DNA from: a virus
Taxonomy: Duplodnaviria > Caudoviricetes
Strand: one strand, 5' to 3'
Length of the DNA stretch: 64,000 bases
IMG/VR virus record: IMGVR_UViG_3300033513_000003
Span: 7,533 to 71,532 of that record
This document shows, piece after piece, positions 1-64,000 of the stretch. A model generated the notes under the pieces. That model was not told the DNA's origin. It did no database searches and saw only the letters and a program-made list of their open reading frames with translations. How positions within the stretch are numbered: position 1 is the stretch's first letter; each line of letters starts with the position of its first letter. The position numbers and the translations under genes are program-made.

Positions 1-186
1 ATGCAGCAGATGCTGAAGGCGCGGTCGGCAAAGACGGCCCGTGAAGCCTGGGGCCTCGGCATGTGGACGACAGCGACTATCCGTAACTTGTCAGCTGTGT
101 TCAACAAGCAACAAATCATTCTCGACCTCGATGCGCTGACACCGCTCGAGTTCCAGACAAAGTACAATCTCACCAACCAGCTCTAA
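1..186 (+). CDS. Hypothetical early protein (5' partial)
   Basis: ORF at the window edge, with the same C-ending codon style as neighbouring early genes. Confidence 0.6.
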   Translation: MQQMLKARSAKTAREAWGLGMWTTATIRNLSAVFNKQQIILDLDALTPLEFQTKYNLTNQL

Positions 187-838
187 CACATTTCCATTGT
201 TTGTGATGGGCTCTTTGGCCCATCACAACTTGCATCATCCCACCTTGGTTGAGGTTGTTCTGTTTACAGAATTCGTTTAGGTTCCATACATCATGTACAA
301 CTCCCAGTGGATCCGTAACGAGGTAATGTTTCGACTTCTTCAGTCTCGTCTCATTCGACTGAACTTTGCCTGTGTTGATTTCACGTAGATGTTGTTTCTG
401 TTCTTCAGAAATGTGGCGTTGCTTTGATTTCTTAGCTTCGGAGATTTTGCGCTTGGTTTCATCTGAACAAGGACCCATCTTCTTGCCAAGTCTAATCGCA
501 TGAAGTTTGTCGATGGTTTGCTTGCAATGACCATTGTTGCCATCACCGCCATAGGTCATGTTGTAGCCACCTTTGTTGTCGACGTGAGTATTGTACTCTC
601 TTATAAAGAATTCTTCCATGATGTTCTTGGTGTAGTCTTTATCTCTGGATTGATATACAATGCTCCATTCGAATGATTCCCAGCCATGTTTACGAATAGC
701 ATCGTAGAATGTTGTGCTAACGCCTTTGTTCGCATTGTATTTGTGATTGCTCACTCGTTGTGGATAATTGGAATCGAACCCGATATAAGACTTGCCGTTG
801 GCCGAACACATAGCTCGGTATATGGTATAAATAGACAT
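170..838 (-). CDS. GIY-YIG homing endonuclease with NUMOD3-type repeats
   Basis: TIYRA...KSYIGFD...GYNMTYGGDG catalytic motifs and ETKRKISEA repeats; AGGAG RBS before ATG 838; late promoter CATAAATA at 897-904. Confidence 0.85.
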   Translation of the reverse strand: MSIYTIYRAMCSANGKSYIGFDSNYPQRVSNHKYNANKGVSTTFYDAIRKHGWESFEWSIVYQSRDKDYTKNIMEEFFIREYNTHVDNKGGYNMTYGGDGNNGHCKQTIDKLHAIRLGKKMGPCSDETKRKISEAKKSKQRHISEEQKQHLREINTGKVQSNETRLKKSKHYLVTDPLGVVHDVWNLNEFCKQNNLNQGGMMQVVMGQRAHHKQWKCVRAGW

Positions 839-977
839 GCTGATGCTCCTTGTAAGTGTTAGAGTGGTTGGAGATGCCAGTCTCGCGAACCACATGTATT
901 TATGCATCTTTTCCTTTTCGTTGACATTTTCTATTATTTGGGTATAATGACCACATCTACTGACGAGAGGTGTGATC

Positions 978-1430
978 ATGGCGGCAATTAAAGATAAAGT
1001 TTTTCCTGCTGGTCGATATTATATTGGGGATTTGTGTTATTGTAACGCTCTTGGCAAGCACGACGACCGCTGGGATCGCATCTGCAAGATGATGTTCCCT
1101 GACGGTAACCGTGACGATCCTGGCACTCATACCATCGACGGCATCGAGTTCTGGTATCACTGCACAGCTTACGGTGACGGCGAGTATGACAGCAACAGCC
1201 GATACACATTCCCTGTCGATGCAGGCATCATCGGTATCGTCTCGGCTGCGGTTGCTGAGTCTGAAGGCTCCTACGGCGGGCATATCATCGAATTTGCGCG
1301 GCCCTTCCAGCCGTACTACGCGAATGGCACATTCTACATCGGCCACCTCGAGATCGACACCGATCCGAGGTCCGACGATGACTACAACGAAGACGAAGAC
1401 AACGAAGACGACGAGTACGACGGCAATTGA
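978..1430 (+). CDS. Hypothetical early protein with acidic C-terminal tail
   Basis: Follows repeat unit 920; YYIGDLCY...YGDGEY...FPVDAGIIG motif and D/E-rich tail. Confidence 0.8.
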   Translation: MAAIKDKVFPAGRYYIGDLCYCNALGKHDDRWDRICKMMFPDGNRDDPGTHTIDGIEFWYHCTAYGDGEYDSNSRYTFPVDAGIIGIVSAAVAESEGSYGGHIIEFARPFQPYYANGTFYIGHLEIDTDPRSDDDYNEDEDNEDDEYDGN

Positions 1431-1489
1431 CCAGTTGACATCTGGGGCAAAGTGCGTATAATGATTCTCCCCAACCGCGAAAGGTTCAT

Positions 1490-1768
1490 ATGAAGAAACT
1501 GTCTGACACCACGAAGTTCCGCATTGCCCTGGCTGACGCTGGCTTTGGCAAATACGCCCTCACGATTTTCAACGACAAAGGCAAGACGACCCGGCGCCTG
1601 AAACTGTACCAAGGTGCCCATGTCAATTCTGCGCCCCACAAGCAAAAGGTCAAGTTGGTTGAAAAGTTGCGTGACCAGTTCGGTGATCGCCTGCTGGCAG
1701 TAGGTCCGCATGAAGGGCTAATGTGGTGGGGCGTTACCAGCTCGGTGGTCGTGAAGCTGAAGTTGTAA
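1490..1768 (+). CDS. Hypothetical early protein, paralogue of 3857-4138
   Basis: Shares TKFR.AL, NDK.KT.RRLKL, QFGDRL and SVVV.LK with 3857-4138. Confidence 0.8.
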   Translation: MKKLSDTTKFRIALADAGFGKYALTIFNDKGKTTRRLKLYQGAHVNSAPHKQKVKLVEKLRDQFGDRLLAVGPHEGLMWWGVTSSVVVKLKL

Positions 1769-1838
1769 GTGACCAGTTGACATTTTCCCCCTAATGGGGG
1801 AGAATGACCAAACTGTCAATCACAAAGAGAGAAAACAA

Positions 1839-2135
1839 ATGAGCACAGCCGAACGCCTGAAGACATACAACGAGTTGCGCGAATCCGCAAAACAACTCGT
1901 TCGCGATGCCGTGTCCGATGCATGCGACTTCCTGAACGACATAATGTGTGATCCTGAGGCGCGTGACATGGAATTCAGCATCAACGCGCTGATCGAGCAA
2001 TCGGTCACCATGTGCGGCAACATCCTCGATCCCATTGAATACAAGGCCGAAGTCAGCGATGCGATGAAACAAGCAATCCGCGAATACGTGTTCGAATACG
2101 CCGGTTTCGCTGTCGTGGGGAGGGAAAAGAAATGA
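1839..2135 (+). CDS. Hypothetical early protein
   Basis: GAGAGAAAACAAATG leader after repeat 1776. Confidence 0.75.
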   Translation: MSTAERLKTYNELRESAKQLVRDAVSDACDFLNDIMCDPEARDMEFSINALIEQSVTMCGNILDPIEYKAEVSDAMKQAIREYVFEYAGFAVVGREKK

Positions 2136-2290
2136 CACGAGGCGCCTTCCTGACCCTGACATCCATCCTCACCGTTTGCATCTACGAGGGCTCCGACAAC
2201 GTGTGGTATGCCGAAGCCGCCTTCGTCTTCGGTTTCATCCAAACGATGATCGTATCGACGATTCTCGACTGGCTGAAGACGAATTTGTAA
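2132..2290 (+). CDS. Small hydrophobic protein (52 aa)
   Basis: ATGA overlap with the upstream stop; MTRGAFLTLTSILTVCIY...; translated by hand. Confidence 0.6.
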   Translation: MTRGAFLTLTSILTVCIYEGSDNVWYAEAAFVFGFIQTMIVSTILDWLKTNL

Positions 2291-2398
2291 CTGGTGTATA
2301 CGATCCTACACAACCAGATCGTGGCGACACAAGAAGCCATTGATAAGTTGACCCCAAAGCCGTAATGATGTAAAGTGCTCTTCAGCAATGGAGGGCAC

Positions 2399-2563
2399 AT
2401 GAAGAAGTTAGCTGTTGTTGCGGTACTGGTTGGTTTTTGTTTCGACCTGGTGAAAAGCGGATACATCCAACATCACATGCAGTATGAATGGCGTGAGATG
2501 GTGGAACGTGATCGTGCAGACATCAAGGCGCAATGCGAAGCAATAAACTGTTGGCATTTGTGA
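2399..2563 (+). CDS. Small protein with hydrophobic N-terminus
   Basis: GGAGGG RBS after repeat 2347; MKKLAVVAVLVGFC. Confidence 0.65.
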   Translation: MKKLAVVAVLVGFCFDLVKSGYIQHHMQYEWREMVERDRADIKAQCEAINCWHL

Positions 2564-2812
2564 TAGAAGGAGGATGATGGATCCATACTTATGCATGGAG
2601 CCGAGACAGTAAGCGCACCTGAGACAACGGCGCAGTAGACGTTTGATGGATGGCCATGACCGTCAGACGCGACGTGATTGATTCCGCATGGATAGCTGGC
2701 AACAGCTAGGACGTAAGTGAGACCGCGCGAAGAGCCTCACAGCAGATAATGGACTGCTACACCTATTGATTGCAACACCCCAGGATGACCACCATCCTGG
2801 GTTTTTCTTTTC
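2564..2812 (+). ncRNA. Candidate structured non-coding RNA ending in an intrinsic terminator
   Basis: Several hairpins (TAGCTG-gcaa-CAGCTA with a GNRA loop; CGTTTGATGG/CCGTCAGACG; GTGAG/CTCAC; AGCAG/CTGCT), six ANGGA motifs and no convincing ORF. Confidence 0.5.
2778..2812 (+). terminator. Rho-independent terminator
   Basis: CCCAGGATG-accac-CATCCTGGG followed by TTTTTCTTTT. Confidence 0.85.
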
Positions 2813-2893
2813 TTGTTGACACTGTCCCCTTATTGAGGGATAATGGCCACAGTTCAGTACACATAGTACTAGTAAACACAAAGAGATGAACAT

Positions 2894-3028
2894 ATGTTTG
2901 TTGATGACTATGGCAGGCCCGCTTCTACTAGTAAACATTATCACCTTGGTGATCGTGTTGTGTTCTTCGGCTCCTGCATCACCGGCTGCGGGCTCGTGAT
3001 CCTCTGGCTGTCGGGGGCTCTCGGCTAG
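2894..3028 (+). CDS. Small membrane protein (44 aa)
   Basis: After repeat 2815; MFVDDYGRPA...VVFFGSCITGCGLVILWLSGALG; translated by hand. Confidence 0.6.
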   Translation: MFVDDYGRPASTSKHYHLGDRVVFFGSCITGCGLVILWLSGALG

Positions 3029-3411
3029 TTACTAGTAGACAATGCGCTATAGAAGTTCACTATCTTTACGTGTTCTTCTATAGTTCCGTTGTTGCGGATT
3101 CGGTTAGCTCGCATCGACACCACAATTGTGTTTTCAGGAGTATAACCTTTGGTAAAGTCGAGTCTATCCAGAGATGGGGAATTGTCATCGCGGTACTTAC
3201 CATTCGAGAAAGTAAGAGGAATTCCAAGCACCGGACAGACTTCCGGAAACACAATATTGTCTGATGTGATGGTAAACTCTAAATCGTTTTCCTTTGCTCG
3301 GGCCCGAGCTCGCTGAATGAAGAGTTTTATTCTTCTTTCGCGTGATAGTGTGTCTGACTTGTTTCTTGCTCGGTAACGAGCCTTTGCTGCCAATTGTGCT
3401 TTCGTCAACAT
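3025..3411 (-). CDS. HNH (His-Me finger) homing endonuclease-like protein
   Basis: CPVLGIPL...SPSLDRLD...GYTPENTIVVSMRAN motif; late promoter and GGAGG RBS upstream. Confidence 0.8.
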   Translation of the reverse strand: MLTKAQLAAKARYRARNKSDTLSRERRIKLFIQRARARAKENDLEFTITSDNIVFPEVCPVLGIPLTFSNGKYRDDNSPSLDRLDFTKGYTPENTIVVSMRANRIRNNGTIEEHVKIVNFYSALSTSN

Positions 3412-3740
3412 GATACAATAACCTCCCCTAATAGTCTAGTATAGACTATTTATGAGAGGTACCCTGTCCACGTGGGTAGTGGACATGGACCCGAAATGGT
3501 ACCTACCCAGAATGGGCAATGGGACTGTGACATATTGTGAACCTTACATCGTCACCAAACCACAGTCAAAGGTCAACAGCATTATGAAAATTTAAATAGT
3601 CGATGGCCAGTTGAAGAAACTCTGGGTTTTCTCTAAATGACCAAGCCCCTTGTTGCAGGCGTTATCAACGCTGAGTGACCAGTTGACCTTTTTCCCCTAA
3701 TAGGGGAAGATGCTTGTCCGTTAAACATGAAAGGTAATGA

Positions 3741-3845
3741 ATGACACGTCAAGTTACACCTCAAGAGCAGAATGCCGCACGTGATGCCGCAATCATGCAT
3801 CTCATCAACCAAATGCGCACTCAGAACGCATACGTCAAGATCTGA
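3741..3845 (+). CDS. Small hypothetical protein (34 aa)
   Basis: After repeat 3682 with GAAAGG RBS; MTRQVTPQEQNAARD... Confidence 0.55.
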   Translation: MTRQVTPQEQNAARDAAIMHLINQMRTQNAYVKI

Positions 3846-3856
3846 ACGAGGGCAAC

Positions 3857-4138
3857 ATGAGAAAACGTAGCGATGTCACAAAGTTCCGTACGGCGCTGAA
3901 GGCGGTTGGTTTTCACTACAACCAGGCAGCGTTCTACAACGACAAGCGCAAGACCTGCCGTAGGCTGAAGCTGCAACATGCCGATGGTTTCCTGCGCGCT
4001 CCTCAGTCTACCAAAGATGAGTTCGTTCGTCAACTGCAAAATCAGTTCGGTGACCGGTTGATTTCCGCTCAGCCGCACGAATACCGGCATAACTGCTGGG
4101 GCACTGTCAAGTCTGTTGTCGTGACACTGAAAGACTGA
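3857..4138 (+). CDS. Hypothetical early protein, paralogue of 1490-1768
   Basis: GAGGG RBS; shared motifs as above. Confidence 0.8.
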   Translation: MRKRSDVTKFRTALKAVGFHYNQAAFYNDKRKTCRRLKLQHADGFLRAPQSTKDEFVRQLQNQFGDRLISAQPHEYRHNCWGTVKSVVVTLKD

Positions 4139-4204
4139 CCAGTTGACCTTTTCCCCTAATTGGGGGAAAGTGGAGTTGTAACAGTTAAACAACGAGAGGC
4201 CAAT

Positions 4205-4252
4205 ATGTACGACACATTCGACAGTGCAATGAAGAAGTGGAACCGCAAATAA
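4205..4252 (+). CDS. 15-aa micro-ORF with its own promoter unit
   Basis: Repeat 4142, GAGAGG RBS, MYDTFDSAMKKWNRK*, then the next repeat at 4256. Confidence 0.5.
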   Translation: MYDTFDSAMKKWNRK

Positions 4253-4316
4253 GCGGTTGACAAATTGGTCAGTTAGGGTGATAATGCTCTCACTGACCAA
4301 CACGAGGATAAAAACA

Positions 4317-4643
4317 ATGACACGCATTCACGATACACTCCGCACTGAACATGGCGTCAAGTCAACGACGCGTTCAATCACAGGATCGAGTCTGTTCCGA
4401 CCGCTGCCTGATGCGAAGCATGACCTGGTGAAGAAGTATTTCGGCTCGTCGTTCGCAACACAGCGAAAAGACAAGTACTCAAGCACGCACAAATTCACGG
4501 TGTGTGGCGAACTCGTGACACTCTACATGAGTTGTGGCGAGTGGCGGTTTGGTGCAGGCAAAAACGTTCGTGGTAATCCCTTTGTAATCAAGCAGTTGGA
4601 TGCGATCCAAAAGCTGCTTGAAGGTCCACAGTATGAAGAGTAA
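4317..4643 (+). CDS. Hypothetical early protein
   Basis: GAGGA RBS after repeat 4256. Confidence 0.75.
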   Translation: MTRIHDTLRTEHGVKSTTRSITGSSLFRPLPDAKHDLVKKYFGSSFATQRKDKYSSTHKFTVCGELVTLYMSCGEWRFGAGKNVRGNPFVIKQLDAIQKLLEGPQYEE

Positions 4644-4707
4644 CCAGTTGACAGTTGGTCTGTGATAGGGTACAATGTGCCCTATCAACTGACGAAAGGG
4701 TACACAA

Positions 4708-5049
4708 ATGGCACACGTAATCTACAACAAAGAATCCACCATCATCCTCTGCGATCGCCACAGCTGGGAAGGCAACACCTACAAGACTGAGCGTGCCGCA
4801 AAGGCAGCTCTGACACGCATCGAGAATGCCTTCAAAGCCGATCCCAACAACCGCATGGCAAGGTGGGATGTCATGGGTGGTGTTCCGTTCGACCGCAACA
4901 ACTTCGCTATCGCCGAAGCAAGCGTGTTCCACAGCACTATCGAGAAAAAGAAGACTGTGCGCAACCTGTTGTCGGGCAAGCCTGTCGAAATCGCCGTCAA
5001 CACACCTCTCTGCTGCGATCCTTCCAGCGAAACATATCACTGCATGTGA
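4708..5049 (+). CDS. Conserved-looking phage hypothetical protein
   Basis: After repeat 4647; C-terminal NTPLCCDPSSETY motif recalled from other phage early proteins. Confidence 0.75.
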   Translation: MAHVIYNKESTIILCDRHSWEGNTYKTERAAKAALTRIENAFKADPNNRMARWDVMGGVPFDRNNFAIAEASVFHSTIEKKKTVRNLLSGKPVEIAVNTPLCCDPSSETYHCM

Positions 5050-5111
5050 TGTTGACATTGTGGCCACTTTAGGGTAAAGTGGCCACATCAACTGACGACA
5101 AGAGAGAAAAC

Positions 5112-5324
5112 ATGACTGATTGCTACCATGATGTGCAAGTAGGTGACGAAGTGCTGGTGCGTTCTGGTTTCGGTAATGGGCCATTGCATCGTGGCACTGT
5201 TATAGCAGTGCTTGCTGATGTCAAGGATGGTTATCCTGGCATCGACTACAAGCTCGCCAACAACGAGCAATTCTGGGCATATAGCGAACAAATTCAAGGC
5301 ATTACACGCAAGGCTGCTGGTTGA
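5112..5324 (+). CDS. Small SH3/KOW-like beta-barrel protein
   Basis: VQVGDEVLV...GTVIAV pattern; stop codon lies inside the next -35 box. Confidence 0.65.
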   Translation: MTDCYHDVQVGDEVLVRSGFGNGPLHRGTVIAVLADVKDGYPGIDYKLANNEQFWAYSEQIQGITRKAAG

Positions 5325-5376
5325 CTTTTTGGTCATTTGGGGTATAATGGTCACATCAACTGACGAAAGGTACAAC

Positions 5377-5697
5377 ATGGCAAAAGCACCGAAGACGACA
5401 CCCATCGCCAAGACAATCACCAAAGGCAGGCAGGGTGTGATCTATCGCGAGATGCTGAGTGTCGACGGCAAGAAGCTGCGTATCGACATCGAAAGCGACT
5501 CGCACGCCTTCCAGAGCCACGCACGCATCGAGATCTACAATCCGACCGAGCTGAAGTGGAACAACCTGGCATCGATCCACTATGCCGCGATGAAAACGCC
5601 TGCACAGCTGTATTACTCGTCGGCTGGCATGCAAGAGCACAATTTTACCACAGATCGCAACGAATTGCTACGCCAAGCGTTTGCAATTATTCTGTGA
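5377..5697 (+). CDS. Hypothetical early protein
   Basis: AAAGG RBS after repeat 5320. Confidence 0.75.
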   Translation: MAKAPKTTPIAKTITKGRQGVIYREMLSVDGKKLRIDIESDSHAFQSHARIEIYNPTELKWNNLASIHYAAMKTPAQLYYSSAGMQEHNFTTDRNELLRQAFAIIL

Positions 5698-5767
5698 GTG
5701 ACCAGTTGACTTTGTGGTCACTTTAGGGTAAAGTGGCCACATCAACTGACGACAAGAGAGAAAACAA

Positions 5768-6145
5768 ATGAACATAGCACAGCTGAAAGTCAATGACAAA
5801 GTGGCAGTGGCACGCATGGGTAACTGGGAAAACCACAGCCAAGGCATCTACGTCGTTACAAAGATCAACAAGGTGCGCATACACGTGAAGCGTGAGACAG
5901 ACGGCTATGAGCGTGAATTCAGCGCTAATACCGGCCGTGAACTGGGCAAGAGCGATAGCAAGTATCGTGCTGCTTACCTCGAGAGTGTCGAATATCAGAA
6001 CCTTCGCACTGCCATACGCCAACACAACCTGGAAGTCAACGGTGCCTGGACGGCACTCCAAGAAGCAGCTTCCAGCAAAAGCATCGCTGAGGTCAACAAG
6101 GCACTGGCAAAATTAAAAGCTGTTGGCATAGTGATCGGTGGTTGA
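5768..6145 (+). CDS. Hypothetical early protein
   Basis: After repeat 5705; stop lies inside the next -35 box. Confidence 0.75.
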   Translation: MNIAQLKVNDKVAVARMGNWENHSQGIYVVTKINKVRIHVKRETDGYEREFSANTGRELGKSDSKYRAAYLESVEYQNLRTAIRQHNLEVNGAWTALQEAASSKSIAEVNKALAKLKAVGIVIGG

Positions 6146-6202
6146 CTTTTTGGTCAATTGGGGTATAATGGTCACATCAACTGACGACATGAGGGCAAAC
6201 AA

Positions 6203-6541
6203 ATGAGCAACAAGATCATGTACTGGAACGGCAACGGCGCACACCAAGCACTGTACGAGAAGCTGAACGAGCTGATCCCGGCTGAAGGCGAAGTCGCTGA
6301 GCCCCGCAAGAATCGCGCACTCGAAAAGCTGCGCAAAGCTGCAAACTGCTACTATGACCTGTTTAACAACGGTCTTGGCAACCGTGCAGCTGAGTTCCGC
6401 CAAGTCTTCGGTTTCGGTGGCACGTCTATCGCAAAGACACGCGAGTTCTACAGCGACAGGCTCGAGCGCTGCATGGATGAGATCATCCTGAAAGCAGCAC
6501 ATGAGCAGGGCCTGTTGACTTTTTGGCCATTTAGAGTATAA
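6203..6541 (+). CDS. Conserved-looking phage hypothetical protein
   Basis: YWNGNG...LIPAEG...YYDLFNNGL motif; C-terminus reads through the next promoter. Confidence 0.75.
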   Translation: MSNKIMYWNGNGAHQALYEKLNELIPAEGEVAEPRKNRALEKLRKAANCYYDLFNNGLGNRAAEFRQVFGFGGTSIAKTREFYSDRLERCMDEIILKAAHEQGLLTFWPFRV

Positions 6542-6578
6542 TGTACCTCATCAACTGACAACACAAAGAGAGAACAGC

Positions 6579-6881
6579 ATGGCACGCGATACACAAGACG
6601 CACTGAACGAGTTCATCGACCAAGAGGGCCTGTACCACACTGAAGGCCGTCGTGGCATCGAAAACCTGGCACGTATTGTCAATACGCTCGGCTACCAAGA
6701 TCCACAGCGCTACGGCCAGTTTCGTGGGGCGTCGTTGGGTGACATCTTCACCTTCCTCGAAGACAATCCCGGCGCCATTGAGGCACTGGTTGAGTGGATC
6801 GGTCAACAGCAATCGACCGACTGGGCCGAAGCACTGAACGCTCAACTGCCTGAAGAAGAAGGTGAAGACGACCAAAAATAA
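6579..6881 (+). CDS. Acidic hypothetical early protein
   Basis: FLEDNPGAIEALVEWI motif, D/E rich. Confidence 0.75.
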   Translation: MARDTQDALNEFIDQEGLYHTEGRRGIENLARIVNTLGYQDPQRYGQFRGASLGDIFTFLEDNPGAIEALVEWIGQQQSTDWAEALNAQLPEEEGEDDQK

Positions 6882-6949
6882 GTTGACCTTTTCCTGAATT
6901 TGGGTATAATGGGCACTGTCATCTGACAACAACACAAGAGAGAAAACAA

Positions 6950-7345
6950 ATGAACAAACTTTCCGCAAATCAGCAAACCATCGTCGACGCAATCACTTCC
7001 GGCCTCGACACCGCAGCCAAGATCGCCGAGAAGACTGGCCTGACGAAAGCAGCAGTGTCCGCCAACATGAAGCCGCTGCGTGACAAGGGCATCATCACCA
7101 CCGCCGAAGTCGACGGCCATGTCGTGATGAGCCTGACCGGCGAAGCCAAAGCAGCACGTGTCGATGCAGCATTCGACAAAGCCACTGCTGCCAAGAAGAC
7201 CGCACAGCCTGTGATCTTGGTTGCACCTCGCGAAATCCCCAAGTATCTCGGCGGCCGTCCGCGTGATGTCGTGCAGGCGCTGATCGCTGGTGGCTACAGC
7301 AAGAAGGCAGCGAAGGCTCACGTATACGACGGCAAGGCCCTGTAA
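6950..7345 (+). CDS. Winged-helix DNA-binding protein
   Basis: TAAKIAEKTGLTKAAVSANMKPLRDKGII helix-turn-helix plus wing pattern; Ala/Lys-rich C-terminus. Confidence 0.65.
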   Translation: MNKLSANQQTIVDAITSGLDTAAKIAEKTGLTKAAVSANMKPLRDKGIITTAEVDGHVVMSLTGEAKAARVDAAFDKATAAKKTAQPVILVAPREIPKYLGGRPRDVVQALIAGGYSKKAAKAHVYDGKAL

Positions 7346-7391
7346 TCAACGACCACTGAACTCGGGGAGAAGCTTGTTGCCTTTCTCCCCG

Positions 7392-7731
7392 TAAATTGGC
7401 TTCCCAGTGTAGACCACACACTAGCTTACTAGACAGCGGTATAATGTGATCTACTTCATGTACAATACCTGTATCACGCGTAAGACGTTCTGCTTCTGCG
7501 TATAGTTCGTTGATAGCTTCGCTATTGGCCCAGGCCACTGTAGCTAGACGGAGTTGTGCTCGGCGCTTAGCATTTGTGGCACGGTGTTTGGGTTTATTGC
7601 GCTGATAGTAGTCGTTTTGAGATTGTAACACCTTTTCGTGGTTATTGGCACAGTACCGAGCTACTCGTTCAGCATTGTTTCTGCTGTTGATCTCTTTTAC
7701 TTTTTCCTTGTTAGCTTCTCTGTAAAGAAAT
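7392..7731 (-). pseudogene. HNH endonuclease fragment truncated at both ends
   Basis: YREANKEK repeats and HEVDHIIPL...CGLH motif; no start or RBS; bounded by repeat 7732 and the hairpin at 7363-7391. Confidence 0.7.
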
Positions 7732-7793
7732 GTTGACTTTTTGGTCAGATAGGGTACAATGTGCCCTATCGACTGACAACACAAGACCAAACC

Positions 7794-8003
7794 ATGCCTG
7801 ACACTATCGCACTGCACGAACGAGCCATACAAGCGATGGCTGAGCACATCGCAGCCTGCATCGTCTGGAATGCAACGGACAACGACGAAGATCCGTTGAC
7901 TTACTCGACAGATGCCGAGATCGTCGAGCTCTACTGCAAAGACGCTGCACGTGACATTTCCGGCCGTCTCGGCGAAGAAGTCAAGAAGATTGTGGCCCGT
8001 TGA
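7794..8003 (+). CDS. Small acidic hypothetical protein
   Basis: After repeat 7732; stop lies inside the next -35 box. Confidence 0.7.
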   Translation: MPDTIALHERAIQAMAEHIAACIVWNATDNDEDPLTYSTDAEIVELYCKDAARDISGRLGEEVKKIVAR

Positions 8004-8031
8004 CCTCTGGCCACAATTAGGGTAGAATGTT

Positions 8032-8138
8032 CTTCATCAGTTGTTACGCCTGTCATAGTTTAATGGAAAACGTACTCGATACCGCGCGGGGTACTTGCTG
8101 GACTTCCAACCAGCTGACAGACGCAACAACTGATGAAG
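8032..8138 (+). ncRNA. tRNA-like cloverleaf on a 14-bp basal stem (not a canonical tRNA)
   Basis: Perfect inverted repeat 8032-8045/8125-8138; inside CTGTCA/TGACAG acceptor-like, TA-GTTT-aatgga-AAAC D-arm, TACTC/GGGTA arm with 11-nt loop, GCTGG/CCAGC arm; no CCA; directly downstream of promoter 7999. Confidence 0.6.
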
Positions 8139-8146
8139 TAGTAATA

Positions 8147-8378
8147 GAACACTTAGCCGGCGCGTAATTTAAAGAGCCTCGCCCGAGAAAGACGGTCTAC
8201 GAGGTGGATAAAATGAACGCCTGTTCGAAGTATGCGGAGCATAGGGCAGTAGGGAACTCGGTGTGATGGCCGAGGGAACGAAATCCGGGAACATCGCCCC
8301 GGTTAGATCTGGAATCCGAACGCATACGGAAGATAGGACGAGTGGTGGTTCGAGCCCATCCGCCCCGGCTAAGTGCTC
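8147..8378 (+). ncRNA. Large tRNA-like RNA with expanded variable region
   Basis: Basal inverted repeat GAACACTTAGCCGG/CCGGCTAAGTGCTC; T-arm GGTGG-TTCGAGC-CCATC; internal helices CCTCG/CGAGG, GTATGCG/CGCATAC, CTCGG/CCGAG, CCGGG/CCCGG. Confidence 0.6.
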
Positions 8379-8444
8379 TGTTGACCTTTTGGTCATTTAG
8401 GGTATAATGATCTCCATCAACTGACAACACAAAGAGAGATCAAA

Positions 8445-8879
8445 ATGACCTTTGCAATCGGCACCGTACTCGAAGTTAAGACACGCGATCATGGCACCAA
8501 GAACTTCGTCGTTGAAGGCTTCCGCGAAGACATGTACATGCGTATGCGCTGCCAAAGCGATAGCAAGATGACGATGACACTGCATCCTGAGCATGTGGCA
8601 CGCATCAAAGCAAACGGCGGCGAAGATGGCATCAAGGTGCTGAACTGTCAGAACCTGCAAGACGTTGTCGTAAGGGCAACCAACGTGATAGTGCCAGTTG
8701 CTCCTGTGGAAGTCGTTAAAACGGCTTCCGCGAAGTCTGAAGGCCCTTCTAAGAAGGAACGTGCAGCAGCGATTCGTGCTACAAATCCGACCGCAACACG
8801 CAAAGAACTGATCGCGATGTTCATGGAACAACTCAACATGACACATGCGGGAGCCAGCACATATTCCTCGTATCGGTAA
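8445..8879 (+). CDS. Early protein with putative C-terminal DNA-binding helical domain
   Basis: SKKERA...RKELIAMFMEQLNMTHAGASTY motif. Confidence 0.7.
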   Translation: MTFAIGTVLEVKTRDHGTKNFVVEGFREDMYMRMRCQSDSKMTMTLHPEHVARIKANGGEDGIKVLNCQNLQDVVVRATNVIVPVAPVEVVKTASAKSEGPSKKERAAAIRATNPTATRKELIAMFMEQLNMTHAGASTYSSYR

Positions 8880-8901
8880 TTGTTGAAGCGCCTGCGTCTG
8901 T

Positions 8902-8933
8902 CATAAATACCTCTGTACACCAACGGAGGTATT
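8902..8933 (+). promoter_or_regulatory. T4-like late promoter overlapping an RBS-sequestering hairpin
   Basis: CATAAATA; AATACCTCT (8906-8914) pairs with GGAGGTATT (8925-8933). Confidence 0.75.
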
Positions 8934-9743
8934 ATGGCAACCAAAATTTGTAAAGACTGTCACAAAGAGAAACCAAGCGAACAATTCTACACGAATCCGA
9001 AAGGATATCAACGGAAGACTTGTAACAGCTGCATCACGGAATGGAATCGTATGTCCCAGCCGCTACGTGAGTCAGCCAAGGCAATGAGGGCGGCAGCTAA
9101 TCGTACACACAAGACGTGTCCGAAGTGCAAGGAGGAGTTGCCTGTTGAATCATTCTCCATTAGCAAGCATAATGCCGATGGCAGGAATGCTTACTGTAGG
9201 GCGTGCGATAGCGTACTGTCTAAAGCAAGCAAGGCTAAGGGCAAGCTCTCTGTCGATCAGCAACCAATAGAGAAGACGTGCGCTAAATGCAAGCAGACAT
9301 TCCCCATAGCTGCATTCGGCTCTAACACCAGTAACAAGGACGGATACAACTGCTACTGCAAAGAATGCAATAGGAGCTTTTGGCATAATGCAGATGATGA
9401 CAAGCGTAAGCGGTTCTTGTTAACTCGCATCAAGTCGAAATGCAAGAAGTACAATCTGCCATTCGATCTAACGCTCGACGACATCGTGATCCCTGAGGTA
9501 TGTCCAGTGCTAGGTATTCCGCTCAAATTCGGCGTCAAGCGCCAGGATATGTATAGGCAGAAGTATGACGACACAACACTCGATAGTCCATCAGTCGGCA
9601 GGATAATACCAGAACTCGGATATGTCAAGGGAAATATCGTCATCGTGTCGTTCCGTGCTAACAACATCAAGAACAATGCCACAATAGATGAGCTAGACAA
9701 GATCGCTACCTTCTATAAAAGGTTGACCTCGCCAGCAGAATAA
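8934..9743 (+). CDS. HNH homing endonuclease-like protein with three CxxC zinc modules
   Basis: Repeated K.C..C...K....F...CR.C modules and C-terminal CPVLGIPL...SPSVGRI...GYVKGN. Confidence 0.8.
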   Translation: MATKICKDCHKEKPSEQFYTNPKGYQRKTCNSCITEWNRMSQPLRESAKAMRAAANRTHKTCPKCKEELPVESFSISKHNADGRNAYCRACDSVLSKASKAKGKLSVDQQPIEKTCAKCKQTFPIAAFGSNTSNKDGYNCYCKECNRSFWHNADDDKRKRFLLTRIKSKCKKYNLPFDLTLDDIVIPEVCPVLGIPLKFGVKRQDMYRQKYDDTTLDSPSVGRIIPELGYVKGNIVIVSFRANNIKNNATIDELDKIATFYKRLTSPAE

Positions 9744-9779
9744 GAGACAATGGTCACCTCAACTGACGAAAGGTACATC

Positions 9780-10007
9780 ATGGCAACTCGCATTCACGTT
9801 TCCGACATCAGAATAGCATTTGACCGAGTCACTGGCAGGGTGGTACACAGCTGCAATGCCACGTTCACACCCGAAGTGGGACCAATTCACACTCGGTACG
9901 ATTGCACACTGCACTATATCGTGTCTCTGACGCACGGGCAAAATGCCTGTGTCATCAGCAATGCCGAAGAAGTGCTGTGTCACGTTATTGAAAATCTTAT
10001 GTGTTGA
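9780..10007 (+). CDS. Hypothetical early protein
   Basis: After repeat 9722; stop inside the next -35 box. Confidence 0.7.
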   Translation: MATRIHVSDIRIAFDRVTGRVVHSCNATFTPEVGPIHTRYDCTLHYIVSLTHGQNACVISNAEEVLCHVIENLMC

Positions 10008-10061
10008 CCTTTTGGTCACTTGGGGTATAATGATCTCCATCAACTGACGAGAGAGAACGAT

Positions 10062-10289
10062 ATGGACGAAGCCACCATCAAGTACTTCGAAGACGACAAG
10101 AACGTCTACAAAGAACTGGGCGAGGCCCGCCAGGCCTTCAAGAAGGGCACCACCTTCGAGCAATACGACAACCTGATCAAGGGCCTCACCATCATGAGCC
10201 TCTACTGCTCCGAGGGCGTACTGCACATGGTGCACGCCACGATCGACGAAGCAATGACCCGGCAGGCGTACGCCATCACCATGCGTTGA
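10062..10289 (+). CDS. Hypothetical early protein
   Basis: After repeat 10003; stop inside the next -35 box. Confidence 0.7.
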   Translation: MDEATIKYFEDDKNVYKELGEARQAFKKGTTFEQYDNLIKGLTIMSLYCSEGVLHMVHATIDEAMTRQAYAITMR

Positions 10290-10345
10290 CCTTTTGGTCA
10301 GTTAGGGTATAATGTACTCCATCAACTGACGAGAGACAACGACAA

Positions 10346-10573
10346 ATGACCAAAGCCGAACTGTTCGAGATGCTGTCCCATCTGCCCGACGATGCTGAGA
10401 TCCGTATGCAGCAGCCTGCACACGACTACTGGCGCTCGCAGCTTGCCGTTGACTTCAGCGGCGTAGACGAGGTTAAAATCGACTATAGCCAGTATCACAA
10501 CAACGACAAGATCATCGAAGAAGGCAAAGAAGAAGACGACATCCCCCTGCAAACTGTGTACGTGCTCTGTTGA
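10346..10573 (+). CDS. Small acidic hypothetical protein
   Basis: After repeat 10285; MTKAELFEMLSHLPDDAEI. Confidence 0.7.
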   Translation: MTKAELFEMLSHLPDDAEIRMQQPAHDYWRSQLAVDFSGVDEVKIDYSQYHNNDKIIEEGKEEDDIPLQTVYVLC

Positions 10574-10634
10574 CCAAGTGACCAAAATAGGGTACAATGC
10601 TTCTCATCAACTGACAACACAAAGAGAGAACAAT

Positions 10635-10829
10635 ATGACAATCGCCGATGATGCTCAACGCCTGAAAGACCTGCGCAAAGAGATCAACAAGGACGGGCGT
10701 ACACATGCCAGTCAATGTTCCGACGCCGATCGCGCCGCTATGCAGCGGATACTCGATGTCCATATCGCTCGAGGCACTGCGACACCGAAGATGCTTCGTG
10801 CTGCAAAGGCACATGGCTTGAAGTGTTGA
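10635..10829 (+). CDS. Hypothetical early protein
   Basis: After repeat 10569. Confidence 0.7.
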   Translation: MTIADDAQRLKDLRKEINKDGRTHASQCSDADRAAMQRILDVHIARGTATPKMLRAAKAHGLKC

Positions 10830-10882
10830 TCTTTCCCTCGAAAGAGGGGAGAATGGTCACATCAATTAACGAGCGAGACAAC

Positions 10883-11248
10883 ATGATTGCAACGTTGGCA
10901 TACAAAGAAGCTGAGGCGGTCGACAAGGCCCTGAAAGCAATCTTCAAGCACGTGTACGTTGTGTACTACGAGATCATCGGCGATCGCTGCAACGGCTCCT
11001 GGCTCGTCAAGGCAAAGAACAAGACTCAGGCGCGGAAGCTGATCCGTGCTCAGTACGACGACTACGTCGTCCGCGAAGTGCAGCCTTTCGTTGAGTACTG
11101 CGAAGACATGGGCGTGCAGGCCTTCGAAGCGTTCACTGAGAGCATCAAGGAAGCCCTCGAAGAAGACAACTGGCTGCGCAAAGAGTACGTGATCATGCCG
11201 AACATGGTCGACTTCGACTTCGTGCACCAACTCGAGTGTGGCACTTGA
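10883..11248 (+). CDS. Hypothetical early protein
   Basis: After repeat 10825. Confidence 0.7.
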   Translation: MIATLAYKEAEAVDKALKAIFKHVYVVYYEIIGDRCNGSWLVKAKNKTQARKLIRAQYDDYVVREVQPFVEYCEDMGVQAFEAFTESIKEALEEDNWLRKEYVIMPNMVDFDFVHQLECGT

Positions 11249-11300
11249 CTTTTTGGTCACTTGGGGTATAATGTACTCCATCAACTGACGAGAGATCAAC

Positions 11301-11594
11301 ATGGACATTCAAATTGGTATCATCCCTGGCGGGCGCGCAGGTAGCATGTACAAGCGCCGTGACAACATCACGATCGTTGACGGTGCCTCAACTGACGACG
11401 TCGTCGACTTGATGAGCGACGCCATGTGCCTTTGCAACGATGAGGACGACGTCGCTCGCATCCTCGACGACGTGAAGGCGGGTGAAGTTGTTGTTGAGTG
11501 GGATTCCTTTGGTGAAGGCGTAGTCGTATACGCACCCGTTGGCACCCGCGATGATACGATGGAACTCAAAGCATATCGCATGTACAACGAATAA
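11301..11594 (+). CDS. Small acidic hypothetical protein
   Basis: After repeat 11244. Confidence 0.7.
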   Translation: MDIQIGIIPGGRAGSMYKRRDNITIVDGASTDDVVDLMSDAMCLCNDEDDVARILDDVKAGEVVVEWDSFGEGVVVYAPVGTRDDTMELKAYRMYNE

Positions 11595-11632
11595 GAAGTT
11601 GACATTAACCCAAACTCAGGTATAATTGCAAC

Positions 11633-11746
11633 ATGTTTCCAAAATACAAAGAATACAGCTGGTACGATCGCGTCACCAGACACCTGCAAGCAATCCAACA
11701 CCAAGAGTGGCTGGCTTCGCTCCGTCGTAAGGCAGGTGGACGCTGA
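11633..11746 (+). CDS. Probable leaderless 37-aa protein
   Basis: ATG 6 nt after TATAAT (11621-11626), no RBS; MFPKYKEYSWYDRV...; TGATG coupling to the next ORF. Confidence 0.55.
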   Translation: MFPKYKEYSWYDRVTRHLQAIQHQEWLASLRRKAGGR

Positions 11747-11988
11747 TGGCTATCGTACGTATCACCGACCTCCATGCTCAGGCACCGAACGGCAACAGCC
11801 ATGCTCCGATGCGCAACAAGGGTGGGCTGATCTGGGGCACGATGAAGTCGACCGAGAACGACGACATCAACATCTACGGCACGCTCGACTACTGCATCGA
11901 CTATGCAACGAAGCACGACCTCGAGATCATCAACGCTCAAGAAGTACTCTGGTGGCTGCATCGCAACGTTGACTTTGTCTCGAATTAA
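11746..11988 (+). CDS. Hypothetical early protein
   Basis: Translationally coupled to 11633-11746. Confidence 0.65.
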   Translation: MAIVRITDLHAQAPNGNSHAPMRNKGGLIWGTMKSTENDDINIYGTLDYCIDYATKHDLEIINAQEVLWWLHRNVDFVSN

Positions 11989-12671
11989 GGCTGAGACTCA
12001 CCAACTGATTCAATAGCCAATTGCTTCAAGCGGTGCTTCTCCTTCATGACTGCACGCTGTTTAGCCTTCTGTTCTTCAGATTTAGGTTTACCTTTTAGTG
12101 GTGACGGTCCACGTTTCTTTGCTGCTTCCGATATCTTATGACGTGTCTCTTCGGAGTGGTGCTTACCATACATTGGATTCTTCTCTCCCTGCAAAGCTAG
12201 AGACTTTGCTTGCTTTGTTTCCTCTGACACTAGGTAAACGCGGCTACGTCGGGTTGCCGATATCTTAGCCTTCTGCTCTTCAGTCATGGGGATACCTTTC
12301 TTGGTACTTGGCCTGCCCTTCCTTGCAACAGACATCTTTTGCCTAGTCTCTTCATTGATATAGAAGTTGCGCCCTCCGTTTGACTTATTAAGCCATCTCG
12401 AATCAGCCGCAGCGTTAAGACGACGTAGTACCTTATTCTCCCACTGCAATGCTTGCTCCTTTGTACTAAAGGTACGTCGTACCGTGGCTTCAAAGGCATC
12501 TGCACCATGCTTCTCAACCAACGCTCGAACCGTATTGGATGAAGTGAAGTATGTTACCCAAAGTTCAGATGGATTAGCAACTTTATGTCTGTTGTGCCCG
12601 AAGCTGACTCCATAGTATAATTGTCCGGTAAGTTTAAATTTGATAACATATGTGTAAGGGATATATTCCAT
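11985..12671 (-). CDS. GIY-YIG-type homing endonuclease with NUMOD3 repeats
   Basis: YTYVIK...LYYGVS...WLNKSNGG and HSEETRHKISEA repeats; CATAAATACCTCT...GGAGG leader. Confidence 0.8.
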   Translation of the reverse strand: MEYIPYTYVIKFKLTGQLYYGVSFGHNRHKVANPSELWVTYFTSSNTVRALVEKHGADAFEATVRRTFSTKEQALQWENKVLRRLNAAADSRWLNKSNGGRNFYINEETRQKMSVARKGRPSTKKGIPMTEEQKAKISATRRSRVYLVSEETKQAKSLALQGEKNPMYGKHHSEETRHKISEAAKKRGPSPLKGKPKSEEQKAKQRAVMKEKHRLKQLAIESVGESQP

Positions 12672-12703
12672 TTGCACTCCTCCATAAACGTATAGAGGTA
12701 TTT

Positions 12704-12829
12704 ATGAAAAAGTATCAACGTGCATACACCTTAGTCGATCTGCAGATCGCGATCTTCTTCCTGGTCGTGGTCGTTGGCGGCGGTGGCGTTGTGTACGTCG
12801 CCTGGCACTTCATCTCGAAATTCTGGTAA
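12704..12829 (+). CDS. 41-aa type IV prepilin-like membrane peptide
   Basis: GAGG RBS; MKKYQRA|YTLVDLQIAIFFLVVVVGGGG resembles the class III signal G|FTLxE plus hydrophobic helix. Confidence 0.6.
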   Translation: MKKYQRAYTLVDLQIAIFFLVVVVGGGGVVYVAWHFISKFW

Positions 12830-13170
12830 TGAGAACAGATTCCGGTATCAAGATGGGCAAGGCCATCATGGCAGTTGGCCTTATCATCATGGTCGTCGGC
12901 ACTCTGCTCGGCGCCTACTACGCCGACAAAACCAATGCTGAACACAACAAGCCTGTCGAGCAGCCCCTCGCCATCACGCTCACTGACCTCCGTGAAGCCG
13001 ATGCCATGTGTCAGAAGCTGGGGCAACATGCTGCAGGCACGAAGACTGAAGTCGTCTGCGATCTCCATGCACCTGACGGTACCTGCGCCCTCTACGCCAA
13101 GAAGACAACGACACACTGCGGCAAAGCGCACGATATCACCATCTCCTTCATAACGAGGACACTCGACTAA
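12829..13170 (+). CDS. Membrane-anchored Cys-containing protein
   Basis: TAATG coupling; N-terminal TM segment and four Cys. Confidence 0.65.
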   Translation: MRTDSGIKMGKAIMAVGLIIMVVGTLLGAYYADKTNAEHNKPVEQPLAITLTDLREADAMCQKLGQHAAGTKTEVVCDLHAPDGTCALYAKKTTTHCGKAHDITISFITRTLD

Positions 13171-13224
13171 TTCCTGGCATTAGGGTACAATGCTTCTCAT
13201 CAGTTAACAACAGAGAGGTGAAGC

Positions 13225-13311
13225 ATGGAAGTTCTTGGCGCAAACGTAGTAGCAGTGGTTGATGTTGCAGTCACGCTGATCGCAGTCATGTTTGGTGCCT
13301 TCACAGCATGA
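13225..13311 (+). CDS. 28-aa hydrophobic peptide
   Basis: After repeat 13162 with GAGAGG RBS; MEVLGANVVAVVDVAVTLIAVMFGAFTA. Confidence 0.5.
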   Translation: MEVLGANVVAVVDVAVTLIAVMFGAFTA

Positions 13312-13381
13312 ACGGCAACCTTGCCTGATGTCAATTTGATGTCCCCTCTCATAAATACCTCTGACCATCAAGGAGGTAGTT

Positions 13382-13822
13382 ATGAAGGAATGTTCAAAGT
13401 GCAAGGAAACAAAACCAACGTCTGAGTTCCACAAGGACGCTAGGCATCCAACTGGGTATAAGTGCTGGTGCAAGGCTTGCGCCAAAGCCAAGAGGAACCC
13501 AGAACAGCTAAGGCTGTCGAGCTCCAAGTGGTATGCTAACCACACCGACACCTTTAGAAGTAGAGCAAGGCAGCGTAGGTATGGTATCACACCTGACCAA
13601 TACAATCAACTGTTGACAGAACAGCAACACTGTTGTGCTATCTGCCAGCAACCATTCACGGAACATAAGCGGGCTGTCCTTACACCATGTGTAGATCATT
13701 GCCATGCATCTGGAGCAGTGAGAGGCATACTGTGTAGCGGATGCAATAGGATGCTAGGGCTAGCTAAGGACAACAGAGACATATTGCTCAAGGCAGTTGA
13801 CTATTTAGATAAGGTAGGGTAA
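13382..13822 (+). CDS. Endonuclease VII-like homing endonuclease
   Basis: CAICQ...CVDHCHASGAVRGILCSGCNRMLG motif; N-terminal zinc module; late promoter/hairpin leader at 13350-13381. Confidence 0.85.
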   Translation: MKECSKCKETKPTSEFHKDARHPTGYKCWCKACAKAKRNPEQLRLSSSKWYANHTDTFRSRARQRRYGITPDQYNQLLTEQQHCCAICQQPFTEHKRAVLTPCVDHCHASGAVRGILCSGCNRMLGLAKDNRDILLKAVDYLDKVG

Positions 13823-13829
13823 GATGTAG

Positions 13830-14130
13830 TTACTGTCGCGTTGCGTAGGGAGCCATAGGCTCTGACGGTCGCGGCGAGTGAGGAGGGCGCGGACACCATC
13901 TACATGGTCTACCATAGCCCTCCGGTGTGAGGCGGGCGGGTGAGGCCCGCCAGCACCTTTTCTAAACATGTCACTCCAAGTATAGGCTATAGAAAAAAGT
14001 TTCGAAGTTGTGTGCGGCGTACGTCGCATGGCGCCAAATAATTTACAGTTTCTTCTCCAACATTCCTACACTTTCTAAACGCAATTGTCTAATACCTGTT
14101 TTCAAAAAAATTTTCAAAAATTTTTTCTGG
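13830..14130. other. Structured GC-rich stretch plus A/T tracts at the end of the repeat array
   Basis: Hairpins GAGCC/GGCTC, GGAGGGC/GCCCTCC, GGCGGG/CCCGCC; then TTTTCAAAAAAATTTTCAAAAATTTTTT; composition changes here. Confidence 0.55.
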
Positions 14131-14146
14131 TCAAAATACAATTCGC

Positions 14147-14175
14147 TTGACAATATTTCCCCACCGTACTATACT
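14147..14175 (+). promoter_or_regulatory. Sigma70-type promoter
   Basis: TTGACA-N17-TATACT, then AGGAGG RBS. Confidence 0.75.
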
Positions 14176-14190
14176 GTGCAAGGAGGCTAC

Positions 14191-14574
14191 ATGAACATAC
14201 GTCACGACATTGCAAAAGAATTAGTTGAAGCCGAAACGGCAAAGCAAATTGCTTTCTTTGAACAGGAGAGGGTTCGTCTTAAAGAACAGAATCAAGAAAC
14301 ACGCAAGAGGTATAGTGAGGCGGTGGCTAATGGAACGGCCAGTCAATGGACTATGGCGCCAAGAGGGCCTGAGTACATTGATCCAATGATTGATAAGTGG
14401 ATTGCGCACGAACGTGACGTCTATTCAAAGGTCCGAGTCATTGAACTGCCGAAGACTGGCAAGCGCTTTGTTCTAGCGTATGGTGATGGTAGCGACGCCG
14501 AAGTTATTAGCGGCACAGGTCCATTCGAGACATATAAAGAGGCCGCAGAGTGGTTTCTTAAATCGGGAAGATAA
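14191..14574 (+). CDS. Hypothetical protein
   Basis: AGGAGG RBS before ATG 14191. Confidence 0.75.
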   Translation: MNIRHDIAKELVEAETAKQIAFFEQERVRLKEQNQETRKRYSEAVANGTASQWTMAPRGPEYIDPMIDKWIAHERDVYSKVRVIELPKTGKRFVLAYGDGSDAEVISGTGPFETYKEAAEWFLKSGR

Positions 14575-14586
14575 TAGGAGAATGAT

Positions 14587-14874
14587 ATGACGTTTTATGT
14601 TTCTGACACAACCCCCGACACGTGGTTTAAGATGAAATTTACCAATGATCGACTTGCTGCGGTTGACATGTATCTTACGGATAATGCAATTGTCAATGTT
14701 AAGGTAAGTGGAGCAGTTACGTATGGTGTAATGGAGAGTTTATATGGTCCTTCACCATCGACTATTTCATTCGAGTCGAAGGTTGAATACGATGCGTTTG
14801 TAGAATGGTTCAATACTACGCAGCACGAAGTACTTGCTGATAGCATCTACGTGGCGAAAGGTAGCGATGAGTGA
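14587..14874 (+). CDS. Hypothetical protein
   Basis: AGGAG RBS; operon continuity. Confidence 0.7.
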   Translation: MTFYVSDTTPDTWFKMKFTNDRLAAVDMYLTDNAIVNVKVSGAVTYGVMESLYGPSPSTISFESKVEYDAFVEWFNTTQHEVLADSIYVAKGSDE

Positions 14875-15127
14875 AGAGATTGTAAAATTGACAAGTGATG
14901 CAGAGATTGATGAGGCCTACATTGCAAAGTATCACGAAACTACTATGCTTACGTTTTCGTCAGAACCTATTGTGGTTGAACTGAAGAATAAGTTTTTCTC
15001 TGAGAGCAAAAAAGCAATTCTTGTTGCAAGACGGAACCGTAATAGTGATGGTATCACGACAGAGCACGTTACATGGTATACGGTAGAAGAGTTTGATACC
15101 AAGTTTACGTTTATAGATTACGTATAA
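14867..15127 (+). CDS. Hypothetical protein
   Basis: Overlapping start/stop in operon. Confidence 0.65.
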   Translation: MSEEIVKLTSDAEIDEAYIAKYHETTMLTFSSEPIVVELKNKFFSESKKAILVARRNRNSDGITTEHVTWYTVEEFDTKFTFIDYV

Positions 15128-15137
15128 GGTAAAGATA

Positions 15138-15929
15138 ATGGGACGGTTACAAGCATTGGATGACAATCGCGCCTACTCTAACTGGGTGATGGTTGGTCCT
15201 GATAATACAATGATGTGTCGTTGCGCTGAGAAGCGTGCGCGATGGTATCTTGATCGTGGGTTGGCGGAGCAGATTTCGAATGATCCTCCTACCGTGCGTC
15301 TTAACTTCACTCCTGGAGGTCCTGGTAATCAGGGAGATGCGTTTAGCCTTGCTGCGAAGCATAATCGTTGTGTTGTGTGCGGTGCTAAGGAAGATCTCAC
15401 TAAGCATCATATCGTGCCGTATATGTATCGTAGGTTTTTGCCTGCAGAGGTGAAAGGTCGTTCTTCGCATGACGTTGTCGTTATCTGTATTGATTGTCAT
15501 GATGCGTATGAGAGGCATGCAACGGAATTGAAGATGGTGATTGCGAAGGAGAAAGGTCTTGAGTATAACGAAGGATCGAGGATGACACCTGAAGCAAGAG
15601 ATTACCATCGCGTTACGTCTTTTGCTCATACATTGATTACTCAGGGAGAGAGGATTCCGAGAAAGCGGCGGGAGGCTATGATGGACCTGATCACAGGAAT
15701 TATTGGTCGCGTACCTTCTACTGATGATCTTATTGAATTGTCGTATAGCGAGAAGTGGATGGAGTTGCCAGAATACAATCCTGGCAAGTCTATTGTGGAT
15801 AATGTTATCGCAGCGGGAGAGTTGCAGCCTTTTGTTGAGAGGTGGAGAGCACATTTCCTTGATATAGCGAAGCCAGCGTACATGCCAGAGTTCTGGAGTG
15901 TTACAAGACCAATTGTTATTGAAAGGTGA
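15138..15929 (+). CDS. HNH-like protein resembling the C-terminal domain of eukaryotic EXD2
   Basis: PDNTMMCRC..KRARWYLDRG, K.NRCVVCG, HIVPYMYRRFLP...RSSHDVVVICIDCH match the recalled EXD2 C-terminal pattern. Confidence 0.65.
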   Translation: MGRLQALDDNRAYSNWVMVGPDNTMMCRCAEKRARWYLDRGLAEQISNDPPTVRLNFTPGGPGNQGDAFSLAAKHNRCVVCGAKEDLTKHHIVPYMYRRFLPAEVKGRSSHDVVVICIDCHDAYERHATELKMVIAKEKGLEYNEGSRMTPEARDYHRVTSFAHTLITQGERIPRKRREAMMDLITGIIGRVPSTDDLIELSYSEKWMELPEYNPGKSIVDNVIAAGELQPFVERWRAHFLDIAKPAYMPEFWSVTRPIVIER

Positions 15930-15931
15930 AT

Positions 15932-16372
15932 ATGCGTTTGGATAATAGGGATATTTTGAGCATCGCGTTAGCAGGAGAGCATGTGCAGCCTAAAGGGCTG
16001 GAGGATCAGATTGTGGTTGATTACTTCCAGTATAGGGATAGCACATACGATGGAATGATATCGCTGTATGCAGCAAAGGCACTTATCCCATATTCGGAGT
16101 TCACTAATGACATCGAATCGTTGTTTGATGGCATTGAGGTTACAACTGAATATGATGTGACTGATGAGCGTAAAGTGTGCAATGAGATTGCAAGGCGGAC
16201 ACGTAGGGGTGTTGGTGAAGTGTATAAGATCGGTGAGAAGGTGTTTTGCATCTATAGCAGCCCACGGATGAGGATACCAGCGGATATGCCTATTGTGCAG
16301 GCATTCATTGGTGGCGAAGATAGGTATGCGCGATCACCATTGTTTGATTCATATGTGGTTAGAATACGATAA
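15932..16372 (+). CDS. Hypothetical protein
   Basis: ORF in operon. Confidence 0.7.
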   Translation: MRLDNRDILSIALAGEHVQPKGLEDQIVVDYFQYRDSTYDGMISLYAAKALIPYSEFTNDIESLFDGIEVTTEYDVTDERKVCNEIARRTRRGVGEVYKIGEKVFCIYSSPRMRIPADMPIVQAFIGGEDRYARSPLFDSYVVRIR

Positions 16373-16382
16373 GGAGAAAAAG

Positions 16383-16628
16383 ATGAAAGTGTATCATGTG
16401 TATGATGATGGTAGCGAGTTTGCTGATGACGATGACTTTTACGGTGAGATCGAGGGGATGTTCGATGAATCGGGTAACCTGCTTGGTGCTTGGTCATTGA
16501 ATGACGCACACTGGCGTGGCGAGTATATGAACGGCTTTATGAAGAAGCTGGGCATAGATGTTGTTAAGGCACCAGCTTCGAGACGCGAAGAGTTTCTCAA
16601 GAAGCTGAGAGAGGATATGGGCTGCTAA
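16383..16628 (+). CDS. Small acidic hypothetical protein
   Basis: AGGAG RBS. Confidence 0.7.
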   Translation: MKVYHVYDDGSEFADDDDFYGEIEGMFDESGNLLGAWSLNDAHWRGEYMNGFMKKLGIDVVKAPASRREEFLKKLREDMGC

Positions 16629-16629
16629 T

Positions 16630-16782
16630 ATGTTTCCAGATCTGAATAGAATATTCAACGACATTTCGAAGTGGTTCTGGATCACAATTGCACTAGCTAT
16701 TGTTGGTGCGGTATCTCTGGTGACGGGAATTGGCTTTGCACTGTATTGGTTGTTCACTCACACTACAATCGTTTTTGGATAG
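16630..16782 (+). CDS. Small membrane protein (50 aa)
   Basis: MFPDLNRIFNDISKWFWITIALAIVGAVSLV...; translated by hand. Confidence 0.6.
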   Translation: MFPDLNRIFNDISKWFWITIALAIVGAVSLVTGIGFALYWLFTHTTIVFG

Positions 16783-16790
16783 GAACTGCA

Positions 16791-17126
16791 ATGCGGACAG
16801 ATGAAGAAGGATATGATAAACCCAGCATAAGGCCCTGTGAGTGTTGTGGACAACTGCGACCTTATCCAACAGAGCCTGATGAGGTATGGGAGTTTATCGG
16901 CATGGTTGAATTGAGGAGGCATGGTAGTGATGCCAAGTGGACACAAATCAGAACTGTGCGAGGATACGAATATGACAATCCTGTCCTTTGGATTATTCCT
17001 ACCAACCCCGAAGAATACTTTGAGCAGGATCTCAAAGAGATGGGTGACGATCCTGACCTCAGGATTTGGTGGCCAAGCAATGTTATGTGGAGGAAGGTAG
17101 ATGGCATTAGCACTATTCACAGATAG
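16791..17126 (+). CDS. Hypothetical protein with CxCCG motif
   Basis: AGGA RBS. Confidence 0.6.
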   Translation: MRTDEEGYDKPSIRPCECCGQLRPYPTEPDEVWEFIGMVELRRHGSDAKWTQIRTVRGYEYDNPVLWIIPTNPEEYFEQDLKEMGDDPDLRIWWPSNVMWRKVDGISTIHR

Positions 17127-17370
17127 GTCAGAAGAGAACAGGCTTCGACGTGAGATCAAGCAGCTGAAGAATGAGATCAAAAAGCTGAAGAATGACAAAG
17201 AGTTGCAGTGTCAACCAGATACGGTACAGTACGTTGGCTTTATCAATATTGGCGAGAATGGTATCATTGACAACTGGCACTTTGATGAAGCATTGCCAAA
17301 GAGTGCATATCCAATCTACATCAGAGAAAAGGACATACTACGATGCACTACGGTGGGCAGCCATGAGTGA
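17101..17370 (+). CDS. Hypothetical coiled-coil protein
   Basis: GGAGG RBS; heptad-like segment. Confidence 0.6.
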   Translation: MALALFTDRSEENRLRREIKQLKNEIKKLKNDKELQCQPDTVQYVGFINIGENGIIDNWHFDEALPKSAYPIYIREKDILRCTTVGSHE

Positions 17371-17542
17371 CAGCTTGACAAATGAAACAAAATCGGTTAC
17401 AATCTCTACCGAGGACTACGAATACCTGAAGTCGCGAGATGAATGGTTGCAGTGCCTCGAGGCAGCGGGTGTCGATAACTGGGAAGGTTACGACTATGCA
17501 CACGAACTGAAACAGGAGAGATCGCATGAGCAAGAGGAATAG
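17363..17542 (+). CDS. Small conserved phage protein
   Basis: LQCLEAAGVDNWEGY motif common in small phage proteins. Confidence 0.7.
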   Translation: MSDSLTNETKSVTISTEDYEYLKSRDEWLQCLEAAGVDNWEGYDYAHELKQERSHEQEE

Positions 17543-17672
17543 CATGGGTGGCCACCGCCGCCGTAGGGATGATGACGATGGCAGCCCAGTTGATACTGGT
17601 GGTGATATGTCGAACAAGCGTCGTAAAGACGATCGCGTTCCTGTTCCTGACTTCGATGACGGAGATGACTAA
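17526..17672 (+). CDS. Small charged disordered protein (48 aa)
   Basis: AGGAGAG RBS; MSKRNSMGGHRRRRDDDD... Confidence 0.55.
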   Translation: MSKRNSMGGHRRRRDDDDGSPVDTGGDMSNKRRKDDRVPVPDFDDGDD

Positions 17673-17673
17673 C

Positions 17674-17895
17674 ATGTCGGAATCGGAAGAGAAGAAAAAG
17701 CAGGAGCAAGCCAATAGCGAAGGCGTTGGTGATGTCCTGGAAGAACTGGCAGATGTTGCAACTCAGTTTGCCATCAATGCTGCATCGACGACAACCGAAA
17801 TGGTTGGTAGTTGTGCAGAAGGCGTTGGCTGTGCACTAGGTGGGCTTGCGGAATGTGCAGGAGATATCCTGAGTGGAATCGGAGACGGGCTGTGA
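17674..17895 (+). CDS. Small acidic Gly/Ala-rich protein
   Basis: GGAG RBS. Confidence 0.55.
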   Translation: MSESEEKKKQEQANSEGVGDVLEELADVATQFAINAASTTTEMVGSCAEGVGCALGGLAECAGDILSGIGDGL

Positions 17896-17900
17896 CAGAT

Positions 17901-18242
17901 ATGTTTGAGCTGGAACAGGTGCGAAAAGCCTTCGAGCAAGAATACGGCGATCGGTATCAGCTAGAACGTGCTGATGACGGAACCTACATCAACGTCCATG
18001 CTGGTGTTGCATGGCATGCATGGTTGACTGCCACAATACGTGTTCAGGATGCTGTGACCAATCTCGAAGAACGCATAGGTGATGGCGAACCTGTTGGCAT
18101 CACTGGTGAGTTTGGTGGTGTTGAATTCTTTGAGCCTGTTGACCCCAACTCATATCTTTATGTACACTACTTCACGAGCCAAGATATTGCTGAGGCTGAA
18201 AAGCGGGCAGCTGAGATGGCCAAGTTCCTAAAGATTGAATAA
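17901..18242 (+). CDS. Hypothetical protein
   Basis: ORF in operon. Confidence 0.65.
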   Translation: MFELEQVRKAFEQEYGDRYQLERADDGTYINVHAGVAWHAWLTATIRVQDAVTNLEERIGDGEPVGITGEFGGVEFFEPVDPNSYLYVHYFTSQDIAEAEKRAAEMAKFLKIE

Positions 18243-18251
18243 GGAGACAGT

Positions 18252-18734
18252 ATGTGCACACACGAGAATCATTCGCAGCGATGGGTAACAGAAGTTGATG
18301 AATGTACAGGTGATGTGGAGGGACATTGGGTTGATGCTTACGAATCATGTCTAGTTGATATCAACTTATACCAATATATGTGCATAAAGTGTCATAAAGT
18401 GATGTACTATTCAAACGATGCACAGAGAAGCTGCCAACTAGCGAGCGAAAGAGAGAAATATATGAAAGCATTTATGGAAAAGATAAAAGATGTGTTTATG
18501 GCTGGTGTTTTTGTTGTGGCCATTGTAATTGTTGTAATAATGGGCGTTCTCGTGGCTCGTCAGCCGAATGATCGCGAAGGACCAGCAACTGCTTATGGCA
18601 AGTACTGGGATGACCTTGTCAAGGAAAAGCATTGCGCTGTTGCAGGCTATGTCAATGATGCCCATGTCGTCAAGCCATACTACAGGTGCGACGATGGTTT
18701 CCGTCAGATCAACCAAAAGAAAGCTGATCAATGA
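18252..18734 (+). CDS. Hypothetical protein, possibly a fusion of two small genes
   Basis: N-terminal CxxC module, internal GAGAG RBS before MKAFMEK, then a TM segment. Confidence 0.55.
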   Translation: MCTHENHSQRWVTEVDECTGDVEGHWVDAYESCLVDINLYQYMCIKCHKVMYYSNDAQRSCQLASEREKYMKAFMEKIKDVFMAGVFVVAIVIVVIMGVLVARQPNDREGPATAYGKYWDDLVKEKHCAVAGYVNDAHVVKPYYRCDDGFRQINQKKADQ

Positions 18735-19111
18735 AATTCACCAACAGAAGCGATATCAACACCGTTAACCAAACACTGACTGTTACCATCAATGATGGTC
18801 TTGTGGCATTCGAGCACAATATACCAGACCATAGTATGCGGCGAATGAAAAATGCTGCTTTACCGGAGGGTAATGATTTGGTGATTGTGTTTGGTCGTAA
18901 AGGATTCAGTATTGTTGATTGTCGTGAGGATGAAGCACAATCTATACCAGCTAACGATTTGGTGGAATTCTTGGAGCGCGAATGCAAACGGTTGCGTGAT
19001 GTTGCAGTAGACTTCTCTGAGTCGATATCTGTCAAGGTGAAGGCCATTGAAGCGCTAAATGAAGAAATCGAAGATCTGAAAGCAGAACTTCGCATGCACA
19101 AAGGAGTATAA
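18731..19111 (+). CDS. Hypothetical protein with C-terminal coiled coil
   Basis: ATGA coupling. Confidence 0.65.
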   Translation: MKFTNRSDINTVNQTLTVTINDGLVAFEHNIPDHSMRRMKNAALPEGNDLVIVFGRKGFSIVDCREDEAQSIPANDLVEFLERECKRLRDVAVDFSESISVKVKAIEALNEEIEDLKAELRMHKGV

Positions 19112-19113
19112 AG

Positions 19114-19521
19114 ATGTCCAATCTCGATAATGCACTGCAAACAGTAGTTGTTTCAATTCCCGAATGTATTGCAGCGGGTTATATTGACGTGTCTAGCGGT
19201 ATGCTACTTGGTATCCGTTCTGTTGATTCGCAACCAACAGAAGTTGTGGAGCTGCTTGCTGCAGCGACAGCTGACCTTTATCAAGGTACCAACGTCAAAA
19301 TAATTGAAGAAATTTTCAAGAAAGCACGTGGTCTCAAGAATGATGGTCATCACTATTTCCAGGAAATCATCATCAACAGCGACAACCTGATCCATATTTT
19401 CATTCGTGGCAAAAATGAAGAGCATGTCGCGTGTTATGTCTGCCGCCGCTCTGCAAACTTGGGTATGGCACTAACAAAGGCCCGCATGGCAATGCCTGCC
19501 GTCGAAGCCTCACTACTATAA
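19114..19521 (+). CDS. Roadblock/LC7-like protein
   Basis: IPECIAAGYID..SGMLL...LAAATADLY...QEIIINSDNLIHIF...ANLGMAL pattern. Confidence 0.55.
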   Translation: MSNLDNALQTVVVSIPECIAAGYIDVSSGMLLGIRSVDSQPTEVVELLAAATADLYQGTNVKIIEEIFKKARGLKNDGHHYFQEIIINSDNLIHIFIRGKNEEHVACYVCRRSANLGMALTKARMAMPAVEASLL

Positions 19522-19530
19522 GGAGAAAAC

Positions 19531-20199
19531 ATGAAACAAGATTTGACAGATATTACCGTAGTCCTCGACCGTTCTGGTTCGATGCAACATATTGCTGCCG
19601 ACACCATTGGTGGTTTCAACACGTTCTTGAAGTCTCAAAAAGAAGCACCTGGTCAAGCAACCTTCACACTTGTGCAGTTTGACGACCAGTACGAAGTTGT
19701 CCATGACGCCAAGAACATCCAAGATGTTCCTGAGTTGGATACCACAACCTTTGTCCCACGAGGATGGACTGCTCTGCTCGATGCAATTGGGAGAACTATC
19801 AATACAACTGGTGCCAGATTGGCGGCAATGGACGAGGCTGATCGTCCAAGCAAAGTGATCTTCGTTATCATCACCGACGGTGAAGAAAACCGTAGTGCTG
19901 AATTCACCGACCGCAGCGTCATCTTTGCGAAGATCAAAGAGCAGACCGAAGTATACAGCTGGGAGTTTGTATTCCTTGGCGCAAACCAAGATGCAATCCA
20001 TGTTGGCGGAATGTTGGGCATTGACAAGTCGCGTTCGATGACGTATGCTGCAAACTCGAAAGGTACAGGACTGGCTTTTGCCGCTGCTGCGAAGTCGATG
20101 ACTGCATACCGTGGTTTGGCAGCCGGAGCTGCTGCAATGGAATCGTTCTTCAGTGAAGACGATCGTCAAGCACAAACAGATGCTGGTGCACATTCATAA
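19531..20199 (+). CDS. von Willebrand factor A (VWA) domain protein
   Basis: VVLDRSGSM MIDAS, T(ALLDAIG), IITDGEEN. Confidence 0.85.
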   Translation: MKQDLTDITVVLDRSGSMQHIAADTIGGFNTFLKSQKEAPGQATFTLVQFDDQYEVVHDAKNIQDVPELDTTTFVPRGWTALLDAIGRTINTTGARLAAMDEADRPSKVIFVIITDGEENRSAEFTDRSVIFAKIKEQTEVYSWEFVFLGANQDAIHVGGMLGIDKSRSMTYAANSKGTGLAFAAAAKSMTAYRGLAAGAAAMESFFSEDDRQAQTDAGAHS

Positions 20200-20208
20200 G
20201 GAGAGGTC

Positions 20209-20793
20209 ATGAAAGTAGCGATAGTCGGAGATGGTGTATTTGGTACCTTCTTGAAGAAGGAATTAGCAGCTCATTGTAAGATTGTTGGGTATGATGATGC
20301 TGATTATGCCATCTTGGCTGTCCCTGTTTCTGCCTACGACGAGGCTGCGTGCGAGTGGCAACACAAGCACTTAGTCAATATCTGCTCTGTGCAAACTGAA
20401 GCAGATAGGATTTGCAAAATATACAATCCACGCAAGATGACGAGCATACATCCGATGTTTGGTCCTAACAGTCCAAAAGAAGGTCGAACATGCATTGTTA
20501 CGCACAAAACAACTAGCAGCGATCGTGACCTCAGCTTGTTTGAGAACCTGCACAACACGTTGAATAAGAATCGTGGAGGCTACGATCGTCAGCTTGTGAA
20601 GATGATGGATGAAGTTGCATCGACTACAGAATTGCATCGCGCAAAAACTGGTCGTTCTGAGACGGAACAACCGAGGACGCAGCCAGTATCCGAAACCACA
20701 AAACTCATTCACATACTGCGTCACGTATTAGGTGGTGATGCACAGCCAACTGTATATTACACAGGGCGTGGAGAACATCGTGCTAGCAACTAA
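20209..20793 (+). CDS. Prephenate dehydrogenase-like N-terminal domain, C-terminus divergent
   Basis: VAIVGDGVFG Rossmann motif, AVPVS, NICSVQ, SIHPMFGP; dimerisation domain not recognisable. Confidence 0.6.
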   Translation: MKVAIVGDGVFGTFLKKELAAHCKIVGYDDADYAILAVPVSAYDEAACEWQHKHLVNICSVQTEADRICKIYNPRKMTSIHPMFGPNSPKEGRTCIVTHKTTSSDRDLSLFENLHNTLNKNRGGYDRQLVKMMDEVASTTELHRAKTGRSETEQPRTQPVSETTKLIHILRHVLGGDAQPTVYYTGRGEHRASN

Positions 20794-21061
20794 CATTGCA
20801 ATGGCCAAGCGCTACCTCGATGAAGCTGCAAAGCATATCAAGGAAGCGGATGGTGCATCACCTGAAGTAATTGCAGAGTTAATTGCTGCATGTCGTGGCA
20901 TTGATGAACACTACAAAGAGATGTGTGCAGAAGCCGATGACCGTTACGGAGACCCAGATGGTACAACATACCGTGATGGCATTTCAATTGAGTTCTATAT
21001 CGAGGCTGACTGGTGGCATGATGTTAGTCTCGCTCTTCGCAAGTTAACACCATCCAAGTAA
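20780..21061 (+). CDS. Hypothetical protein
   Basis: GGAG RBS before GTG 20780. Confidence 0.6.
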   Translation: MLATNIAMAKRYLDEAAKHIKEADGASPEVIAELIAACRGIDEHYKEMCAEADDRYGDPDGTTYRDGISIEFYIEADWWHDVSLALRKLTPSK

Positions 21062-21062
21062 A

Positions 21063-21869
21063 TCACAGAGCCCAGCGTGGTTTTGGGCTCTGTGCTTCCA
21101 CAATTGCGGAAAACTTGTCTGCTGGGACAGGCTTCGAAAATAGGTATCCTTGGCAATAACCAACATCGAGCATTGTCAGAATATTGCTTTGCTCAGTTGT
21201 TTCTATGCCTTCTGCAATAACCGAAAATCCTAGCCTGTCTGCCATCATAACAACCGCTTCAACCACAACACGGTCAACTATGGAAGTTCCAATTTCCTGT
21301 ATGAAGCTTCGATGAATCTTGACGTAATTGAAATGGAATCGCTTGAGGTATGAAAGTGCAGAATGCCCTGTACCGAAGTCATCCATTGCGATGTCAACAC
21401 CATGATACCGCAGCATGTCGATTACGTGCATAGTATCGGTATCATTTTCCAGCAACAATCCTTCTGTGATTTCAACGCACAAACTATGAGCTGGCAACCC
21501 AACTTCGGCTAGGTAGTATGGCCATGCATTAAAGTACTGTGCATTGTGCGATTTGAACTGCATTGGTGATAGATTGAAGCTGAGAGGAAGTCCTCCTTGT
21601 GTAACATGGAGCAACTCTTCGGCATAATGCACAACTTCTTTAAACACCCAGTCACCAATAGGACCAATCATATTCATTTGTTCAGCAACTGGAATAAAAC
21701 GTGCTGGTGATATTGTTCCGTATGTTGGGTGGTTCCATCGTATAAGCGCTTCTGCTTTAACGATCTTGTGTGTCTTAGCATCAACGATAGGTTGATAGTG
21801 CAATTCGAATTGGTTGAGACGGAATGCCTCCGGCAAATTCTGCGCAATTATTTCATTTGTTAGTGGCAT
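21063..21869 (-). CDS. Stand-alone EAL-domain (c-di-GMP phosphodiesterase-like) protein
   Basis: YQP, EALIRW, FNLS, EITE, DDFGTG, KI(H), AEGIET, QGYLF motifs. Confidence 0.9.
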   Translation of the reverse strand: MPLTNEIIAQNLPEAFRLNQFELHYQPIVDAKTHKIVKAEALIRWNHPTYGTISPARFIPVAEQMNMIGPIGDWVFKEVVHYAEELLHVTQGGLPLSFNLSPMQFKSHNAQYFNAWPYYLAEVGLPAHSLCVEITEGLLLENDTDTMHVIDMLRYHGVDIAMDDFGTGHSALSYLKRFHFNYVKIHRSFIQEIGTSIVDRVVVEAVVMMADRLGFSVIAEGIETTEQSNILTMLDVGYCQGYLFSKPVPADKFSAIVEAQSPKPRWAL

Positions 21870-21934
21870 TCTGTTCTCCTTAATGTATACTAATATTTAT
21901 AATTAGGGTAACTATTTTAGGGTAAAAAGATATA

Positions 21935-21973
21935 TGTTGACTATGATATACATATCGTGCATAATTGTCAACA
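21935..21973. promoter_or_regulatory. Palindromic bidirectional sigma70-type promoter
   Basis: + strand TTGACT-N17-CATAAT; - strand TTGACA-N17-TATCAT; flanked by TGTTGAC/GTCAACA. Confidence 0.6.
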
Positions 21974-21990
21974 AATATTAGGAGACCGTA

Positions 21991-22842
21991 ATGGCTTTTC
22001 GTGCACATTATTGGAGCAATAGCAAGTTTGCAGACTGGATACGCCGCAAGTTTGGTGCTCCAACAAAACTTAAATGTGGAACGTCAGAGGAATGGCATGA
22101 ATGGGGACGCGAAAGCCAAGCCAAGCATGGTATCGTCCATTGGATTGCTGACACATTCCTCGACAAACTTCAAGATTTCTTTAACTGGCCACTGGACAAA
22201 CTGGATGATATTCGAACATACTGCCGCAATCGTTTCATTGACAAACTACATTATGCCCCAACTAGGCTGGAAGCTGGCAAGTGGCATGAAACAGATACAC
22301 GTATGTTGCATGCAAACTTTGAGCTTCTCGTCGACTTTATTGAAGTAGAAAAAGCTCATATGGCATTATGGAGCGATAGCAGCAAGCCACGTCCATGGTG
22401 GAGAAAGTTTCGTTTAACTAGTTGGGCGCCATTCCGCTCTAAAGAACTTGGAATGGAATACCTACAGTGGGAAGCCAGTCTTGCCAAGAATGAAGACTGG
22501 GTGAGTAAAGATGATCCTACGTATGGACAACCTACACCTCAAGCCGAAGCTGCAAAAGAACAAATTGCGCTGTATACTTGGTGGAAGGAAGTGCGACCAG
22601 CAAGACCTGATCCAATGGATGCTTCTGGTCTTACAGCACATTACGAGCAACGCCGCAATGATGCAAAGGCGGAAGGCGATGAGAGCATGTGGGCTATCTT
22701 CAACCGCGACAAGTCGGATGATGACCGTGCCAACTGGAAAGAGATGTCGGACAAGTGCCATGCACTTGAACAGCAGTACGATGATGAAGATACAGAAATG
22801 TTGATTCGTTTGATTAAAATTCGCCACCATCTGTGGACATAA
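21991..22842 (+). CDS. Conserved-looking T4-like phage hypothetical protein
   Basis: AGGAG RBS; YWSNSKFADWIR...ANFELLVDFIEVE motif. Confidence 0.75.
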   Translation: MAFRAHYWSNSKFADWIRRKFGAPTKLKCGTSEEWHEWGRESQAKHGIVHWIADTFLDKLQDFFNWPLDKLDDIRTYCRNRFIDKLHYAPTRLEAGKWHETDTRMLHANFELLVDFIEVEKAHMALWSDSSKPRPWWRKFRLTSWAPFRSKELGMEYLQWEASLAKNEDWVSKDDPTYGQPTPQAEAAKEQIALYTWWKEVRPARPDPMDASGLTAHYEQRRNDAKAEGDESMWAIFNRDKSDDDRANWKEMSDKCHALEQQYDDEDTEMLIRLIKIRHHLWT

Positions 22843-22852
22843 GGAGAACTAG

Positions 22853-23320
22853 ATGAGACTTTACACGTTTACAAACTTTTACCTGTCGAGCATTCAGCAA
22901 GGCATTCAACCGCTGCACGTTACGAGCGAATTGTTCGTGAAATATCCGAACGAACTTCGCACACAATCGAGCGTGTATCCAGATGCTATTCTGCAAGAAT
23001 GGGCCAAGAACCACAAGACGGTAGTTTGTCTGAATGGTGGCAATAACGCTGACTTAAATGAGATCTGGGTTAAGCTGAACAGCTTTGGCCTGACACTCAA
23101 CCTGCCGTTTGCCAAGTTTCATGAAGATGAACAGTCGCTGGGTGGTGTTGTAACCAGCATGGGAATTGTAGTACCTACGGAGATTTACGAATTCGCTTCA
23201 AAGCTGCGCACAGCACGCTACCAGCCAGATGACGCACCTGGCTTGACGGACTACCCATATGGGCATCCTGTTGGACGTGAGTTTGCTGAGTTTCTGAATC
23301 AGTTTGGCCTTGCCAAATAA
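22853..23320 (+). CDS. PTH2-like (peptidyl-tRNA hydrolase II fold) phage protein
   Basis: IQQGIQ..H, W...HKTVVCLNGG, F.EDE.SL.G..T..GIV pattern. Confidence 0.5.
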   Translation: MRLYTFTNFYLSSIQQGIQPLHVTSELFVKYPNELRTQSSVYPDAILQEWAKNHKTVVCLNGGNNADLNEIWVKLNSFGLTLNLPFAKFHEDEQSLGGVVTSMGIVVPTEIYEFASKLRTARYQPDDAPGLTDYPYGHPVGREFAEFLNQFGLAK

Positions 23321-23335
23321 CAAAGGAGTACCATC

Positions 23336-24166
23336 ATGAACGATAAAGACGAATTAAGTCTAACCACAATGATCAATTTGAATGCTAGCCAACGAGGCAA
23401 ATTCAGATTGACGTTTCTCGGTACAGGAAGTGCATTCACAGTCGGCGATGGCAATTGGCAAAGTAACTTGTTGCTTGAAGACCTAAATAGCGACAGAAAA
23501 CTGTTGCTTGACTGCGGAACTGATATTCGTCTATCGCTGCATGAGGCTGGTTTTAAAATGTCTGACATTACTGACATTTACGTTAGCCACCCTCATGCTG
23601 ACCATATTGGTGGCCTCGAGGGTGTTGCATTCTCCACTAAGTGGATTCCCAACCGCAAAAAGACGAACCTGTACATGAGCAGACGATTTGTATCTGATTT
23701 GTGGGGCAAGAGTTTGGCGGGTGGATTGGAGTCCATCGAAGGTGAAATCACAGATCTCAACACATTTTTTGATGTGCATGCAATCGGTGTAAAAGGCCGA
23801 TTCGAATGGCAGGGTATAAACTTCCAATTGGTTCAAGTTGTACATATTATGAACGGATTTGAAATCGTGCCCTCGTACGGCTTGCTATTTTCGATCAACG
23901 GTGTTACCGTATTCTTCACGTCGGATACACAGTTTAATTCGCAGCTGGTTAAGTTTTATGATACCGCTAATGTCATCCTTCACGATTGTGAAACTAGCAA
24001 ATACCCATCTGGAGTGCATGCGCACTTCGATGCACTCAAAGCGCTTGATCCAAAGTTCAAAACTAAGATGTGGCTATACCACTACCAACCTGGTCAACTT
24101 CCAGATGCTGTAGCTGAGGGATTTCAGGGTTTTGCAAAGAAGGGCCAAGTATTCAATTTTGTATAA
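23336..24166 (+). CDS. MBL-fold cyclic-nucleotide phosphodiesterase, Apyc1-like
   Basis: GTGSAF, LLDCG, HPHADHIGGLE, LW..SL.GGL, SDT, HDC, GVHA, HY motifs in Apyc1 order and length. Confidence 0.75.
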   Translation: MNDKDELSLTTMINLNASQRGKFRLTFLGTGSAFTVGDGNWQSNLLLEDLNSDRKLLLDCGTDIRLSLHEAGFKMSDITDIYVSHPHADHIGGLEGVAFSTKWIPNRKKTNLYMSRRFVSDLWGKSLAGGLESIEGEITDLNTFFDVHAIGVKGRFEWQGINFQLVQVVHIMNGFEIVPSYGLLFSINGVTVFFTSDTQFNSQLVKFYDTANVILHDCETSKYPSGVHAHFDALKALDPKFKTKMWLYHYQPGQLPDAVAEGFQGFAKKGQVFNFV

Positions 24167-24966
24167 GTTGTTTAATATATTCGGTTGCACTTACTTTATC
24201 TTTGAGTAAGTCTTCGGATATTCGGTAAATCGTATATCCATGTTCTGTAGCCTTGGTTTCACAAAGTGCATCTCTTGTTTTTTGCTGTGGTGTTGAATGC
24301 CAATAATTACCATCCACTTCAATTAATATGTTATAGTCCGATAAATTAAAATCATAGCAGTGTCTAAACCAAGGTTCGCTTCCGCCAAGCCAGCCTTCCT
24401 GAATTAAAAATTGCTGCATAAATGTGATTTTTAGATTGGATAAAATCTCAATAACTGCTAGGTTCAGGCTTAGTATTGACACTTTTAAACAGTCTACCTT
24501 CTTTTAACAACTTTGTAATATTTTGTGATGCTATATTTCTGTGTTTTTGTGTTCGCTGGTATTTTCCAATATTGGTGTTATCTCGAGTTTGGGCAGATCG
24601 CACCATTTTTTCTCGTGAAATTGCTGAGTGAGTTCTTCCATACATTGGATTGTTTTCTCCAGACGTATCAATCTGTTCTTTAGCTTTGGTTATATTGGCG
24701 GCGCGGGCAGATCGCCACACTTCGTCTTCATGCAGTACTTTTAACTTGTCGTGTGCCAGCACTGATAGTTGTTTCATGTGTGTTATTTTATCTCCCAGCG
24801 ATGTCCAGTTGTTATCTCGAGACTGTTGTTGTTTTTCTGTTACAGCTGGACATTGCGTTACCTTTTCTTGGCATCGCTTTCGTTTGGTGTTTACTGAAAC
24901 GTAAAAAGCTTGCCGGGTGCAGTAAAAACATGTATCATCGGTAGATGGATTATTAATTTTTGGCAT
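24153..24966 (-). pseudogene. NUMOD3 + Vsr/DUF559-like endonuclease, frameshifted
   Basis: Two ORFs join as NTKPE-LAVIEIL if one C at 24461-24462 is removed; YDF...IEVDGNYWH motif. Confidence 0.7.
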
Positions 24967-25020
24967 GGTAGTTAAAACATAAATACAATATGTCTATCGT
25001 TATTTATAAGGAATACACAA

Positions 25021-25386
25021 ATGGTATCAAAAAATGTAACAGCTGAAGTATATTGTACTTTGCATATCGAGGGCACACACAATTGGCCAGATTGTCCATT
25101 GGAGGAGGTAGATTATTTGAGGTCTCCGCATCGACATTTATTTGGAATTAAAGCACACGTGGCGGTTAATCACGATGACAGATTTGTAGAGTTTATAGCT
25201 CTTAAACATGAGATTCAATCATACATTCGCAATACATACTACAACGTATCGAAGAATCTACACGTATTTGGTGCGATGAGTTGCGAAATGTTGGCGCGAG
25301 AACTGATCGAAAAATTTAACTTAACAAAATGTGAAGTCGATGAAGATGGCGAAAATGGAGCCATCCTAACCGTCATAAGTGTGTAA
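25021..25386 (+). CDS. queD: QueD-like 6-carboxytetrahydropterin synthase
   Basis: H.WPDCP...PHRH.F...DRFVEFI...SCEMLA T-fold motif; near FolE2. Confidence 0.65.
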   Translation: MVSKNVTAEVYCTLHIEGTHNWPDCPLEEVDYLRSPHRHLFGIKAHVAVNHDDRFVEFIALKHEIQSYIRNTYYNVSKNLHVFGAMSCEMLARELIEKFNLTKCEVDEDGENGAILTVISV

Positions 25387-25388
25387 CC

Positions 25389-25847
25389 ATGATTACGTAC
25401 ATCAAGAAAGATATAACCACAGTTGAGCGCGGAATTGTGTTGCATGGATGCAATGCACGTGGCAAACAAGGATCAGGAGTAGCGTTGGCTGTTAGGAATA
25501 AATGGCCAACCGAATACACCGAATACGCTAAGCTGTGCGAAGAGTTCAAAGACAATGCAATGAGCTTGCTTGGATACTTGCAGCTTGTTGAAGTGGGGCG
25601 TGGATTGTTTGTTGGTAATGCCATCACTCAACTTAACTACGGATACGATGGTGGAGTATATGCTGATATAGACGCCGTTAAATCTAGTTTAACGCGTGCC
25701 GTATTGGAAGCAAAGGAAAGGGAATTGCCTTTGTATTTGCCAAGGATAGGATGCGGTCTTGGTGGACTTAGCTGGGAGAAGCAAGTTGGCCCAATCCTTG
25801 AACAACTGAACAGCAAAGATGTCGACATCTACGTGTGTGATTTATGA
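25389..25847 (+). CDS. Macrodomain (ADP-ribose binding/hydrolase) protein
   Basis: IKKDIT...HGCNA.G..GSGVA...PRIGCGLGGLSW. Confidence 0.85.
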   Translation: MITYIKKDITTVERGIVLHGCNARGKQGSGVALAVRNKWPTEYTEYAKLCEEFKDNAMSLLGYLQLVEVGRGLFVGNAITQLNYGYDGGVYADIDAVKSSLTRAVLEAKERELPLYLPRIGCGLGGLSWEKQVGPILEQLNSKDVDIYVCDL

Positions 25848-26669
25848 AGAGGTAGATAGATTCTCTAGCCATGTTTTGGCGTCTATGCCCAATGAACCAT
25901 CCAACGATATGATAAGGACTGTATACCCCAGATTGGTCAATAATTGTTGATATCTATCCCGTTGATCACTGACGTGTGATTTTGTCCAGTTATGAGAAGA
26001 CAATTTTAGTTCAATACCTAATTTAGCTTCTGGGATGAGAAGATCGATTTTGCTGGTGTGCTCCTCATCTAAAAATACTTCTTTGTACACGAACCACCCT
26101 GTTCGGCGAATAATTTCACCAGCAAACCAATATTTAAAATCGCGTTCTTTTGGTATTTCTGGTAATGTGTGAATTTGAGCAAGCTCTTGAAACTTCTCTT
26201 GGGTTTGTTGTTTTCTTTTTGCTGCGTGGCGTTGTCGTTGAGCGGGTCGGAATGCTTGTAATTTATCGTGGTTGGCGACCCTATACTGCTTGTCGTATTC
26301 TCGATTTGTAGCGTACCAAGTCTGTCTCCATGCTATCAGCTTAGCTTGTGTTTCTTCATTATAGTACCATTTCTTGTGGCGACTGAGACAGTAATCTTTG
26401 TTATCCACATACCATTTTTTATTTTGTTCTGATCTTACTTCTCTGTTTTCGTGGTATTTGTTGCTTGCATATGTCGGATTTTGCTTTCGCCACTCTATCA
26501 TAACCTCGGGTCGAGCGATTCGATATTCAGCCCCCCGAATTCTATCACATTCAATGCAATGTCCATTGTGGGTATTTCGTTCACTCATATGACCATGCTT
26601 ACACGGTTTGCCCGTAAAATATCTTGGAAGTTGTTGACTCTTAGCGGCTGCCCGGGATATAATATTCAT
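25842..26669 (-). CDS. Homing endonuclease-like protein: RYFTGKPC zinc module plus PD-(D/E)XK nuclease
   Basis: RYFTGKPCKHGH...CIEC N-terminus; KIDLL...GIELK C-terminus. Confidence 0.7.
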   Translation of the reverse strand: MNIISRAAAKSQQLPRYFTGKPCKHGHMSERNTHNGHCIECDRIRGAEYRIARPEVMIEWRKQNPTYASNKYHENREVRSEQNKKWYVDNKDYCLSRHKKWYYNEETQAKLIAWRQTWYATNREYDKQYRVANHDKLQAFRPAQRQRHAAKRKQQTQEKFQELAQIHTLPEIPKERDFKYWFAGEIIRRTGWFVYKEVFLDEEHTSKIDLLIPEAKLGIELKLSSHNWTKSHVSDQRDRYQQLLTNLGYTVLIISLDGSLGIDAKTWLENLSTSS

Positions 26670-26735
26670 ATGCAATTCTCCATAAATATATTTATAGTGG
26701 ATTTGCCAAAATAATTAAAACATAAGGAAATCAAT

Positions 26736-27326
26736 ATGTTAGTTGCGGTATCAGGGTCTCAATCGTCAGGAAAATCAACAATTCTCAGCAATCTGCGTGC
26801 AGCAGGTTATACAACAATAGACAGGAAGACATCGAGATCAATTCTCGCAGATTGGAACGTCACGCTCCAAGAAGTAAATAGTGACTTCGACCTCACGATT
26901 AAGTTCCAGCAGGAAATCATTAACCGCAAGTTTCAAGACGAGTTGGTAGCAAAGCAAAAGCCTGGTTTGTACTTCACAGAACGAACCTACGCTGATTTGT
27001 TCACGTATGCGCTCATCACTCTCGGCAAAGAGAACCAGTACTCAGATTGGCTGGACAAGTATTATGTCCAATGCATGCAGATGCAACAATCATACGACTT
27101 AGTGTATTATCTGAAGGCAGGACATTTCATTCCCGAACATGACGGAGTAAGAGGTTCAAGTGCTCACTACAGTCGAATGGTTGACTTAGTTATGCTGGAC
27201 TTTACGCAGCAAATGACACACCAAAATGTACTATCAGTTGTAGATACACCAATCCTGGAACAGCGGATAGCCATGATAAAAACACATACCTCAGGATTAA
27301 TAACACGCACAGAACGGAGACCATAA
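26736..27326 (+). CDS. P-loop nucleotide kinase-like protein (dNMP kinase/AAA_28 type)
   Basis: SGSQSSGKST Walker A, ERTYAD, DGVR. Confidence 0.75.
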   Translation: MLVAVSGSQSSGKSTILSNLRAAGYTTIDRKTSRSILADWNVTLQEVNSDFDLTIKFQQEIINRKFQDELVAKQKPGLYFTERTYADLFTYALITLGKENQYSDWLDKYYVQCMQMQQSYDLVYYLKAGHFIPEHDGVRGSSAHYSRMVDLVMLDFTQQMTHQNVLSVVDTPILEQRIAMIKTHTSGLITRTERRP

Positions 27327-27330
27327 TAAT

Positions 27331-28377
27331 ATGAGCAATGAAAAGAAAATCACCTACCGTTTGTTTAGACACAACGACTACAGCAGGCATATGCCTCACT
27401 TGGATTTCAAGTATGACGCTGAGTACTATCCAAACGATGCCGACCTGCCAGATCCGCAGATCGACCCATTTATTCCCGGATCGCTAATTCCAATCAATAA
27501 GGTTGGTGTTTCCGGTGTTGATTTGCCTGTGACGTTTATTCGTCGTGATGGTACAACAGAGCGTTTGCATGCACGTGTATCGCTGTATGGTTCACTCGAC
27601 AACCCAAAAGCTAAGGGATTGAACCTCAGTCGTTTCCCGATTGTTATGCACGAAGCTATTGCTGACCATCTTTCCATAGAAGGTCTCAAGGCAGTGCTTG
27701 ATGTTTTGCAGAAGAAGCAGAACTCTACCAGTGTGTATTGCAAGATGAAGTTCAAGTATCCTTGGACACAACAAGCATTGCGCACACGTAAAGAGCTTGG
27801 ACCTTTCAAAGAAGGTACTGATCCAACACAACATCCAAACTTTTTTAAAGAAGTTGATGGTGCATATTTGAGTACCGAAAAGATGGAAGGGTACATTTTC
27901 TATGACTGCGTGCTAGAAGGCCAGAAGCATGGTGATGAGTACAAGTTCTACCTGACAGTTGACTACATCTATTCTTCTACTTGCCCATGCTCTTTCGAGC
28001 TTGCGCAGGATGCAATGACAAAGCGTGGTAAGGCGGCAAACGGCCACTCTCAACGCAGTATCGGTAAGATCACAGTCCAGTTTGATCCATCGAATCCTGT
28101 CTTTATTGAAGACATCGTTGAAATGGCACGCCATAAAGTTCCAACTGAAGTTGTGATCATTTGTAAGCGCCGTGACGAGCAGGCTTTTGCTGAATTGAAC
28201 GGAAGCAACTTGCTGTTTACAGAAGATGCAATTCGCTTGTTCTACGAAGGTCTGGATGAACTGTTTGTAGAAGGCAAAGTGCTTGACTTCAGCATTGTCA
28301 CGGATCACCTGGAAAGTCTGCATCCATGGAATGCAACGGCAATTACCTGTAAAGGTATTCCTGGAGGATTGCGATAA
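27331..28377 (+). CDS. folE2: GTP cyclohydrolase I type B (FolE2)
   Basis: INKVGV, GLNLSR, YSSTCPCS, HSQRS, KRRDEQAFAE, F.EDAIR, H.ESLH. Confidence 0.85.
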   Translation: MSNEKKITYRLFRHNDYSRHMPHLDFKYDAEYYPNDADLPDPQIDPFIPGSLIPINKVGVSGVDLPVTFIRRDGTTERLHARVSLYGSLDNPKAKGLNLSRFPIVMHEAIADHLSIEGLKAVLDVLQKKQNSTSVYCKMKFKYPWTQQALRTRKELGPFKEGTDPTQHPNFFKEVDGAYLSTEKMEGYIFYDCVLEGQKHGDEYKFYLTVDYIYSSTCPCSFELAQDAMTKRGKAANGHSQRSIGKITVQFDPSNPVFIEDIVEMARHKVPTEVVIICKRRDEQAFAELNGSNLLFTEDAIRLFYEGLDELFVEGKVLDFSIVTDHLESLHPWNATAITCKGIPGGLR

Positions 28378-28574
28378 TGAATCACATTCCTTTACCTGGG
28401 CTGACTTCGAGATGTACTAAAGATGAAGAGCTATATAATGCACGAGCAGTCCGCGCATATGCAATGCAGTTAGCAATGAGAATCCGTGACAACACCACTT
28501 CAGCTAGTGCGGTTGTTACGGTAGCCAAAGATATAGAAGATTACATCTTAAACGGCAAGAAAGAACAGCAGTAA
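28377..28574 (+). CDS. Small hypothetical protein
   Basis: TAATG coupling. Confidence 0.6.
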   Translation: MNHIPLPGLTSRCTKDEELYNARAVRAYAMQLAMRIRDNTTSASAVVTVAKDIEDYILNGKKEQQ

Positions 28575-28578
28575 ACAT

Positions 28579-28609
28579 AAAGAGCCAGAACCCCTGGCTC
28601 TTTTCTTTT
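28579..28609 (+). terminator. Rho-independent terminator
   Basis: AAGAGCCAG-aaccc-CTGGCTCTT plus T tract. Confidence 0.8.
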
Positions 28610-28643
28610 GGACATAAATATAGGTATCTTTAAGGATTACCAT

Positions 28644-29123
28644 ATGAAACCAAAACTTACATCCGTGCTGTCCGAAGCTATTGCTGGCTACAAGAAACTC
28701 TCTAACCCTCAAGATGAGGCAACTGATGAGGTAGATCTTGACGTTCCTGCAGACGATGAAGTGGATCTTGACGCAGAAGGTGGCGATAATGAAGTTGATT
28801 TGGATCTTGATGGTGAAGACGATACTGGTATCATGGCGGATATCGGAGACGAAGCCGAAGCAGATCCTGACCGTCAAGGTCTAATTCGCACTGTACCTAA
28901 AGCTCATCTAATCTATAAGCGTGAACAAAACGACGGTACTTTCGAAGAGCTATGGATATACAACATTGGCGATATCAGGAATGATATGGCTACAAAGAAG
29001 GCTATTCTAGCCGGAACAGACATTCCTACCAACAGAACAAGATCGGAAGATGGAGAACAGGAGTGCTCCGTATGGTCGGTTGGCAATGCAGAACTCCTTT
29101 TAATCAAAGGGTTATCTAACTAA
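28644..29123 (+). CDS. Late-promoter hypothetical protein with acidic linker
   Basis: CATAAATA upstream; DEVDLD repeats. Confidence 0.7.
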   Translation: MKPKLTSVLSEAIAGYKKLSNPQDEATDEVDLDVPADDEVDLDAEGGDNEVDLDLDGEDDTGIMADIGDEAEADPDRQGLIRTVPKAHLIYKREQNDGTFEELWIYNIGDIRNDMATKKAILAGTDIPTNRTRSEDGEQECSVWSVGNAELLLIKGLSN

Positions 29124-29190
29124 TACCAGTTGTCATTTTGCACGAAAAGTAGTACTATATTCATATAATAACACATAAAGGAGAACCACC

Positions 29191-29544
29191 GTGGCAGGAG
29201 ATATTGGAGCTGAGCTCAACACACAAACTATTGCAGATACTGACCTTCAGGCTGCAGTACCATCCAGGGAAGAAATCAAGGATGCAAGGCTTGAAGAATG
29301 GAAAGAATCTATCCAAAAAGAGTTGCAGCGTCTTGTAATGATGGCATCGCTGATCAGAAAGTCTATTGATACAGCTAAGACACAGGTCAAGAAAGACTAC
29401 TACGGCAAGAAATTCAAGAAAGTCAATGCAGAAGTATTGCGCCTTGTTTCGTACTTGCAGTACATGCAGCAACTGGAAGCATCACAAAATCAACCTACCG
29501 AAGTGGCAGCACATGAAGATACACCAGCAACCGAAGCCGTCTAA
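29191..29544 (+). CDS. Hypothetical helical protein
   Basis: AGGAG RBS. Confidence 0.7.
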   Translation: MAGDIGAELNTQTIADTDLQAAVPSREEIKDARLEEWKESIQKELQRLVMMASLIRKSIDTAKTQVKKDYYGKKFKKVNAEVLRLVSYLQYMQQLEASQNQPTEVAAHEDTPATEAV

Positions 29545-29809
29545 TCGCATTAAATGGCCTGAACTGTACTTCTCTGCAGAAGCAAACAGAGAACCATTTC
29601 AAGAAGTACTAATTACAACTGCCGAAAAAGAGTTTGTAAAACTCCACAAAGGTAACATTACGGTAGGCATTAAGGCAGATGTAAAGGATGACGATATACT
29701 TTGGTATGCACTAGATATGGTTGCCGATGCACTGGATAAACTAAACAGCAAAGATGGTGTTGTTTACTTTGAGTCCGAAGTGCATCAGCAAGCCGAATAC
29801 CTCCATTAA
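29513..29809 (+). CDS. Hypothetical protein
   Basis: Overlapping ORF in operon. Confidence 0.55.
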   Translation: MKIHQQPKPSNRIKWPELYFSAEANREPFQEVLITTAEKEFVKLHKGNITVGIKADVKDDDILWYALDMVADALDKLNSKDGVVYFESEVHQQAEYLH

Positions 29810-30606
29810 GTTATCACAACTGTTTCCAGCTGCATTGAGAGATGCCATACAATCTCATAGACGTTTGGCACAATTCTCTGACGGTCCTGATCCATGTACG
29901 GCGTAGATAATGACTCAATTATTTGATGAATTACTGCTTGTCGTGCTGGATCAAACCAGAACATCTTCACCACATCAAACTTTTCGCGTTCCCACCTAGC
30001 TTTAAGACCAGCTATTCCCATTGGGTCTATACCAAATGTCATCACGTTTTGTGGCACATCTAGCTCATGTATAATGTAGTACACTTGTGAACGCTGCGCT
30101 TCTTGTCTTGCCTGAATAGCTTCAACTGGCTTGTTACCTAACCAATGATTCCAGCTTTTCCAGTCTTTGTATATAAGCTCAGGCCGAGCTGGGATGTCTG
30201 CTGGTAGGTCGTTGTCTCTGCAGTATGCTAGCCATTCCTGAAAACCACCTAGACGCAATGAGTGCACCCACAGAACAGCCTCGTTAAGATCACGCCACTT
30301 TGTTCCGATCTTTTCGTTGAATTTGTTATTGTTGCCAAGGAAGTCATTCCACGAAACCCACTCTTCGGTATACACACGATAGGGGAAACGAGGAACCACT
30401 TTAGGGTTGTTTCGATCATACCACTCCAAATATTTGCCACGTGATGGAATCATCTCGCCACGAACAAATTCACGGGCCTCCTCAAAAGGAAGGTATGTTG
30501 TATTCTTCTTACGCCCACCTTTTCTCGGGGGTTTTGGTGATGCTTCAGGTCCTAGAGGTTCAGCTGTTGTGTCTTCTTTGACTTCTTGTTTCTTCGTTTT
30601 TGCCAT
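29806..30606 (-). CDS. Protein with two phage-integrase-type repeat units
   Basis: FEEAREF...W...P...P.RVY.EW.SWNDFLG repeated twice. Confidence 0.65.
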   Translation of the reverse strand: MAKTKKQEVKEDTTAEPLGPEASPKPPRKGGRKKNTTYLPFEEAREFVRGEMIPSRGKYLEWYDRNNPKVVPRFPYRVYTEEWVSWNDFLGNNNKFNEKIGTKWRDLNEAVLWVHSLRLGGFQEWLAYCRDNDLPADIPARPELIYKDWKSWNHWLGNKPVEAIQARQEAQRSQVYYIIHELDVPQNVMTFGIDPMGIAGLKARWEREKFDVVKMFWFDPARQAVIHQIIESLSTPYMDQDRQRIVPNVYEIVWHLSMQLETVVIT

Positions 30607-30716
30607 GTGCAATCTCCTTTCGGATATTTACACCATCAAAAATTGTGGTGACTTATTCGGGTACGCTCTATACCCCAATATAAATACACCTATAATCACA
30701 CGGAGACTATAACTAT

Positions 30717-31205
30717 ATGGCTACACCAAAGCGTTCAACCACTAAAACAACAAAAACCAAAGTCGCGGCTGAACCAAAGAAGACCTCCGTGCCATTGATT
30801 ATTGAACCACATCCTGTTGATTATCAAGGTTTCCCATTCATTACATTGATTCAGTATAGAAAGCATCCAATGCTAACTATCGTTGATAATGCCACAGAAG
30901 ACCTCATTCAAGTATTTGCGCTGGATTTATGCGGGCCTGAGAGTGTTAATGAAGAACTGATCATCTCTGTTGCATCAGAGTGGTACTTGCATAACAGAAA
31001 CAACTTCCCTGTATCATTCGAGTTCTCACGCAGAGGTATTGTATCCCATACATCCAAAATCTATCGCTCATTGAACGTAGAGTTTGTATCGAGAGTTATT
31101 GGTCCAGTGCCTAAGTATCCAATGAGCACTGTAAAGAGTGTGAAGCGCAGAAGGCGTAAACCTCTACCTCCAAATATTGAAATCCATGCGCTAAATCAGG
31201 AATGA
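30717..31205 (+). CDS. Late-promoter hypothetical protein
   Basis: TATAAATA at ~30679; GGAG RBS. Confidence 0.7.
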   Translation: MATPKRSTTKTTKTKVAAEPKKTSVPLIIEPHPVDYQGFPFITLIQYRKHPMLTIVDNATEDLIQVFALDLCGPESVNEELIISVASEWYLHNRNNFPVSFEFSRRGIVSHTSKIYRSLNVEFVSRVIGPVPKYPMSTVKSVKRRRRKPLPPNIEIHALNQE

Positions 31206-31592
31206 TTTAGCGTATACTTCACGAAGCAGGGATCCAGCAGGATAAGTGGATTCCAGTGGAGGTAATTCACCACCTGGTGCAGGTGGGGCGGCTGCTGGTT
31301 GTTGAGGAGCAGGTGCAGCACCAGGAACAAGCGCTCGTCCAGCATCTGTTAGTTCACCCATTTCATCTGCAATATTCTCTTCCGTTGCAATACGCATTCC
31401 TGCGTCAGTTAGGGATGCTTCACCAGCCGCAAAATTGATAATACCAAGCTTCATTAGCATATTGCGCGCTGCAATCAGATTTTGGCTGCCTGCCAAGGAT
31501 TCGGCTGCAAGTTTTGGTGTGGCTGCAGCAAGAATAAGTGCAATCACTTGCTTTTGAGTTGCGGATGGGTGAATAGATGAAAGAATTCGCAT
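31191..31592 (-). CDS. Hypothetical protein with Pro/Ala-rich tail
   Basis: Late promoter TATAAATA upstream (- strand, ~31616-31623). Confidence 0.65.
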   Translation of the reverse strand: MRILSSIHPSATQKQVIALILAAATPKLAAESLAGSQNLIAARNMLMKLGIINFAAGEASLTDAGMRIATEENIADEMGELTDAGRALVPGAAPAPQQPAAAPPAPGGELPPLESTYPAGSLLREVYAKSFLI

Positions 31593-31618
31593 ATAATGTC
31601 CTGAAGTCGTTCGTATAT

Positions 31619-32194
31619 TTATAGTCGGCCTTGACTAATCAGGTGCAATTGCAGAACAATTGTCATTGCATATGCTATGGCATGACTTTTGCGGAACGAT
31701 GACTTATCATCGTTCGCTTGTCTGTACAATAATGGTCTAATCTTTTCTTTGTTGGCTAAGTAGTCGTCAAGCAATTGACGTTTGCCAGGACGTATCAAGG
31801 CTATAATATCCGCTAGTTCGATTACTGACTTTGGCTTAACTCTACTGATGATATTGTAGTGTTTGCTGATTTGGAACAGTTTGAACACGTTATCTTCGAT
31901 TAGAAGCAGGTTCCAATCCGGTTCCTTCTTTGCTAATTCACGAACTTCTTCTTTGCTCTTAAAATAGTCCAGAACTGTAAGGTGAAGGAAGTCAATCTTG
32001 AAGTATCCAAGCACACTTGCTTCTTCGTATGGAATTGCAGCTAATCCTGTAGTCTGATCTACAGGAACTGTCTGAAAGTAAACGCCACATGGGTGTTTGA
32101 GCAGCTCCCCGTCCTTAACCATAGAAGCTGTAACAACCTGCTTAAATGTTTGTTGAGGACGGAATGTGCTCGGTAGGTCAATATCAATATCCAT
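31619..32194 (-). CDS. DnaE-like (family C) polymerase, C-terminal piece with catalytic aspartates
   Basis: MDIDID, KHPCGV, YFKIDFL, FQI, ALIRPG, FRKSHAIAYA. Confidence 0.8.
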   Translation of the reverse strand: MDIDIDLPSTFRPQQTFKQVVTASMVKDGELLKHPCGVYFQTVPVDQTTGLAAIPYEEASVLGYFKIDFLHLTVLDYFKSKEEVRELAKKEPDWNLLLIEDNVFKLFQISKHYNIISRVKPKSVIELADIIALIRPGKRQLLDDYLANKEKIRPLLYRQANDDKSSFRKSHAIAYAMTIVLQLHLISQGRL

Positions 32195-32260
32195 TTTTTT
32201 GAATTCAATGAGTATTATTATAAATATTATAGTATGTTGCCTGCAGGAGATTATACGACA

Positions 32261-33502
32261 ATGGATCAAATTAAACAACTACAACCAGACAGTGTTGCAT
32301 CACCAGCAACAAAGTCGGCTATTCGAGATTTCGTAGCAACTTGTTTAGCAGCTAAGCATAGTCGGTATCTTGTTTTAATTAGAAAACACAACCTTGAGTT
32401 ATATGCTCGCTTGCTTACCTTGTATCCAGCTCAATCGCCAGCAGAATCATTATACCTTTATTTGCATAATTTATCCACCGCCCCACTATGTGCAGCATGT
32501 AATACCAAACGTGTTAAATTTGAAGCGTTTTCTAAAGGATATGGTAAGTATTGCAGTACTACATGCAGTGCAGTATCCCAACATCGAACAACGAAGCGAC
32601 AACAAACGAATTTAAAAAAATATGGTCATACGAACGTGTTAGCATCTCCACACGGGTTAAGCAAACGAACAGTCACAATAAAAGAAAAATATGGAGTCGA
32701 TCACTACACCAAAACTCAGGAATTCAGAAATAAGTTCACTGCTACAATGACTGAAAAATACGGAACACCGCATGCAATGCAATCTTCTGTGCTGGCACAA
32801 AAATACAAACAATCGATGCAAGTAGGATATGGAGTAAATCACCCATCACAGAGTAAAGAACTGTATGTAACTCGTAATAACGCGATGAAACAAAAATATG
32901 GAGTCCTGCATGCCATGCAAAACGGGGGGCTACGAGAGAAGCACAGGAGAACTCTGCAAGCAAACTATGGAGTCAGTAGTCCACTCCAAAGTCCTATTAT
33001 ACAGCATCGCATGAGACAAACAATGATTGAATTGTACGGCAAAGAATATACATCTCAAGTAGATTTCTTGTTCGATCGGATGAGGCAAACTAATATAGAA
33101 AAATACGGGGTTGAGTATCCTCAACAATCAGAGAATATACGAAGAAAAACGCGCACAAACATGGAAAGACTGAGGAAATGGATACCCGAGACGCTTCTAA
33201 CAGATTTTGCATTATATTATAAACGTGTCTGGCAAGTAACCAATAAACAACCATTGGATTCTCTACCTTTATTCGAACATAGAGGTTTAGCCGGAATTGA
33301 TGGGGCACACCACGTTGACCACAAAGTATCAATTAAGTACGGGTTCGAGAATAATATTCCTCCGTTTATTGTTGGCAATATTCACAACCTCGAGATGTTG
33401 CCGTGGAGGGATAATGTATATAAAAGCAGCCGATGTTCCATAGATCCGGAAATATTGTTTGATGTCATATTTGCCTCAACTATTAGTATGCAGCAGCCAT
33501 GA
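32261..33502 (+). CDS. Homing endonuclease-like protein with KYGV repeats
   Basis: C..C/YCS..C zinc module, ~7 KYG(V) repeats, HHVDHKVSI...NLEML HNH-like end; late promoter at ~32219. Confidence 0.7.
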   Translation: MDQIKQLQPDSVASPATKSAIRDFVATCLAAKHSRYLVLIRKHNLELYARLLTLYPAQSPAESLYLYLHNLSTAPLCAACNTKRVKFEAFSKGYGKYCSTTCSAVSQHRTTKRQQTNLKKYGHTNVLASPHGLSKRTVTIKEKYGVDHYTKTQEFRNKFTATMTEKYGTPHAMQSSVLAQKYKQSMQVGYGVNHPSQSKELYVTRNNAMKQKYGVLHAMQNGGLREKHRRTLQANYGVSSPLQSPIIQHRMRQTMIELYGKEYTSQVDFLFDRMRQTNIEKYGVEYPQQSENIRRKTRTNMERLRKWIPETLLTDFALYYKRVWQVTNKQPLDSLPLFEHRGLAGIDGAHHVDHKVSIKYGFENNIPPFIVGNIHNLEMLPWRDNVYKSSRCSIDPEILFDVIFASTISMQQP

Positions 33503-35357
33503 TAATCAGTATTGTGCCAGAAGGCCAAGCTGTAATCACACCTGTTGAAGTTGTGTAGTTAGCAATTGTGATAGTGGATGTTGTAGACGATGTCACTACT
33601 GTTTGCTGCAATAGGTTTACGTTTGTTGGGTTGAACACCTGAATAATAGCATTCCATCCGTTTGCAGCAGCAGGCATACCAATAATACCAGAGCTGGCAG
33701 CACCGCCTGAACCAATGTTGACGCGGAAAGTCAGCGAACCGTTATTACTTACAATAGATGGAGCTGTACCGAAACCAGTTGAAATTGTTGGAGCAGTAGC
33801 GGAAGCTAGCAATGTTCCTGCGCCTGCACCAGTTGCCATACGAACAGCAGGAACAGCAACACCAGTTGTACTGAATTGAGCAAGCTGTGTTGTAGCAATA
33901 CCACCTGTGTACAACGTAATTGTATCGGCACTACCAACCGACAGACGACCATTGCCAGTTGCATAGTCGAGTACCGCTCCGTCGGTATACGTAGATGTAT
34001 AAGCACCTTGGCTACATGTACCACCAACAAGTGTCAGACCCGTGCTTGCCAAGAAACCAGCAGAGACGGGCGTTGTGCTATTCAGAGGTGTGGTATTGAA
34101 CGAAATAGCCGACTGAAAGTTTGTTCCAGAGAACGTGCTAGTTGCAACAAAGTCGATGGATGCGCAATACGCATACGCTGTGCCACTCCAACCCCATCCG
34201 TCAATAAAGCCAAATACGTCATTTGCAGCTGTAGGAGCTGCACCTCGAGTTTGAGCTTTCAGGCCGATTGATGCTGCACTTGAGTTATTTGTGCTATATC
34301 CAAGACCTGTAAAGTTATAGTTACCGGCAGATTCTGGAGTCAATGACAACACACCACCATTTACAACCAGCATATCACCTGTTGTAGTTGTTGGGAAAGT
34401 CGTTGTTCCAGTTGTCGTTAGTGTTGGTGGTACGTTTGTGCCAATTAATGTCTGACCGGCAGCATAGTTAATAGCAGTACCATCTAGATACAAGTTCCAG
34501 CGGTTTGTGCCAGCATTCTGCTGACCACGGAATGCCATGACGTTAGTTATAGTTTGGCCAGCTCCTTGTACCACGTTACCAGCATCAAAGGCTGCATATG
34601 TTGTGATGTTTGTGGTAGTTGCAGCATTAATAGTCATAGATGCAGCCTGGAACGCTACGGCCGACGGGATAGTGCCACCGATTGCGGCTGCACCCAGATT
34701 TAGACCGGCATACTCACCATACATTGCAGTAGGTGCGTTGGCATTATTGTGTGTTGTATAGGTAACATTACCATATTCAGTGGTGCCTGCAACAACTGGA
34801 GTAAACGATGGGCTAGTGTAATTGCCAATTAGTTGTGTTGTTGCAGCCCCGCCTGTTAGTGTAACTGTATTCAGCACACCTGTTATTGATGCGGAATTAT
34901 TGGTGTTTGTGCCAGTGAGTTGGAGCTGGTAATTTCTTAGCGAGGTGCTTCCGTTCAGATTTAGCGAATTTGTCGTAAGCAGAGCATTTATTGTATCCAG
35001 CGAATATACAACGGACCAAGTTGGAGCTACACCCGCTGCCGCAGAAGGTGCAGACCAGAATTCTTTAACACCACCTACGTCAGACCAACGCTCTAACCAA
35101 CAAATATCGAGCACGTCACGGCCTGCCCATATACCAGTAACAGGATCCACTGATACGTTATATGAGATACCAAGTTCGATATTGCCAGTAGTTGCTGCAA
35201 TAGAATCGCCCCACTCACGAACCAGAGCACCGACAGGAGTTGTAGTGCGTAGTAGTCCGGAGAATTGTTGATTGATTGGTCCTAAAACCAACGTATCGGC
35301 AACGGCGAGTTGCTGCATATTTCCAGCATTTAAAATTAATGGTTGTCTATTTGCCAT
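33483..35357 (-). CDS. Fibre-like virion structural protein
   Basis: G/T/A/N-rich beta-strand composition; MANRQPLIL...QQL start. Confidence 0.65.
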   Translation of the reverse strand: MANRQPLILNAGNMQQLAVADTLVLGPINQQFSGLLRTTTPVGALVREWGDSIAATTGNIELGISYNVSVDPVTGIWAGRDVLDICWLERWSDVGGVKEFWSAPSAAAGVAPTWSVVYSLDTINALLTTNSLNLNGSTSLRNYQLQLTGTNTNNSASITGVLNTVTLTGGAATTQLIGNYTSPSFTPVVAGTTEYGNVTYTTHNNANAPTAMYGEYAGLNLGAAAIGGTIPSAVAFQAASMTINAATTTNITTYAAFDAGNVVQGAGQTITNVMAFRGQQNAGTNRWNLYLDGTAINYAAGQTLIGTNVPPTLTTTGTTTFPTTTTGDMLVVNGGVLSLTPESAGNYNFTGLGYSTNNSSAASIGLKAQTRGAAPTAANDVFGFIDGWGWSGTAYAYCASIDFVATSTFSGTNFQSAISFNTTPLNSTTPVSAGFLASTGLTLVGGTCSQGAYTSTYTDGAVLDYATGNGRLSVGSADTITLYTGGIATTQLAQFSTTGVAVPAVRMATGAGAGTLLASATAPTISTGFGTAPSIVSNNGSLTFRVNIGSGGAASSGIIGMPAAANGWNAIIQVFNPTNVNLLQQTVVTSSTTSTITIANYTTSTGVITAWPSGTILIIMAAAY

Positions 35358-35374
35358 GGTTAAGTTATCCTAAA

Positions 35375-37342
35375 TTACAACATAATTGGTTGTTGAGTCG
35401 ACAATTTCATTGTCGTGGTGCTCAAAGCGATGCCCACAGGTGCAACATAGTGTCCAGCTACAGATGGAGCCACCAGTGTCAATTGCCCTGGCGTTTCACT
35501 TAGATAATAAACTGCACCTGTTGTTAGTGTTGCTGCACCTGTTACAGCTGTCCAGTTGGCTGAAGTGAAAGTACCAAACACTGTAATATTTCCTGTTGCA
35601 CCTGTTGCAATACTCGAATCCGCAACAAAACCAATAACTAGTGATGACGCAAGTGTTGTTGCATTTGCCATATCAACGTGACCCGATGTAGATGCATATA
35701 CTGGTTGTCCAGCAGTGATTGCACCTGCATTGCTATTGATAGCTTGGTATGCTCCAGGTAAACCAACACTTACAACGCTCCACGTAGATCCCAACGAATA
35801 CAAGTTCAATTGACCCGTAGATGTGTTATACCACATCTGTCCAATCAATGGGTGGGTTGGTGGCGTAGTGTTCGCCCAATGTTCTGTCATGTGAAGTTGG
35901 CTAGTTTGTACAGCCTGACCCCACGGTTCGGTGTTGTTATACATTGCTGCTCCTCTGCCAACAAGCTGCAGAGAAGACAATGGATTTGGTGTGTTGTACT
36001 GAATGAAGCCAAAAGGAACAACTGGTATTGGGAATACCAAGAAACCATTACTGATGTACATTGTGCCATCAGGTGGTGAACCAACAGGAACAGTTCCGTT
36101 GACGGTGATAACTGTATGACCAGCTAGGTATGCTACACTGGAAATTAAGTAGATGCCGTTACCTGTGCCTGTGTTACCAACGATAACAAAAGTTTTGCCT
36201 GGTGCTAATGCTGGCAGTGCAGTAAAGTTGCCCAATATAGACCATGTTCCACTCACACCTGTTGTTACAGCTGTAATAGCTTGAGCGTATGTTCCAGAAA
36301 CTAGCGAAGTCAAATTCGCTGTAGACACGGCTTGCGTTACAACGCTTGTGATACCTGCTGAGTATGTTGCAGAGAGTACGGTAAAATTCTGGTATGTATA
36401 GTAGCTGTTGTTCTTGATGACGATTGGGAAACCAGGCGTTAAAATAGTGCTGAAGTCGCCTGCAACTCTCCACGTGATGTCATATGTTGTTGCATTGATT
36501 TGCGTAATCGCTGTTGGTGCAACAAATTCTAGTTGTTGAGATGTAGGCGGTGTAACATTACCTGTTGCAGTAGCGCCGACAGGAATTGGATTGTTAATAC
36601 CTGTTGTATTAACAGTAATGACAGTTACGGCGGTTGCAATTGTGCCTGCGATTGTTGCAGAGTTAGGTATTTGTTCTACCGCCGTAATGACAGTGTTACC
36701 GCCAACGAAAGCAGCAGACGAAACCGTGTATGTACCTGCAGCACCATTGTTCACTACATTAAAGTGTTGACCTGGAACAAAGAATGCTGTTTGGTTACCT
36801 GCAATTGTCCAAGTGCCAGCGCCAGGAACACCTGGCGATACGCCTGTAATGGCGTATGATGTATTTGACGATACTGCAGACAGTGTTCTATATGTTAGGT
36901 TAGCACCAGGAAAACTGTTGCCAGATACTGTAAATGTAGAGCTTGGATAGAACAAGTAATTACCGTTATATGCACCGCTGATAGTCCATGTGCTATTTCC
37001 GCCAGTTGTTGGAGATACGGCAATAATGGCAAATGCTAGAGATGCAAGTGGTGTTGTTGGATCAAGCGGTATGCGGGTATTGCCCGACACATCTAGCGAA
37101 CTGCCAGCTGAACCAACCTTGTATGATCCAAGATATGGAGTAGATCCAACAATGCTGAACACCAACCCAGCTGTAAAGCGAGCAATGGAGTTTCCTGCAA
37201 TAATAAGTGTTGCTTGGTTGCCACTGAAGTCAATGTCGAGTATTTGACGTGGTGTGGACTGCGCATTGTCGCCATTGCCTTCAAGCGCATACACTGTACC
37301 TAGGGTTGTACCGTTGGTTAACGTAAAAGTATAATCAGACAT
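35375..37342 (-). CDS. Virion structural protein (fibre/baseplate-like)
   Basis: Repeated W.I.G.....F..G..F.V modules; GQMWYNT; C-terminal GQPVY...GAVYYLS domain. Confidence 0.65.
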   Translation of the reverse strand: MSDYTFTLTNGTTLGTVYALEGNGDNAQSTPRQILDIDFSGNQATLIIAGNSIARFTAGLVFSIVGSTPYLGSYKVGSAGSSLDVSGNTRIPLDPTTPLASLAFAIIAVSPTTGGNSTWTISGAYNGNYLFYPSSTFTVSGNSFPGANLTYRTLSAVSSNTSYAITGVSPGVPGAGTWTIAGNQTAFFVPGQHFNVVNNGAAGTYTVSSAAFVGGNTVITAVEQIPNSATIAGTIATAVTVITVNTTGINNPIPVGATATGNVTPPTSQQLEFVAPTAITQINATTYDITWRVAGDFSTILTPGFPIVIKNNSYYTYQNFTVLSATYSAGITSVVTQAVSTANLTSLVSGTYAQAITAVTTGVSGTWSILGNFTALPALAPGKTFVIVGNTGTGNGIYLISSVAYLAGHTVITVNGTVPVGSPPDGTMYISNGFLVFPIPVVPFGFIQYNTPNPLSSLQLVGRGAAMYNNTEPWGQAVQTSQLHMTEHWANTTPPTHPLIGQMWYNTSTGQLNLYSLGSTWSVVSVGLPGAYQAINSNAGAITAGQPVYASTSGHVDMANATTLASSLVIGFVADSSIATGATGNITVFGTFTSANWTAVTGAATLTTGAVYYLSETPGQLTLVAPSVAGHYVAPVGIALSTTTMKLSTQQPIML

Positions 37343-37352
37343 TCACTTTCCT

Positions 37353-39941
37353 TTATTTGGTTATGGTGAATTCGAGCATCGAATTCGGAGCAGGGAGCGC
37401 ATTAAACATGATCATGTCGCTGAACGTATTTATATCGCCCAATTCCTTGTAAGATAAATCAACTACAGGGGCAAATGTGTCAACTTCAGGTGGCAAACCA
37501 CCCAAACCTCTCAAGGTAGAGAACAGATTTACGTCGGTTATAACAATAGAAGAACCTACACCAGTTGTGTCGGAGTAGATGCTTAGTATTGCGTCTGTAG
37601 CATTTGTGCTAAACGTAAAGTTACGTTGAATTGATGGCATATTTTCAAACACCGTTGTGGCTCCATTAGTCAACGTCATCGTACCAGTTGCTGTGGTGCC
37701 CACTGGTACCGTACCAGTAACAACTATTGTGGTGCTACCAGCAACAAACGACCTAGATGCCACAGTGTAATTGCCGTTAGCTGCAGCAAAGCTATTAGTA
37801 GCCACGGTAAATGCGATACCAGGCTGGAAGTAGTTAGTTACGTCACCAACTACTGTGAATGAGCCGCTTGCACCTGTTACTACTGCTGTAATAGGATATG
37901 CTAAGAATGGTGCATTGAGTGCATCCATCAGTTTATCAAATGTAAATGGTGTTGTCACTACGTTAGCAACTGCTATAGTCGATACCGGCGAACCATCCAC
38001 AGTTATGTGAGCTGAATAAGTTCCAACTGTCAATCCCGTATCACTTGCAATGTTGAGTGTTGTTGCTGGATATGTTACTTCATACTCAGCACGTTCGCTT
38101 GCCATTTGTTTGATGCCATTCAAATGCACATTCAGTGCATTGTGTTCAACAATGTACACAAATGGCATGAAATATGATTGAGGTTCTAGTGTTCCACCAG
38201 TAGTTGCTCCGCCAGGAATTGTGCCGGTTACAGTAAATGTTGCTGTGGTACTATTAATGGAAGCAACTTTAATAGAAAATCCTGTTCCTATTCCGCTTAG
38301 TGGTGATGACAAGATATCGCCAACAGCATATCCAAAACCACCACTTCCAAGCACCACACTTGTAACCGCACCGCCCGCAACTGTAATTGTAGCAGTCGCT
38401 AATGCACCAGCCCCACCATATAGCTGGACGTTAGAGTATGTACCGTTAGCATAACCACTACCTGGCACGAGTGTACCAAATGTCAAAATGTTTTCGTATG
38501 ACGATGACAAAATAGTATATGTGCCGTTCCCTGCACCACTACCCGCAACTACAATTGTTGCTCCTGGATTAAGTTGCTCCATGTAGTTGCCTAGCGCAAC
38601 AGTAAACGTACCGTTAAGGCCTGTTACAACGCCGGTAATAGTGTGCTGCAGGTGTTGCACAATATAGCGTGCATTGCGCAGATACAATTGGTACATATCT
38701 GCGTCGAAGAAGTTCATTGCCTGATCGAGCGTAATCGTTGGATAGGATGGTAAGTCAACGGACAATTCGCGCAAGCGCGAGACAATATTAGTTGGATTGG
38801 CATTTACAGTAACATTCGTATCCGATAGAGGAATGGATACAAAACCAGGTATAGTAACAGATGGTGTTGTTCCACCTGTGTTATTCAGCGTTAGCACACC
38901 CGTTGAGATATTAAATGAGCCAGATGTTAGTACACCATCGCCTGGTGCAGCAGCAATTGCGGCATCCACATATCCCTTTGTTGCAGCATCCGTAGAGAAT
39001 GTTGGAGAACCTACGTTGTTGAGAATTGTTCCACCTGCGTTGAACCCAACGCCAGGGCTTAGTACCAGGTTTCCACCCGTAATACCAAGTCCGCCAACAC
39101 TAATAGTCAAAGTACCCGTTAGTGTTCCACCAGTCTTTGGTAGATATAACGTAGACAGACTATCAACATATCCTTTAGTTGCAGCATCTGATGCAATAAC
39201 AGGTGTGCCGATGTTGTTAACGACCGAACCACCACCGTTAATGGTAACACCTGCGCCAACTGTTAGTGATCCGCCAGTGATGTTAATACCACCTCCGGTA
39301 ATCAGCAATGTGCCAGTCATCGTATCACCAACTTTAGCAACAAAGTCTGCGGAAGCAAGTGCTATCAGTGATGTAATTTGCGTATCTACATAGTTTTTAT
39401 TTGCAGCGTCTGTAAGATTTACAGGAGTATTAGGCAGTGTAATGTGTGTAGTGCCTGTCATGACCAAATTGCCAGACAGCGAACCACCAGTCAAAGGAAG
39501 ATACAAACTATTTGCTTGGCCCAGGGACAAAGCATCCGTAGCTAAAGTGGCGGTTCCAAGATTTATGATCTTATGGCCGTTTACGTTAAGATCTGTGGTG
39601 AGTGCACCATTGAGCACAACAGCATTCCAAACATTTGGACCCGTTGCATTAGTTTTGAGACGAAGTTCGCTGGTATCGTTTTTGAACCACAGTTGACCTT
39701 GGATTGCGTATGCTGGTTCTACTGGACCTGCAAAATGCTCCAACATATGAACAAAGTCACGCTGAAATGGTTCACCATAGTCGGCATGGCCTTTACCGAG
39801 CAAAATTAGTGATGTATTTGCCGAGACAGCTGTTGGATACAGAGGCGTAGATTGCTCAGGTGAAGCAGGTCCGTTCGCCGTGTATGGTTTGATTGTAAAC
39901 GGAGCTTTCGCTGGGTCCGTAAAATATATTGTATAATCCAT
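37353..39941 (-). CDS. Virion structural protein (fibre/baseplate-like)
   Basis: L.GKG..DYGE...GQLWF N-terminus; DAATKGYVD repeats. Confidence 0.7.
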   Translation of the reverse strand: MDYTIYFTDPAKAPFTIKPYTANGPASPEQSTPLYPTAVSANTSLILLGKGHADYGEPFQRDFVHMLEHFAGPVEPAYAIQGQLWFKNDTSELRLKTNATGPNVWNAVVLNGALTTDLNVNGHKIINLGTATLATDALSLGQANSLYLPLTGGSLSGNLVMTGTTHITLPNTPVNLTDAANKNYVDTQITSLIALASADFVAKVGDTMTGTLLITGGGINITGGSLTVGAGVTINGGGSVVNNIGTPVIASDAATKGYVDSLSTLYLPKTGGTLTGTLTISVGGLGITGGNLVLSPGVGFNAGGTILNNVGSPTFSTDAATKGYVDAAIAAAPGDGVLTSGSFNISTGVLTLNNTGGTTPSVTIPGFVSIPLSDTNVTVNANPTNIVSRLRELSVDLPSYPTITLDQAMNFFDADMYQLYLRNARYIVQHLQHTITGVVTGLNGTFTVALGNYMEQLNPGATIVVAGSGAGNGTYTILSSSYENILTFGTLVPGSGYANGTYSNVQLYGGAGALATATITVAGGAVTSVVLGSGGFGYAVGDILSSPLSGIGTGFSIKVASINSTTATFTVTGTIPGGATTGGTLEPQSYFMPFVYIVEHNALNVHLNGIKQMASERAEYEVTYPATTLNIASDTGLTVGTYSAHITVDGSPVSTIAVANVVTTPFTFDKLMDALNAPFLAYPITAVVTGASGSFTVVGDVTNYFQPGIAFTVATNSFAAANGNYTVASRSFVAGSTTIVVTGTVPVGTTATGTMTLTNGATTVFENMPSIQRNFTFSTNATDAILSIYSDTTGVGSSIVITDVNLFSTLRGLGGLPPEVDTFAPVVDLSYKELGDINTFSDMIMFNALPAPNSMLEFTITK

Positions 39942-39986
39942 TAGATGTCCTCAATGCGCATAAACAATATTTATGCAAATGCCATG

Positions 39987-41291
39987 TTATATAATTGGGC
40001 CCAAGCGTGTGCCCGTAAGAGCCCAAGTAATATATCCATTTCCTACCACTGCATTACCTGCAATGCCTGGTGCAGGGAAAGCTGGTGGGCCATATACTGT
40101 CATAGAACCACCACCTCCAGCGCCAAGGCTGCCACCAGCACCGCCAAGCGTAATACCCGAATAACCGCCAGCTCCACCCGTTGTTGCTGTACCGGGTGCA
40201 CCAGCTGCATATACGTTAGCATAAGCTGGACCTCCCGTACCTGGTGGTTCTCCAGCACCACCGCCACCACCCGATGCACCGATTGTGCCATAGAAAGAAA
40301 TCAAAGCTGCCTGGCCACCGCCTCCACCGCCTGCAATGACGCCGTTGTTTGTAATAGTTATTGGATACTGAACATGCAAAGCACTACTGCCACTGGTAGG
40401 TGCAGTGTAATCCCAGTTAAACTGCGAGTGTCCACCATTACCACCATAACCAGTAATGGTGCCACTATTGGCGAGAGTCAGAACTGAAGCTAATGGAAAT
40501 GGACCACCTGTATCTAATGCGTATGGTAGATTTCCTGTTCCGGCAGCTCCAAAGGTGCCGCCGCCAAATACATACACACCACCGTTGATAGTTAAATTCA
40601 TGTGCAGGGGAGTAAGTCCATCCCATCCTGCGGTTATAGCAGCGCTGCGCATGTTATAACCTGGAGTATTGGCTGATAGTGTCACATTTAATGTATATGT
40701 GAGTGGCTGGCCTACCACAAACGTCAATGCACTTAGCAATGCATTAAAATCATTGTGGCTTACTGGATTGCCCGTTGACATATGCATTGCTGCTAGTGTC
40801 GTTAATGCCACGTTGCTTAGGTTAAATGTATTCATCTGCAAGATTGCAGCTTGAAAAGCATTAAAGTCCGATGCATTTATTGCATGCCCAGTAGTAACAG
40901 TTGGCAATGCTGACATGGCATATACAGCGCCTATGATTGCATTTGTCTGCAGGTTGCCCGTAATAATGAACGTAAAACCCGAGCTACGTATTGTTACAGG
41001 TACAGAGCTGAATAAACCACCCGATGCAGACGTAAAAACAACTGTGGCCGATATAGCCGATGCGTATATTGGTGTGGGTACAGTTATTGTAATGGTTGAC
41101 AGGTTAGTTGATGGCGAATATACAGCAGATGTTACTGTATATGTACCGTTCAAAGCTGTAACAGGAGTTCCAATAATTTGCATGTAGAACGGCCCACGTC
41201 GAGTAAACTCGGCTTGGAGGTTCGTTGCCAATGACTGGTAATTAGCAGCTGAACTTGGCTGACCAGCTGATACAGGCGATGGTAGTGGCAT
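39987..41291 (-). CDS. Gly-rich tail fibre/receptor-binding-like protein
   Basis: C-terminal GGGGGG-rich domain ending GTRLG. Confidence 0.65.
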   Translation of the reverse strand: MPLPSPVSAGQPSSAANYQSLATNLQAEFTRRGPFYMQIIGTPVTALNGTYTVTSAVYSPSTNLSTITITVPTPIYASAISATVVFTSASGGLFSSVPVTIRSSGFTFIITGNLQTNAIIGAVYAMSALPTVTTGHAINASDFNAFQAAILQMNTFNLSNVALTTLAAMHMSTGNPVSHNDFNALLSALTFVVGQPLTYTLNVTLSANTPGYNMRSAAITAGWDGLTPLHMNLTINGGVYVFGGGTFGAAGTGNLPYALDTGGPFPLASVLTLANSGTITGYGGNGGHSQFNWDYTAPTSGSSALHVQYPITITNNGVIAGGGGGGQAALISFYGTIGASGGGGGAGEPPGTGGPAYANVYAAGAPGTATTGGAGGYSGITLGGAGGSLGAGGGGSMTVYGPPAFPAPGIAGNAVVGNGYITWALTGTRLGPII

Positions 41292-41302
41292 GCTCTATCC
41301 TA

Positions 41303-42766
41303 TTAAGCGTATACTGCTGGGAATACTTGTTTCCAGTTAACACCTGGAGCAGAGTTAATGTAGATAACACCCGCTACAACTGCAATATCACCAGCCTTAC
41401 CTGAACCAGCAATGCTTGCATAGAGTGTTGGGGCATTTGTATCCACATACGTTTTGTTTGTTGCATCTCCAGCAGCAGTTGGTGCAGCTACGTTATTAAT
41501 CTGGTGAGAGTTCATATTCACCGTAGCATTCATGGTCAACGTGCCGGTCATTGTTCCACCAGCTAATGGCACATATGTTGCTGCATTAAATGCAGTCATG
41601 CTAGCTTCAGTGGTATCAACATACGTTTTGTTTGTTGCGTCTCCACCAGCTGACGGGGCTCCAACGTTGTTGATTACGTTAGAGTTCATGTTTAGAGCTG
41701 CATTAATCTGCAATGCACCTACTAATGTACCGCCGTTAATGTGAAGGAAGGACGAATCAGCATACGATTTATTGACGGCATCGCCTAAGTTTGTAGGTGT
41801 TGCCACGTTGACTACTTTGTAAGTATTGCCAAGATCAATATTTGCACTAGCCACTGTAGCTGTGCCGTTCAATGATGGACCAAGAATATTTTGCCATGCT
41901 GTACCAGACCACATAGATACACGGCCAGTTGACGTATCCAGCCACATTCCACCTTTTTGGGGTGTAGCGACAGCTGGTGATTGCACATCAACAACTACGG
42001 GTGCTGTCCACTGTGATGCGTATGCATCATATATTTTCAATTCCTGCGATGGAACAGATGTAGGAATGCCATTTGTTGGACCGGTATCGTAGTGACGGAT
42101 TAGCCACGTATTAGCTTCTTGTGCATATGCAGAGTCGTAACGGTACAGTGTGGCTGTTGTGGGATCAATGTAGTAGTCACCAATAATAGGTGTCAGTGGT
42201 ACTGTGGCTGTGATATGAATAAATCCTGTGCCAGCAACAAGACTCCATCCTTTGGTAACGGTATTGTACACGTACCAACCGTGGTCACCATATACAAACG
42301 AAAATCCTGCACCACCCGGAAGAGTTGCAGTCAGTATATCACCAAGTCGGTAGCCAGTACCGTAACTTGTGATAGTTACAGTTGTTACAGCATTACCTGC
42401 AATTACAATAGTTGCAATAGCACCAACACCAGAACCACCAAGAAGTGGTGTATTTGTGTATGTGCCGTTGGTATACGAAGAACCACCGGATAACGTACCT
42501 ACTACACGCGTGCTATCCCAAAAGTGATAAACTGTTCTGTGCCATAGTTGGCCACCAACAGGATTATGTGGTGGAGTTGAACCGGCAAAACTTTCTGCAA
42601 GGCGAAGCAAGTCTTCGTCTACAGATTCACCCCATTCCAAAGCACCACGTCCATATAGTCGAAGCGTTGTCGAAGCTTGGGAACCGCCAGGGCCGTCAAA
42701 ACCGCCTGGTTGAATGGTAAAACCTGGTTTTAAAGGATCGGTGTAACTGATATTATAAGCTGCCAT
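41303..42766 (-). CDS. Virion structural protein (fibre/baseplate-like)
   Basis: LYGRG...WGE...GQLW N-terminus as in 37353-39941; DATNKTYVD repeats; late promoter at ~42803. Confidence 0.7.
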   Translation of the reverse strand: MAAYNISYTDPLKPGFTIQPGGFDGPGGSQASTTLRLYGRGALEWGESVDEDLLRLAESFAGSTPPHNPVGGQLWHRTVYHFWDSTRVVGTLSGGSSYTNGTYTNTPLLGGSGVGAIATIVIAGNAVTTVTITSYGTGYRLGDILTATLPGGAGFSFVYGDHGWYVYNTVTKGWSLVAGTGFIHITATVPLTPIIGDYYIDPTTATLYRYDSAYAQEANTWLIRHYDTGPTNGIPTSVPSQELKIYDAYASQWTAPVVVDVQSPAVATPQKGGMWLDTSTGRVSMWSGTAWQNILGPSLNGTATVASANIDLGNTYKVVNVATPTNLGDAVNKSYADSSFLHINGGTLVGALQINAALNMNSNVINNVGAPSAGGDATNKTYVDTTEASMTAFNAATYVPLAGGTMTGTLTMNATVNMNSHQINNVAAPTAAGDATNKTYVDTNAPTLYASIAGSGKAGDIAVVAGVIYINSAPGVNWKQVFPAVYA

Positions 42767-42832
42767 GTGTGTAACCCAAATAAGAAGAGTGGTGTTTCTT
42801 ATTTATGGCAGCTTATATCTTACTGAGGGTGT

Positions 42833-43537
42833 TTAGATCCCAAGTTCCTGAACTAAAATTTTGATTGTTTCCACTTCTTTTGTGTGGTCTTTCAACTTGG
42901 TTATCCACCGTTCGGGCTGAATTAGCGTTTCCAGAATGATTCGTTGTTCAGAAGTGGTGTTATTTGCGAACATCAGTTTGAACTTTTTGCTAAGCAGCAA
43001 TAACCACGGTGACAATTTGCGAGTTCGCAGCAACTGGATTATATCTGGAGCTTGCAACTGGTCAAAGATGTTCGAAACATCCACGTGCAATCTTTCGGCG
43101 TGTGTCAACAACGTGTCCACTGAAATATTGACCTGTTCAAGTGGCGACGTCTTGTGGTCCAAGAACTCAAGGTACATTGAATACACTTCATCTTGCATCC
43201 ACATCGTAGGTGAGAAGTCTTTTTCTACCATTAGCCATATGAACTTTTCAGGCAGTGGCATATCCACCGACTTAGCAAAGTTGGTGAAATTGATGAAGGT
43301 GCGGAAGTATTTGGACGTGGTGAATGCTCCTGCTGGCGGCGGCATTCGTTTCTTGTTCCTCATCCATAGTTGATAATAGTGGAGCGCAGCTTGACCCGTT
43401 GGAGATCTTAATTCCTCCTCGCGTTTCATAGCTGTACACTTATGCTCAAGGTATCTGCTTTCGATCACAAATACCTTGTGGCAATACCGGCATACGAAGT
43501 TACTTTCCGTATATGTTGTACGACGAGAAAAATTCAT
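42833..43537 (-). CDS. Hypothetical protein with N-terminal C2HC zinc finger
   Basis: FVCRYCHKVF...LEHKC. Confidence 0.7.
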   Translation of the reverse strand: MNFSRRTTYTESNFVCRYCHKVFVIESRYLEHKCTAMKREEELRSPTGQAALHYYQLWMRNKKRMPPPAGAFTTSKYFRTFINFTNFAKSVDMPLPEKFIWLMVEKDFSPTMWMQDEVYSMYLEFLDHKTSPLEQVNISVDTLLTHAERLHVDVSNIFDQLQAPDIIQLLRTRKLSPWLLLLSKKFKLMFANNTTSEQRIILETLIQPERWITKLKDHTKEVETIKILVQELGI

Positions 43538-44069
43538 AAATTTGTTTGTGCTCTTGGGGTGTCCCACTATTTTTGATTGTGTTTGCGCGCTTACTAATAA
43601 CAATCACATTATCCTTGGTATACCCCTGAGATGAGTCTATACGATCTAATGTTGGTGAATTATCACTCGATTGCCCAATACCTCGTTGTAACGGAATACC
43701 TAAAACTGGACACGCATCAGGGATTTTGATATCTTCGATAGTTAACGAAAATTCTAGTCCTTTAGCTTTTGCTCTACTCTTAGCATTGTGTAACATCTGA
43801 TACATAACACACTCGACTGTACTTTTCTTACTGTCATATGCAATTTTTTGTTGCTCTAAAATTCTATCTTTCTTATCATGATATCGCTCTCTATCCTGCA
43901 TTCGTCGGAGTTCAATATTTGCAGTACGACCCTGCTGCTGTGCAGCACGGGTGCAAATTTTGCATGTTACCGACAACCCATCAAGTTGGGATTTGTTTTT
44001 GTAAAACAATGTTATGGGAAGACTGCGTTCTCCTTGGTGGTTTTTGCAACTACATAGTTTATATTCCAT
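43500..44069 (-). CDS. HNH homing endonuclease-like protein
   Basis: CPVLGIPL...SPTLDRID...GYTKDNV; same family as 3025-3411 and 8934-9743. Confidence 0.8.
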   Translation of the reverse strand: MEYKLCSCKNHQGERSLPITLFYKNKSQLDGLSVTCKICTRAAQQQGRTANIELRRMQDRERYHDKKDRILEQQKIAYDSKKSTVECVMYQMLHNAKSRAKAKGLEFSLTIEDIKIPDACPVLGIPLQRGIGQSSDNSPTLDRIDSSQGYTKDNVIVISKRANTIKNSGTPQEHKQIYEFFSSYNIYGK

Positions 44070-44124
44070 CTTGTTCTCCATAAATATTTACGCGAAATAT
44101 TTATAGTAACTGAGCGCGAACGCA

Positions 44125-44652
44125 TCAAAACTCCAATAGCTTGTTGTTGGACTTCTCGGCAGTTGCATTAACTGGTGTTTTAGTGCTCGTTATCTTCAAT
44201 TCTTTTTTAAGTTTTGTCAAGTCATCAGCTTGGAGACCTAGGTCAACACCCATGTCATACACATCATCAGGCTTCAAAATATCGAGAGCTTCCTTTGCAT
44301 CTTCTGTGCTATACTCGAAATAATCCATTACTACTTTGGTTGCAACCGGCATCGACATTGTGCCTCTAGTAGCTGTTTTATTCCACACGTACTTTTGTGA
44401 TTTACCGGAGTTGCATATAACTAACAAGTACCACAATAATTCTTTGTGCTGTTGCAAGGAGAACGTGAAACTATTCATCAGTTCATTGATAAAATACACC
44501 TGTCTGGCATCGTTTGTTCCTGACATCCACCTCGCAACCAAAAATGGCACAAATGCCTTTTGTTCTTCTTCGGTTAGGTTACGAAAGAAGTTAACATTTT
44601 TGGCATTCGCTGCATTCAGCACACGAAATATGTCAAGTTTAGGAGTTGCCAT
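44125..44652 (-). CDS. Clamp loader small subunit (T4 gp62-like)
   Basis: EEQKAF.PFLV.RW.SG motif, next to the gp44-like gene. Confidence 0.65.
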   Translation of the reverse strand: MATPKLDIFRVLNAANAKNVNFFRNLTEEEQKAFVPFLVARWMSGTNDARQVYFINELMNSFTFSLQQHKELLWYLLVICNSGKSQKYVWNKTATRGTMSMPVATKVVMDYFEYSTEDAKEALDILKPDDVYDMGVDLGLQADDLTKLKKELKITSTKTPVNATAEKSNNKLLEF

Positions 44653-44980
44653 TGTCGACTACATTGAATTTGCGGTTACAAAACTTGCAGAGCACCACAT
44701 CACCATTTATTGCAAGATGTGTATATGGATGCACACATTCACGAACCATGTCGTGGCGAAGAGCGGAGATTTCGTCGATGATTGGTGTCTTCTCGGCCAT
44801 CAAGTCAAGAATCTTTTCTTCGATAGGCTTCAACTTTGCAAGCAAAGTTACCATATTGTTCATCTTACGATCCCAAGCTACCTTCTCGCTGCGGGTTGCA
44901 TTGTCGGCAATGGATTCGAATAAACGACGTGTGCGTGTTTGTTCGGCGGTTTCGCCTTCGGGTTTCTTTCTGCGTGCCAT
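44639..44980 (-). CDS. Hypothetical protein with C-terminal zinc ribbon
   Basis: C.HP...CKFC. Confidence 0.65.
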   Translation of the reverse strand: MARRKKPEGETAEQTRTRRLFESIADNATRSEKVAWDRKMNNMVTLLAKLKPIEEKILDLMAEKTPIIDEISALRHDMVRECVHPYTHLAINGDVVLCKFCNRKFNVVDNGNS

Positions 44981-44995
44981 GATTTTTCCTTATAG

Positions 44996-45928
44996 TTATA
45001 TTTGTGCCAACCTGATGAAACAGGCTGCTGCGTTGATTTCTGGGTCTGCTACAATTGAGTTCTTATACAAATGTTCAGCAATAACCAGAATTGATTCTTC
45101 CCACTTGCCACCATCTTGAAACTTTGGTGCACGAGCGACATGTTCGTATAGGAAACGGTACATATTTTCCCACTCGTCTGGTGAAACAGACGTACATACC
45201 AACTTACGAGCATCTAGCCACTTGTCGCGTTCAATAAACTCAAGTAGCTTAAACTTGTAATCGCTTGCAGATCCTTCTAGTACCGGTGGCTGCAGCTTAC
45301 CGTCGATGGAATTCTGCTGCAACATATTAACAATCTTGCGGATGTCTGGATATCCATGAGCAATGTACTTGTCCAGTAAGTTCAAGTCAAACTCAACGTG
45401 TTCGGACGCAAGAATGCTGATGAGATATTCAGCAATATCATTGTAATCTGCAGACTTAAAGTGGAATTCTTGACAACGAGAACGGATGGGTGCAATAATT
45501 TTGTTGACGTGGTTGCATGTCAGAATAAACCGTACGTGGTTACTTACCTCTTCCATGAAACTCTTCAAAGCTGCTTGAGCTGCAGGAGTAAGCTGATCAG
45601 CTTCTTCCAAATGGATGATCTTAAACGACCCCATTGCCATCGACATTGCAAAGTTCTTGATAGTGTCGCGGAATGTGTCAATACCACGTTCATCGGAGGC
45701 ATTGATAGTTTTCACGTCATGCTTGTCGACGTGCATCTCACGAATTAGGATCTGTGCCAAAGTTGTTTTGCCTGCACCTTGAATACCGGAAAGCAGCAGG
45801 TGTGGAATTGATTTGTCAGCTATGAAGCGGGTGATTGATGCTTTGTGCTGCTTATCGTGGAAGACGTAATCGCCTATTGTTTGTGGACGATACTTTTCTG
45901 TCCAGAGAGCATGTTTTTTATTGTGCAT
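44996..45928 (-). CDS. Clamp loader large subunit (gp44/RFC-like AAA+)
   Basis: WTEKYRP, GIQGAGKTT, INASDERG, EEAD, IRSRC. Confidence 0.9.
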   Translation of the reverse strand: MHNKKHALWTEKYRPQTIGDYVFHDKQHKASITRFIADKSIPHLLLSGIQGAGKTTLAQILIREMHVDKHDVKTINASDERGIDTFRDTIKNFAMSMAMGSFKIIHLEEADQLTPAAQAALKSFMEEVSNHVRFILTCNHVNKIIAPIRSRCQEFHFKSADYNDIAEYLISILASEHVEFDLNLLDKYIAHGYPDIRKIVNMLQQNSIDGKLQPPVLEGSASDYKFKLLEFIERDKWLDARKLVCTSVSPDEWENMYRFLYEHVARAPKFQDGGKWEESILVIAEHLYKNSIVADPEINAAACFIRLAQI

Positions 45929-45985
45929 TGTTATAGTTCTCCTCAATATATGATACTATACTACATATTGAGGAGAAATCAACAA

Positions 45986-47407
45986 TCAAACGTAAATTCC
46001 ATATCCGTGCTTTTGCAGGATGTCTTCGATTGCACGAAGTTCCCACTGCTCGTCTCTGGTGAGACCATCACCCAAATTCATTTTATTTTTCAGGTAATTG
46101 TAATGTTGCAGCAGTTCATGGATTTTGTTCTCGCTAGCAGCACCATTCCACAATCCTGCATAAGGACGTGGGCGAGCATTTTTCATGTCAGGCACGTTCA
46201 AGTTAGAAGGTGGTGTAGGTTCAGCAACGGATACTGGTGTGAATTCTGCAACTGGTTCAACAGTTGGTTCAACGGTTGGTGCAACAACCTCTTCCACAAC
46301 TGGCGCTTCAGAAGGAGCTTCAACTACTGGCTCCACTTCTGGCTCTACCACTTCAACAGGATCAGCTATATTTGAGTCTTCTGCCTGTTGAGCTTCTTCC
46401 CAATGTGCAGCATCTACCTCTGAATAAGGTGGTGTAGTGTCAACAGGCTCAACTACTTCTGGTGCTTGGTCTGCAACAGGTGCAGGCTCAGGCGTAGGCT
46501 CTGGTTCTGGTGCAGGTTCTGGTGCAGGTTCTGGTTCAGGTTCTGGTTCTGGTGCAGGTTCTGGTGCAGGTTCTGGTTCAGGTTCTGGTTCTGGCACAGG
46601 CTCCGTTTTGGGAGGTTCAGGAGGTAGGTCATCGGATGGTTTCTCTGCTTCCAGTTTTGCCTTTGCCTCTTGTTTCTGCTTAATTGCAATATTAACAGCA
46701 AGTGTTAAAGCCACAGCCATTGGGTCGAATGCAAAAATAATCAAGAAGATTAAGTACTTGGTTGCATCATCAGAATCCATACCAAAGGCTTTTGCGATGT
46801 ACACAATTGGACCTGTGTGAGCCTCAGTTTTAATCAGATCCTGCTTGTACGTCAACAAATCAGCATCTAGTTGCCTCAAGCGAGTGGTAACTTGAATTTG
46901 CTCGTCTTTGTACTGTTTAGCGAGACGATCGTGAGCTCGTGTTGTTTGTCCAAGTGCTCGAGTGGCTTTGTCGTCAACAGTACCATCAGCACCTTGAATG
47001 GTGTGAATGGAAGGGCCTTTATCTGCAAGCAAGTCGTCGATTTGTTGTTTGCGGGCGAGGATACGTGTCTTTTCCTCTTCCAGCAATTTCACCTGTTCCT
47101 GCTTCTGTTTAACAGGTAAAATGTCCGCTTGATAACCAGAAGACAAGTAGCCAAAATGGCCAAGACCAGTTAACAACATCAGTGTTAGCACACCCATGAC
47201 AAGGTACAGTTTCAGTGCAATGTGAGTCGTATTCCAATATCTGTAGAGGAAAGAAGACGCAATTAACTTGCCGTATTCCAGAGCACAGCCCATTGCAATA
47301 ACTGACCAGAAAATTCCACTGAAGGTTGAAGCCAACCCCCACACGCTGAAAAATCCCGATACTGTTGCAAGTAGGAAGGCTCCAAGAGCTACTAAGAAAA
47401 TAAACAT
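45986..47407 (-). CDS. Membrane protein with coiled coil and Pro/Glu-rich tail
   Basis: N-terminal TM helices, GPIVYIA...FDPMAV TM segment, PEPEPA repeats. Confidence 0.75.
   Translation of the reverse strand: MFIFLVALGAFLLATVSGFFSVWGLASTFSGIFWSVIAMGCALEYGKLIASSFLYRYWNTTHIALKLYLVMGVLTLMLLTGLGHFGYLSSGYQADILPVKQKQEQVKLLEEEKTRILARKQQIDDLLADKGPSIHTIQGADGTVDDKATRALGQTTRAHDRLAKQYKDEQIQVTTRLRQLDADLLTYKQDLIKTEAHTGPIVYIAKAFGMDSDDATKYLIFLIIFAFDPMAVALTLAVNIAIKQKQEAKAKLEAEKPSDDLPPEPPKTEPVPEPEPEPEPAPEPAPEPEPEPEPAPEPAPEPEPTPEPAPVADQAPEVVEPVDTTPPYSEVDAAHWEEAQQAEDSNIADPVEVVEPEVEPVVEAPSEAPVVEEVVAPTVEPTVEPVAEFTPVSVAEPTPPSNLNVPDMKNARPRPYAGLWNGAASENKIHELLQHYNYLKNKMNLGDGLTRDEQWELRAIEDILQKHGYGIYV
46501..46584. 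repeat. Exact 42-bp tandem duplication of hexamer units
   Basis: ctggtt ctggtg caggtt ctggtg caggtt ctggtt caggtt, twice. Confidence 0.9.
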
Positions 47408-47430
47408 ATTTTTAACCTATGGATGGAGAG

Positions 47431-48006
47431 TTATTCTGGTTTGGTGTAGACAATAACGTCATCTTCTTTGATGAACGTGAATTGTTCGCCATTGTGTTTG
47501 AAGTCTTCAAACACACTTTCGTCGTGAAAGTATACGGTTGAACCAGCGAGGTCTGCCTCACACTTTGCACTAATTGACACTACTTCTGCACTTGGTGTAT
47601 CGGTGCCAAGATTGCCAATGACCATTAGACCTGATGCGCTTGTGGTGACTTTTGGTTTGGAACGCTTAACGATGATAGTTTTGTTAACAGGTACCAACTC
47701 ACTCGTTTCGCTATCACGAACCACAGCTGCCTGCGATTCGTCAGACTTCCAGTATAGCTCACCATCGAACTTAGATGCGGCGGTCCAACGCAAAGCTGGC
47801 AATAACATCTGCATTCCTGGCTTAACAGATTCGCATTCTGGACCAACGTCAATCACATTCACCCATCTTGGAGATTTTGCGCTATCATCAACGCTTGCAT
47901 TCAGCATGATTCCAGATTCGGTGGTTCCTTTTTCAAATTCACCCTTAATATTAACCTTGTCGACGAAACGAAAGATAATGGAGTTCTTGATAGCTTTGAG
48001 TTTCAT
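47431..48006 (-). CDS. Co-chaperonin with two tandem GroES domains
   Basis: Two copies of the pattern (K/P)...(S)G(I/L)M...V...G/S...G..V.....G... Confidence 0.7.
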   Translation of the reverse strand: MKLKAIKNSIIFRFVDKVNIKGEFEKGTTESGIMLNASVDDSAKSPRWVNVIDVGPECESVKPGMQMLLPALRWTAASKFDGELYWKSDESQAAVVRDSETSELVPVNKTIIVKRSKPKVTTSASGLMVIGNLGTDTPSAEVVSISAKCEADLAGSTVYFHDESVFEDFKHNGEQFTFIKEDDVIVYTKPE

Positions 48007-48038
48007 GGTATTCCTTATATTATGGTTATAGTTGTTGC

Positions 48039-48419
48039 TTAAACACCCGGAGGCGTCATCAGACGAATCTTGCTCGAAACAGGTACATCATCACCAGTTT
48101 CATTAGTGTCTTCATCCTGTAGTTCTTCTAATTCTTCAACCTCTGCAGGTGCAGGAGTCGTCAACATGAAATCATACCCAACCGGTCTTTCAATTTCAAC
48201 AGTTTCTTGAGGAGCAACTTCACTATCTCCAGCAGATACTTGTGCAGTAGTAACAGAGACATTCTCTGTCATCTTGCGCAGACGACGCTTGAATTTCTGA
48301 TCAATGAAATCCTCGCGGGCAACTACATTTGTAGTTTTTGGTGCCGAAGCAATCTGTTCTTTAATTTTTAGCAAGTCGAAATCAACGATTTCTCCCCTTG
48401 CACTTTTACCCTTAACCAT
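48039..48419 (-). CDS. Hypothetical protein
   Basis: SARGEIVDFDLLKIK N-terminus; acidic tail. Confidence 0.7.
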   Translation of the reverse strand: MVKGKSARGEIVDFDLLKIKEQIASAPKTTNVVAREDFIDQKFKRRLRKMTENVSVTTAQVSAGDSEVAPQETVEIERPVGYDFMLTTPAPAEVEELEELQDEDTNETGDDVPVSSKIRLMTPPGV

Positions 48420-48434
48420 GGACCCATTCTCCTA

Positions 48435-48998
48435 TTATTCATGCAAAAAATCATTTATGTCTAGGTCATACGCATAGCTATCAACATCATGGACACCAAG
48501 CACGTATAACACGTAAGACGACACACTACTACCGCGACCAACACCCCATACTACACCATTGGAAGTTAGTGTATTTATGATGTAAATTATAGTCCGCAAA
48601 ACGGCTGTCAACCCTCGTTGTTGGTACATAATGATTTCTTGGGATAAGCGGATATCGCGCCCTTGCACTTCACTAGTTGGCATATTCTGCACAAGCATGT
48701 CGTGTTTATCCAGTAAATATGCGGTTATATCTAGGTGTTTGTATTGATCAGGAATCGTCCACTCGAACTGTATTGGGTTGCATGTTTCTTTTACATGCAG
48801 CTCCTGGTCCTTCGGGGCAACGCGGTTATAATCTATGACTGTATCAGTTACGTAATCAACGTACTGAACATTGTAACGACGAACGAGATCCAGTAGGTGA
48901 TGGGGATTAAATGATGAATCTCCATCGAACCATACTGTGCGATCTTTGAGTTGTGTACTAAGCAAACGCGCTTCGATATTGTCCATTGGTTGTATCAA
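48435..48998 (-). CDS. DnaE-like (family C) polymerase, N-terminal palm piece
   Basis: RL..E...Y...G...GVGRGSSVSSYVLY.LG...VD...YDL....FL. Confidence 0.8.
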   Translation of the reverse strand: MIQPMDNIEARLLSTQLKDRTVWFDGDSSFNPHHLLDLVRRYNVQYVDYVTDTVIDYNRVAPKDQELHVKETCNPIQFEWTIPDQYKHLDITAYLLDKHDMLVQNMPTSEVQGRDIRLSQEIIMYQQRGLTAVLRTIIYIINTLTSNGVVWGVGRGSSVSSYVLYVLGVHDVDSYAYDLDINDFLHE

Positions 48999-49350
48999 TA
49001 TTTGGTGTCTTCACCGGAATCTGCTCGCTTCCACTAGCAAGTGGAACTCCTGCTGGAGGAGGAGCTGGTGCAAAACTTGGTGCAGTTGCTCCTGCTGGAT
49101 TCCCCATACCACCTGGTGCTAGTACGGTAGGTCCAGCTGGTGTTGCATATGTTGGTGCAGGTGGGGCATACATTACAGGTGCTGGTTGAGCAGGAGCTGC
49201 TGGTGCTTGATCGTTTATATCGTCAATCTTTTCGCGAATGCGTTTCCATTGTGTGGCGGTAGGAATCCAGTTTTCATCCTGCATTTCTTCCACGCCCTGC
49301 AACCACATTTTGAATTCTTTGATTGTTAGCTTCTTCTTTTCTGTTGACAT
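48958..49350 (-). CDS. Hypothetical protein with Pro/Ala-rich tail
   Basis: EFKMWLQGV...PT..QW..IR. Confidence 0.7.
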   Translation of the reverse strand: MSTEKKKLTIKEFKMWLQGVEEMQDENWIPTATQWKRIREKIDDINDQAPAAPAQPAPVMYAPPAPTYATPAGPTVLAPGGMGNPAGATAPSFAPAPPPAGVPLASGSEQIPVKTPNIDTTNGQYRSAFA

Positions 49351-49399
49351 GACAATGTTCCTCCGGTGTTTAATGGTATTTAGAGGTTTTTAAACCACT

Positions 49400-49888
49400 T
49401 TAACCTATCAAATCACCTGCAATATTGTTTTTCAGGTACTTATTGTACGAATCGCCAGAAGAGACATTAACCCAGGTGTCAGGTCCGATTGGGTGACACA
49501 ACATTTGGTGTTTGTTAAGGGAAGGTCCAACATTCTTGTATTCTACGAAGTAGTTGGTGGCAATGATCTGTGCAGGTTCTGGTTGTGCTCGCTTTGGACC
49601 ATAAATCAATGCAGTGAATTCTCTGCCTGCAGTTTCCGATAGCTCCACTACGTCAATTTGTGACGTTTCGGTGTCATATACCAAAATATTCCAATTTGCG
49701 GGGAGCACAAATTCAAAGCCGTTGACTTGAATTTGGATGGATGGGCAGATAACTTCCTCCAGCATGTGGATTGGTGCTAGACCAAAGTCCATCATTGCAA
49801 GATCTAGTACCCACATATACTCTGCTACTGTGGGTCCGTGAATGTTGTCCAAAATTATTGGATGTGAGTAATCGTCGAATATTAACAT
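49400..49888 (-). CDS. Hypothetical protein
   Basis: ORF in the replication block. Confidence 0.7.
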   Translation of the reverse strand: MLIFDDYSHPIILDNIHGPTVAEYMWVLDLAMMDFGLAPIHMLEEVICPSIQIQVNGFEFVLPANWNILVYDTETSQIDVVELSETAGREFTALIYGPKRAQPEPAQIIATNYFVEYKNVGPSLNKHQMLCHPIGPDTWVNVSSGDSYNKYLKNNIAGDLIG

Positions 49889-49906
49889 GATTGTATTATA
49901 CCTAGT

Positions 49907-51430
49907 TTAGATGTCTTTGAGCACATCGTTTTTGTTATAGTTGACTTTGTGTTTCTTGTACGGATACTTTGCCTCATCGTAGTAATTGGTACGAGTTTTG
50001 AGGTGTTTCTTGCTGTATTTCAAATCACCACAAATGTCTGTGATTGATACAGTATCTTTGTCGTCAGCCTTTCGCAAACTTCTACCAATACCTTGGATAG
50101 TACGAATGAAGCTCTTGCCCATATCCACTAGCACCAAGTTAAAGATTCGATCAATACTGATACCAGTACCTACAATGTGCACCGTACCAATAACGACGAG
50201 ATTGTCGTTGTCTTTGAATAAATCGTACACTTCTTGACGCTTAGATGCTTTCTTCATGTCTTGACCATTGACAAATATGGCACCTGGAATGCGAGCTGCT
50301 ATTTGTCGACCGTACGGAATATTGTCAACCAAGCACAAGACATTACCTTTCTTCTGATCGCCTTTAATTCGCAATACGTCAGCAATCCAATCAATTCGGT
50401 CCTTCTTCCTGTAAAGATACGACTTCTCGGATGAATAGTCGGGGAAGTAGCCATCTTTAAATTGAATGTATGTTGGTGGTTTACCGACGGATACCTCTTC
50501 GCAGAACTCGTGATATTGCTTGGTTAGATCTTCTTCGAGCTGTATGATATCAATGTTTGGTCTTGCTAATACACCCTCTTCAATCAGTTCGGATGCTGGT
50601 ATTTCGTAACGAACAGGTCCAATGGCAACGTGCACTGTCAATAAATCGGATGGTTCTTTTGGTAATGTTCCCGTAAAGCCAAAACGATGAGGAATATTGA
50701 AGGCATGGTCAGTCAAGATAGACTGCAACGATTTAGCCTTAGCTCCATGGCATTCGTCGACAATAACCATCTGGAATAGCTCAACTACTTTTGGATTATG
50801 TTGCAGAGCTTGCCACGTACTTACAATGTGTTGGTGTTCTAGTGTTTTTGCGTTACCGCTATATTCACCAGTATCCAACTCACAGTTGATGTACTGCTTC
50901 TTGGTTTGAGCAATCAAGCCTTGGTCAGGAACAATAGTCAGCGTCTTGATTCCACATTCGCCGTACACCATACACAATGCTGCGCAAGTAATCGTTTTTC
51001 CAGCACCTGTACCAGCTACAACGATGCCATTGCCATGTTCGATAAGTGCGTTCAGGGCTGACACTTGGTAATGTCTTAGCTCGATTGGCTTCAGTTTTTC
51101 CCAGTGGATGATGTGCAGTAGAGACGTGCTATCGACAAAACGTGGCGATGCTACCGCCGTCTTTCTCAAGTCTTCCAGCTCAAACTTATAGCCAAACTGC
51201 ATCAACATCGGCAGGATTTCTTCAAGCAAGTACACAAAAGTCTTGCCGTTCTTCTGTACGAAGTTGATTTTGCCGTCCCACCTACCTAGTTTGTACAGTG
51301 GAGAGAAAAAGTAGTTAGGAGAAAATACTCCGTATTTTCTGCGTACTACCTCCAAGTGACTTTCATGTAGACCAACTAAAACGCACGATACCTCATCGAG
51401 GATACGCACTTTGCAAATTTTTTGACTCAT
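49907..51430 (-). CDS. uvsW: SF2 DNA helicase (UvsW-like)
   Basis: LRHYQ, AGTGAGKT, DECH, GFTGT, GTGISI, QGIGRSLR. Confidence 0.85.
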   Translation of the reverse strand: MSQKICKVRILDEVSCVLVGLHESHLEVVRRKYGVFSPNYFFSPLYKLGRWDGKINFVQKNGKTFVYLLEEILPMLMQFGYKFELEDLRKTAVASPRFVDSTSLLHIIHWEKLKPIELRHYQVSALNALIEHGNGIVVAGTGAGKTITCAALCMVYGECGIKTLTIVPDQGLIAQTKKQYINCELDTGEYSGNAKTLEHQHIVSTWQALQHNPKVVELFQMVIVDECHGAKAKSLQSILTDHAFNIPHRFGFTGTLPKEPSDLLTVHVAIGPVRYEIPASELIEEGVLARPNIDIIQLEEDLTKQYHEFCEEVSVGKPPTYIQFKDGYFPDYSSEKSYLYRKKDRIDWIADVLRIKGDQKKGNVLCLVDNIPYGRQIAARIPGAIFVNGQDMKKASKRQEVYDLFKDNDNLVVIGTVHIVGTGISIDRIFNLVLVDMGKSFIRTIQGIGRSLRKADDKDTVSITDICGDLKYSKKHLKTRTNYYDEAKYPYKKHKVNYNKNDVLKDI

Positions 51431-51494
51431 TTGTTATTATTCTTTATCAATTTATAAATAGTATATATGATGAATAGTCGGGAGGGCAACAACG

Positions 51495-52265
51495 ATGAAA
51501 AATACATATTATAATCCACACGATGCAGGAGTGTACATTATTACAAATAACACTACAGGTTCTTTTTATGTTGGGTCATCGCTTAATATTCAGCATAGAT
51601 GGTGGAACCATCGATCGAAAAATAATTCTGGGTGTACCCGACTATCTGCCGCAATTAAAAAATACGGTAAAAATAATTTTACTATTCAGCGCATTTTTTG
51701 CTTGCTGCCTCAAGTAGGTGCCTCAAAAGACATAACACAAAAACAACTTTGGCAGTATGAACAATATTTTATTGATAGTCTTCAGCCATTTGGCGACAGA
51801 GGATATAACGTCCTCTCGTCAACAGAAAAAGGTTTATGTGTGTATGCCACACAAACTGATTTTCTGCACGTGAGAAGAAGAGCTGTAGATATGTTTTCAC
51901 TCCAAGGCGAATTTATTAAAACTTTTGACACAGTTCAAAGTGCGGCAAAGGCAATTGCCATATTCGAGTCGTCTATTGTGGATTGTTGTCAAGGTCGCAA
52001 AAAATCAGCTGGAGATTTTATGTGGTGTTATCACGGCATGGGTACTCCAACACCATACACATCTAACCTAGCAAGAAATATTGCACAGTATGATACACAA
52101 GGCAAATTAATCGCTGTATGGCCATCTATAACGTCTGCAGCAGAAACTCTATTTCCCTCCGAAAAAGTGGGTACAGTAAAAAGCAATATAGTTGACTGCT
52201 GCAAGCGAAATTTAGCACAAACGAAACTATACACAGCGCGCAAATTTGTTTGGAGATATCTCTAA
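51495..52265 (+). CDS. GIY-YIG homing endonuclease with NUMOD1-type repeats
   Basis: AGVYIITN...FYVGSS...GYN; two QYD..G..I..W.S...AA repeats; TATAAATA upstream. Confidence 0.85.
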   Translation: MKNTYYNPHDAGVYIITNNTTGSFYVGSSLNIQHRWWNHRSKNNSGCTRLSAAIKKYGKNNFTIQRIFCLLPQVGASKDITQKQLWQYEQYFIDSLQPFGDRGYNVLSSTEKGLCVYATQTDFLHVRRRAVDMFSLQGEFIKTFDTVQSAAKAIAIFESSIVDCCQGRKKSAGDFMWCYHGMGTPTPYTSNLARNIAQYDTQGKLIAVWPSITSAAETLFPSEKVGTVKSNIVDCCKRNLAQTKLYTARKFVWRYL

Positions 52266-52278
52266 TGACACTTTATTA

Positions 52279-52755
52279 TTAAATTTCAGCATTTTGCATC
52301 TCCGCAATTTTCAGTGCTGTCCAATCTCTTAATGCGAATCCCCGTTTATCCCACGCATCACAGATTGCAGTATACTTGTCTCTGAGTTCTTCCAGTTCTA
52401 GATATAGCTGGTAGTAACCCATGTATTCCGGTTCATTGTCGATGTATTTTTCTTTGCCCCGATCGCCTATGTCTCGCGAGTACGATTCGGTATATCTCTT
52501 ATACAGCTTTCCACGACAAGCTTCAACTTGTGCATTCATATATTTTAGCAGTTTGTCGAGTTCTGCTTTCTTCATGCTGTAGAATACAGGCCAAGCTGTT
52601 TGTTCTTTCAGTGCTTCTGCTCCTGACTTACCTTTGATTGACAATCTGCCGATTGCAAGTGCAATGTCGGCTTCGTAATACATGATGATATCAGGCAAAC
52701 GCGCTTTAACTTCGTCCCAACTGCCTTTGAGTTGAGAAAGTTCATTCATACTCAT
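52279..52755 (-). CDS. uvsY: Recombination mediator UvsY-like
   Basis: Size, helical pattern, YID.EP and position between uvsW and uvsX. Confidence 0.65.
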   Translation of the reverse strand: MSMNELSQLKGSWDEVKARLPDIIMYYEADIALAIGRLSIKGKSGAEALKEQTAWPVFYSMKKAELDKLLKYMNAQVEACRGKLYKRYTESYSRDIGDRGKEKYIDNEPEYMGYYQLYLELEELRDKYTAICDAWDKRGFALRDWTALKIAEMQNAEI

Positions 52756-53288
52756 TAGTGTTTTGTCCCTTTTGACTGATGCTGGAAAACCAGCATTTGG
52801 GTTATCTGATCTTGTGTCAGTTTTGATGCATCAAATGTTGTCTTATCCACAAACGCCGGTTCACTTGCTGGTTCTGGTACACTTTCGCCTGCCTCTTCCA
52901 GCAATTGATCAATCATCGTCTGCAGGAACTGCTTGATAACTTCCTTCGACGAGAATGCATGCTTAATAGGCAAGTTTATGCGAAAGAAGCGAGCGATCTT
53001 ATCGCCTTGGTCTGTTGTAAGCTCACCAGGTGTCAACAATTCAACCCAACGAGGCACTTTAGTACCTTTGGCGTGAGCTATCGTGCAAGTTACAGATAAT
53101 GCAGTTTCAGACAACTCTGCTGAATCCCACTCAGCATTATCCGGTGTAGCATCAAATAGTTCAAGCAGTGCATCAAGCACTGTCGGTTTAAGCATGTCGA
53201 AAATGACATTGGTCAGTGCTTGATGCAAGCGGTCTCGCTCACGAAATGTGACAAGGAGTTGTGTCAATTGTTCGTTATTTTCGCTCAT
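52755..53288 (-). CDS. Hypothetical protein
   Basis: ORF in operon. Confidence 0.65.
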   Translation of the reverse strand: MSENNEQLTQLLVTFRERDRLHQALTNVIFDMLKPTVLDALLELFDATPDNAEWDSAELSETALSVTCTIAHAKGTKVPRWVELLTPGELTTDQGDKIARFFRINLPIKHAFSSKEVIKQFLQTMIDQLLEEAGESVPEPASEPAFVDKTTFDASKLTQDQITQMLVFQHQSKGTKH

Positions 53289-54339
53289 TCCACACCATAT
53301 CCTGTATTTGAAGCATGAGTTCTGCAGCAAACTTTATGTCAGGACGCTTAGGAAGAAGCGTCTTTGCATACAGATCTTCTCTTACCTGCTTGTCTAAATC
53401 TTCGGCGTACTTGATCAGTTCGTCGTATGTCCAAGCACCATTGCGAATTGCAAGCAGTTCTTCTGCATCAGGACGACGAACTAAGATTGTCCCAGTCTGC
53501 AAAGCTTCTGCACCTGTACGAAGCAAACGAACAAGATGCATTGCATGCTTGGTGTCGTAGCCATGCTGTTCTTCCAAAGCACTGCGTTTTTCATTGCGGT
53601 TCTTTTTCCAAGTCCAGTAGTTTGTGTGCATATCTTTTGCAGCTTCGTACACGTTACGGTTGAACTTCATGATGAACAATGGCGTACCCAAGTCATGGCT
53701 GTCGCCTTCGTAATCAAGGTTCAATTTACCGATCTTGTCGAACGGGCTGTAACCTTCAACTGCGTACACACCAAACGTATCACCACTGAATGGAACGAGG
53801 CGATGGTTAGTGTCATAGTCACGCAACAGTACTTTGAACGTCTTTGCACCAGTGAAGTTATGCACCAATGTCACAAAGTCAACTTGCTGAGGTGCTTCAA
53901 CAGGCTGTGGGTTGTTGATCCATTTGTTGTGGCCTTTGATACGCTTTAGTTGCGACAATGCATATCCGCTATATGTGAATGCAATCTTCGAGCTCAGTAA
54001 CTTGTGGGCATTTGCACGAAGCAATTCGTATGCAGGTGTTGAAAACACCACATCTTTTTCGTCCACAAACAAAGTTTCAACTATGTTTGGGTTGCCATCC
54101 ACAACGAGCTTCATGAATTGAGCCAGTTCGTAGAACTTTGTGTCTTCTTCGGAAGTGTCGCTCACTTCTTCTATACGGTAAAATGGCGTACGGATATTGA
54201 CAGGATCCGCAACAAAGATCCCACGAAAGTCGACATCAGACGTCGGCAGGCTAGTGCCATATGCATGGCTTCCCGCGTAGTGTTTGCAGAGCAAGTTGTC
54301 GTTCATCAGCTCTTGGGCTGTTTTTATTGTAAAAGACAT
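53275..54339 (-). CDS. Pol-beta superfamily nucleotidyltransferase (RlaP-like)
   Basis: GSHAYGTSLPTSDVDFRGIF, GNPN..E.LF, YDTKHAMHLVRLL. Confidence 0.8.
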   Translation of the reverse strand: MSFTIKTAQELMNDNLLCKHYAGSHAYGTSLPTSDVDFRGIFVADPVNIRTPFYRIEEVSDTSEEDTKFYELAQFMKLVVDGNPNIVETLFVDEKDVVFSTPAYELLRANAHKLLSSKIAFTYSGYALSQLKRIKGHNKWINNPQPVEAPQQVDFVTLVHNFTGAKTFKVLLRDYDTNHRLVPFSGDTFGVYAVEGYSPFDKIGKLNLDYEGDSHDLGTPLFIMKFNRNVYEAAKDMHTNYWTWKKNRNEKRSALEEQHGYDTKHAMHLVRLLRTGAEALQTGTILVRRPDAEELLAIRNGAWTYDELIKYAEDLDKQVREDLYAKTLLPKRPDIKFAAELMLQIQDMVWNERK

Positions 54340-54351
54340 GATGACTCCAAA

Positions 54352-54390
54352 TAAAAAAATGTGGCAGATGCACTATCCTACCACATTTTA
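54352..54390 (-). terminator. Intrinsic terminator after uvsX
   Basis: AAAATGTGG...CCACATTTT hairpin plus T tract on the - strand. Confidence 0.65.
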
Positions 54391-54408
54391 CTTACAATTA
54401 CAACAGGT

Positions 54409-55527
54409 TTAGGATGTTTTGCTTGATCGTTTTACTGATTGGTTGTCAGTCACTTCTACAAAATCTTCCTGTATTTCTGCCATCATGTTAACAAACTTTG
54501 CTTGCTTTGCTTCACATAGGTTAACAATTCGCGCCATCATTTCTGGATCGCCTTCAAAGTCAGTACGTCGTTTGCTTTCACCATCTTCAACTAGCGAATA
54601 CCAAGAACCGCTCTTAACAATAACACCCAAGCTGACTGCAATATCAAACATACCACTAAATGGATCAATTCCTGTTTCATATGGAACATGAACTGTGGTT
54701 GTTTGGAATGGAGAGCCGAATCGAGTTTTAAATCCTTCAGCTTTCAAGCGAATACCAATAACATCACCCATTGGATCTTTGCTGCCTTCTTGTTTGAGTT
54801 TTAGTCGCGTAGCCAGCAGTATTTGTGAACATGCATAACGAATTGCATCATTAACTACCCAAAGGCCTTCACCAGCCAATAGTTGATCTTGCCTTGCTTT
54901 GTATACTTGTTTTGTTACCACAATAGATACGTTGAGGTTCTTGATTAACTGAACCCATGTGCGAAGCATAGACTTTAGCATTCGAGTGTGTTGACCTTGA
55001 TCGAACTGAACGTCGCCAGTATCAGCCGCTTTTGCTTCTGCTTCGGTCATCAGGTAATCAAGCGAATCCACCACGATTAAAACACGTGGAGATTCTCCAC
55101 TTTCCCCGTTGTCGGCTTTGTAACCTTCTAGGAACATTTGTACGATTTTTGTTGCTTGTGTTATGGTACTTAGTGAAATGCGTTTGTAGGATGGACTATC
55201 TGTATCAACGCCAACACCAGACATAAATGTCGAATCCAGAGCATTTTCGCTATCGAGCACCAAGACGATTGACCCTTCTGCTTGAGCCTGTTTAACTAAG
55301 TTACCGGCCAAGAAACTTTTACCAGCTGATGATGGTCCGCAAATTGCCGTGATTCGTCCCTGGGGGATTCCTCGTAGGAAACTACCGCTCATTACGCGAT
55401 TAATTGCATGACTTCCAAATGAAGTCCAATAACGAGGTGGCTGGTCAGTTGTTACTACACCATCCATTTTTTCCAATTCTTTATCAAAGGATTTAAGAAA
55501 ATCCATTGCTACACCTGCTTTTGCCAT
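54409..55527 (-). CDS. uvsX: RecA-like recombinase (UvsX)
   Basis: GPSSAGKS Walker A, LDSENA, VDSL, KTRFG, YETGIDPFSG. Confidence 0.9.
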   Translation of the reverse strand: MAKAGVAMDFLKSFDKELEKMDGVVTTDQPPRYWTSFGSHAINRVMSGSFLRGIPQGRITAICGPSSAGKSFLAGNLVKQAQAEGSIVLVLDSENALDSTFMSGVGVDTDSPSYKRISLSTITQATKIVQMFLEGYKADNGESGESPRVLIVVDSLDYLMTEAEAKAADTGDVQFDQGQHTRMLKSMLRTWVQLIKNLNVSIVVTKQVYKARQDQLLAGEGLWVVNDAIRYACSQILLATRLKLKQEGSKDPMGDVIGIRLKAEGFKTRFGSPFQTTTVHVPYETGIDPFSGMFDIAVSLGVIVKSGSWYSLVEDGESKRRTDFEGDPEMMARIVNLCEAKQAKFVNMMAEIQEDFVEVTDNQSVKRSSKTS

Positions 55528-55547
55528 TTGTTATTCCTCCAATTATA

Positions 55548-55569
55548 AAGGGAGCGCAAGGGCTCCCTT
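55548..55569 (-). terminator. Intrinsic terminator after ssb
   Basis: AAGGGAGC/GCTCCCTT hairpin. Confidence 0.75.
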
Positions 55570-55585
55570 CATAGTTACAACGTTG

Positions 55586-56494
55586 TTATTCTGCTGCTTG
55601 TGCTTGTGCGGCACGACGGCGACGGATTACTTCAAGCATGTCGTCCACGCTAGAGTTTCCTTCATCAGCTTTTGCGGCTGGTGCAGGTGCAGCAGCTTTC
55701 GCTGGAGCAGCTTTCGCTGGAGCAGATTGCTCGAAAGGAACGTCGTCATCTTCACCGTTACCTTCGGACACAGCACCACCGTTGATATCAGCATTCAGGT
55801 AAGCCTGAACCTTATCAAGGCCTGGGTTCTTTGGCAGCAGAGATGCCAAGTCGCCCATACCTTCGGAAGCAGCTGCAATTTCGTCGTCAGTCAAGGAACG
55901 TTGTTTGGATAGGAACTTTGTACCAACCATGTAGTCAGCGTATCCACCTTTTTCTGTCTTCTTGATTACGAAGTCATAACCATCTTTGAATTCGTAAGGA
56001 ATGCTTTCCAGTGGATCATCCACGGATGCAAACGAATCTTTGATGATGTTGTGGATCTGGTAGCCCAGTGCAAAGTAACGAACCTTACCAGCATGAGTTT
56101 CACCAGTTGCTGCGTCAGCAGGAATCGGATCTTCAATAACGATTGCTTGTGCAATGTATTGCTTCTTTCTCCAGTACTTCTTGCCGTTTGCTTCGTCCTT
56201 GTTCTTGTAGTAGTCTTGGCTAAGTTTGCAGATTGGGCAATCTTCGCCGTACATGCTCAGGCATGGAACAGACTTGTTCTTACCATTGACAGTAAGATTG
56301 TGGAACACTTTTTCGACCAGGAAGCCACGTGCATTGTCTTCGTTGAGGTCAGGAAGGAAGCGGATTACGCAACGCTGATTGGTTGGCATATTCCAGAAAG
56401 GATAGTACTTGTTTGTAAAGTTGCCTTTGTTGCCTTGGTTGTTGTCGTCGCCACCGAACGCGGCTTTGAGGGATTCGAGAGTTCTTTTTGACAT
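55586..56494 (-). CDS. Single-stranded DNA-binding protein (gp32-like)
   Basis: VIRFLPD, C......CPIC, G.DF.IKKT.KGGYADY, acidic tail. Confidence 0.85.
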   Translation of the reverse strand: MSKRTLESLKAAFGGDDNNQGNKGNFTNKYYPFWNMPTNQRCVIRFLPDLNEDNARGFLVEKVFHNLTVNGKNKSVPCLSMYGEDCPICKLSQDYYKNKDEANGKKYWRKKQYIAQAIVIEDPIPADAATGETHAGKVRYFALGYQIHNIIKDSFASVDDPLESIPYEFKDGYDFVIKKTEKGGYADYMVGTKFLSKQRSLTDDEIAAASEGMGDLASLLPKNPGLDKVQAYLNADINGGAVSEGNGEDDDVPFEQSAPAKAAPAKAAAPAPAAKADEGNSSVDDMLEVIRRRRAAQAQAAE

Positions 56495-56689
56495 CTTAGT
56501 TTCTCCTAATGTTCTTCTAATTATTATTGGACTCTTCTATACATGAACTTATTTTTGTTCACTTCTAACAATCTTCTATTCATCTACAAATAAAGTCAAC
56601 AGACGTTGGACAATCCAATTAAGGCTGCGTCTCAGCCTTGTTCATTTCTGAACAAAGGTATTTATGATTGGTGAACGAAAAGACACCAA

Positions 56690-57076
56690 TCACAAATTAA
56701 TGGGTATAAGGTATTGTTCAGCGGCAGCTTTTATGTCTGCATACTGTGTGTCTGTTAGTTTACGTGTTGTATGTGCATCCACAATTAGAACTTGTACGTC
56801 ATCCCATGTTTTTGTGTCAAATGCGTGCATAAATGCTGGATATGCTGTCATGAATGCGTTCATTCCAACAATTCCACCTAGTGCATTTTTGAATGCTTTT
56901 AGGAACAATTCTGGTCCTTTAGTTTGTGGCATAGTTCCGCCATTCACCACCGCGTGGTGGAATTCCAAGTCTTCGATTACTTCTGGCGTTGTTGGAATCC
57001 AGTCCACTGGAACATCAAATATATCTGTCTCTAGTCGATGATGATGGCCACCTAGTGGATCTAAAAAGTATAGCAT
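56690..57076 (-). CDS. Hypothetical protein
   Basis: AAGGA RBS. Confidence 0.65.
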   Translation of the reverse strand: MLYFLDPLGGHHHRLETDIFDVPVDWIPTTPEVIEDLEFHHAVVNGGTMPQTKGPELFLKAFKNALGGIVGMNAFMTAYPAFMHAFDTKTWDDVQVLIVDAHTTRKLTDTQYADIKAAAEQYLIPINL

Positions 57077-57084
57077 GTTCGTCC

Positions 57085-59105
57085 TTATGTGTTGTAGTTC
57101 AGACCAGGATGTCTAATCTGAGTAGCAGTAAACTGGGGATTTGTTGACCCAATTTGAAGTACGGATTGTCCTCCATATCCCCAAGCGTACAGGTTATTTT
57201 TGTTAGTTGCTGCTACATAGCAACGACCGTAAGTTGTTCCGTATAGTACACCCACAGTCGTAAACCATTCACCAGAAGGGCAATATCCATACGCACCCGT
57301 GGCGGACTGCACCGTTGATCCATTACCATAATATCCGCTGGCGTCGTTCTGACCAAGGATGGCATATTTTGGGTTACCAGGTGCTGAGCCCACAAATAAC
57401 GTTGTATAATACCCGTACGTGTTTGAATTTCCTTGTCTATTCAAAAAGTATGGTGCCGTAAATCCATTTGCTGCAGATACTAGCGGAATTTTTGTTGGTA
57501 TTAAGACGTCAGTTGCAGTACCATTAGCCATTTGGTTTAGACCATTATATCCCCATCCCCACAAATCACCAGCTGTTGTTAGTACCCACTCTGAGCCAAT
57601 ACCGTGAACAACATAGTCAACTGCCGTTCCAAGTGTACCGTTCCACACAGGATAGGCTACAGTTTGTTGTGTTCTTGTATTATTGCCAATTTGACCCCAT
57701 CCGTTATAGCCTGCTGTTAAGATAACACCATCGGCGCGGCGTAATCCACAAGATGTGCCTGCAGCACCAGATGTAACATAATAATCATTACCAAACTGCA
57801 TATCGACAGGTGGGTTTGCCGCACTCACACCCCAACTTGCTGTTACATCAACTGGTACGGTTGAGCTTGTTACGGTTCCATTACCAAAAGTTCCATAGCC
57901 GTTATACCCCCAGGCATATAGTTTACCTGCTACAGGATCCCACGCAAAGTTGTATGGGGCATTATACCCAGCAACCCATACCTTTGAAATATTAGTTCCG
58001 AGTGAGGTTATTCTTGTCCAGACTGATACGTTTGTTGTGTTTCCTAGCCCAAGCTGTCCGTTAGCATTAACACCCGTAGTATAGATATAACCATCTACGC
58101 TTTTGACAAAAACAGATACGTTTGTGTTAGTGAAAGCTCCAGATGTGTGGCCAAATATATCCACAATGCCCGTGGCTGTTAATACTGGAATACCAACAAC
58201 AGATGTCACGCCTAATCCACCTTGGCCCAGGTTGTTTATGCCCAGTAATATAGCTGTCCTGTTGATGTTAATACATACGTATCCTCGCCAGTATACACCA
58301 CTTTTATGACCTCACCAGTTGGCATGTTCCCAGCTGTGTTAAGATTGACTTTAACCCACTGACCATATACCCCATACTTTGTCTGTGAGCCATTGCCCTG
58401 CGAAGGACTTGAATAGTTGGCAATAGAGCCTGCATCACCAGCCGTCTGGTATAATTCGCCGTTGGAAATCAAAAATAGACCGTTACTGCCAGTATTGCTG
58501 AGGAAAGTTACATCCTGTTGCTGAAACTGCGTCATCGGGCGTTCGGATGATAGCATGTCAAGGACGTTAGATGATGAACCCACAACTTTAGTTGGTGCAG
58601 CCACCCAAACACCTGGTGTTGCTTGACTAATTTCGATGTATCCAACAATTCTGAATGCTACTTGTGTTGGACCAGTAATAGAATATATGGTATTGGAGAT
58701 GTTAGATACTGTGTTTAGCACTAAAGCACGAATCGGCAGGCTTTCATTCAAGACAATACCGTTATCAACGTTGACAATACCAAGCTCAACTGTTCCTGCT
58801 ATATTTAGCGCAAGGATAGCCAATGTTGCAGTTATACCACCAATTGTACCTAGTGTTGCACCAGACGGTGCAGTAAGAGTTAGAGGCGATGTGATAGATA
58901 TTGAAGTTGACCCAGATGCAGATGCAGGTACGTTGCGGAAATCTAAAACGCACGGATTGAGTGTAATATTCAGGGTATTAGCGCCAACTGAAGTAGTTAT
59001 TGTCGGAGGTTTAGCTGAAATACCTCCAGAGTTGAACGCAATAGCGTCAACTCCATTAATTTGTAGTGCACCATCAAGTGCGGTGGATCTAATCGAAACA
59101 GGCAT
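57085..59105 (-). CDS. RCC1-repeat tail-fibre-like protein split by a 1-nt frameshift at ~58241
   Basis: GQLYYW|GINNLGQGGLG continues in the -1 frame; further RCC1 repeats (GQLGLG, YAWGYNGYG) downstream. Confidence 0.7.
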
Positions 59106-59116
59106 TGTGTTTTCCT

Positions 59117-59428
59117 TTAAGGTTTAGGATATTTAGCCTTTACCGCTTTGCAAGCGTCAATATATCTTTGAATAGCAGCTTGGTCACCTTTTACGACTGC
59201 ATCCAGATATTCAGTTATCTGTGGATATTCAGCAGCACGTTTATCAGCATATGTCATCTTCGACAATGCTTCTTGCCTTATTTTATCGTGCATTTCATTT
59301 ATGATTGTGTTCGCTTCATCGAGAGATACCGGTACATGGTCACTCGTTATGAGGTGATCTTGTGTTCCATCTTTCAAAAAACCGTGAATTTGGCCTGTTT
59401 TTATGTTTTTGAATCTTTTAAATTCCAT
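59117..59428 (-). CDS. Tail fibre assembly/chaperone-like protein
   Basis: YADKRAAEYP...YLDAVVK...CKAVKAKYPKP motif. Confidence 0.7.
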   Translation of the reverse strand: MEFKRFKNIKTGQIHGFLKDGTQDHLITSDHVPVSLDEANTIINEMHDKIRQEALSKMTYADKRAAEYPQITEYLDAVVKGDQAAIQRYIDACKAVKAKYPKP

Positions 59429-59437
59429 GGCAATTCC

Positions 59438-60034
59438 TTAGTAATACGTATATATGAACTGGCCTGCTGTGCCGTTCGTTCCAACATAGTATGACCATCC
59501 AGGTGGGCAAATTGCAGTTGCACCACAGGATGCGCCTGCCGTTCCGTTGTATAGTATACCTGCCGCACCAATAAAGTTTGTTACGCCCCCATTTGCCGAG
59601 AGCAAAATAGCTGGGGTTAAATATGTAGCGCTGTTTGTCCAAACAAAGCCAGCTGAAATATGTAGCGGATATCCATAAGTATTGGTAATCCATGTGTTAA
59701 AAGCACTAGCTACAGTAGCATGAGTCAAGAAATTGCCCATTGTTAGTGCGTTATATCCATTAACATATAGGTTAGTGTTTGGCATTACATAGTTTGCACC
59801 ATCGTAATACAGATATCTTACTCCAGATGTGCCAAAGTATATCACACCCGTTGCACCACCTGCTCGTGATGCTAAAATATCACCGGATGGAGTTAGTAAG
59901 GCCTGCCCTGTTCCGATAGATCCAACTTGGCCTGTGAATGTTATGTTTCCTGTAGAGTCAAAGGTTGCTATACTGACGTTGTTAACCTGAAGTGCACCCG
60001 TGTTTGTTGCGCTAGCGCTTATCGAAACTGTCAT
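59438..60034 (-). CDS. Tail fibre-like protein
   Basis: G.IYFG...RYLYYDG module. Confidence 0.65.
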   Translation of the reverse strand: MTVSISASATNTGALQVNNVSIATFDSTGNITFTGQVGSIGTGQALLTPSGDILASRAGGATGVIYFGTSGVRYLYYDGANYVMPNTNLYVNGYNALTMGNFLTHATVASAFNTWITNTYGYPLHISAGFVWTNSATYLTPAILLSANGGVTNFIGAAGILYNGTAGASCGATAICPPGWSYYVGTNGTAGQFIYTYY

Positions 60035-60043
60035 GTCTATTCC

Positions 60044-60940
60044 TTATTTGATTCTTTGGCAAGTTAACATTGAAGGAAGAGCTGTACCAAAAGAGCCATT
60101 GGCATCAATAATTATCCCCCAAATTTCAATATAGTCAGTTGTTCCATTAAGAAAAACTGGCGTAGATACTGTGTATACACCATCATTAGGCGAATAACTA
60201 TGTTGGCCATATGTATATTGTGCACTATTTTTATAGATCAATACTGTTGCTCTATTTGCGGCAGCGCCTGCTAGATAAATCTGCGCTGATATTTGGTACA
60301 TTCCAGGAACAGGCGGAGTAAATCTGAAGTTAGTAACTGCATCGTAACTATTATACGGATCAGATGCTTTACTATTGAGGTTCATTCTTGCGGGAATACC
60401 GTTTGTCATACCTCCGGCTGGGCCAGCAAAAGTAATTATACAGTTAGGACCTTGAATACCATCTGTTACTACCTGCCACTTACCGGCCACAGGATCAGAT
60501 TCGAGTATAAGATGATCTCCCAAAACTGCCATTTTTAGTGTATTTACTGATGCACCGCTGATTGCGATTGTATCTGTTGAACTTACAGCAATGTTCATTA
60601 AAGTACCAGTGAGTGCGCCCTGCTTTAACTTCACTCTATATGGAGCTGGGAGTGTGGCAACTGCTGGTAAAGTAAATGTTAATGGGGCATCCAGTACAAA
60701 TAGCGAATTATTATCAGTTGCTACTGGTGTGTAGTTAGTGGTTAAATGCACAACACGACCATATCCTTGAAACCACACGTTTCCTGTGGCATCAACGGTT
60801 AAGATGTCCTGTGTTGTGGCACCACTATTACCACGAGCAATCTTCATTGTGCCATTGGCAGCACTGGAATCCAACATAAAGTTGTTTGTTGGTGTGGCGT
60901 CAGCGCCTAGTTGTACTTGTGCTTTAATTAGTCCAGCCAT
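60044..60940 (-). CDS. Tail fibre-like protein with C1q-like C-terminus
   Basis: IARGN.GAT.QDIL; FTPPVPGMYQI...NGTTDYIEI. Confidence 0.65.
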   Translation of the reverse strand: MAGLIKAQVQLGADATPTNNFMLDSSAANGTMKIARGNSGATTQDILTVDATGNVWFQGYGRVVHLTTNYTPVATDNNSLFVLDAPLTFTLPAVATLPAPYRVKLKQGALTGTLMNIAVSSTDTIAISGASVNTLKMAVLGDHLILESDPVAGKWQVVTDGIQGPNCIITFAGPAGGMTNGIPARMNLNSKASDPYNSYDAVTNFRFTPPVPGMYQISAQIYLAGAAANRATVLIYKNSAQYTYGQHSYSPNDGVYTVSTPVFLNGTTDYIEIWGIIIDANGSFGTALPSMLTCQRIK

Positions 60941-61596
60941 TATATTACCCTTTTAACTGTTATTCTGCCAGTCCATGGCACTGCAATGGAGAAGGTGCCT
61001 AGTGAAGTCCATGGTGTTGTTACATCTTGCCACTCAATGTTCATAGTGCCTGCAAATAATACTGTAGCGGATGATTCTTGCGACGAAACTTGCCAATATT
61101 TGCCAGCTGTGGCTGTGCTTATATGGCCTCGCCCAAAAAATAGTTGGCCACCGTTAATACCAACATACGCCGGAGCATTACCTGTTGCACTGGCAACTGC
61201 AGACGTACCAGCTGCGTATACTTCACGAAGAGTGAATACGTTACCATAGTTAATGTTGTTGGGGAATAGATAAAACCCTGCACCTGCAGCAACCCTGCTT
61301 TTATTTACCATGAAAACTTCGAATAGTTGGTTATCTCCACATGCAACGTGTAACGGAATTGAGTTTGCTGCAGTTGCATCAACAAAACAGCTTTGTCCAG
61401 GCAATAATATGATGTCTGCTACAGCACCCGTGTTGTTGATGGGTGTAAATAATTGTTCGAAAGTAATTGGTTGGTGTATGGCAGTGCCAGCCGGTGCAGA
61501 CATTGAAGACGTAGCTGTGACAGTTCCTCCTATCACAGTTCCCATATTCAGGCTTGGACCAGTAATACCGTTTGTTCCATCTATTTGTACAGTCAT
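60940..61596 (-). CDS. Tail fibre-like protein
   Basis: MTV.IDGTNGIT start typical of fibre modules. Confidence 0.6.
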   Translation of the reverse strand: MTVQIDGTNGITGPSLNMGTVIGGTVTATSSMSAPAGTAIHQPITFEQLFTPINNTGAVADIILLPGQSCFVDATAANSIPLHVACGDNQLFEVFMVNKSRVAAGAGFYLFPNNINYGNVFTLREVYAAGTSAVASATGNAPAYVGINGGQLFFGRGHISTATAGKYWQVSSQESSATVLFAGTMNIEWQDVTTPWTSLGTFSIAVPWTGRITVKRVI

Positions 61597-61605
61597 TTAT
61601 GTTCC

Positions 61606-64000
61606 TTAAACAATCGTCCACACAGAACCTGTTGGCACTGTGATAACTACACCACTATTTATTGTCACTGGACCAGCGGTCATCGCGTTCATATTTGTTG
61701 GAATAGTGTAACTTGCTGTGATGACGTTGCTGTTCTGGAAGAACACTTGGTCTGTACCACCACCTGTTGCACCACCACCAATACTAGACCAGTTAGCTGT
61801 AGAAGGGTAGTAACCTTCATATTGGTTCAGATCAGTGTTATAGCGAATATTGCCACCAGCTGGTGTACCTGGACGTTGTGCTGAAGTACCCGAAGACAAA
61901 ACTACAGCTCCAGTTGGACCTGCGTTCATTTGGGTTACATAGCTCCATGCTGGCAATGTACCATTCGATACAATACCCTGACCATTCAAACCAATTGCAA
62001 GCATTGCTGTAGTACCAGGAGCACTTTGGTAATGCATAGCACCTGTAGTACCACCAGTGAAGTTGTTTGCACTTGCTGCAGTACCATTCAATGTGCCATT
62101 AAATGTAGTAGCAGTGATAGCGCCAGCCGTAAAGTTACCTGCAGAGTCACGCTTAACAATTGTTGATGCAGTATTCACACTAGTTGCAGCGTTTGCTGCA
62201 AGTTCAGCAGCATGTACGTTGGCTGCAGTGGAACCACCAACAGTTGCAACAACAGTTGTACCCTGCGGACCAGTCACATCACCAGCCAAGTTACCAGTGA
62301 ATGATGCAGCAGATCCAGATGTATTACCTGTTACGTTACCGATCAAGTTTGCTGTTACAGTACCCGCAGTAAAGTTGCCAGATGCATCACGCTTAACGAT
62401 TGTTGATGCAGTATTCAGGTTAGTTGCGGCATTAGCTGCCAATTCTGCAGAGTGTATTAGTGTAGCAGTGGAACCACCAACCGATGCAACTACAGTACCG
62501 GCCTGTGTACCTGTTACGTCACCACCTAATGTGCCTGTAAAGTTTGTTGCATTACCGGATACGTTACCTGTGATGTTTGCTGTAATGTTTGTCGCGGTAA
62601 AGTTACCAGAAGCATCACGTTTAACAATGGTGCCAAACGTATTAGCATTTGTTGCAGCGTTGGCAGCAATTGTCGCTAAGTTGATATTGGATGCAGTTGA
62701 ACCGCCAACCGATGCAACAACTGTTGCACCTTGCGTACCCGTTACATCACCAGCCAACACACCTGTGAATGATGCAGCTGAACCAGATGCGTTACCTGTT
62801 AAGTTTGCTGTTATAGTACCGGCACTGAAGTTACCAGATGCGTCGCGCTTAACAACAGCAGAAGCTGTGTTTAGGTTTGTTGCTGCAAAAACCGTTGCTA
62901 GTGCTGTAGTTACTTGTGTAGATGTGTAGCCACCAACACCAGCAAATTGCAACGAGTTTGTTCCAGGATTGACGCTGATAGTTGCACCATCAACGTTGAC
63001 GTTAAGCAGTGAACCAGTTCGTGATAGAGCAGCACCTGGTGCAATAGACACAGGAGCAGAAATTTCAACCCACTGTCCTAATGCATTGTTGTATGCATAT
63101 GAGTGACCAGAGTCAATAGATATTGTACCATCAACCAACACTAACCAGTTACTTACAGGTGCTTGAAACGAGTATGCATAAGAACCTGGAGTTGCATTTG
63201 TTACTGTTGCGATATAGTGTGCAAAACCAACGAAAGAACCTGTTGGTGTTTGTAGATTTTCGAAGTTGATACCAAATCTATCGCCAATTGCAATAGGTCT
63301 ACCTAGCAAGTCATACCATGCGGTACCACCAATACCACCTGTACCACCTTGGTATTCATATAAGTGGCCTGCTGTATATGGTGCTGTAGCGCCAGCAGCA
63401 GCAATAAACGACTGCGGTATTACAGGAGTAGGTGCTACTGGTGCAGTCGTCAAGTTATCGCTAATGAGGTTATTTGCGTGAATGGCTGGTTGTGGGCTAA
63501 AGCCAAGTGAAATAGCATCAAGCTGAGCTTTATTGACAGAGTCTGTTGGGTTGATACCTTGTCCTAAACCAGTGAGGATAAAACCACCCATTGGCTGGTT
63601 AGCGGTGTATATTACCGATCCATCCTTCTTGACAACAATTACATCTGCTGCCTTTGTATTCAACTGAGTTTGTACGGATGATGCTGCATCCATATAATTC
63701 AGTGTTGTTGTAGTTACAGTTGAGTGTGTTGGAATGCCATTGCCGTCGGATATCAATGCACGGTTAGCGGCAATTGCTGGAGCTTCAACAATTACACCTG
63801 CTGTACTTTGCATTACGCGGTTATTGTTTAGTGGTGTAATAGAGCCAGTACCACCATGTATAACAGGGAGTACACCAGTTGTAATGTCGGTAGCGGCATG
63901 TGTATGTTGGTCCAATGTCACTAAACTAGACTGAACGGTAGTATCGCCACTGTTCAAAATCTTCGAAAACTGTGTTGAATCGACAACCGTCAATGTAGCC
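61606..64000 (-). CDS. Long tail fibre protein (5' partial)
   Basis: Open to the window end; four KRDASGNF repeats; G...QRP...G.IRYN...FEGY module. Confidence 0.75.
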   Translation of the reverse strand, partial: ATLTVVDSTQFSKILNSGDTTVQSSLVTLDQHTHAATDITTGVLPVIHGGTGSITPLNNNRVMQSTAGVIVEAPAIAANRALISDGNGIPTHSTVTTTTLNYMDAASSVQTQLNTKAADVIVVKKDGSVIYTANQPMGGFILTGLGQGINPTDSVNKAQLDAISLGFSPQPAIHANNLISDNLTTAPVAPTPVIPQSFIAAAGATAPYTAGHLYEYQGGTGGIGGTAWYDLLGRPIAIGDRFGINFENLQTPTGSFVGFAHYIATVTNATPGSYAYSFQAPVSNWLVLVDGTISIDSGHSYAYNNALGQWVEISAPVSIAPGAALSRTGSLLNVNVDGATISVNPGTNSLQFAGVGGYTSTQVTTALATVFAATNLNTASAVVKRDASGNFSAGTITANLTGNASGSAASFTGVLAGDVTGTQGATVVASVGGSTASNINLATIAANAATNANTFGTIVKRDASGNFTATNITANITGNVSGNATNFTGTLGGDVTGTQAGTVVASVGGSTATLIHSAELAANAATNLNTASTIVKRDASGNFTAGTVTANLIGNVTGNTSGSAASFTGNLAGDVTGPQGTTVVATVGGSTAANVHAAELAANAATSVNTASTIVKRDSAGNFTAGAITATTFNGTLNGTAASANNFTGGTTGAMHYQSAPGTTAMLAIGLNGQGIVSNGTLPAWSYVTQMNAGPTGAVVLSSGTSAQRPGTPAGGNIRYNTDLNQYEGYYPSTANWSSIGGGATGGGTDQVFFQNSNVITASYTIPTNMNAMTAGPVTINSGVVITVPTGSVWTIV
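62140..62880 (-). repeat. Four 76-80 aa internal repeats (periods 240, 228, 228 bp)
   Basis: TIVKRDASGNF motif at ~62147, 62387, 62615, 62843. Confidence 0.85.

Follow-up and report, generated by a model that had tools for sequence, protein, structure and literature searches.

A candidate non-decoding RNA of tRNA-Gln type in an early promoter cassette of a phage

Introduction

The tRNA genes of phages are usually seen either as aids to codon usage or as substitutes for tRNAs that host defences have destroyed. The tRNA cluster of bacteriophage T4 also gives rise to two small stable RNAs, rnaC (139 nt, species 1) and rnaD (119 nt, species 2; NC_000866, positions 70908-71171), neither of which has an annotated function. 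The Lak megaphages carry tRNAs with "enigmatic introns" (Devoto et al. 2019, PMC6784885). Bacterial Y RNAs set a tRNA-mimicking module on a long helix, can be cut as two RNAs from one precursor and also occur in phages (Chen et al. 2014, PMC4201824).

In this work we analysed a window of 64 kb, which forms part of a 71.5-kb viral record from a giant phage (IMGVR_UViG_3300033513_000003), and within it two adjacent elements, RNA #1 and RNA #2, for which an original prediction had proposed a tRNA-mimicking structure. All coordinates are those of the window, and the features described lie on its plus strand.

Results

RNA #2 occupies positions 8147-8378 and is closed by a helix formed by its two ends. 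This helix comprises a basal extension (8147-8157 with 8368-8378), in which 10 of 11 pairs are Watson-Crick, and an acceptor-like stem (8158-8164 with 8361-8367) with six of seven positions paired and one C.C mismatch. The extended acceptor stem of the original prediction is therefore present, and is better described as a single 18-bp helix with 16 Watson-Crick pairs and two mismatches, which can be extended to 22 nt (8143-8164 with 8361-8382), the pairing then reaching from 8143 to 8382. The 5' acceptor strand CGGCGCG is followed by the dinucleotide U8 A9 (TA at 8165-8166; 8158-8166 together). On the opposite side, a canonical T-arm, GGTGG-TTCGAGC-CCATC (8344-8360), lies flush with the 3' acceptor strand CGCCCCG, which continues through the discriminator G and CUA into the 3' strand of the basal extension (8361-8378). 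As in a tRNA, a 7-bp acceptor stem is combined with a T-arm of 5 bp and a 7-nt loop of the form TTCRANN, stacked on its 3' strand. The CUA that follows the discriminator is one base off CCA, and both G73 and CUA are fully paired with the 5' leader.

Imposing the T-arm on the predicted fold costs 0.2 kcal/mol (-80.1 versus -80.3 kcal/mol for the minimum free energy structure) and gives a four-way, tRNA-like junction. In this fold a putative D-arm (8167-8214) would be closed by a stem of four A-U pairs (8167-8170 with 8211-8214), and its loop would hold a hairpin (8176-8205; strands CCTCG at 8177-8181 and CGAGG at 8200-8204, with an 18-nt loop) and end in GG-A-U-A, which may be compared with G18 G19 ... 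A21 of tRNAs. A predicted branched domain of 123 nt (8218-8340), closed by helices of 8 and 7 bp, comes next in the position of the anticodon arm, or of the variable arm, and contains the hexamer GGGAAC three times (at 8252, 8274 and 8287), as against 0.11 copies expected. The boundaries, T-arm, T8A9 and CCTCG/CGAGG hairpin with its 18-nt loop were all found as first described. The assignment of the arms is another matter, since the hairpin had been read as the anticodon arm and the insert as a variable arm; an alternative cloverleaf, with a 4-bp D-stem, the hairpin as an insertion in the D-loop and the 123-nt domain in place of the anticodon arm, appears to fit the modelled structure at least as well.

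An exhaustive scan of positions 8030-8385 found no anticodon-type hairpin, only the T-arm itself and one T-loop-like site with four of five positions. RNA #2 accordingly lacks the anticodon arm of a tRNA (5-bp stem, 7-nt loop, U33 and purine 37), and it also lacks the single-stranded N73-CCA end; further weak points of the resemblance are the D-stem made of four A-U pairs and the C.C mismatch in the acceptor stem.

Taken one by one, the components of this architecture are not rare. The T-arm motif occurs twice in the window where about 1.9 occurrences are expected, a T-arm adjoined by an acceptor with six of seven pairs is found on average nine times per shuffled window, and by arithmetic estimate about 0.5 stems of 18 bp with two mismatches are expected per window within 400 nt (0.06 for the 22-nt version). 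By the same kind of estimate, about 1e-5 cases per window are expected in which a T-arm directly adjoins a stem with 16 or more Watson-Crick pairs in 18 and the span does not exceed 300 nt. The signal is thus the joint arrangement of the T-arm and the long flush helix and not any single component. Moreover, among inverted repeats with arms within 400 nt in the whole window, the closing stem of RNA #1 (24 nt, 92% paired) ranks first and that of RNA #2 (22 nt, 86%) second. The folding energies of RNA #2 are less distinctive: the whole element has a z-score of -1.5, with 11 of 200 shuffled sequences equally stable, and neither the 123-nt insert (z -1.4) nor the 50-nt 5' arm (z -1.1) goes beyond shuffled sequences. 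Since the stability of the insert is at the level of shuffles, the nested helices of about 130 nt reported in the original prediction are a prediction and not an established feature.

The acceptor and T-arm of RNA #2 are identical at 29 of 34 positions to those of the tRNA-Gln(CUG) that the related jumbo phage XacN1 encodes (AP018399, 42943-43017), whereas 41 other tRNAs of related phages match at 18.3 ± 3.5 of 34 positions, the next best at 24. In the segment 8158-8166, which comprises the acceptor strand and U8 A9, the identity to the same tRNA is seven of nine positions. The T-arm and the 3' acceptor strand with G73 are identical to those of tRNA-Gln from Nevskiales and other bacteria, and RNA #2 retains G73, G2-C71 and G3-C70 of tRNA-Gln. 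Judged by this similarity, the acceptor and T-arm are of the tRNA-Gln type.

A sigma-70-type early promoter (TTGACC, 17 nt, TAGAAT) lies upstream at 8000-8028 as one copy of a repeated promoter cassette, the only copy in this region that is not followed by an open reading frame (ORF). Transcription from it would start at about 8035. RNA #1 (8032-8138) is cloverleaf-like, with a 24-nt closing stem (arms 8032-8055 and 8115-8138), and is strongly structured (z -5.6; none of 200 shuffles equally stable). It ends at 8138, leaving 8 nt before RNA #2. The repeat of the next promoter begins at 8378-8381, directly at the end of RNA #2; this promoter (TTGACC, 16 nt, TATAAT; 8381-8408) drives a gene for a 144-aa protein (8445-8879). 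The two RNAs exactly fill the 350-nt gap between the promoters at 8000 and 8381, where there is no plausible plus-strand ORF, and in the array of cassettes, which is otherwise tightly packed, other 350-nt spacers are absent. The sole long plus-strand frame (46 codons, 8027-8167) begins inside the -10 box, upstream of the expected start of transcription, and a protein-coding reading was rejected. RNA #1 and RNA #2 share one promoter and are built alike, each as a cloverleaf set on an extended stem and lacking a free CCA, and the tandem cassette proposed earlier for the pair holds. No plus-strand terminator was found between 8028 and 8381. ARAGORN found no intact tRNA gene in the 71.5-kb record, whereas the equivalent region of XacN1 is full of tRNAs.

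Comparison with Rfam, which the original prediction had proposed as a check, was carried out and revealed no known family. The tRNA model (RF00005; gathering score 29 bits) gave no match at E values up to 10, whether searched against 7950-8450 or against the entire record, and no other Rfam 15 family, including GOLLD, ROOL, ribozymes, 6S and RNase P, reached its gathering score in the window; the two matches obtained at E up to 10 were at chance level and on the minus strand. With default settings ARAGORN called no tRNA or tmRNA gene in the region, and its calls at thresholds of 70-80% were implausible, mutually overlapping tRNAs and tmRNAs, which we consider noise. The tmRNA model was also negative (no match at E up to 10), and the earlier view of a tRNA-like non-coding element that is neither a tmRNA nor a group I intron agrees with these results. 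Other candidates were rejected: a hammerhead ribozyme, suggested by CUGAUGA motifs, gave no Rfam match; a retron RNA is not accompanied by a reverse transcriptase in the record; for an antisense regulator, complementarity to other parts of the window does not exceed 11 nt; and GGA, expected to abound in a CsrA-type sponge, is not enriched (8 versus 6.4 expected).

Searches for relatives of RNA #2 gave no second member. The region 7700-8450 had no blastn match among 50,697 phage records, and exact and degenerate IMG/VR patterns built on the RNA #2 T-arm and acceptor, as well as a pattern of the junction type seen in locus L011, gave no useful match. The pattern combining the T-arm of RNA #1 with CTGATGAAG gave 46 matches, all in coding sequence and by chance, and the triple GGGAAC pattern at least 120, all unrelated. 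A 20-mer search of JGI metagenomes returned one match, to an unrelated high-GC phage. A covariance model of RNA #2 (R1) found only RNA #2 itself and ordinary tRNAs, in XacN1, CM1 and Xoo-sp13, which it matches through the outer helices. For P0002, the protein encoded upstream, there is no homologue; P0001, encoded downstream, has 15, with 46-60% identity, and in the eight contigs inspected that carry them ORFs, not RNA #2, lie upstream of the homologue. Judged by the helicase (74% identity) there is a single close relative, a 10-kb contig that lacks the RNA #2 region. Since no homologue was found, there is neither covariation nor a sign of purifying selection, and the "undescribed phage RNA class" of the original prediction is not claimable because none of the collections searched gave a second member. 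Its kind also has precedents in T4 rnaC and rnaD, in the Lak phage tRNA "introns" and in unannotated tRNA-like RNAs of XacN1.

These last RNAs belong to an unannotated, promoter-led island of non-coding RNAs, in a 2.5-kb stretch of XacN1 that appears "empty". Its members are, in order, a 200-nt stem-closed RNA (z -4.9), two tRNA-like elements (36857-36978 and 36988-37055) not called by ARAGORN, a tmRNA scoring 108-123 bits and a GOLLD RNA. A further tRNA-like RNA, of 150 nt, is found in locus L011 (5388-5539); it ends in CCA and has an 81-nt insert, and its similarity to RNA #2 (E 9.4) is not statistically significant.

Discussion

According to these data it is somewhat probable, at roughly 55%, that RNA #2 is a real, non-decoding RNA gene descended from a tRNA-Gln gene of the phage or proteobacterial type. 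Such a gene would have kept the canonical T-arm, U8 A9, the acceptor stem of 7 bp and a weak D-stem whose loop contains GG. It would have lost the anticodon arm, which a domain of about 123 nt replaces, gained a hairpin in the D region and changed N-CCA to G-CUA. Pairing of the former CCA end with the 5' leader prolongs the acceptor stem to a helix of 18 to 22 bp. A single copy of RNA #2 was found, and its expression and function are consequently what we infer rather than observe. Early transcription by host RNA polymerase would start from the promoter at 8000-8028 and yield both RNA #1 and RNA #2. Because no terminator follows, the mature ends must arise by processing, for which the terminal helices are probably substrates or stops, first for the double-strand-specific RNase III and then for tRNA-end nucleases (RNase P, RNase Z or exonucleases); such long helices would also protect the product. 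The RNA would be unable to decode, and most likely it would present the elbow and acceptor shape of a tRNA to a tRNA-binding factor of the host or phage, as a decoy or a dock. Alternatively, the tRNA body could be a stable chassis for the inserted domain.

A more specific proposal, which we consider tentative and rather doubtful, is that both RNAs are early-expressed, end-sealed decoys occupying a host factor that recognises the top half of tRNAs. They would then be RNAs derived from tRNA genes and reshaped to be no longer charged or cleaved as tRNAs are. Candidate targets would be a tRNA-targeting defence nuclease, RNase P or RNase Z, or an enzyme specific for tRNA-Gln, and the domain with the GGGAAC repeats might be a second binding platform.

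RNA #2 could instead be a decaying tRNA-Gln pseudogene with insertions, lying in a transcribed early region and having no function of its own. The missing anticodon and homologues, the acceptor mismatch, the change from CCA to CUA, an insert no more stable than shuffled sequences and a 71.5-kb fragment with no intact tRNA, as against the tRNA-rich equivalent region of XacN1, all speak for such decay. However, decay should erode acceptor pairing, and here 11 to 15 extra base pairs have been gained past the old tRNA ends; the neighbouring RNA #1 shows an equal gain, with its 24-nt stem, the T-arm is intact and the locus has its own promoter cassette. We therefore regard the pseudogene as possible but unlikely.

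It is quite improbable that the two units act at the DNA level, as miniature transposable elements, as hairpins for recombination of promoter cassettes or as an attP-like tRNA fragment. Each does have inverted repeats of 22-24 nt at its ends, both lie within an array of repeated promoter cassettes that bear palindromes of their own, and the 3' part of RNA #2 is the T-arm/acceptor segment usual in phage attachment sites. Nevertheless, each unit is present once in the 71.5-kb record, with no target-site duplication beside it, and the record encodes neither an integrase nor a reverse transcriptase. An attP site needs just the 3' part of a tRNA, whereas in RNA #2 the 5' acceptor strand that matches it, U8 A9 and a tRNA-like junction are found too. 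Moreover, its T-loop is correct only on the promoter strand.

That an inverted repeat and a T-arm-like motif simply happen to coincide in a spacer with no function seems very improbable. Every component alone is near chance level and the folding z-scores are weak, but the joint arrangement is expected far less than once per window, the similarity to tRNA-Gln is specific, at three standard deviations above other tRNAs, and RNA #2 exactly occupies the space from RNA #1 to the next promoter in an array with no comparable spacer.

There is even less reason to think that RNA #2 matures into a functional tRNA or tmRNA-like molecule that can be aminoacylated, once intervening sequences have been removed, the ends processed and CCA added. 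A discriminator followed by CUA is compatible with 3' cleavage by RNase Z and with the action of the CCA-adding enzyme, and the tRNA-Gln elements G73, G2-C71 and G3-C70 are retained. Lak phages have tRNAs with unexplained introns (PMC6784885) and XacN1 encodes a tmRNA. Splicing, however, would have no anticodon stem-loop or remnant of one to restore, the insert has at its base an uninterrupted helix that contains no loop, and the Rfam tRNA and tmRNA models and ARAGORN were negative. Just one small frame (17-20 codons, 8204/8213-8266) is preceded by a Shine-Dalgarno-like sequence, and it does not end like a tmRNA tag; with G3-C70 instead of G3.U70, alanine charging as in tmRNA is ruled out.

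A Y RNA-like partner of a Ro60/Rsr protein, as are YrlA and YrlB, has as slight a chance: the plan of a tRNA-like module on a long helix, with no free CCA and two RNAs per precursor, is shared (PMC4201824), and the L011 RNA weakly matches the YrlA model (24 bits, E 0.013), but dimeric tRNAs are known to give false YrlA matches, against which the authors cautioned (PMC4201824), YrlA (RF02553; gathering score 69 bits) has no match in the window or whole record, the order of arms is opposite, the Ro-binding motif GNCGAAN0-1G is missing, with no GNCGAA between 7977 and 8504, and no TROVE (Ro60) or RtcB gene is found in 71.5 kb, which is only about 20% of a genome.

If RNA #2 is indeed a non-decoding gene of tRNA-Gln descent, the locus would be a clean, small example of a phage tRNA gene turned to something else, in which the top half of a glutamine tRNA is retained, the anticodon dropped, the ends sealed and a promoter of its own acquired, and transcription of the product would fall within the first minutes of infection. 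Since the sigma-70 promoter and the RNAs fit on a fragment of 400 bp, direct testing in a laboratory host is feasible. RNA genes of this sort in giant phages are missed by standard annotation with ARAGORN and Rfam. Were the decoy proposal true, the tRNA-shaped RNAs of XacN1, L011 and other giant phages could be one unrecognised class of RNAs for counter-defence or takeover.

Compared with a canonical tRNA-Gln (RF00005; tRNA-Gln(CUG) of XacN1), RNA #2 shares the acceptor sequence, U8 A9, the T-arm and the discriminator G, and differs by having no anticodon arm, a D-arm that is either degenerate or interrupted by an insertion, about 170 extra nucleotides and a paired CUA in place of CCA. The tRNA-like domain of tmRNA (RF00023 clan) is similar in its acceptor and T-arm, reduced D region and large insert between them, although in RNA #2 there is no CCA, G3-C70 replaces G3.U70, and neither a tag frame nor a pseudoknot signature is seen. 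In YrlA, too, the two ends form a long helix that bears a tRNA-like module, leaving no free CCA; in its permuted order T precedes D and the helix is on the anticodon side, whereas in RNA #2 the D region precedes the T-arm and the long helix continues the acceptor. The RNAs of Lak phages, XacN1 and L011 are, as RNA #2 is, tRNA shapes of giant phages with a good acceptor and T-arm around a large foreign middle, missed by standard finders. All of these have a free end, for which CCA is encoded in XacN1 and L011, and the Lak tRNAs have a recognisable anticodon and are read as intron-bearing, in contrast to the end-sealed RNA #2 with no anticodon.

The closest known parallel is that of T4. There rnaD and rnaC are small RNAs in tandem, with a spacer of 6 nt (8 nt here), in a tRNA-type genomic context, and rnaC, which is also missed by the Rfam tRNA model, has a canonical T-arm near its 3' end, paired ends, long inserted arms replacing the anticodon arm and no CCA. 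No homology by sequence or model is detectable between rnaC and RNA #2 (R1 with filters off scores rnaC at 3.1 bits, E 2), and the likeness is a resemblance and not membership of one family. In its predicted fold rnaC has a short closing stem of 3 + 2 pairs, as opposed to the 18 to 22-bp clamp of RNA #2; and whereas the T4 pair belongs to a tRNA operon, where it lies behind a tRNA gene, RNA #1 and RNA #2 form an early promoter cassette of their own in a record with no tRNA gene.

Architecture of RNA #1 and RNA #2

The two ends of each of the tandem candidate RNAs, RNA #1 (8032-8138, plus strand) and RNA #2 (8147-8378, plus strand), pair into a long closing helix, and these helices rank first and second, respectively, among the inverted repeats of the whole window with arms up to 400 nt apart (24 nt at 92% for RNA #1, 22 nt at 86% for RNA #2). 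The terminal helix of RNA #2 fits exactly into the gap that separates RNA #1 from the next promoter. All the features that the original prediction listed for RNA #2 are present where it had placed them; however, the large insert it had described as structured could not be shown to be so, since the 123-nt inner domain does not stand out from shuffled sequences (z -1.4). Neither does the 5' arm (z -1.1), and the whole molecule folds no better than its shuffled controls (z -1.5). The folding energy of RNA #1 is far below that of shuffles (z -5.6).

Taken singly, the elements of RNA #2 are expected by chance. The window contains two T-arm motifs of five pairs with a TTCRANN loop against about 1.9 expected by an arithmetic estimate, shuffled windows contain about nine such motifs each with a 6/7 acceptor partner within 300 nt, and a helix of 18 bp with two mismatches should turn up about 0.5 times per window. 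The combination of the T-arm (8344-8360) with the adjoining long helix is not trivial: for a canonical T-arm that sits flush, with no spacer, on the 3' strand of a long helix paired at 16/18 positions by Watson-Crick rules, chance would give about 1e-5 cases per window.

Imposing the T-arm on the fold of RNA #2 costs 0.2 kcal/mol relative to the unconstrained optimum and yields a four-way junction, in which the joint acceptor and clamp helix meets a 4-bp A-U "D-stem" with the CCTCG hairpin in a loop that terminates in GG-A-U-A, the 123-nt arm with a continuous helix at its base, and the T-arm. According to this modeled fold the CCTCG hairpin may lie within the D-loop; alternatively, as originally assigned, it may be the anticodon arm, with the large domain as the variable arm. 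The centre of RNA #2 also contains three copies of GGGAAC within 41 nt (8252, 8274 and 8287; 0.11 expected from shuffles), with only one more copy elsewhere on the plus strand of the window.

Probable origin from a tRNA-Gln gene

A covariance model built from RNA #2 (R1) found only ordinary tRNAs in four related jumbo phage genomes, aligned via their outer helices, and among them was the tRNA-Gln(CUG) of Xanthomonas phage XacN1. This tRNA and RNA #2 agree in the T-stem with its G.U pair, in most of the T-loop, in the 3' acceptor strand and in the discriminator G, and at 7/9 positions of the 5' acceptor strand and U8 A9 taken together. Overall, 29/34 compared positions are identical, while 41 tRNAs from XacN1, CM1, Xoo-sp13 and L011 (a Logan contig) average 18.3 at the same positions (sd 3.5), with a runner-up of 24. 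A scan of bacterial genomes with the T-arm and acceptor segment matched two kinds of tRNA: tRNA-Gln of bacteria including Nevskiales, which shares G73 with RNA #2, and tRNA-Tyr of Spirosomataceae, in which the 5' strand and discriminator differ. The tRNA-like character proposed for RNA #2 is upheld as tRNA derivation by the acceptor and T-arm match, and tRNA-Gln ancestry of the top half is established together with the architecture. After G73, RNA #2 has CUA in place of the CCA of tRNAs, and this CUA pairs with the 5' leader. These comparisons make a former tRNA-Gln gene the best reading of RNA #2, which now has neither a decoding arm nor a free CCA; no anticodon-type hairpin was found anywhere in the cassette.

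ARAGORN made no tRNA or tmRNA call in the window or in the remainder of the record. No Rfam family reached its gathering score, and at E up to 10 there were only two matches, both on the minus strand and at chance level. A YrlA RNA is ruled out by the model score, the order of the arms and the lack of a Ro-binding motif; the absence of a Ro60 gene also opposes it, which is a weak point as the record covers only about one-fifth of the genome. A tmRNA is ruled out by G3-C70 and the lack of a CCA and of a tag frame. Retron, attP, MITE, antisense and CsrA-sponge readings were checked and are unsupported.

Genomic setting and conservation

CheckV estimates a completeness of only about 20% for the 71.5-kb source record, which makes it a jumbo phage fragment. 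Its helicase shares 44% identity with the XacN1 helicase and 35-43% with the helicases of other phages of 300-470 kb. Small genes are arrayed over positions ~900-13,800 of the window, each preceded by a repeated sigma-70-type promoter of its own (GTTGAC, 16-17 nt, TATAAT-like) and by a conserved leader. Plus-strand promoters are found at 7733-7760, 8000-8028 and 8381-8408, with no plus-strand terminators found between them, and the 350 nt downstream of the second contain no credible plus-strand ORF. Besides a 45-codon frame starting at GTG 8263, which continues across the next promoter, only one frame longer than 21 codons occurs within the RNAs. This 46-codon frame (8027-8167) crosses RNA #1, and its ATG overlaps the -10 box (TAGAATG). 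This places its start in the -10 hexamer region, ahead of the point where transcription is expected to begin; only read-through from the upstream promoter would allow the frame to be translated, and we judged it non-coding.

No second copy of RNA #2 was found: searches at the nucleotide level in GenBank phages, IMG/VR and JGI metagenomes were either negative or gave chance matches. The tandem cassette with RNA #1 stands, but RNA #2 is an orphan, and a phage RNA class is not demonstrated. The protein of the upstream gene has no homologue; that of the downstream gene (P0001, 144 aa, 8445-8879) has homologues at 46-60% identity, which in eight contigs have ORFs upstream. Two independent Logan assemblies of one phage, L011 and L012, both break at position 1, 45 nt before the P0001 homologue begins, a sign that a repeat, a genome end or a structure difficult to assemble may lie where the window has the RNA cassette. 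An identical 20-nt T-arm segment is present in a tRNA-like stretch of a high-GC soil phage contig (L069, 1769-1855, minus strand), where ARAGORN makes no call and R1 aligns an 87-nt tRNA-shaped element at 15.5 bits.

Possible expression and role

Host polymerase would transcribe RNA #1 and RNA #2 early as a single transcript, which may continue into the next cassette, and the ends of both RNAs would be made by processing. At 18 to 24 bp, the clamps match RNase III substrates in size; they could be cut by this enzyme and would also block 3' exonucleases. The main argument for a function is that a decaying pseudogene is unlikely to acquire 11-15 extra Watson-Crick pairs past the old tRNA ends, and to do so twice, side by side. 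RNA #2 could present the upper half of a tRNA to a factor that binds tRNAs, as decoy or dock, or its tRNA body could act as a stable scaffold for the inserted domain; display or carriage is the most likely role. We give a probability of roughly 0.55 to RNA #2 being a real, processed, non-decoding tRNA-derived RNA, and consider the specific reading as a tRNA decoy improbable.

Comparison with known systems

L011, which encodes a P0001 homologue of 53% identity, has an ORF-less stretch of 860 nt downstream of an early-type promoter. A tRNA-like RNA of about 150 nt at the start of this stretch (5388-5539) combines a perfect 7-bp acceptor stem and a class II-like D-arm with a T-arm, A73 and CCA; its 81-nt middle holds a second T-arm and D-arm. 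It scores 35.5 bits with the Rfam tRNA model, ARAGORN being silent at default settings, and 24 bits with YrlA, the type of false positive against which the YrlA authors caution in the case of dimeric tRNAs. Some tRNAs of Lak megaphages carry unexplained inserts, and one of these inserts may contain a tRNA gene of its own (PMC6784885); the L011 RNA resembles that intron. The short motifs it has in common with the window cassette are not significant. A further ~640 nt of ORF-less sequence (5545-6215) has no Rfam match; it includes an element closed by a 30-nt stem (5972-6001/6138-6167) and a segment (6006-6087) that is a 76-83% match to unannotated DNA of the N4-like Klebsiella and Salmonella phages MY01, KpCHEMY26 and vB_SalP_TR2. 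Another relative (L015, 2810-3242) has an early-type promoter followed by ~370 nt with neither ORFs nor long inverted repeats, a further candidate ncRNA cassette of unrelated sequence.

XacN1 (L082, AP018399.1) contains 2.5 kb unannotated in GenBank inside its tRNA region (36560-39053). Behind a promoter-like site, as read from the sequence, this island contains an RNA of 200 nt with a 24-nt closing stem (36656-36854, z -4.9), directly followed by a tRNA-like element with CCA (36857-36978) and a second tRNA-like element (36988-37055), neither called by ARAGORN, then a tmRNA (about 37177-37621, 108-123 bits, tag ANANTFDYALAA) and a GOLLD RNA (38570-38983, 227 bits). The L011 RNA and this island make elements of this kind credible in this phage group. 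The nearest published case is that of T4 rnaD and rnaC, with which RNA #2 has no detectable homology: they are tandem stable RNAs 6 nt apart, and rnaC, which does not match the tRNA model, has paired ends, long inserted arms and a canonical T-arm near its 3' end.
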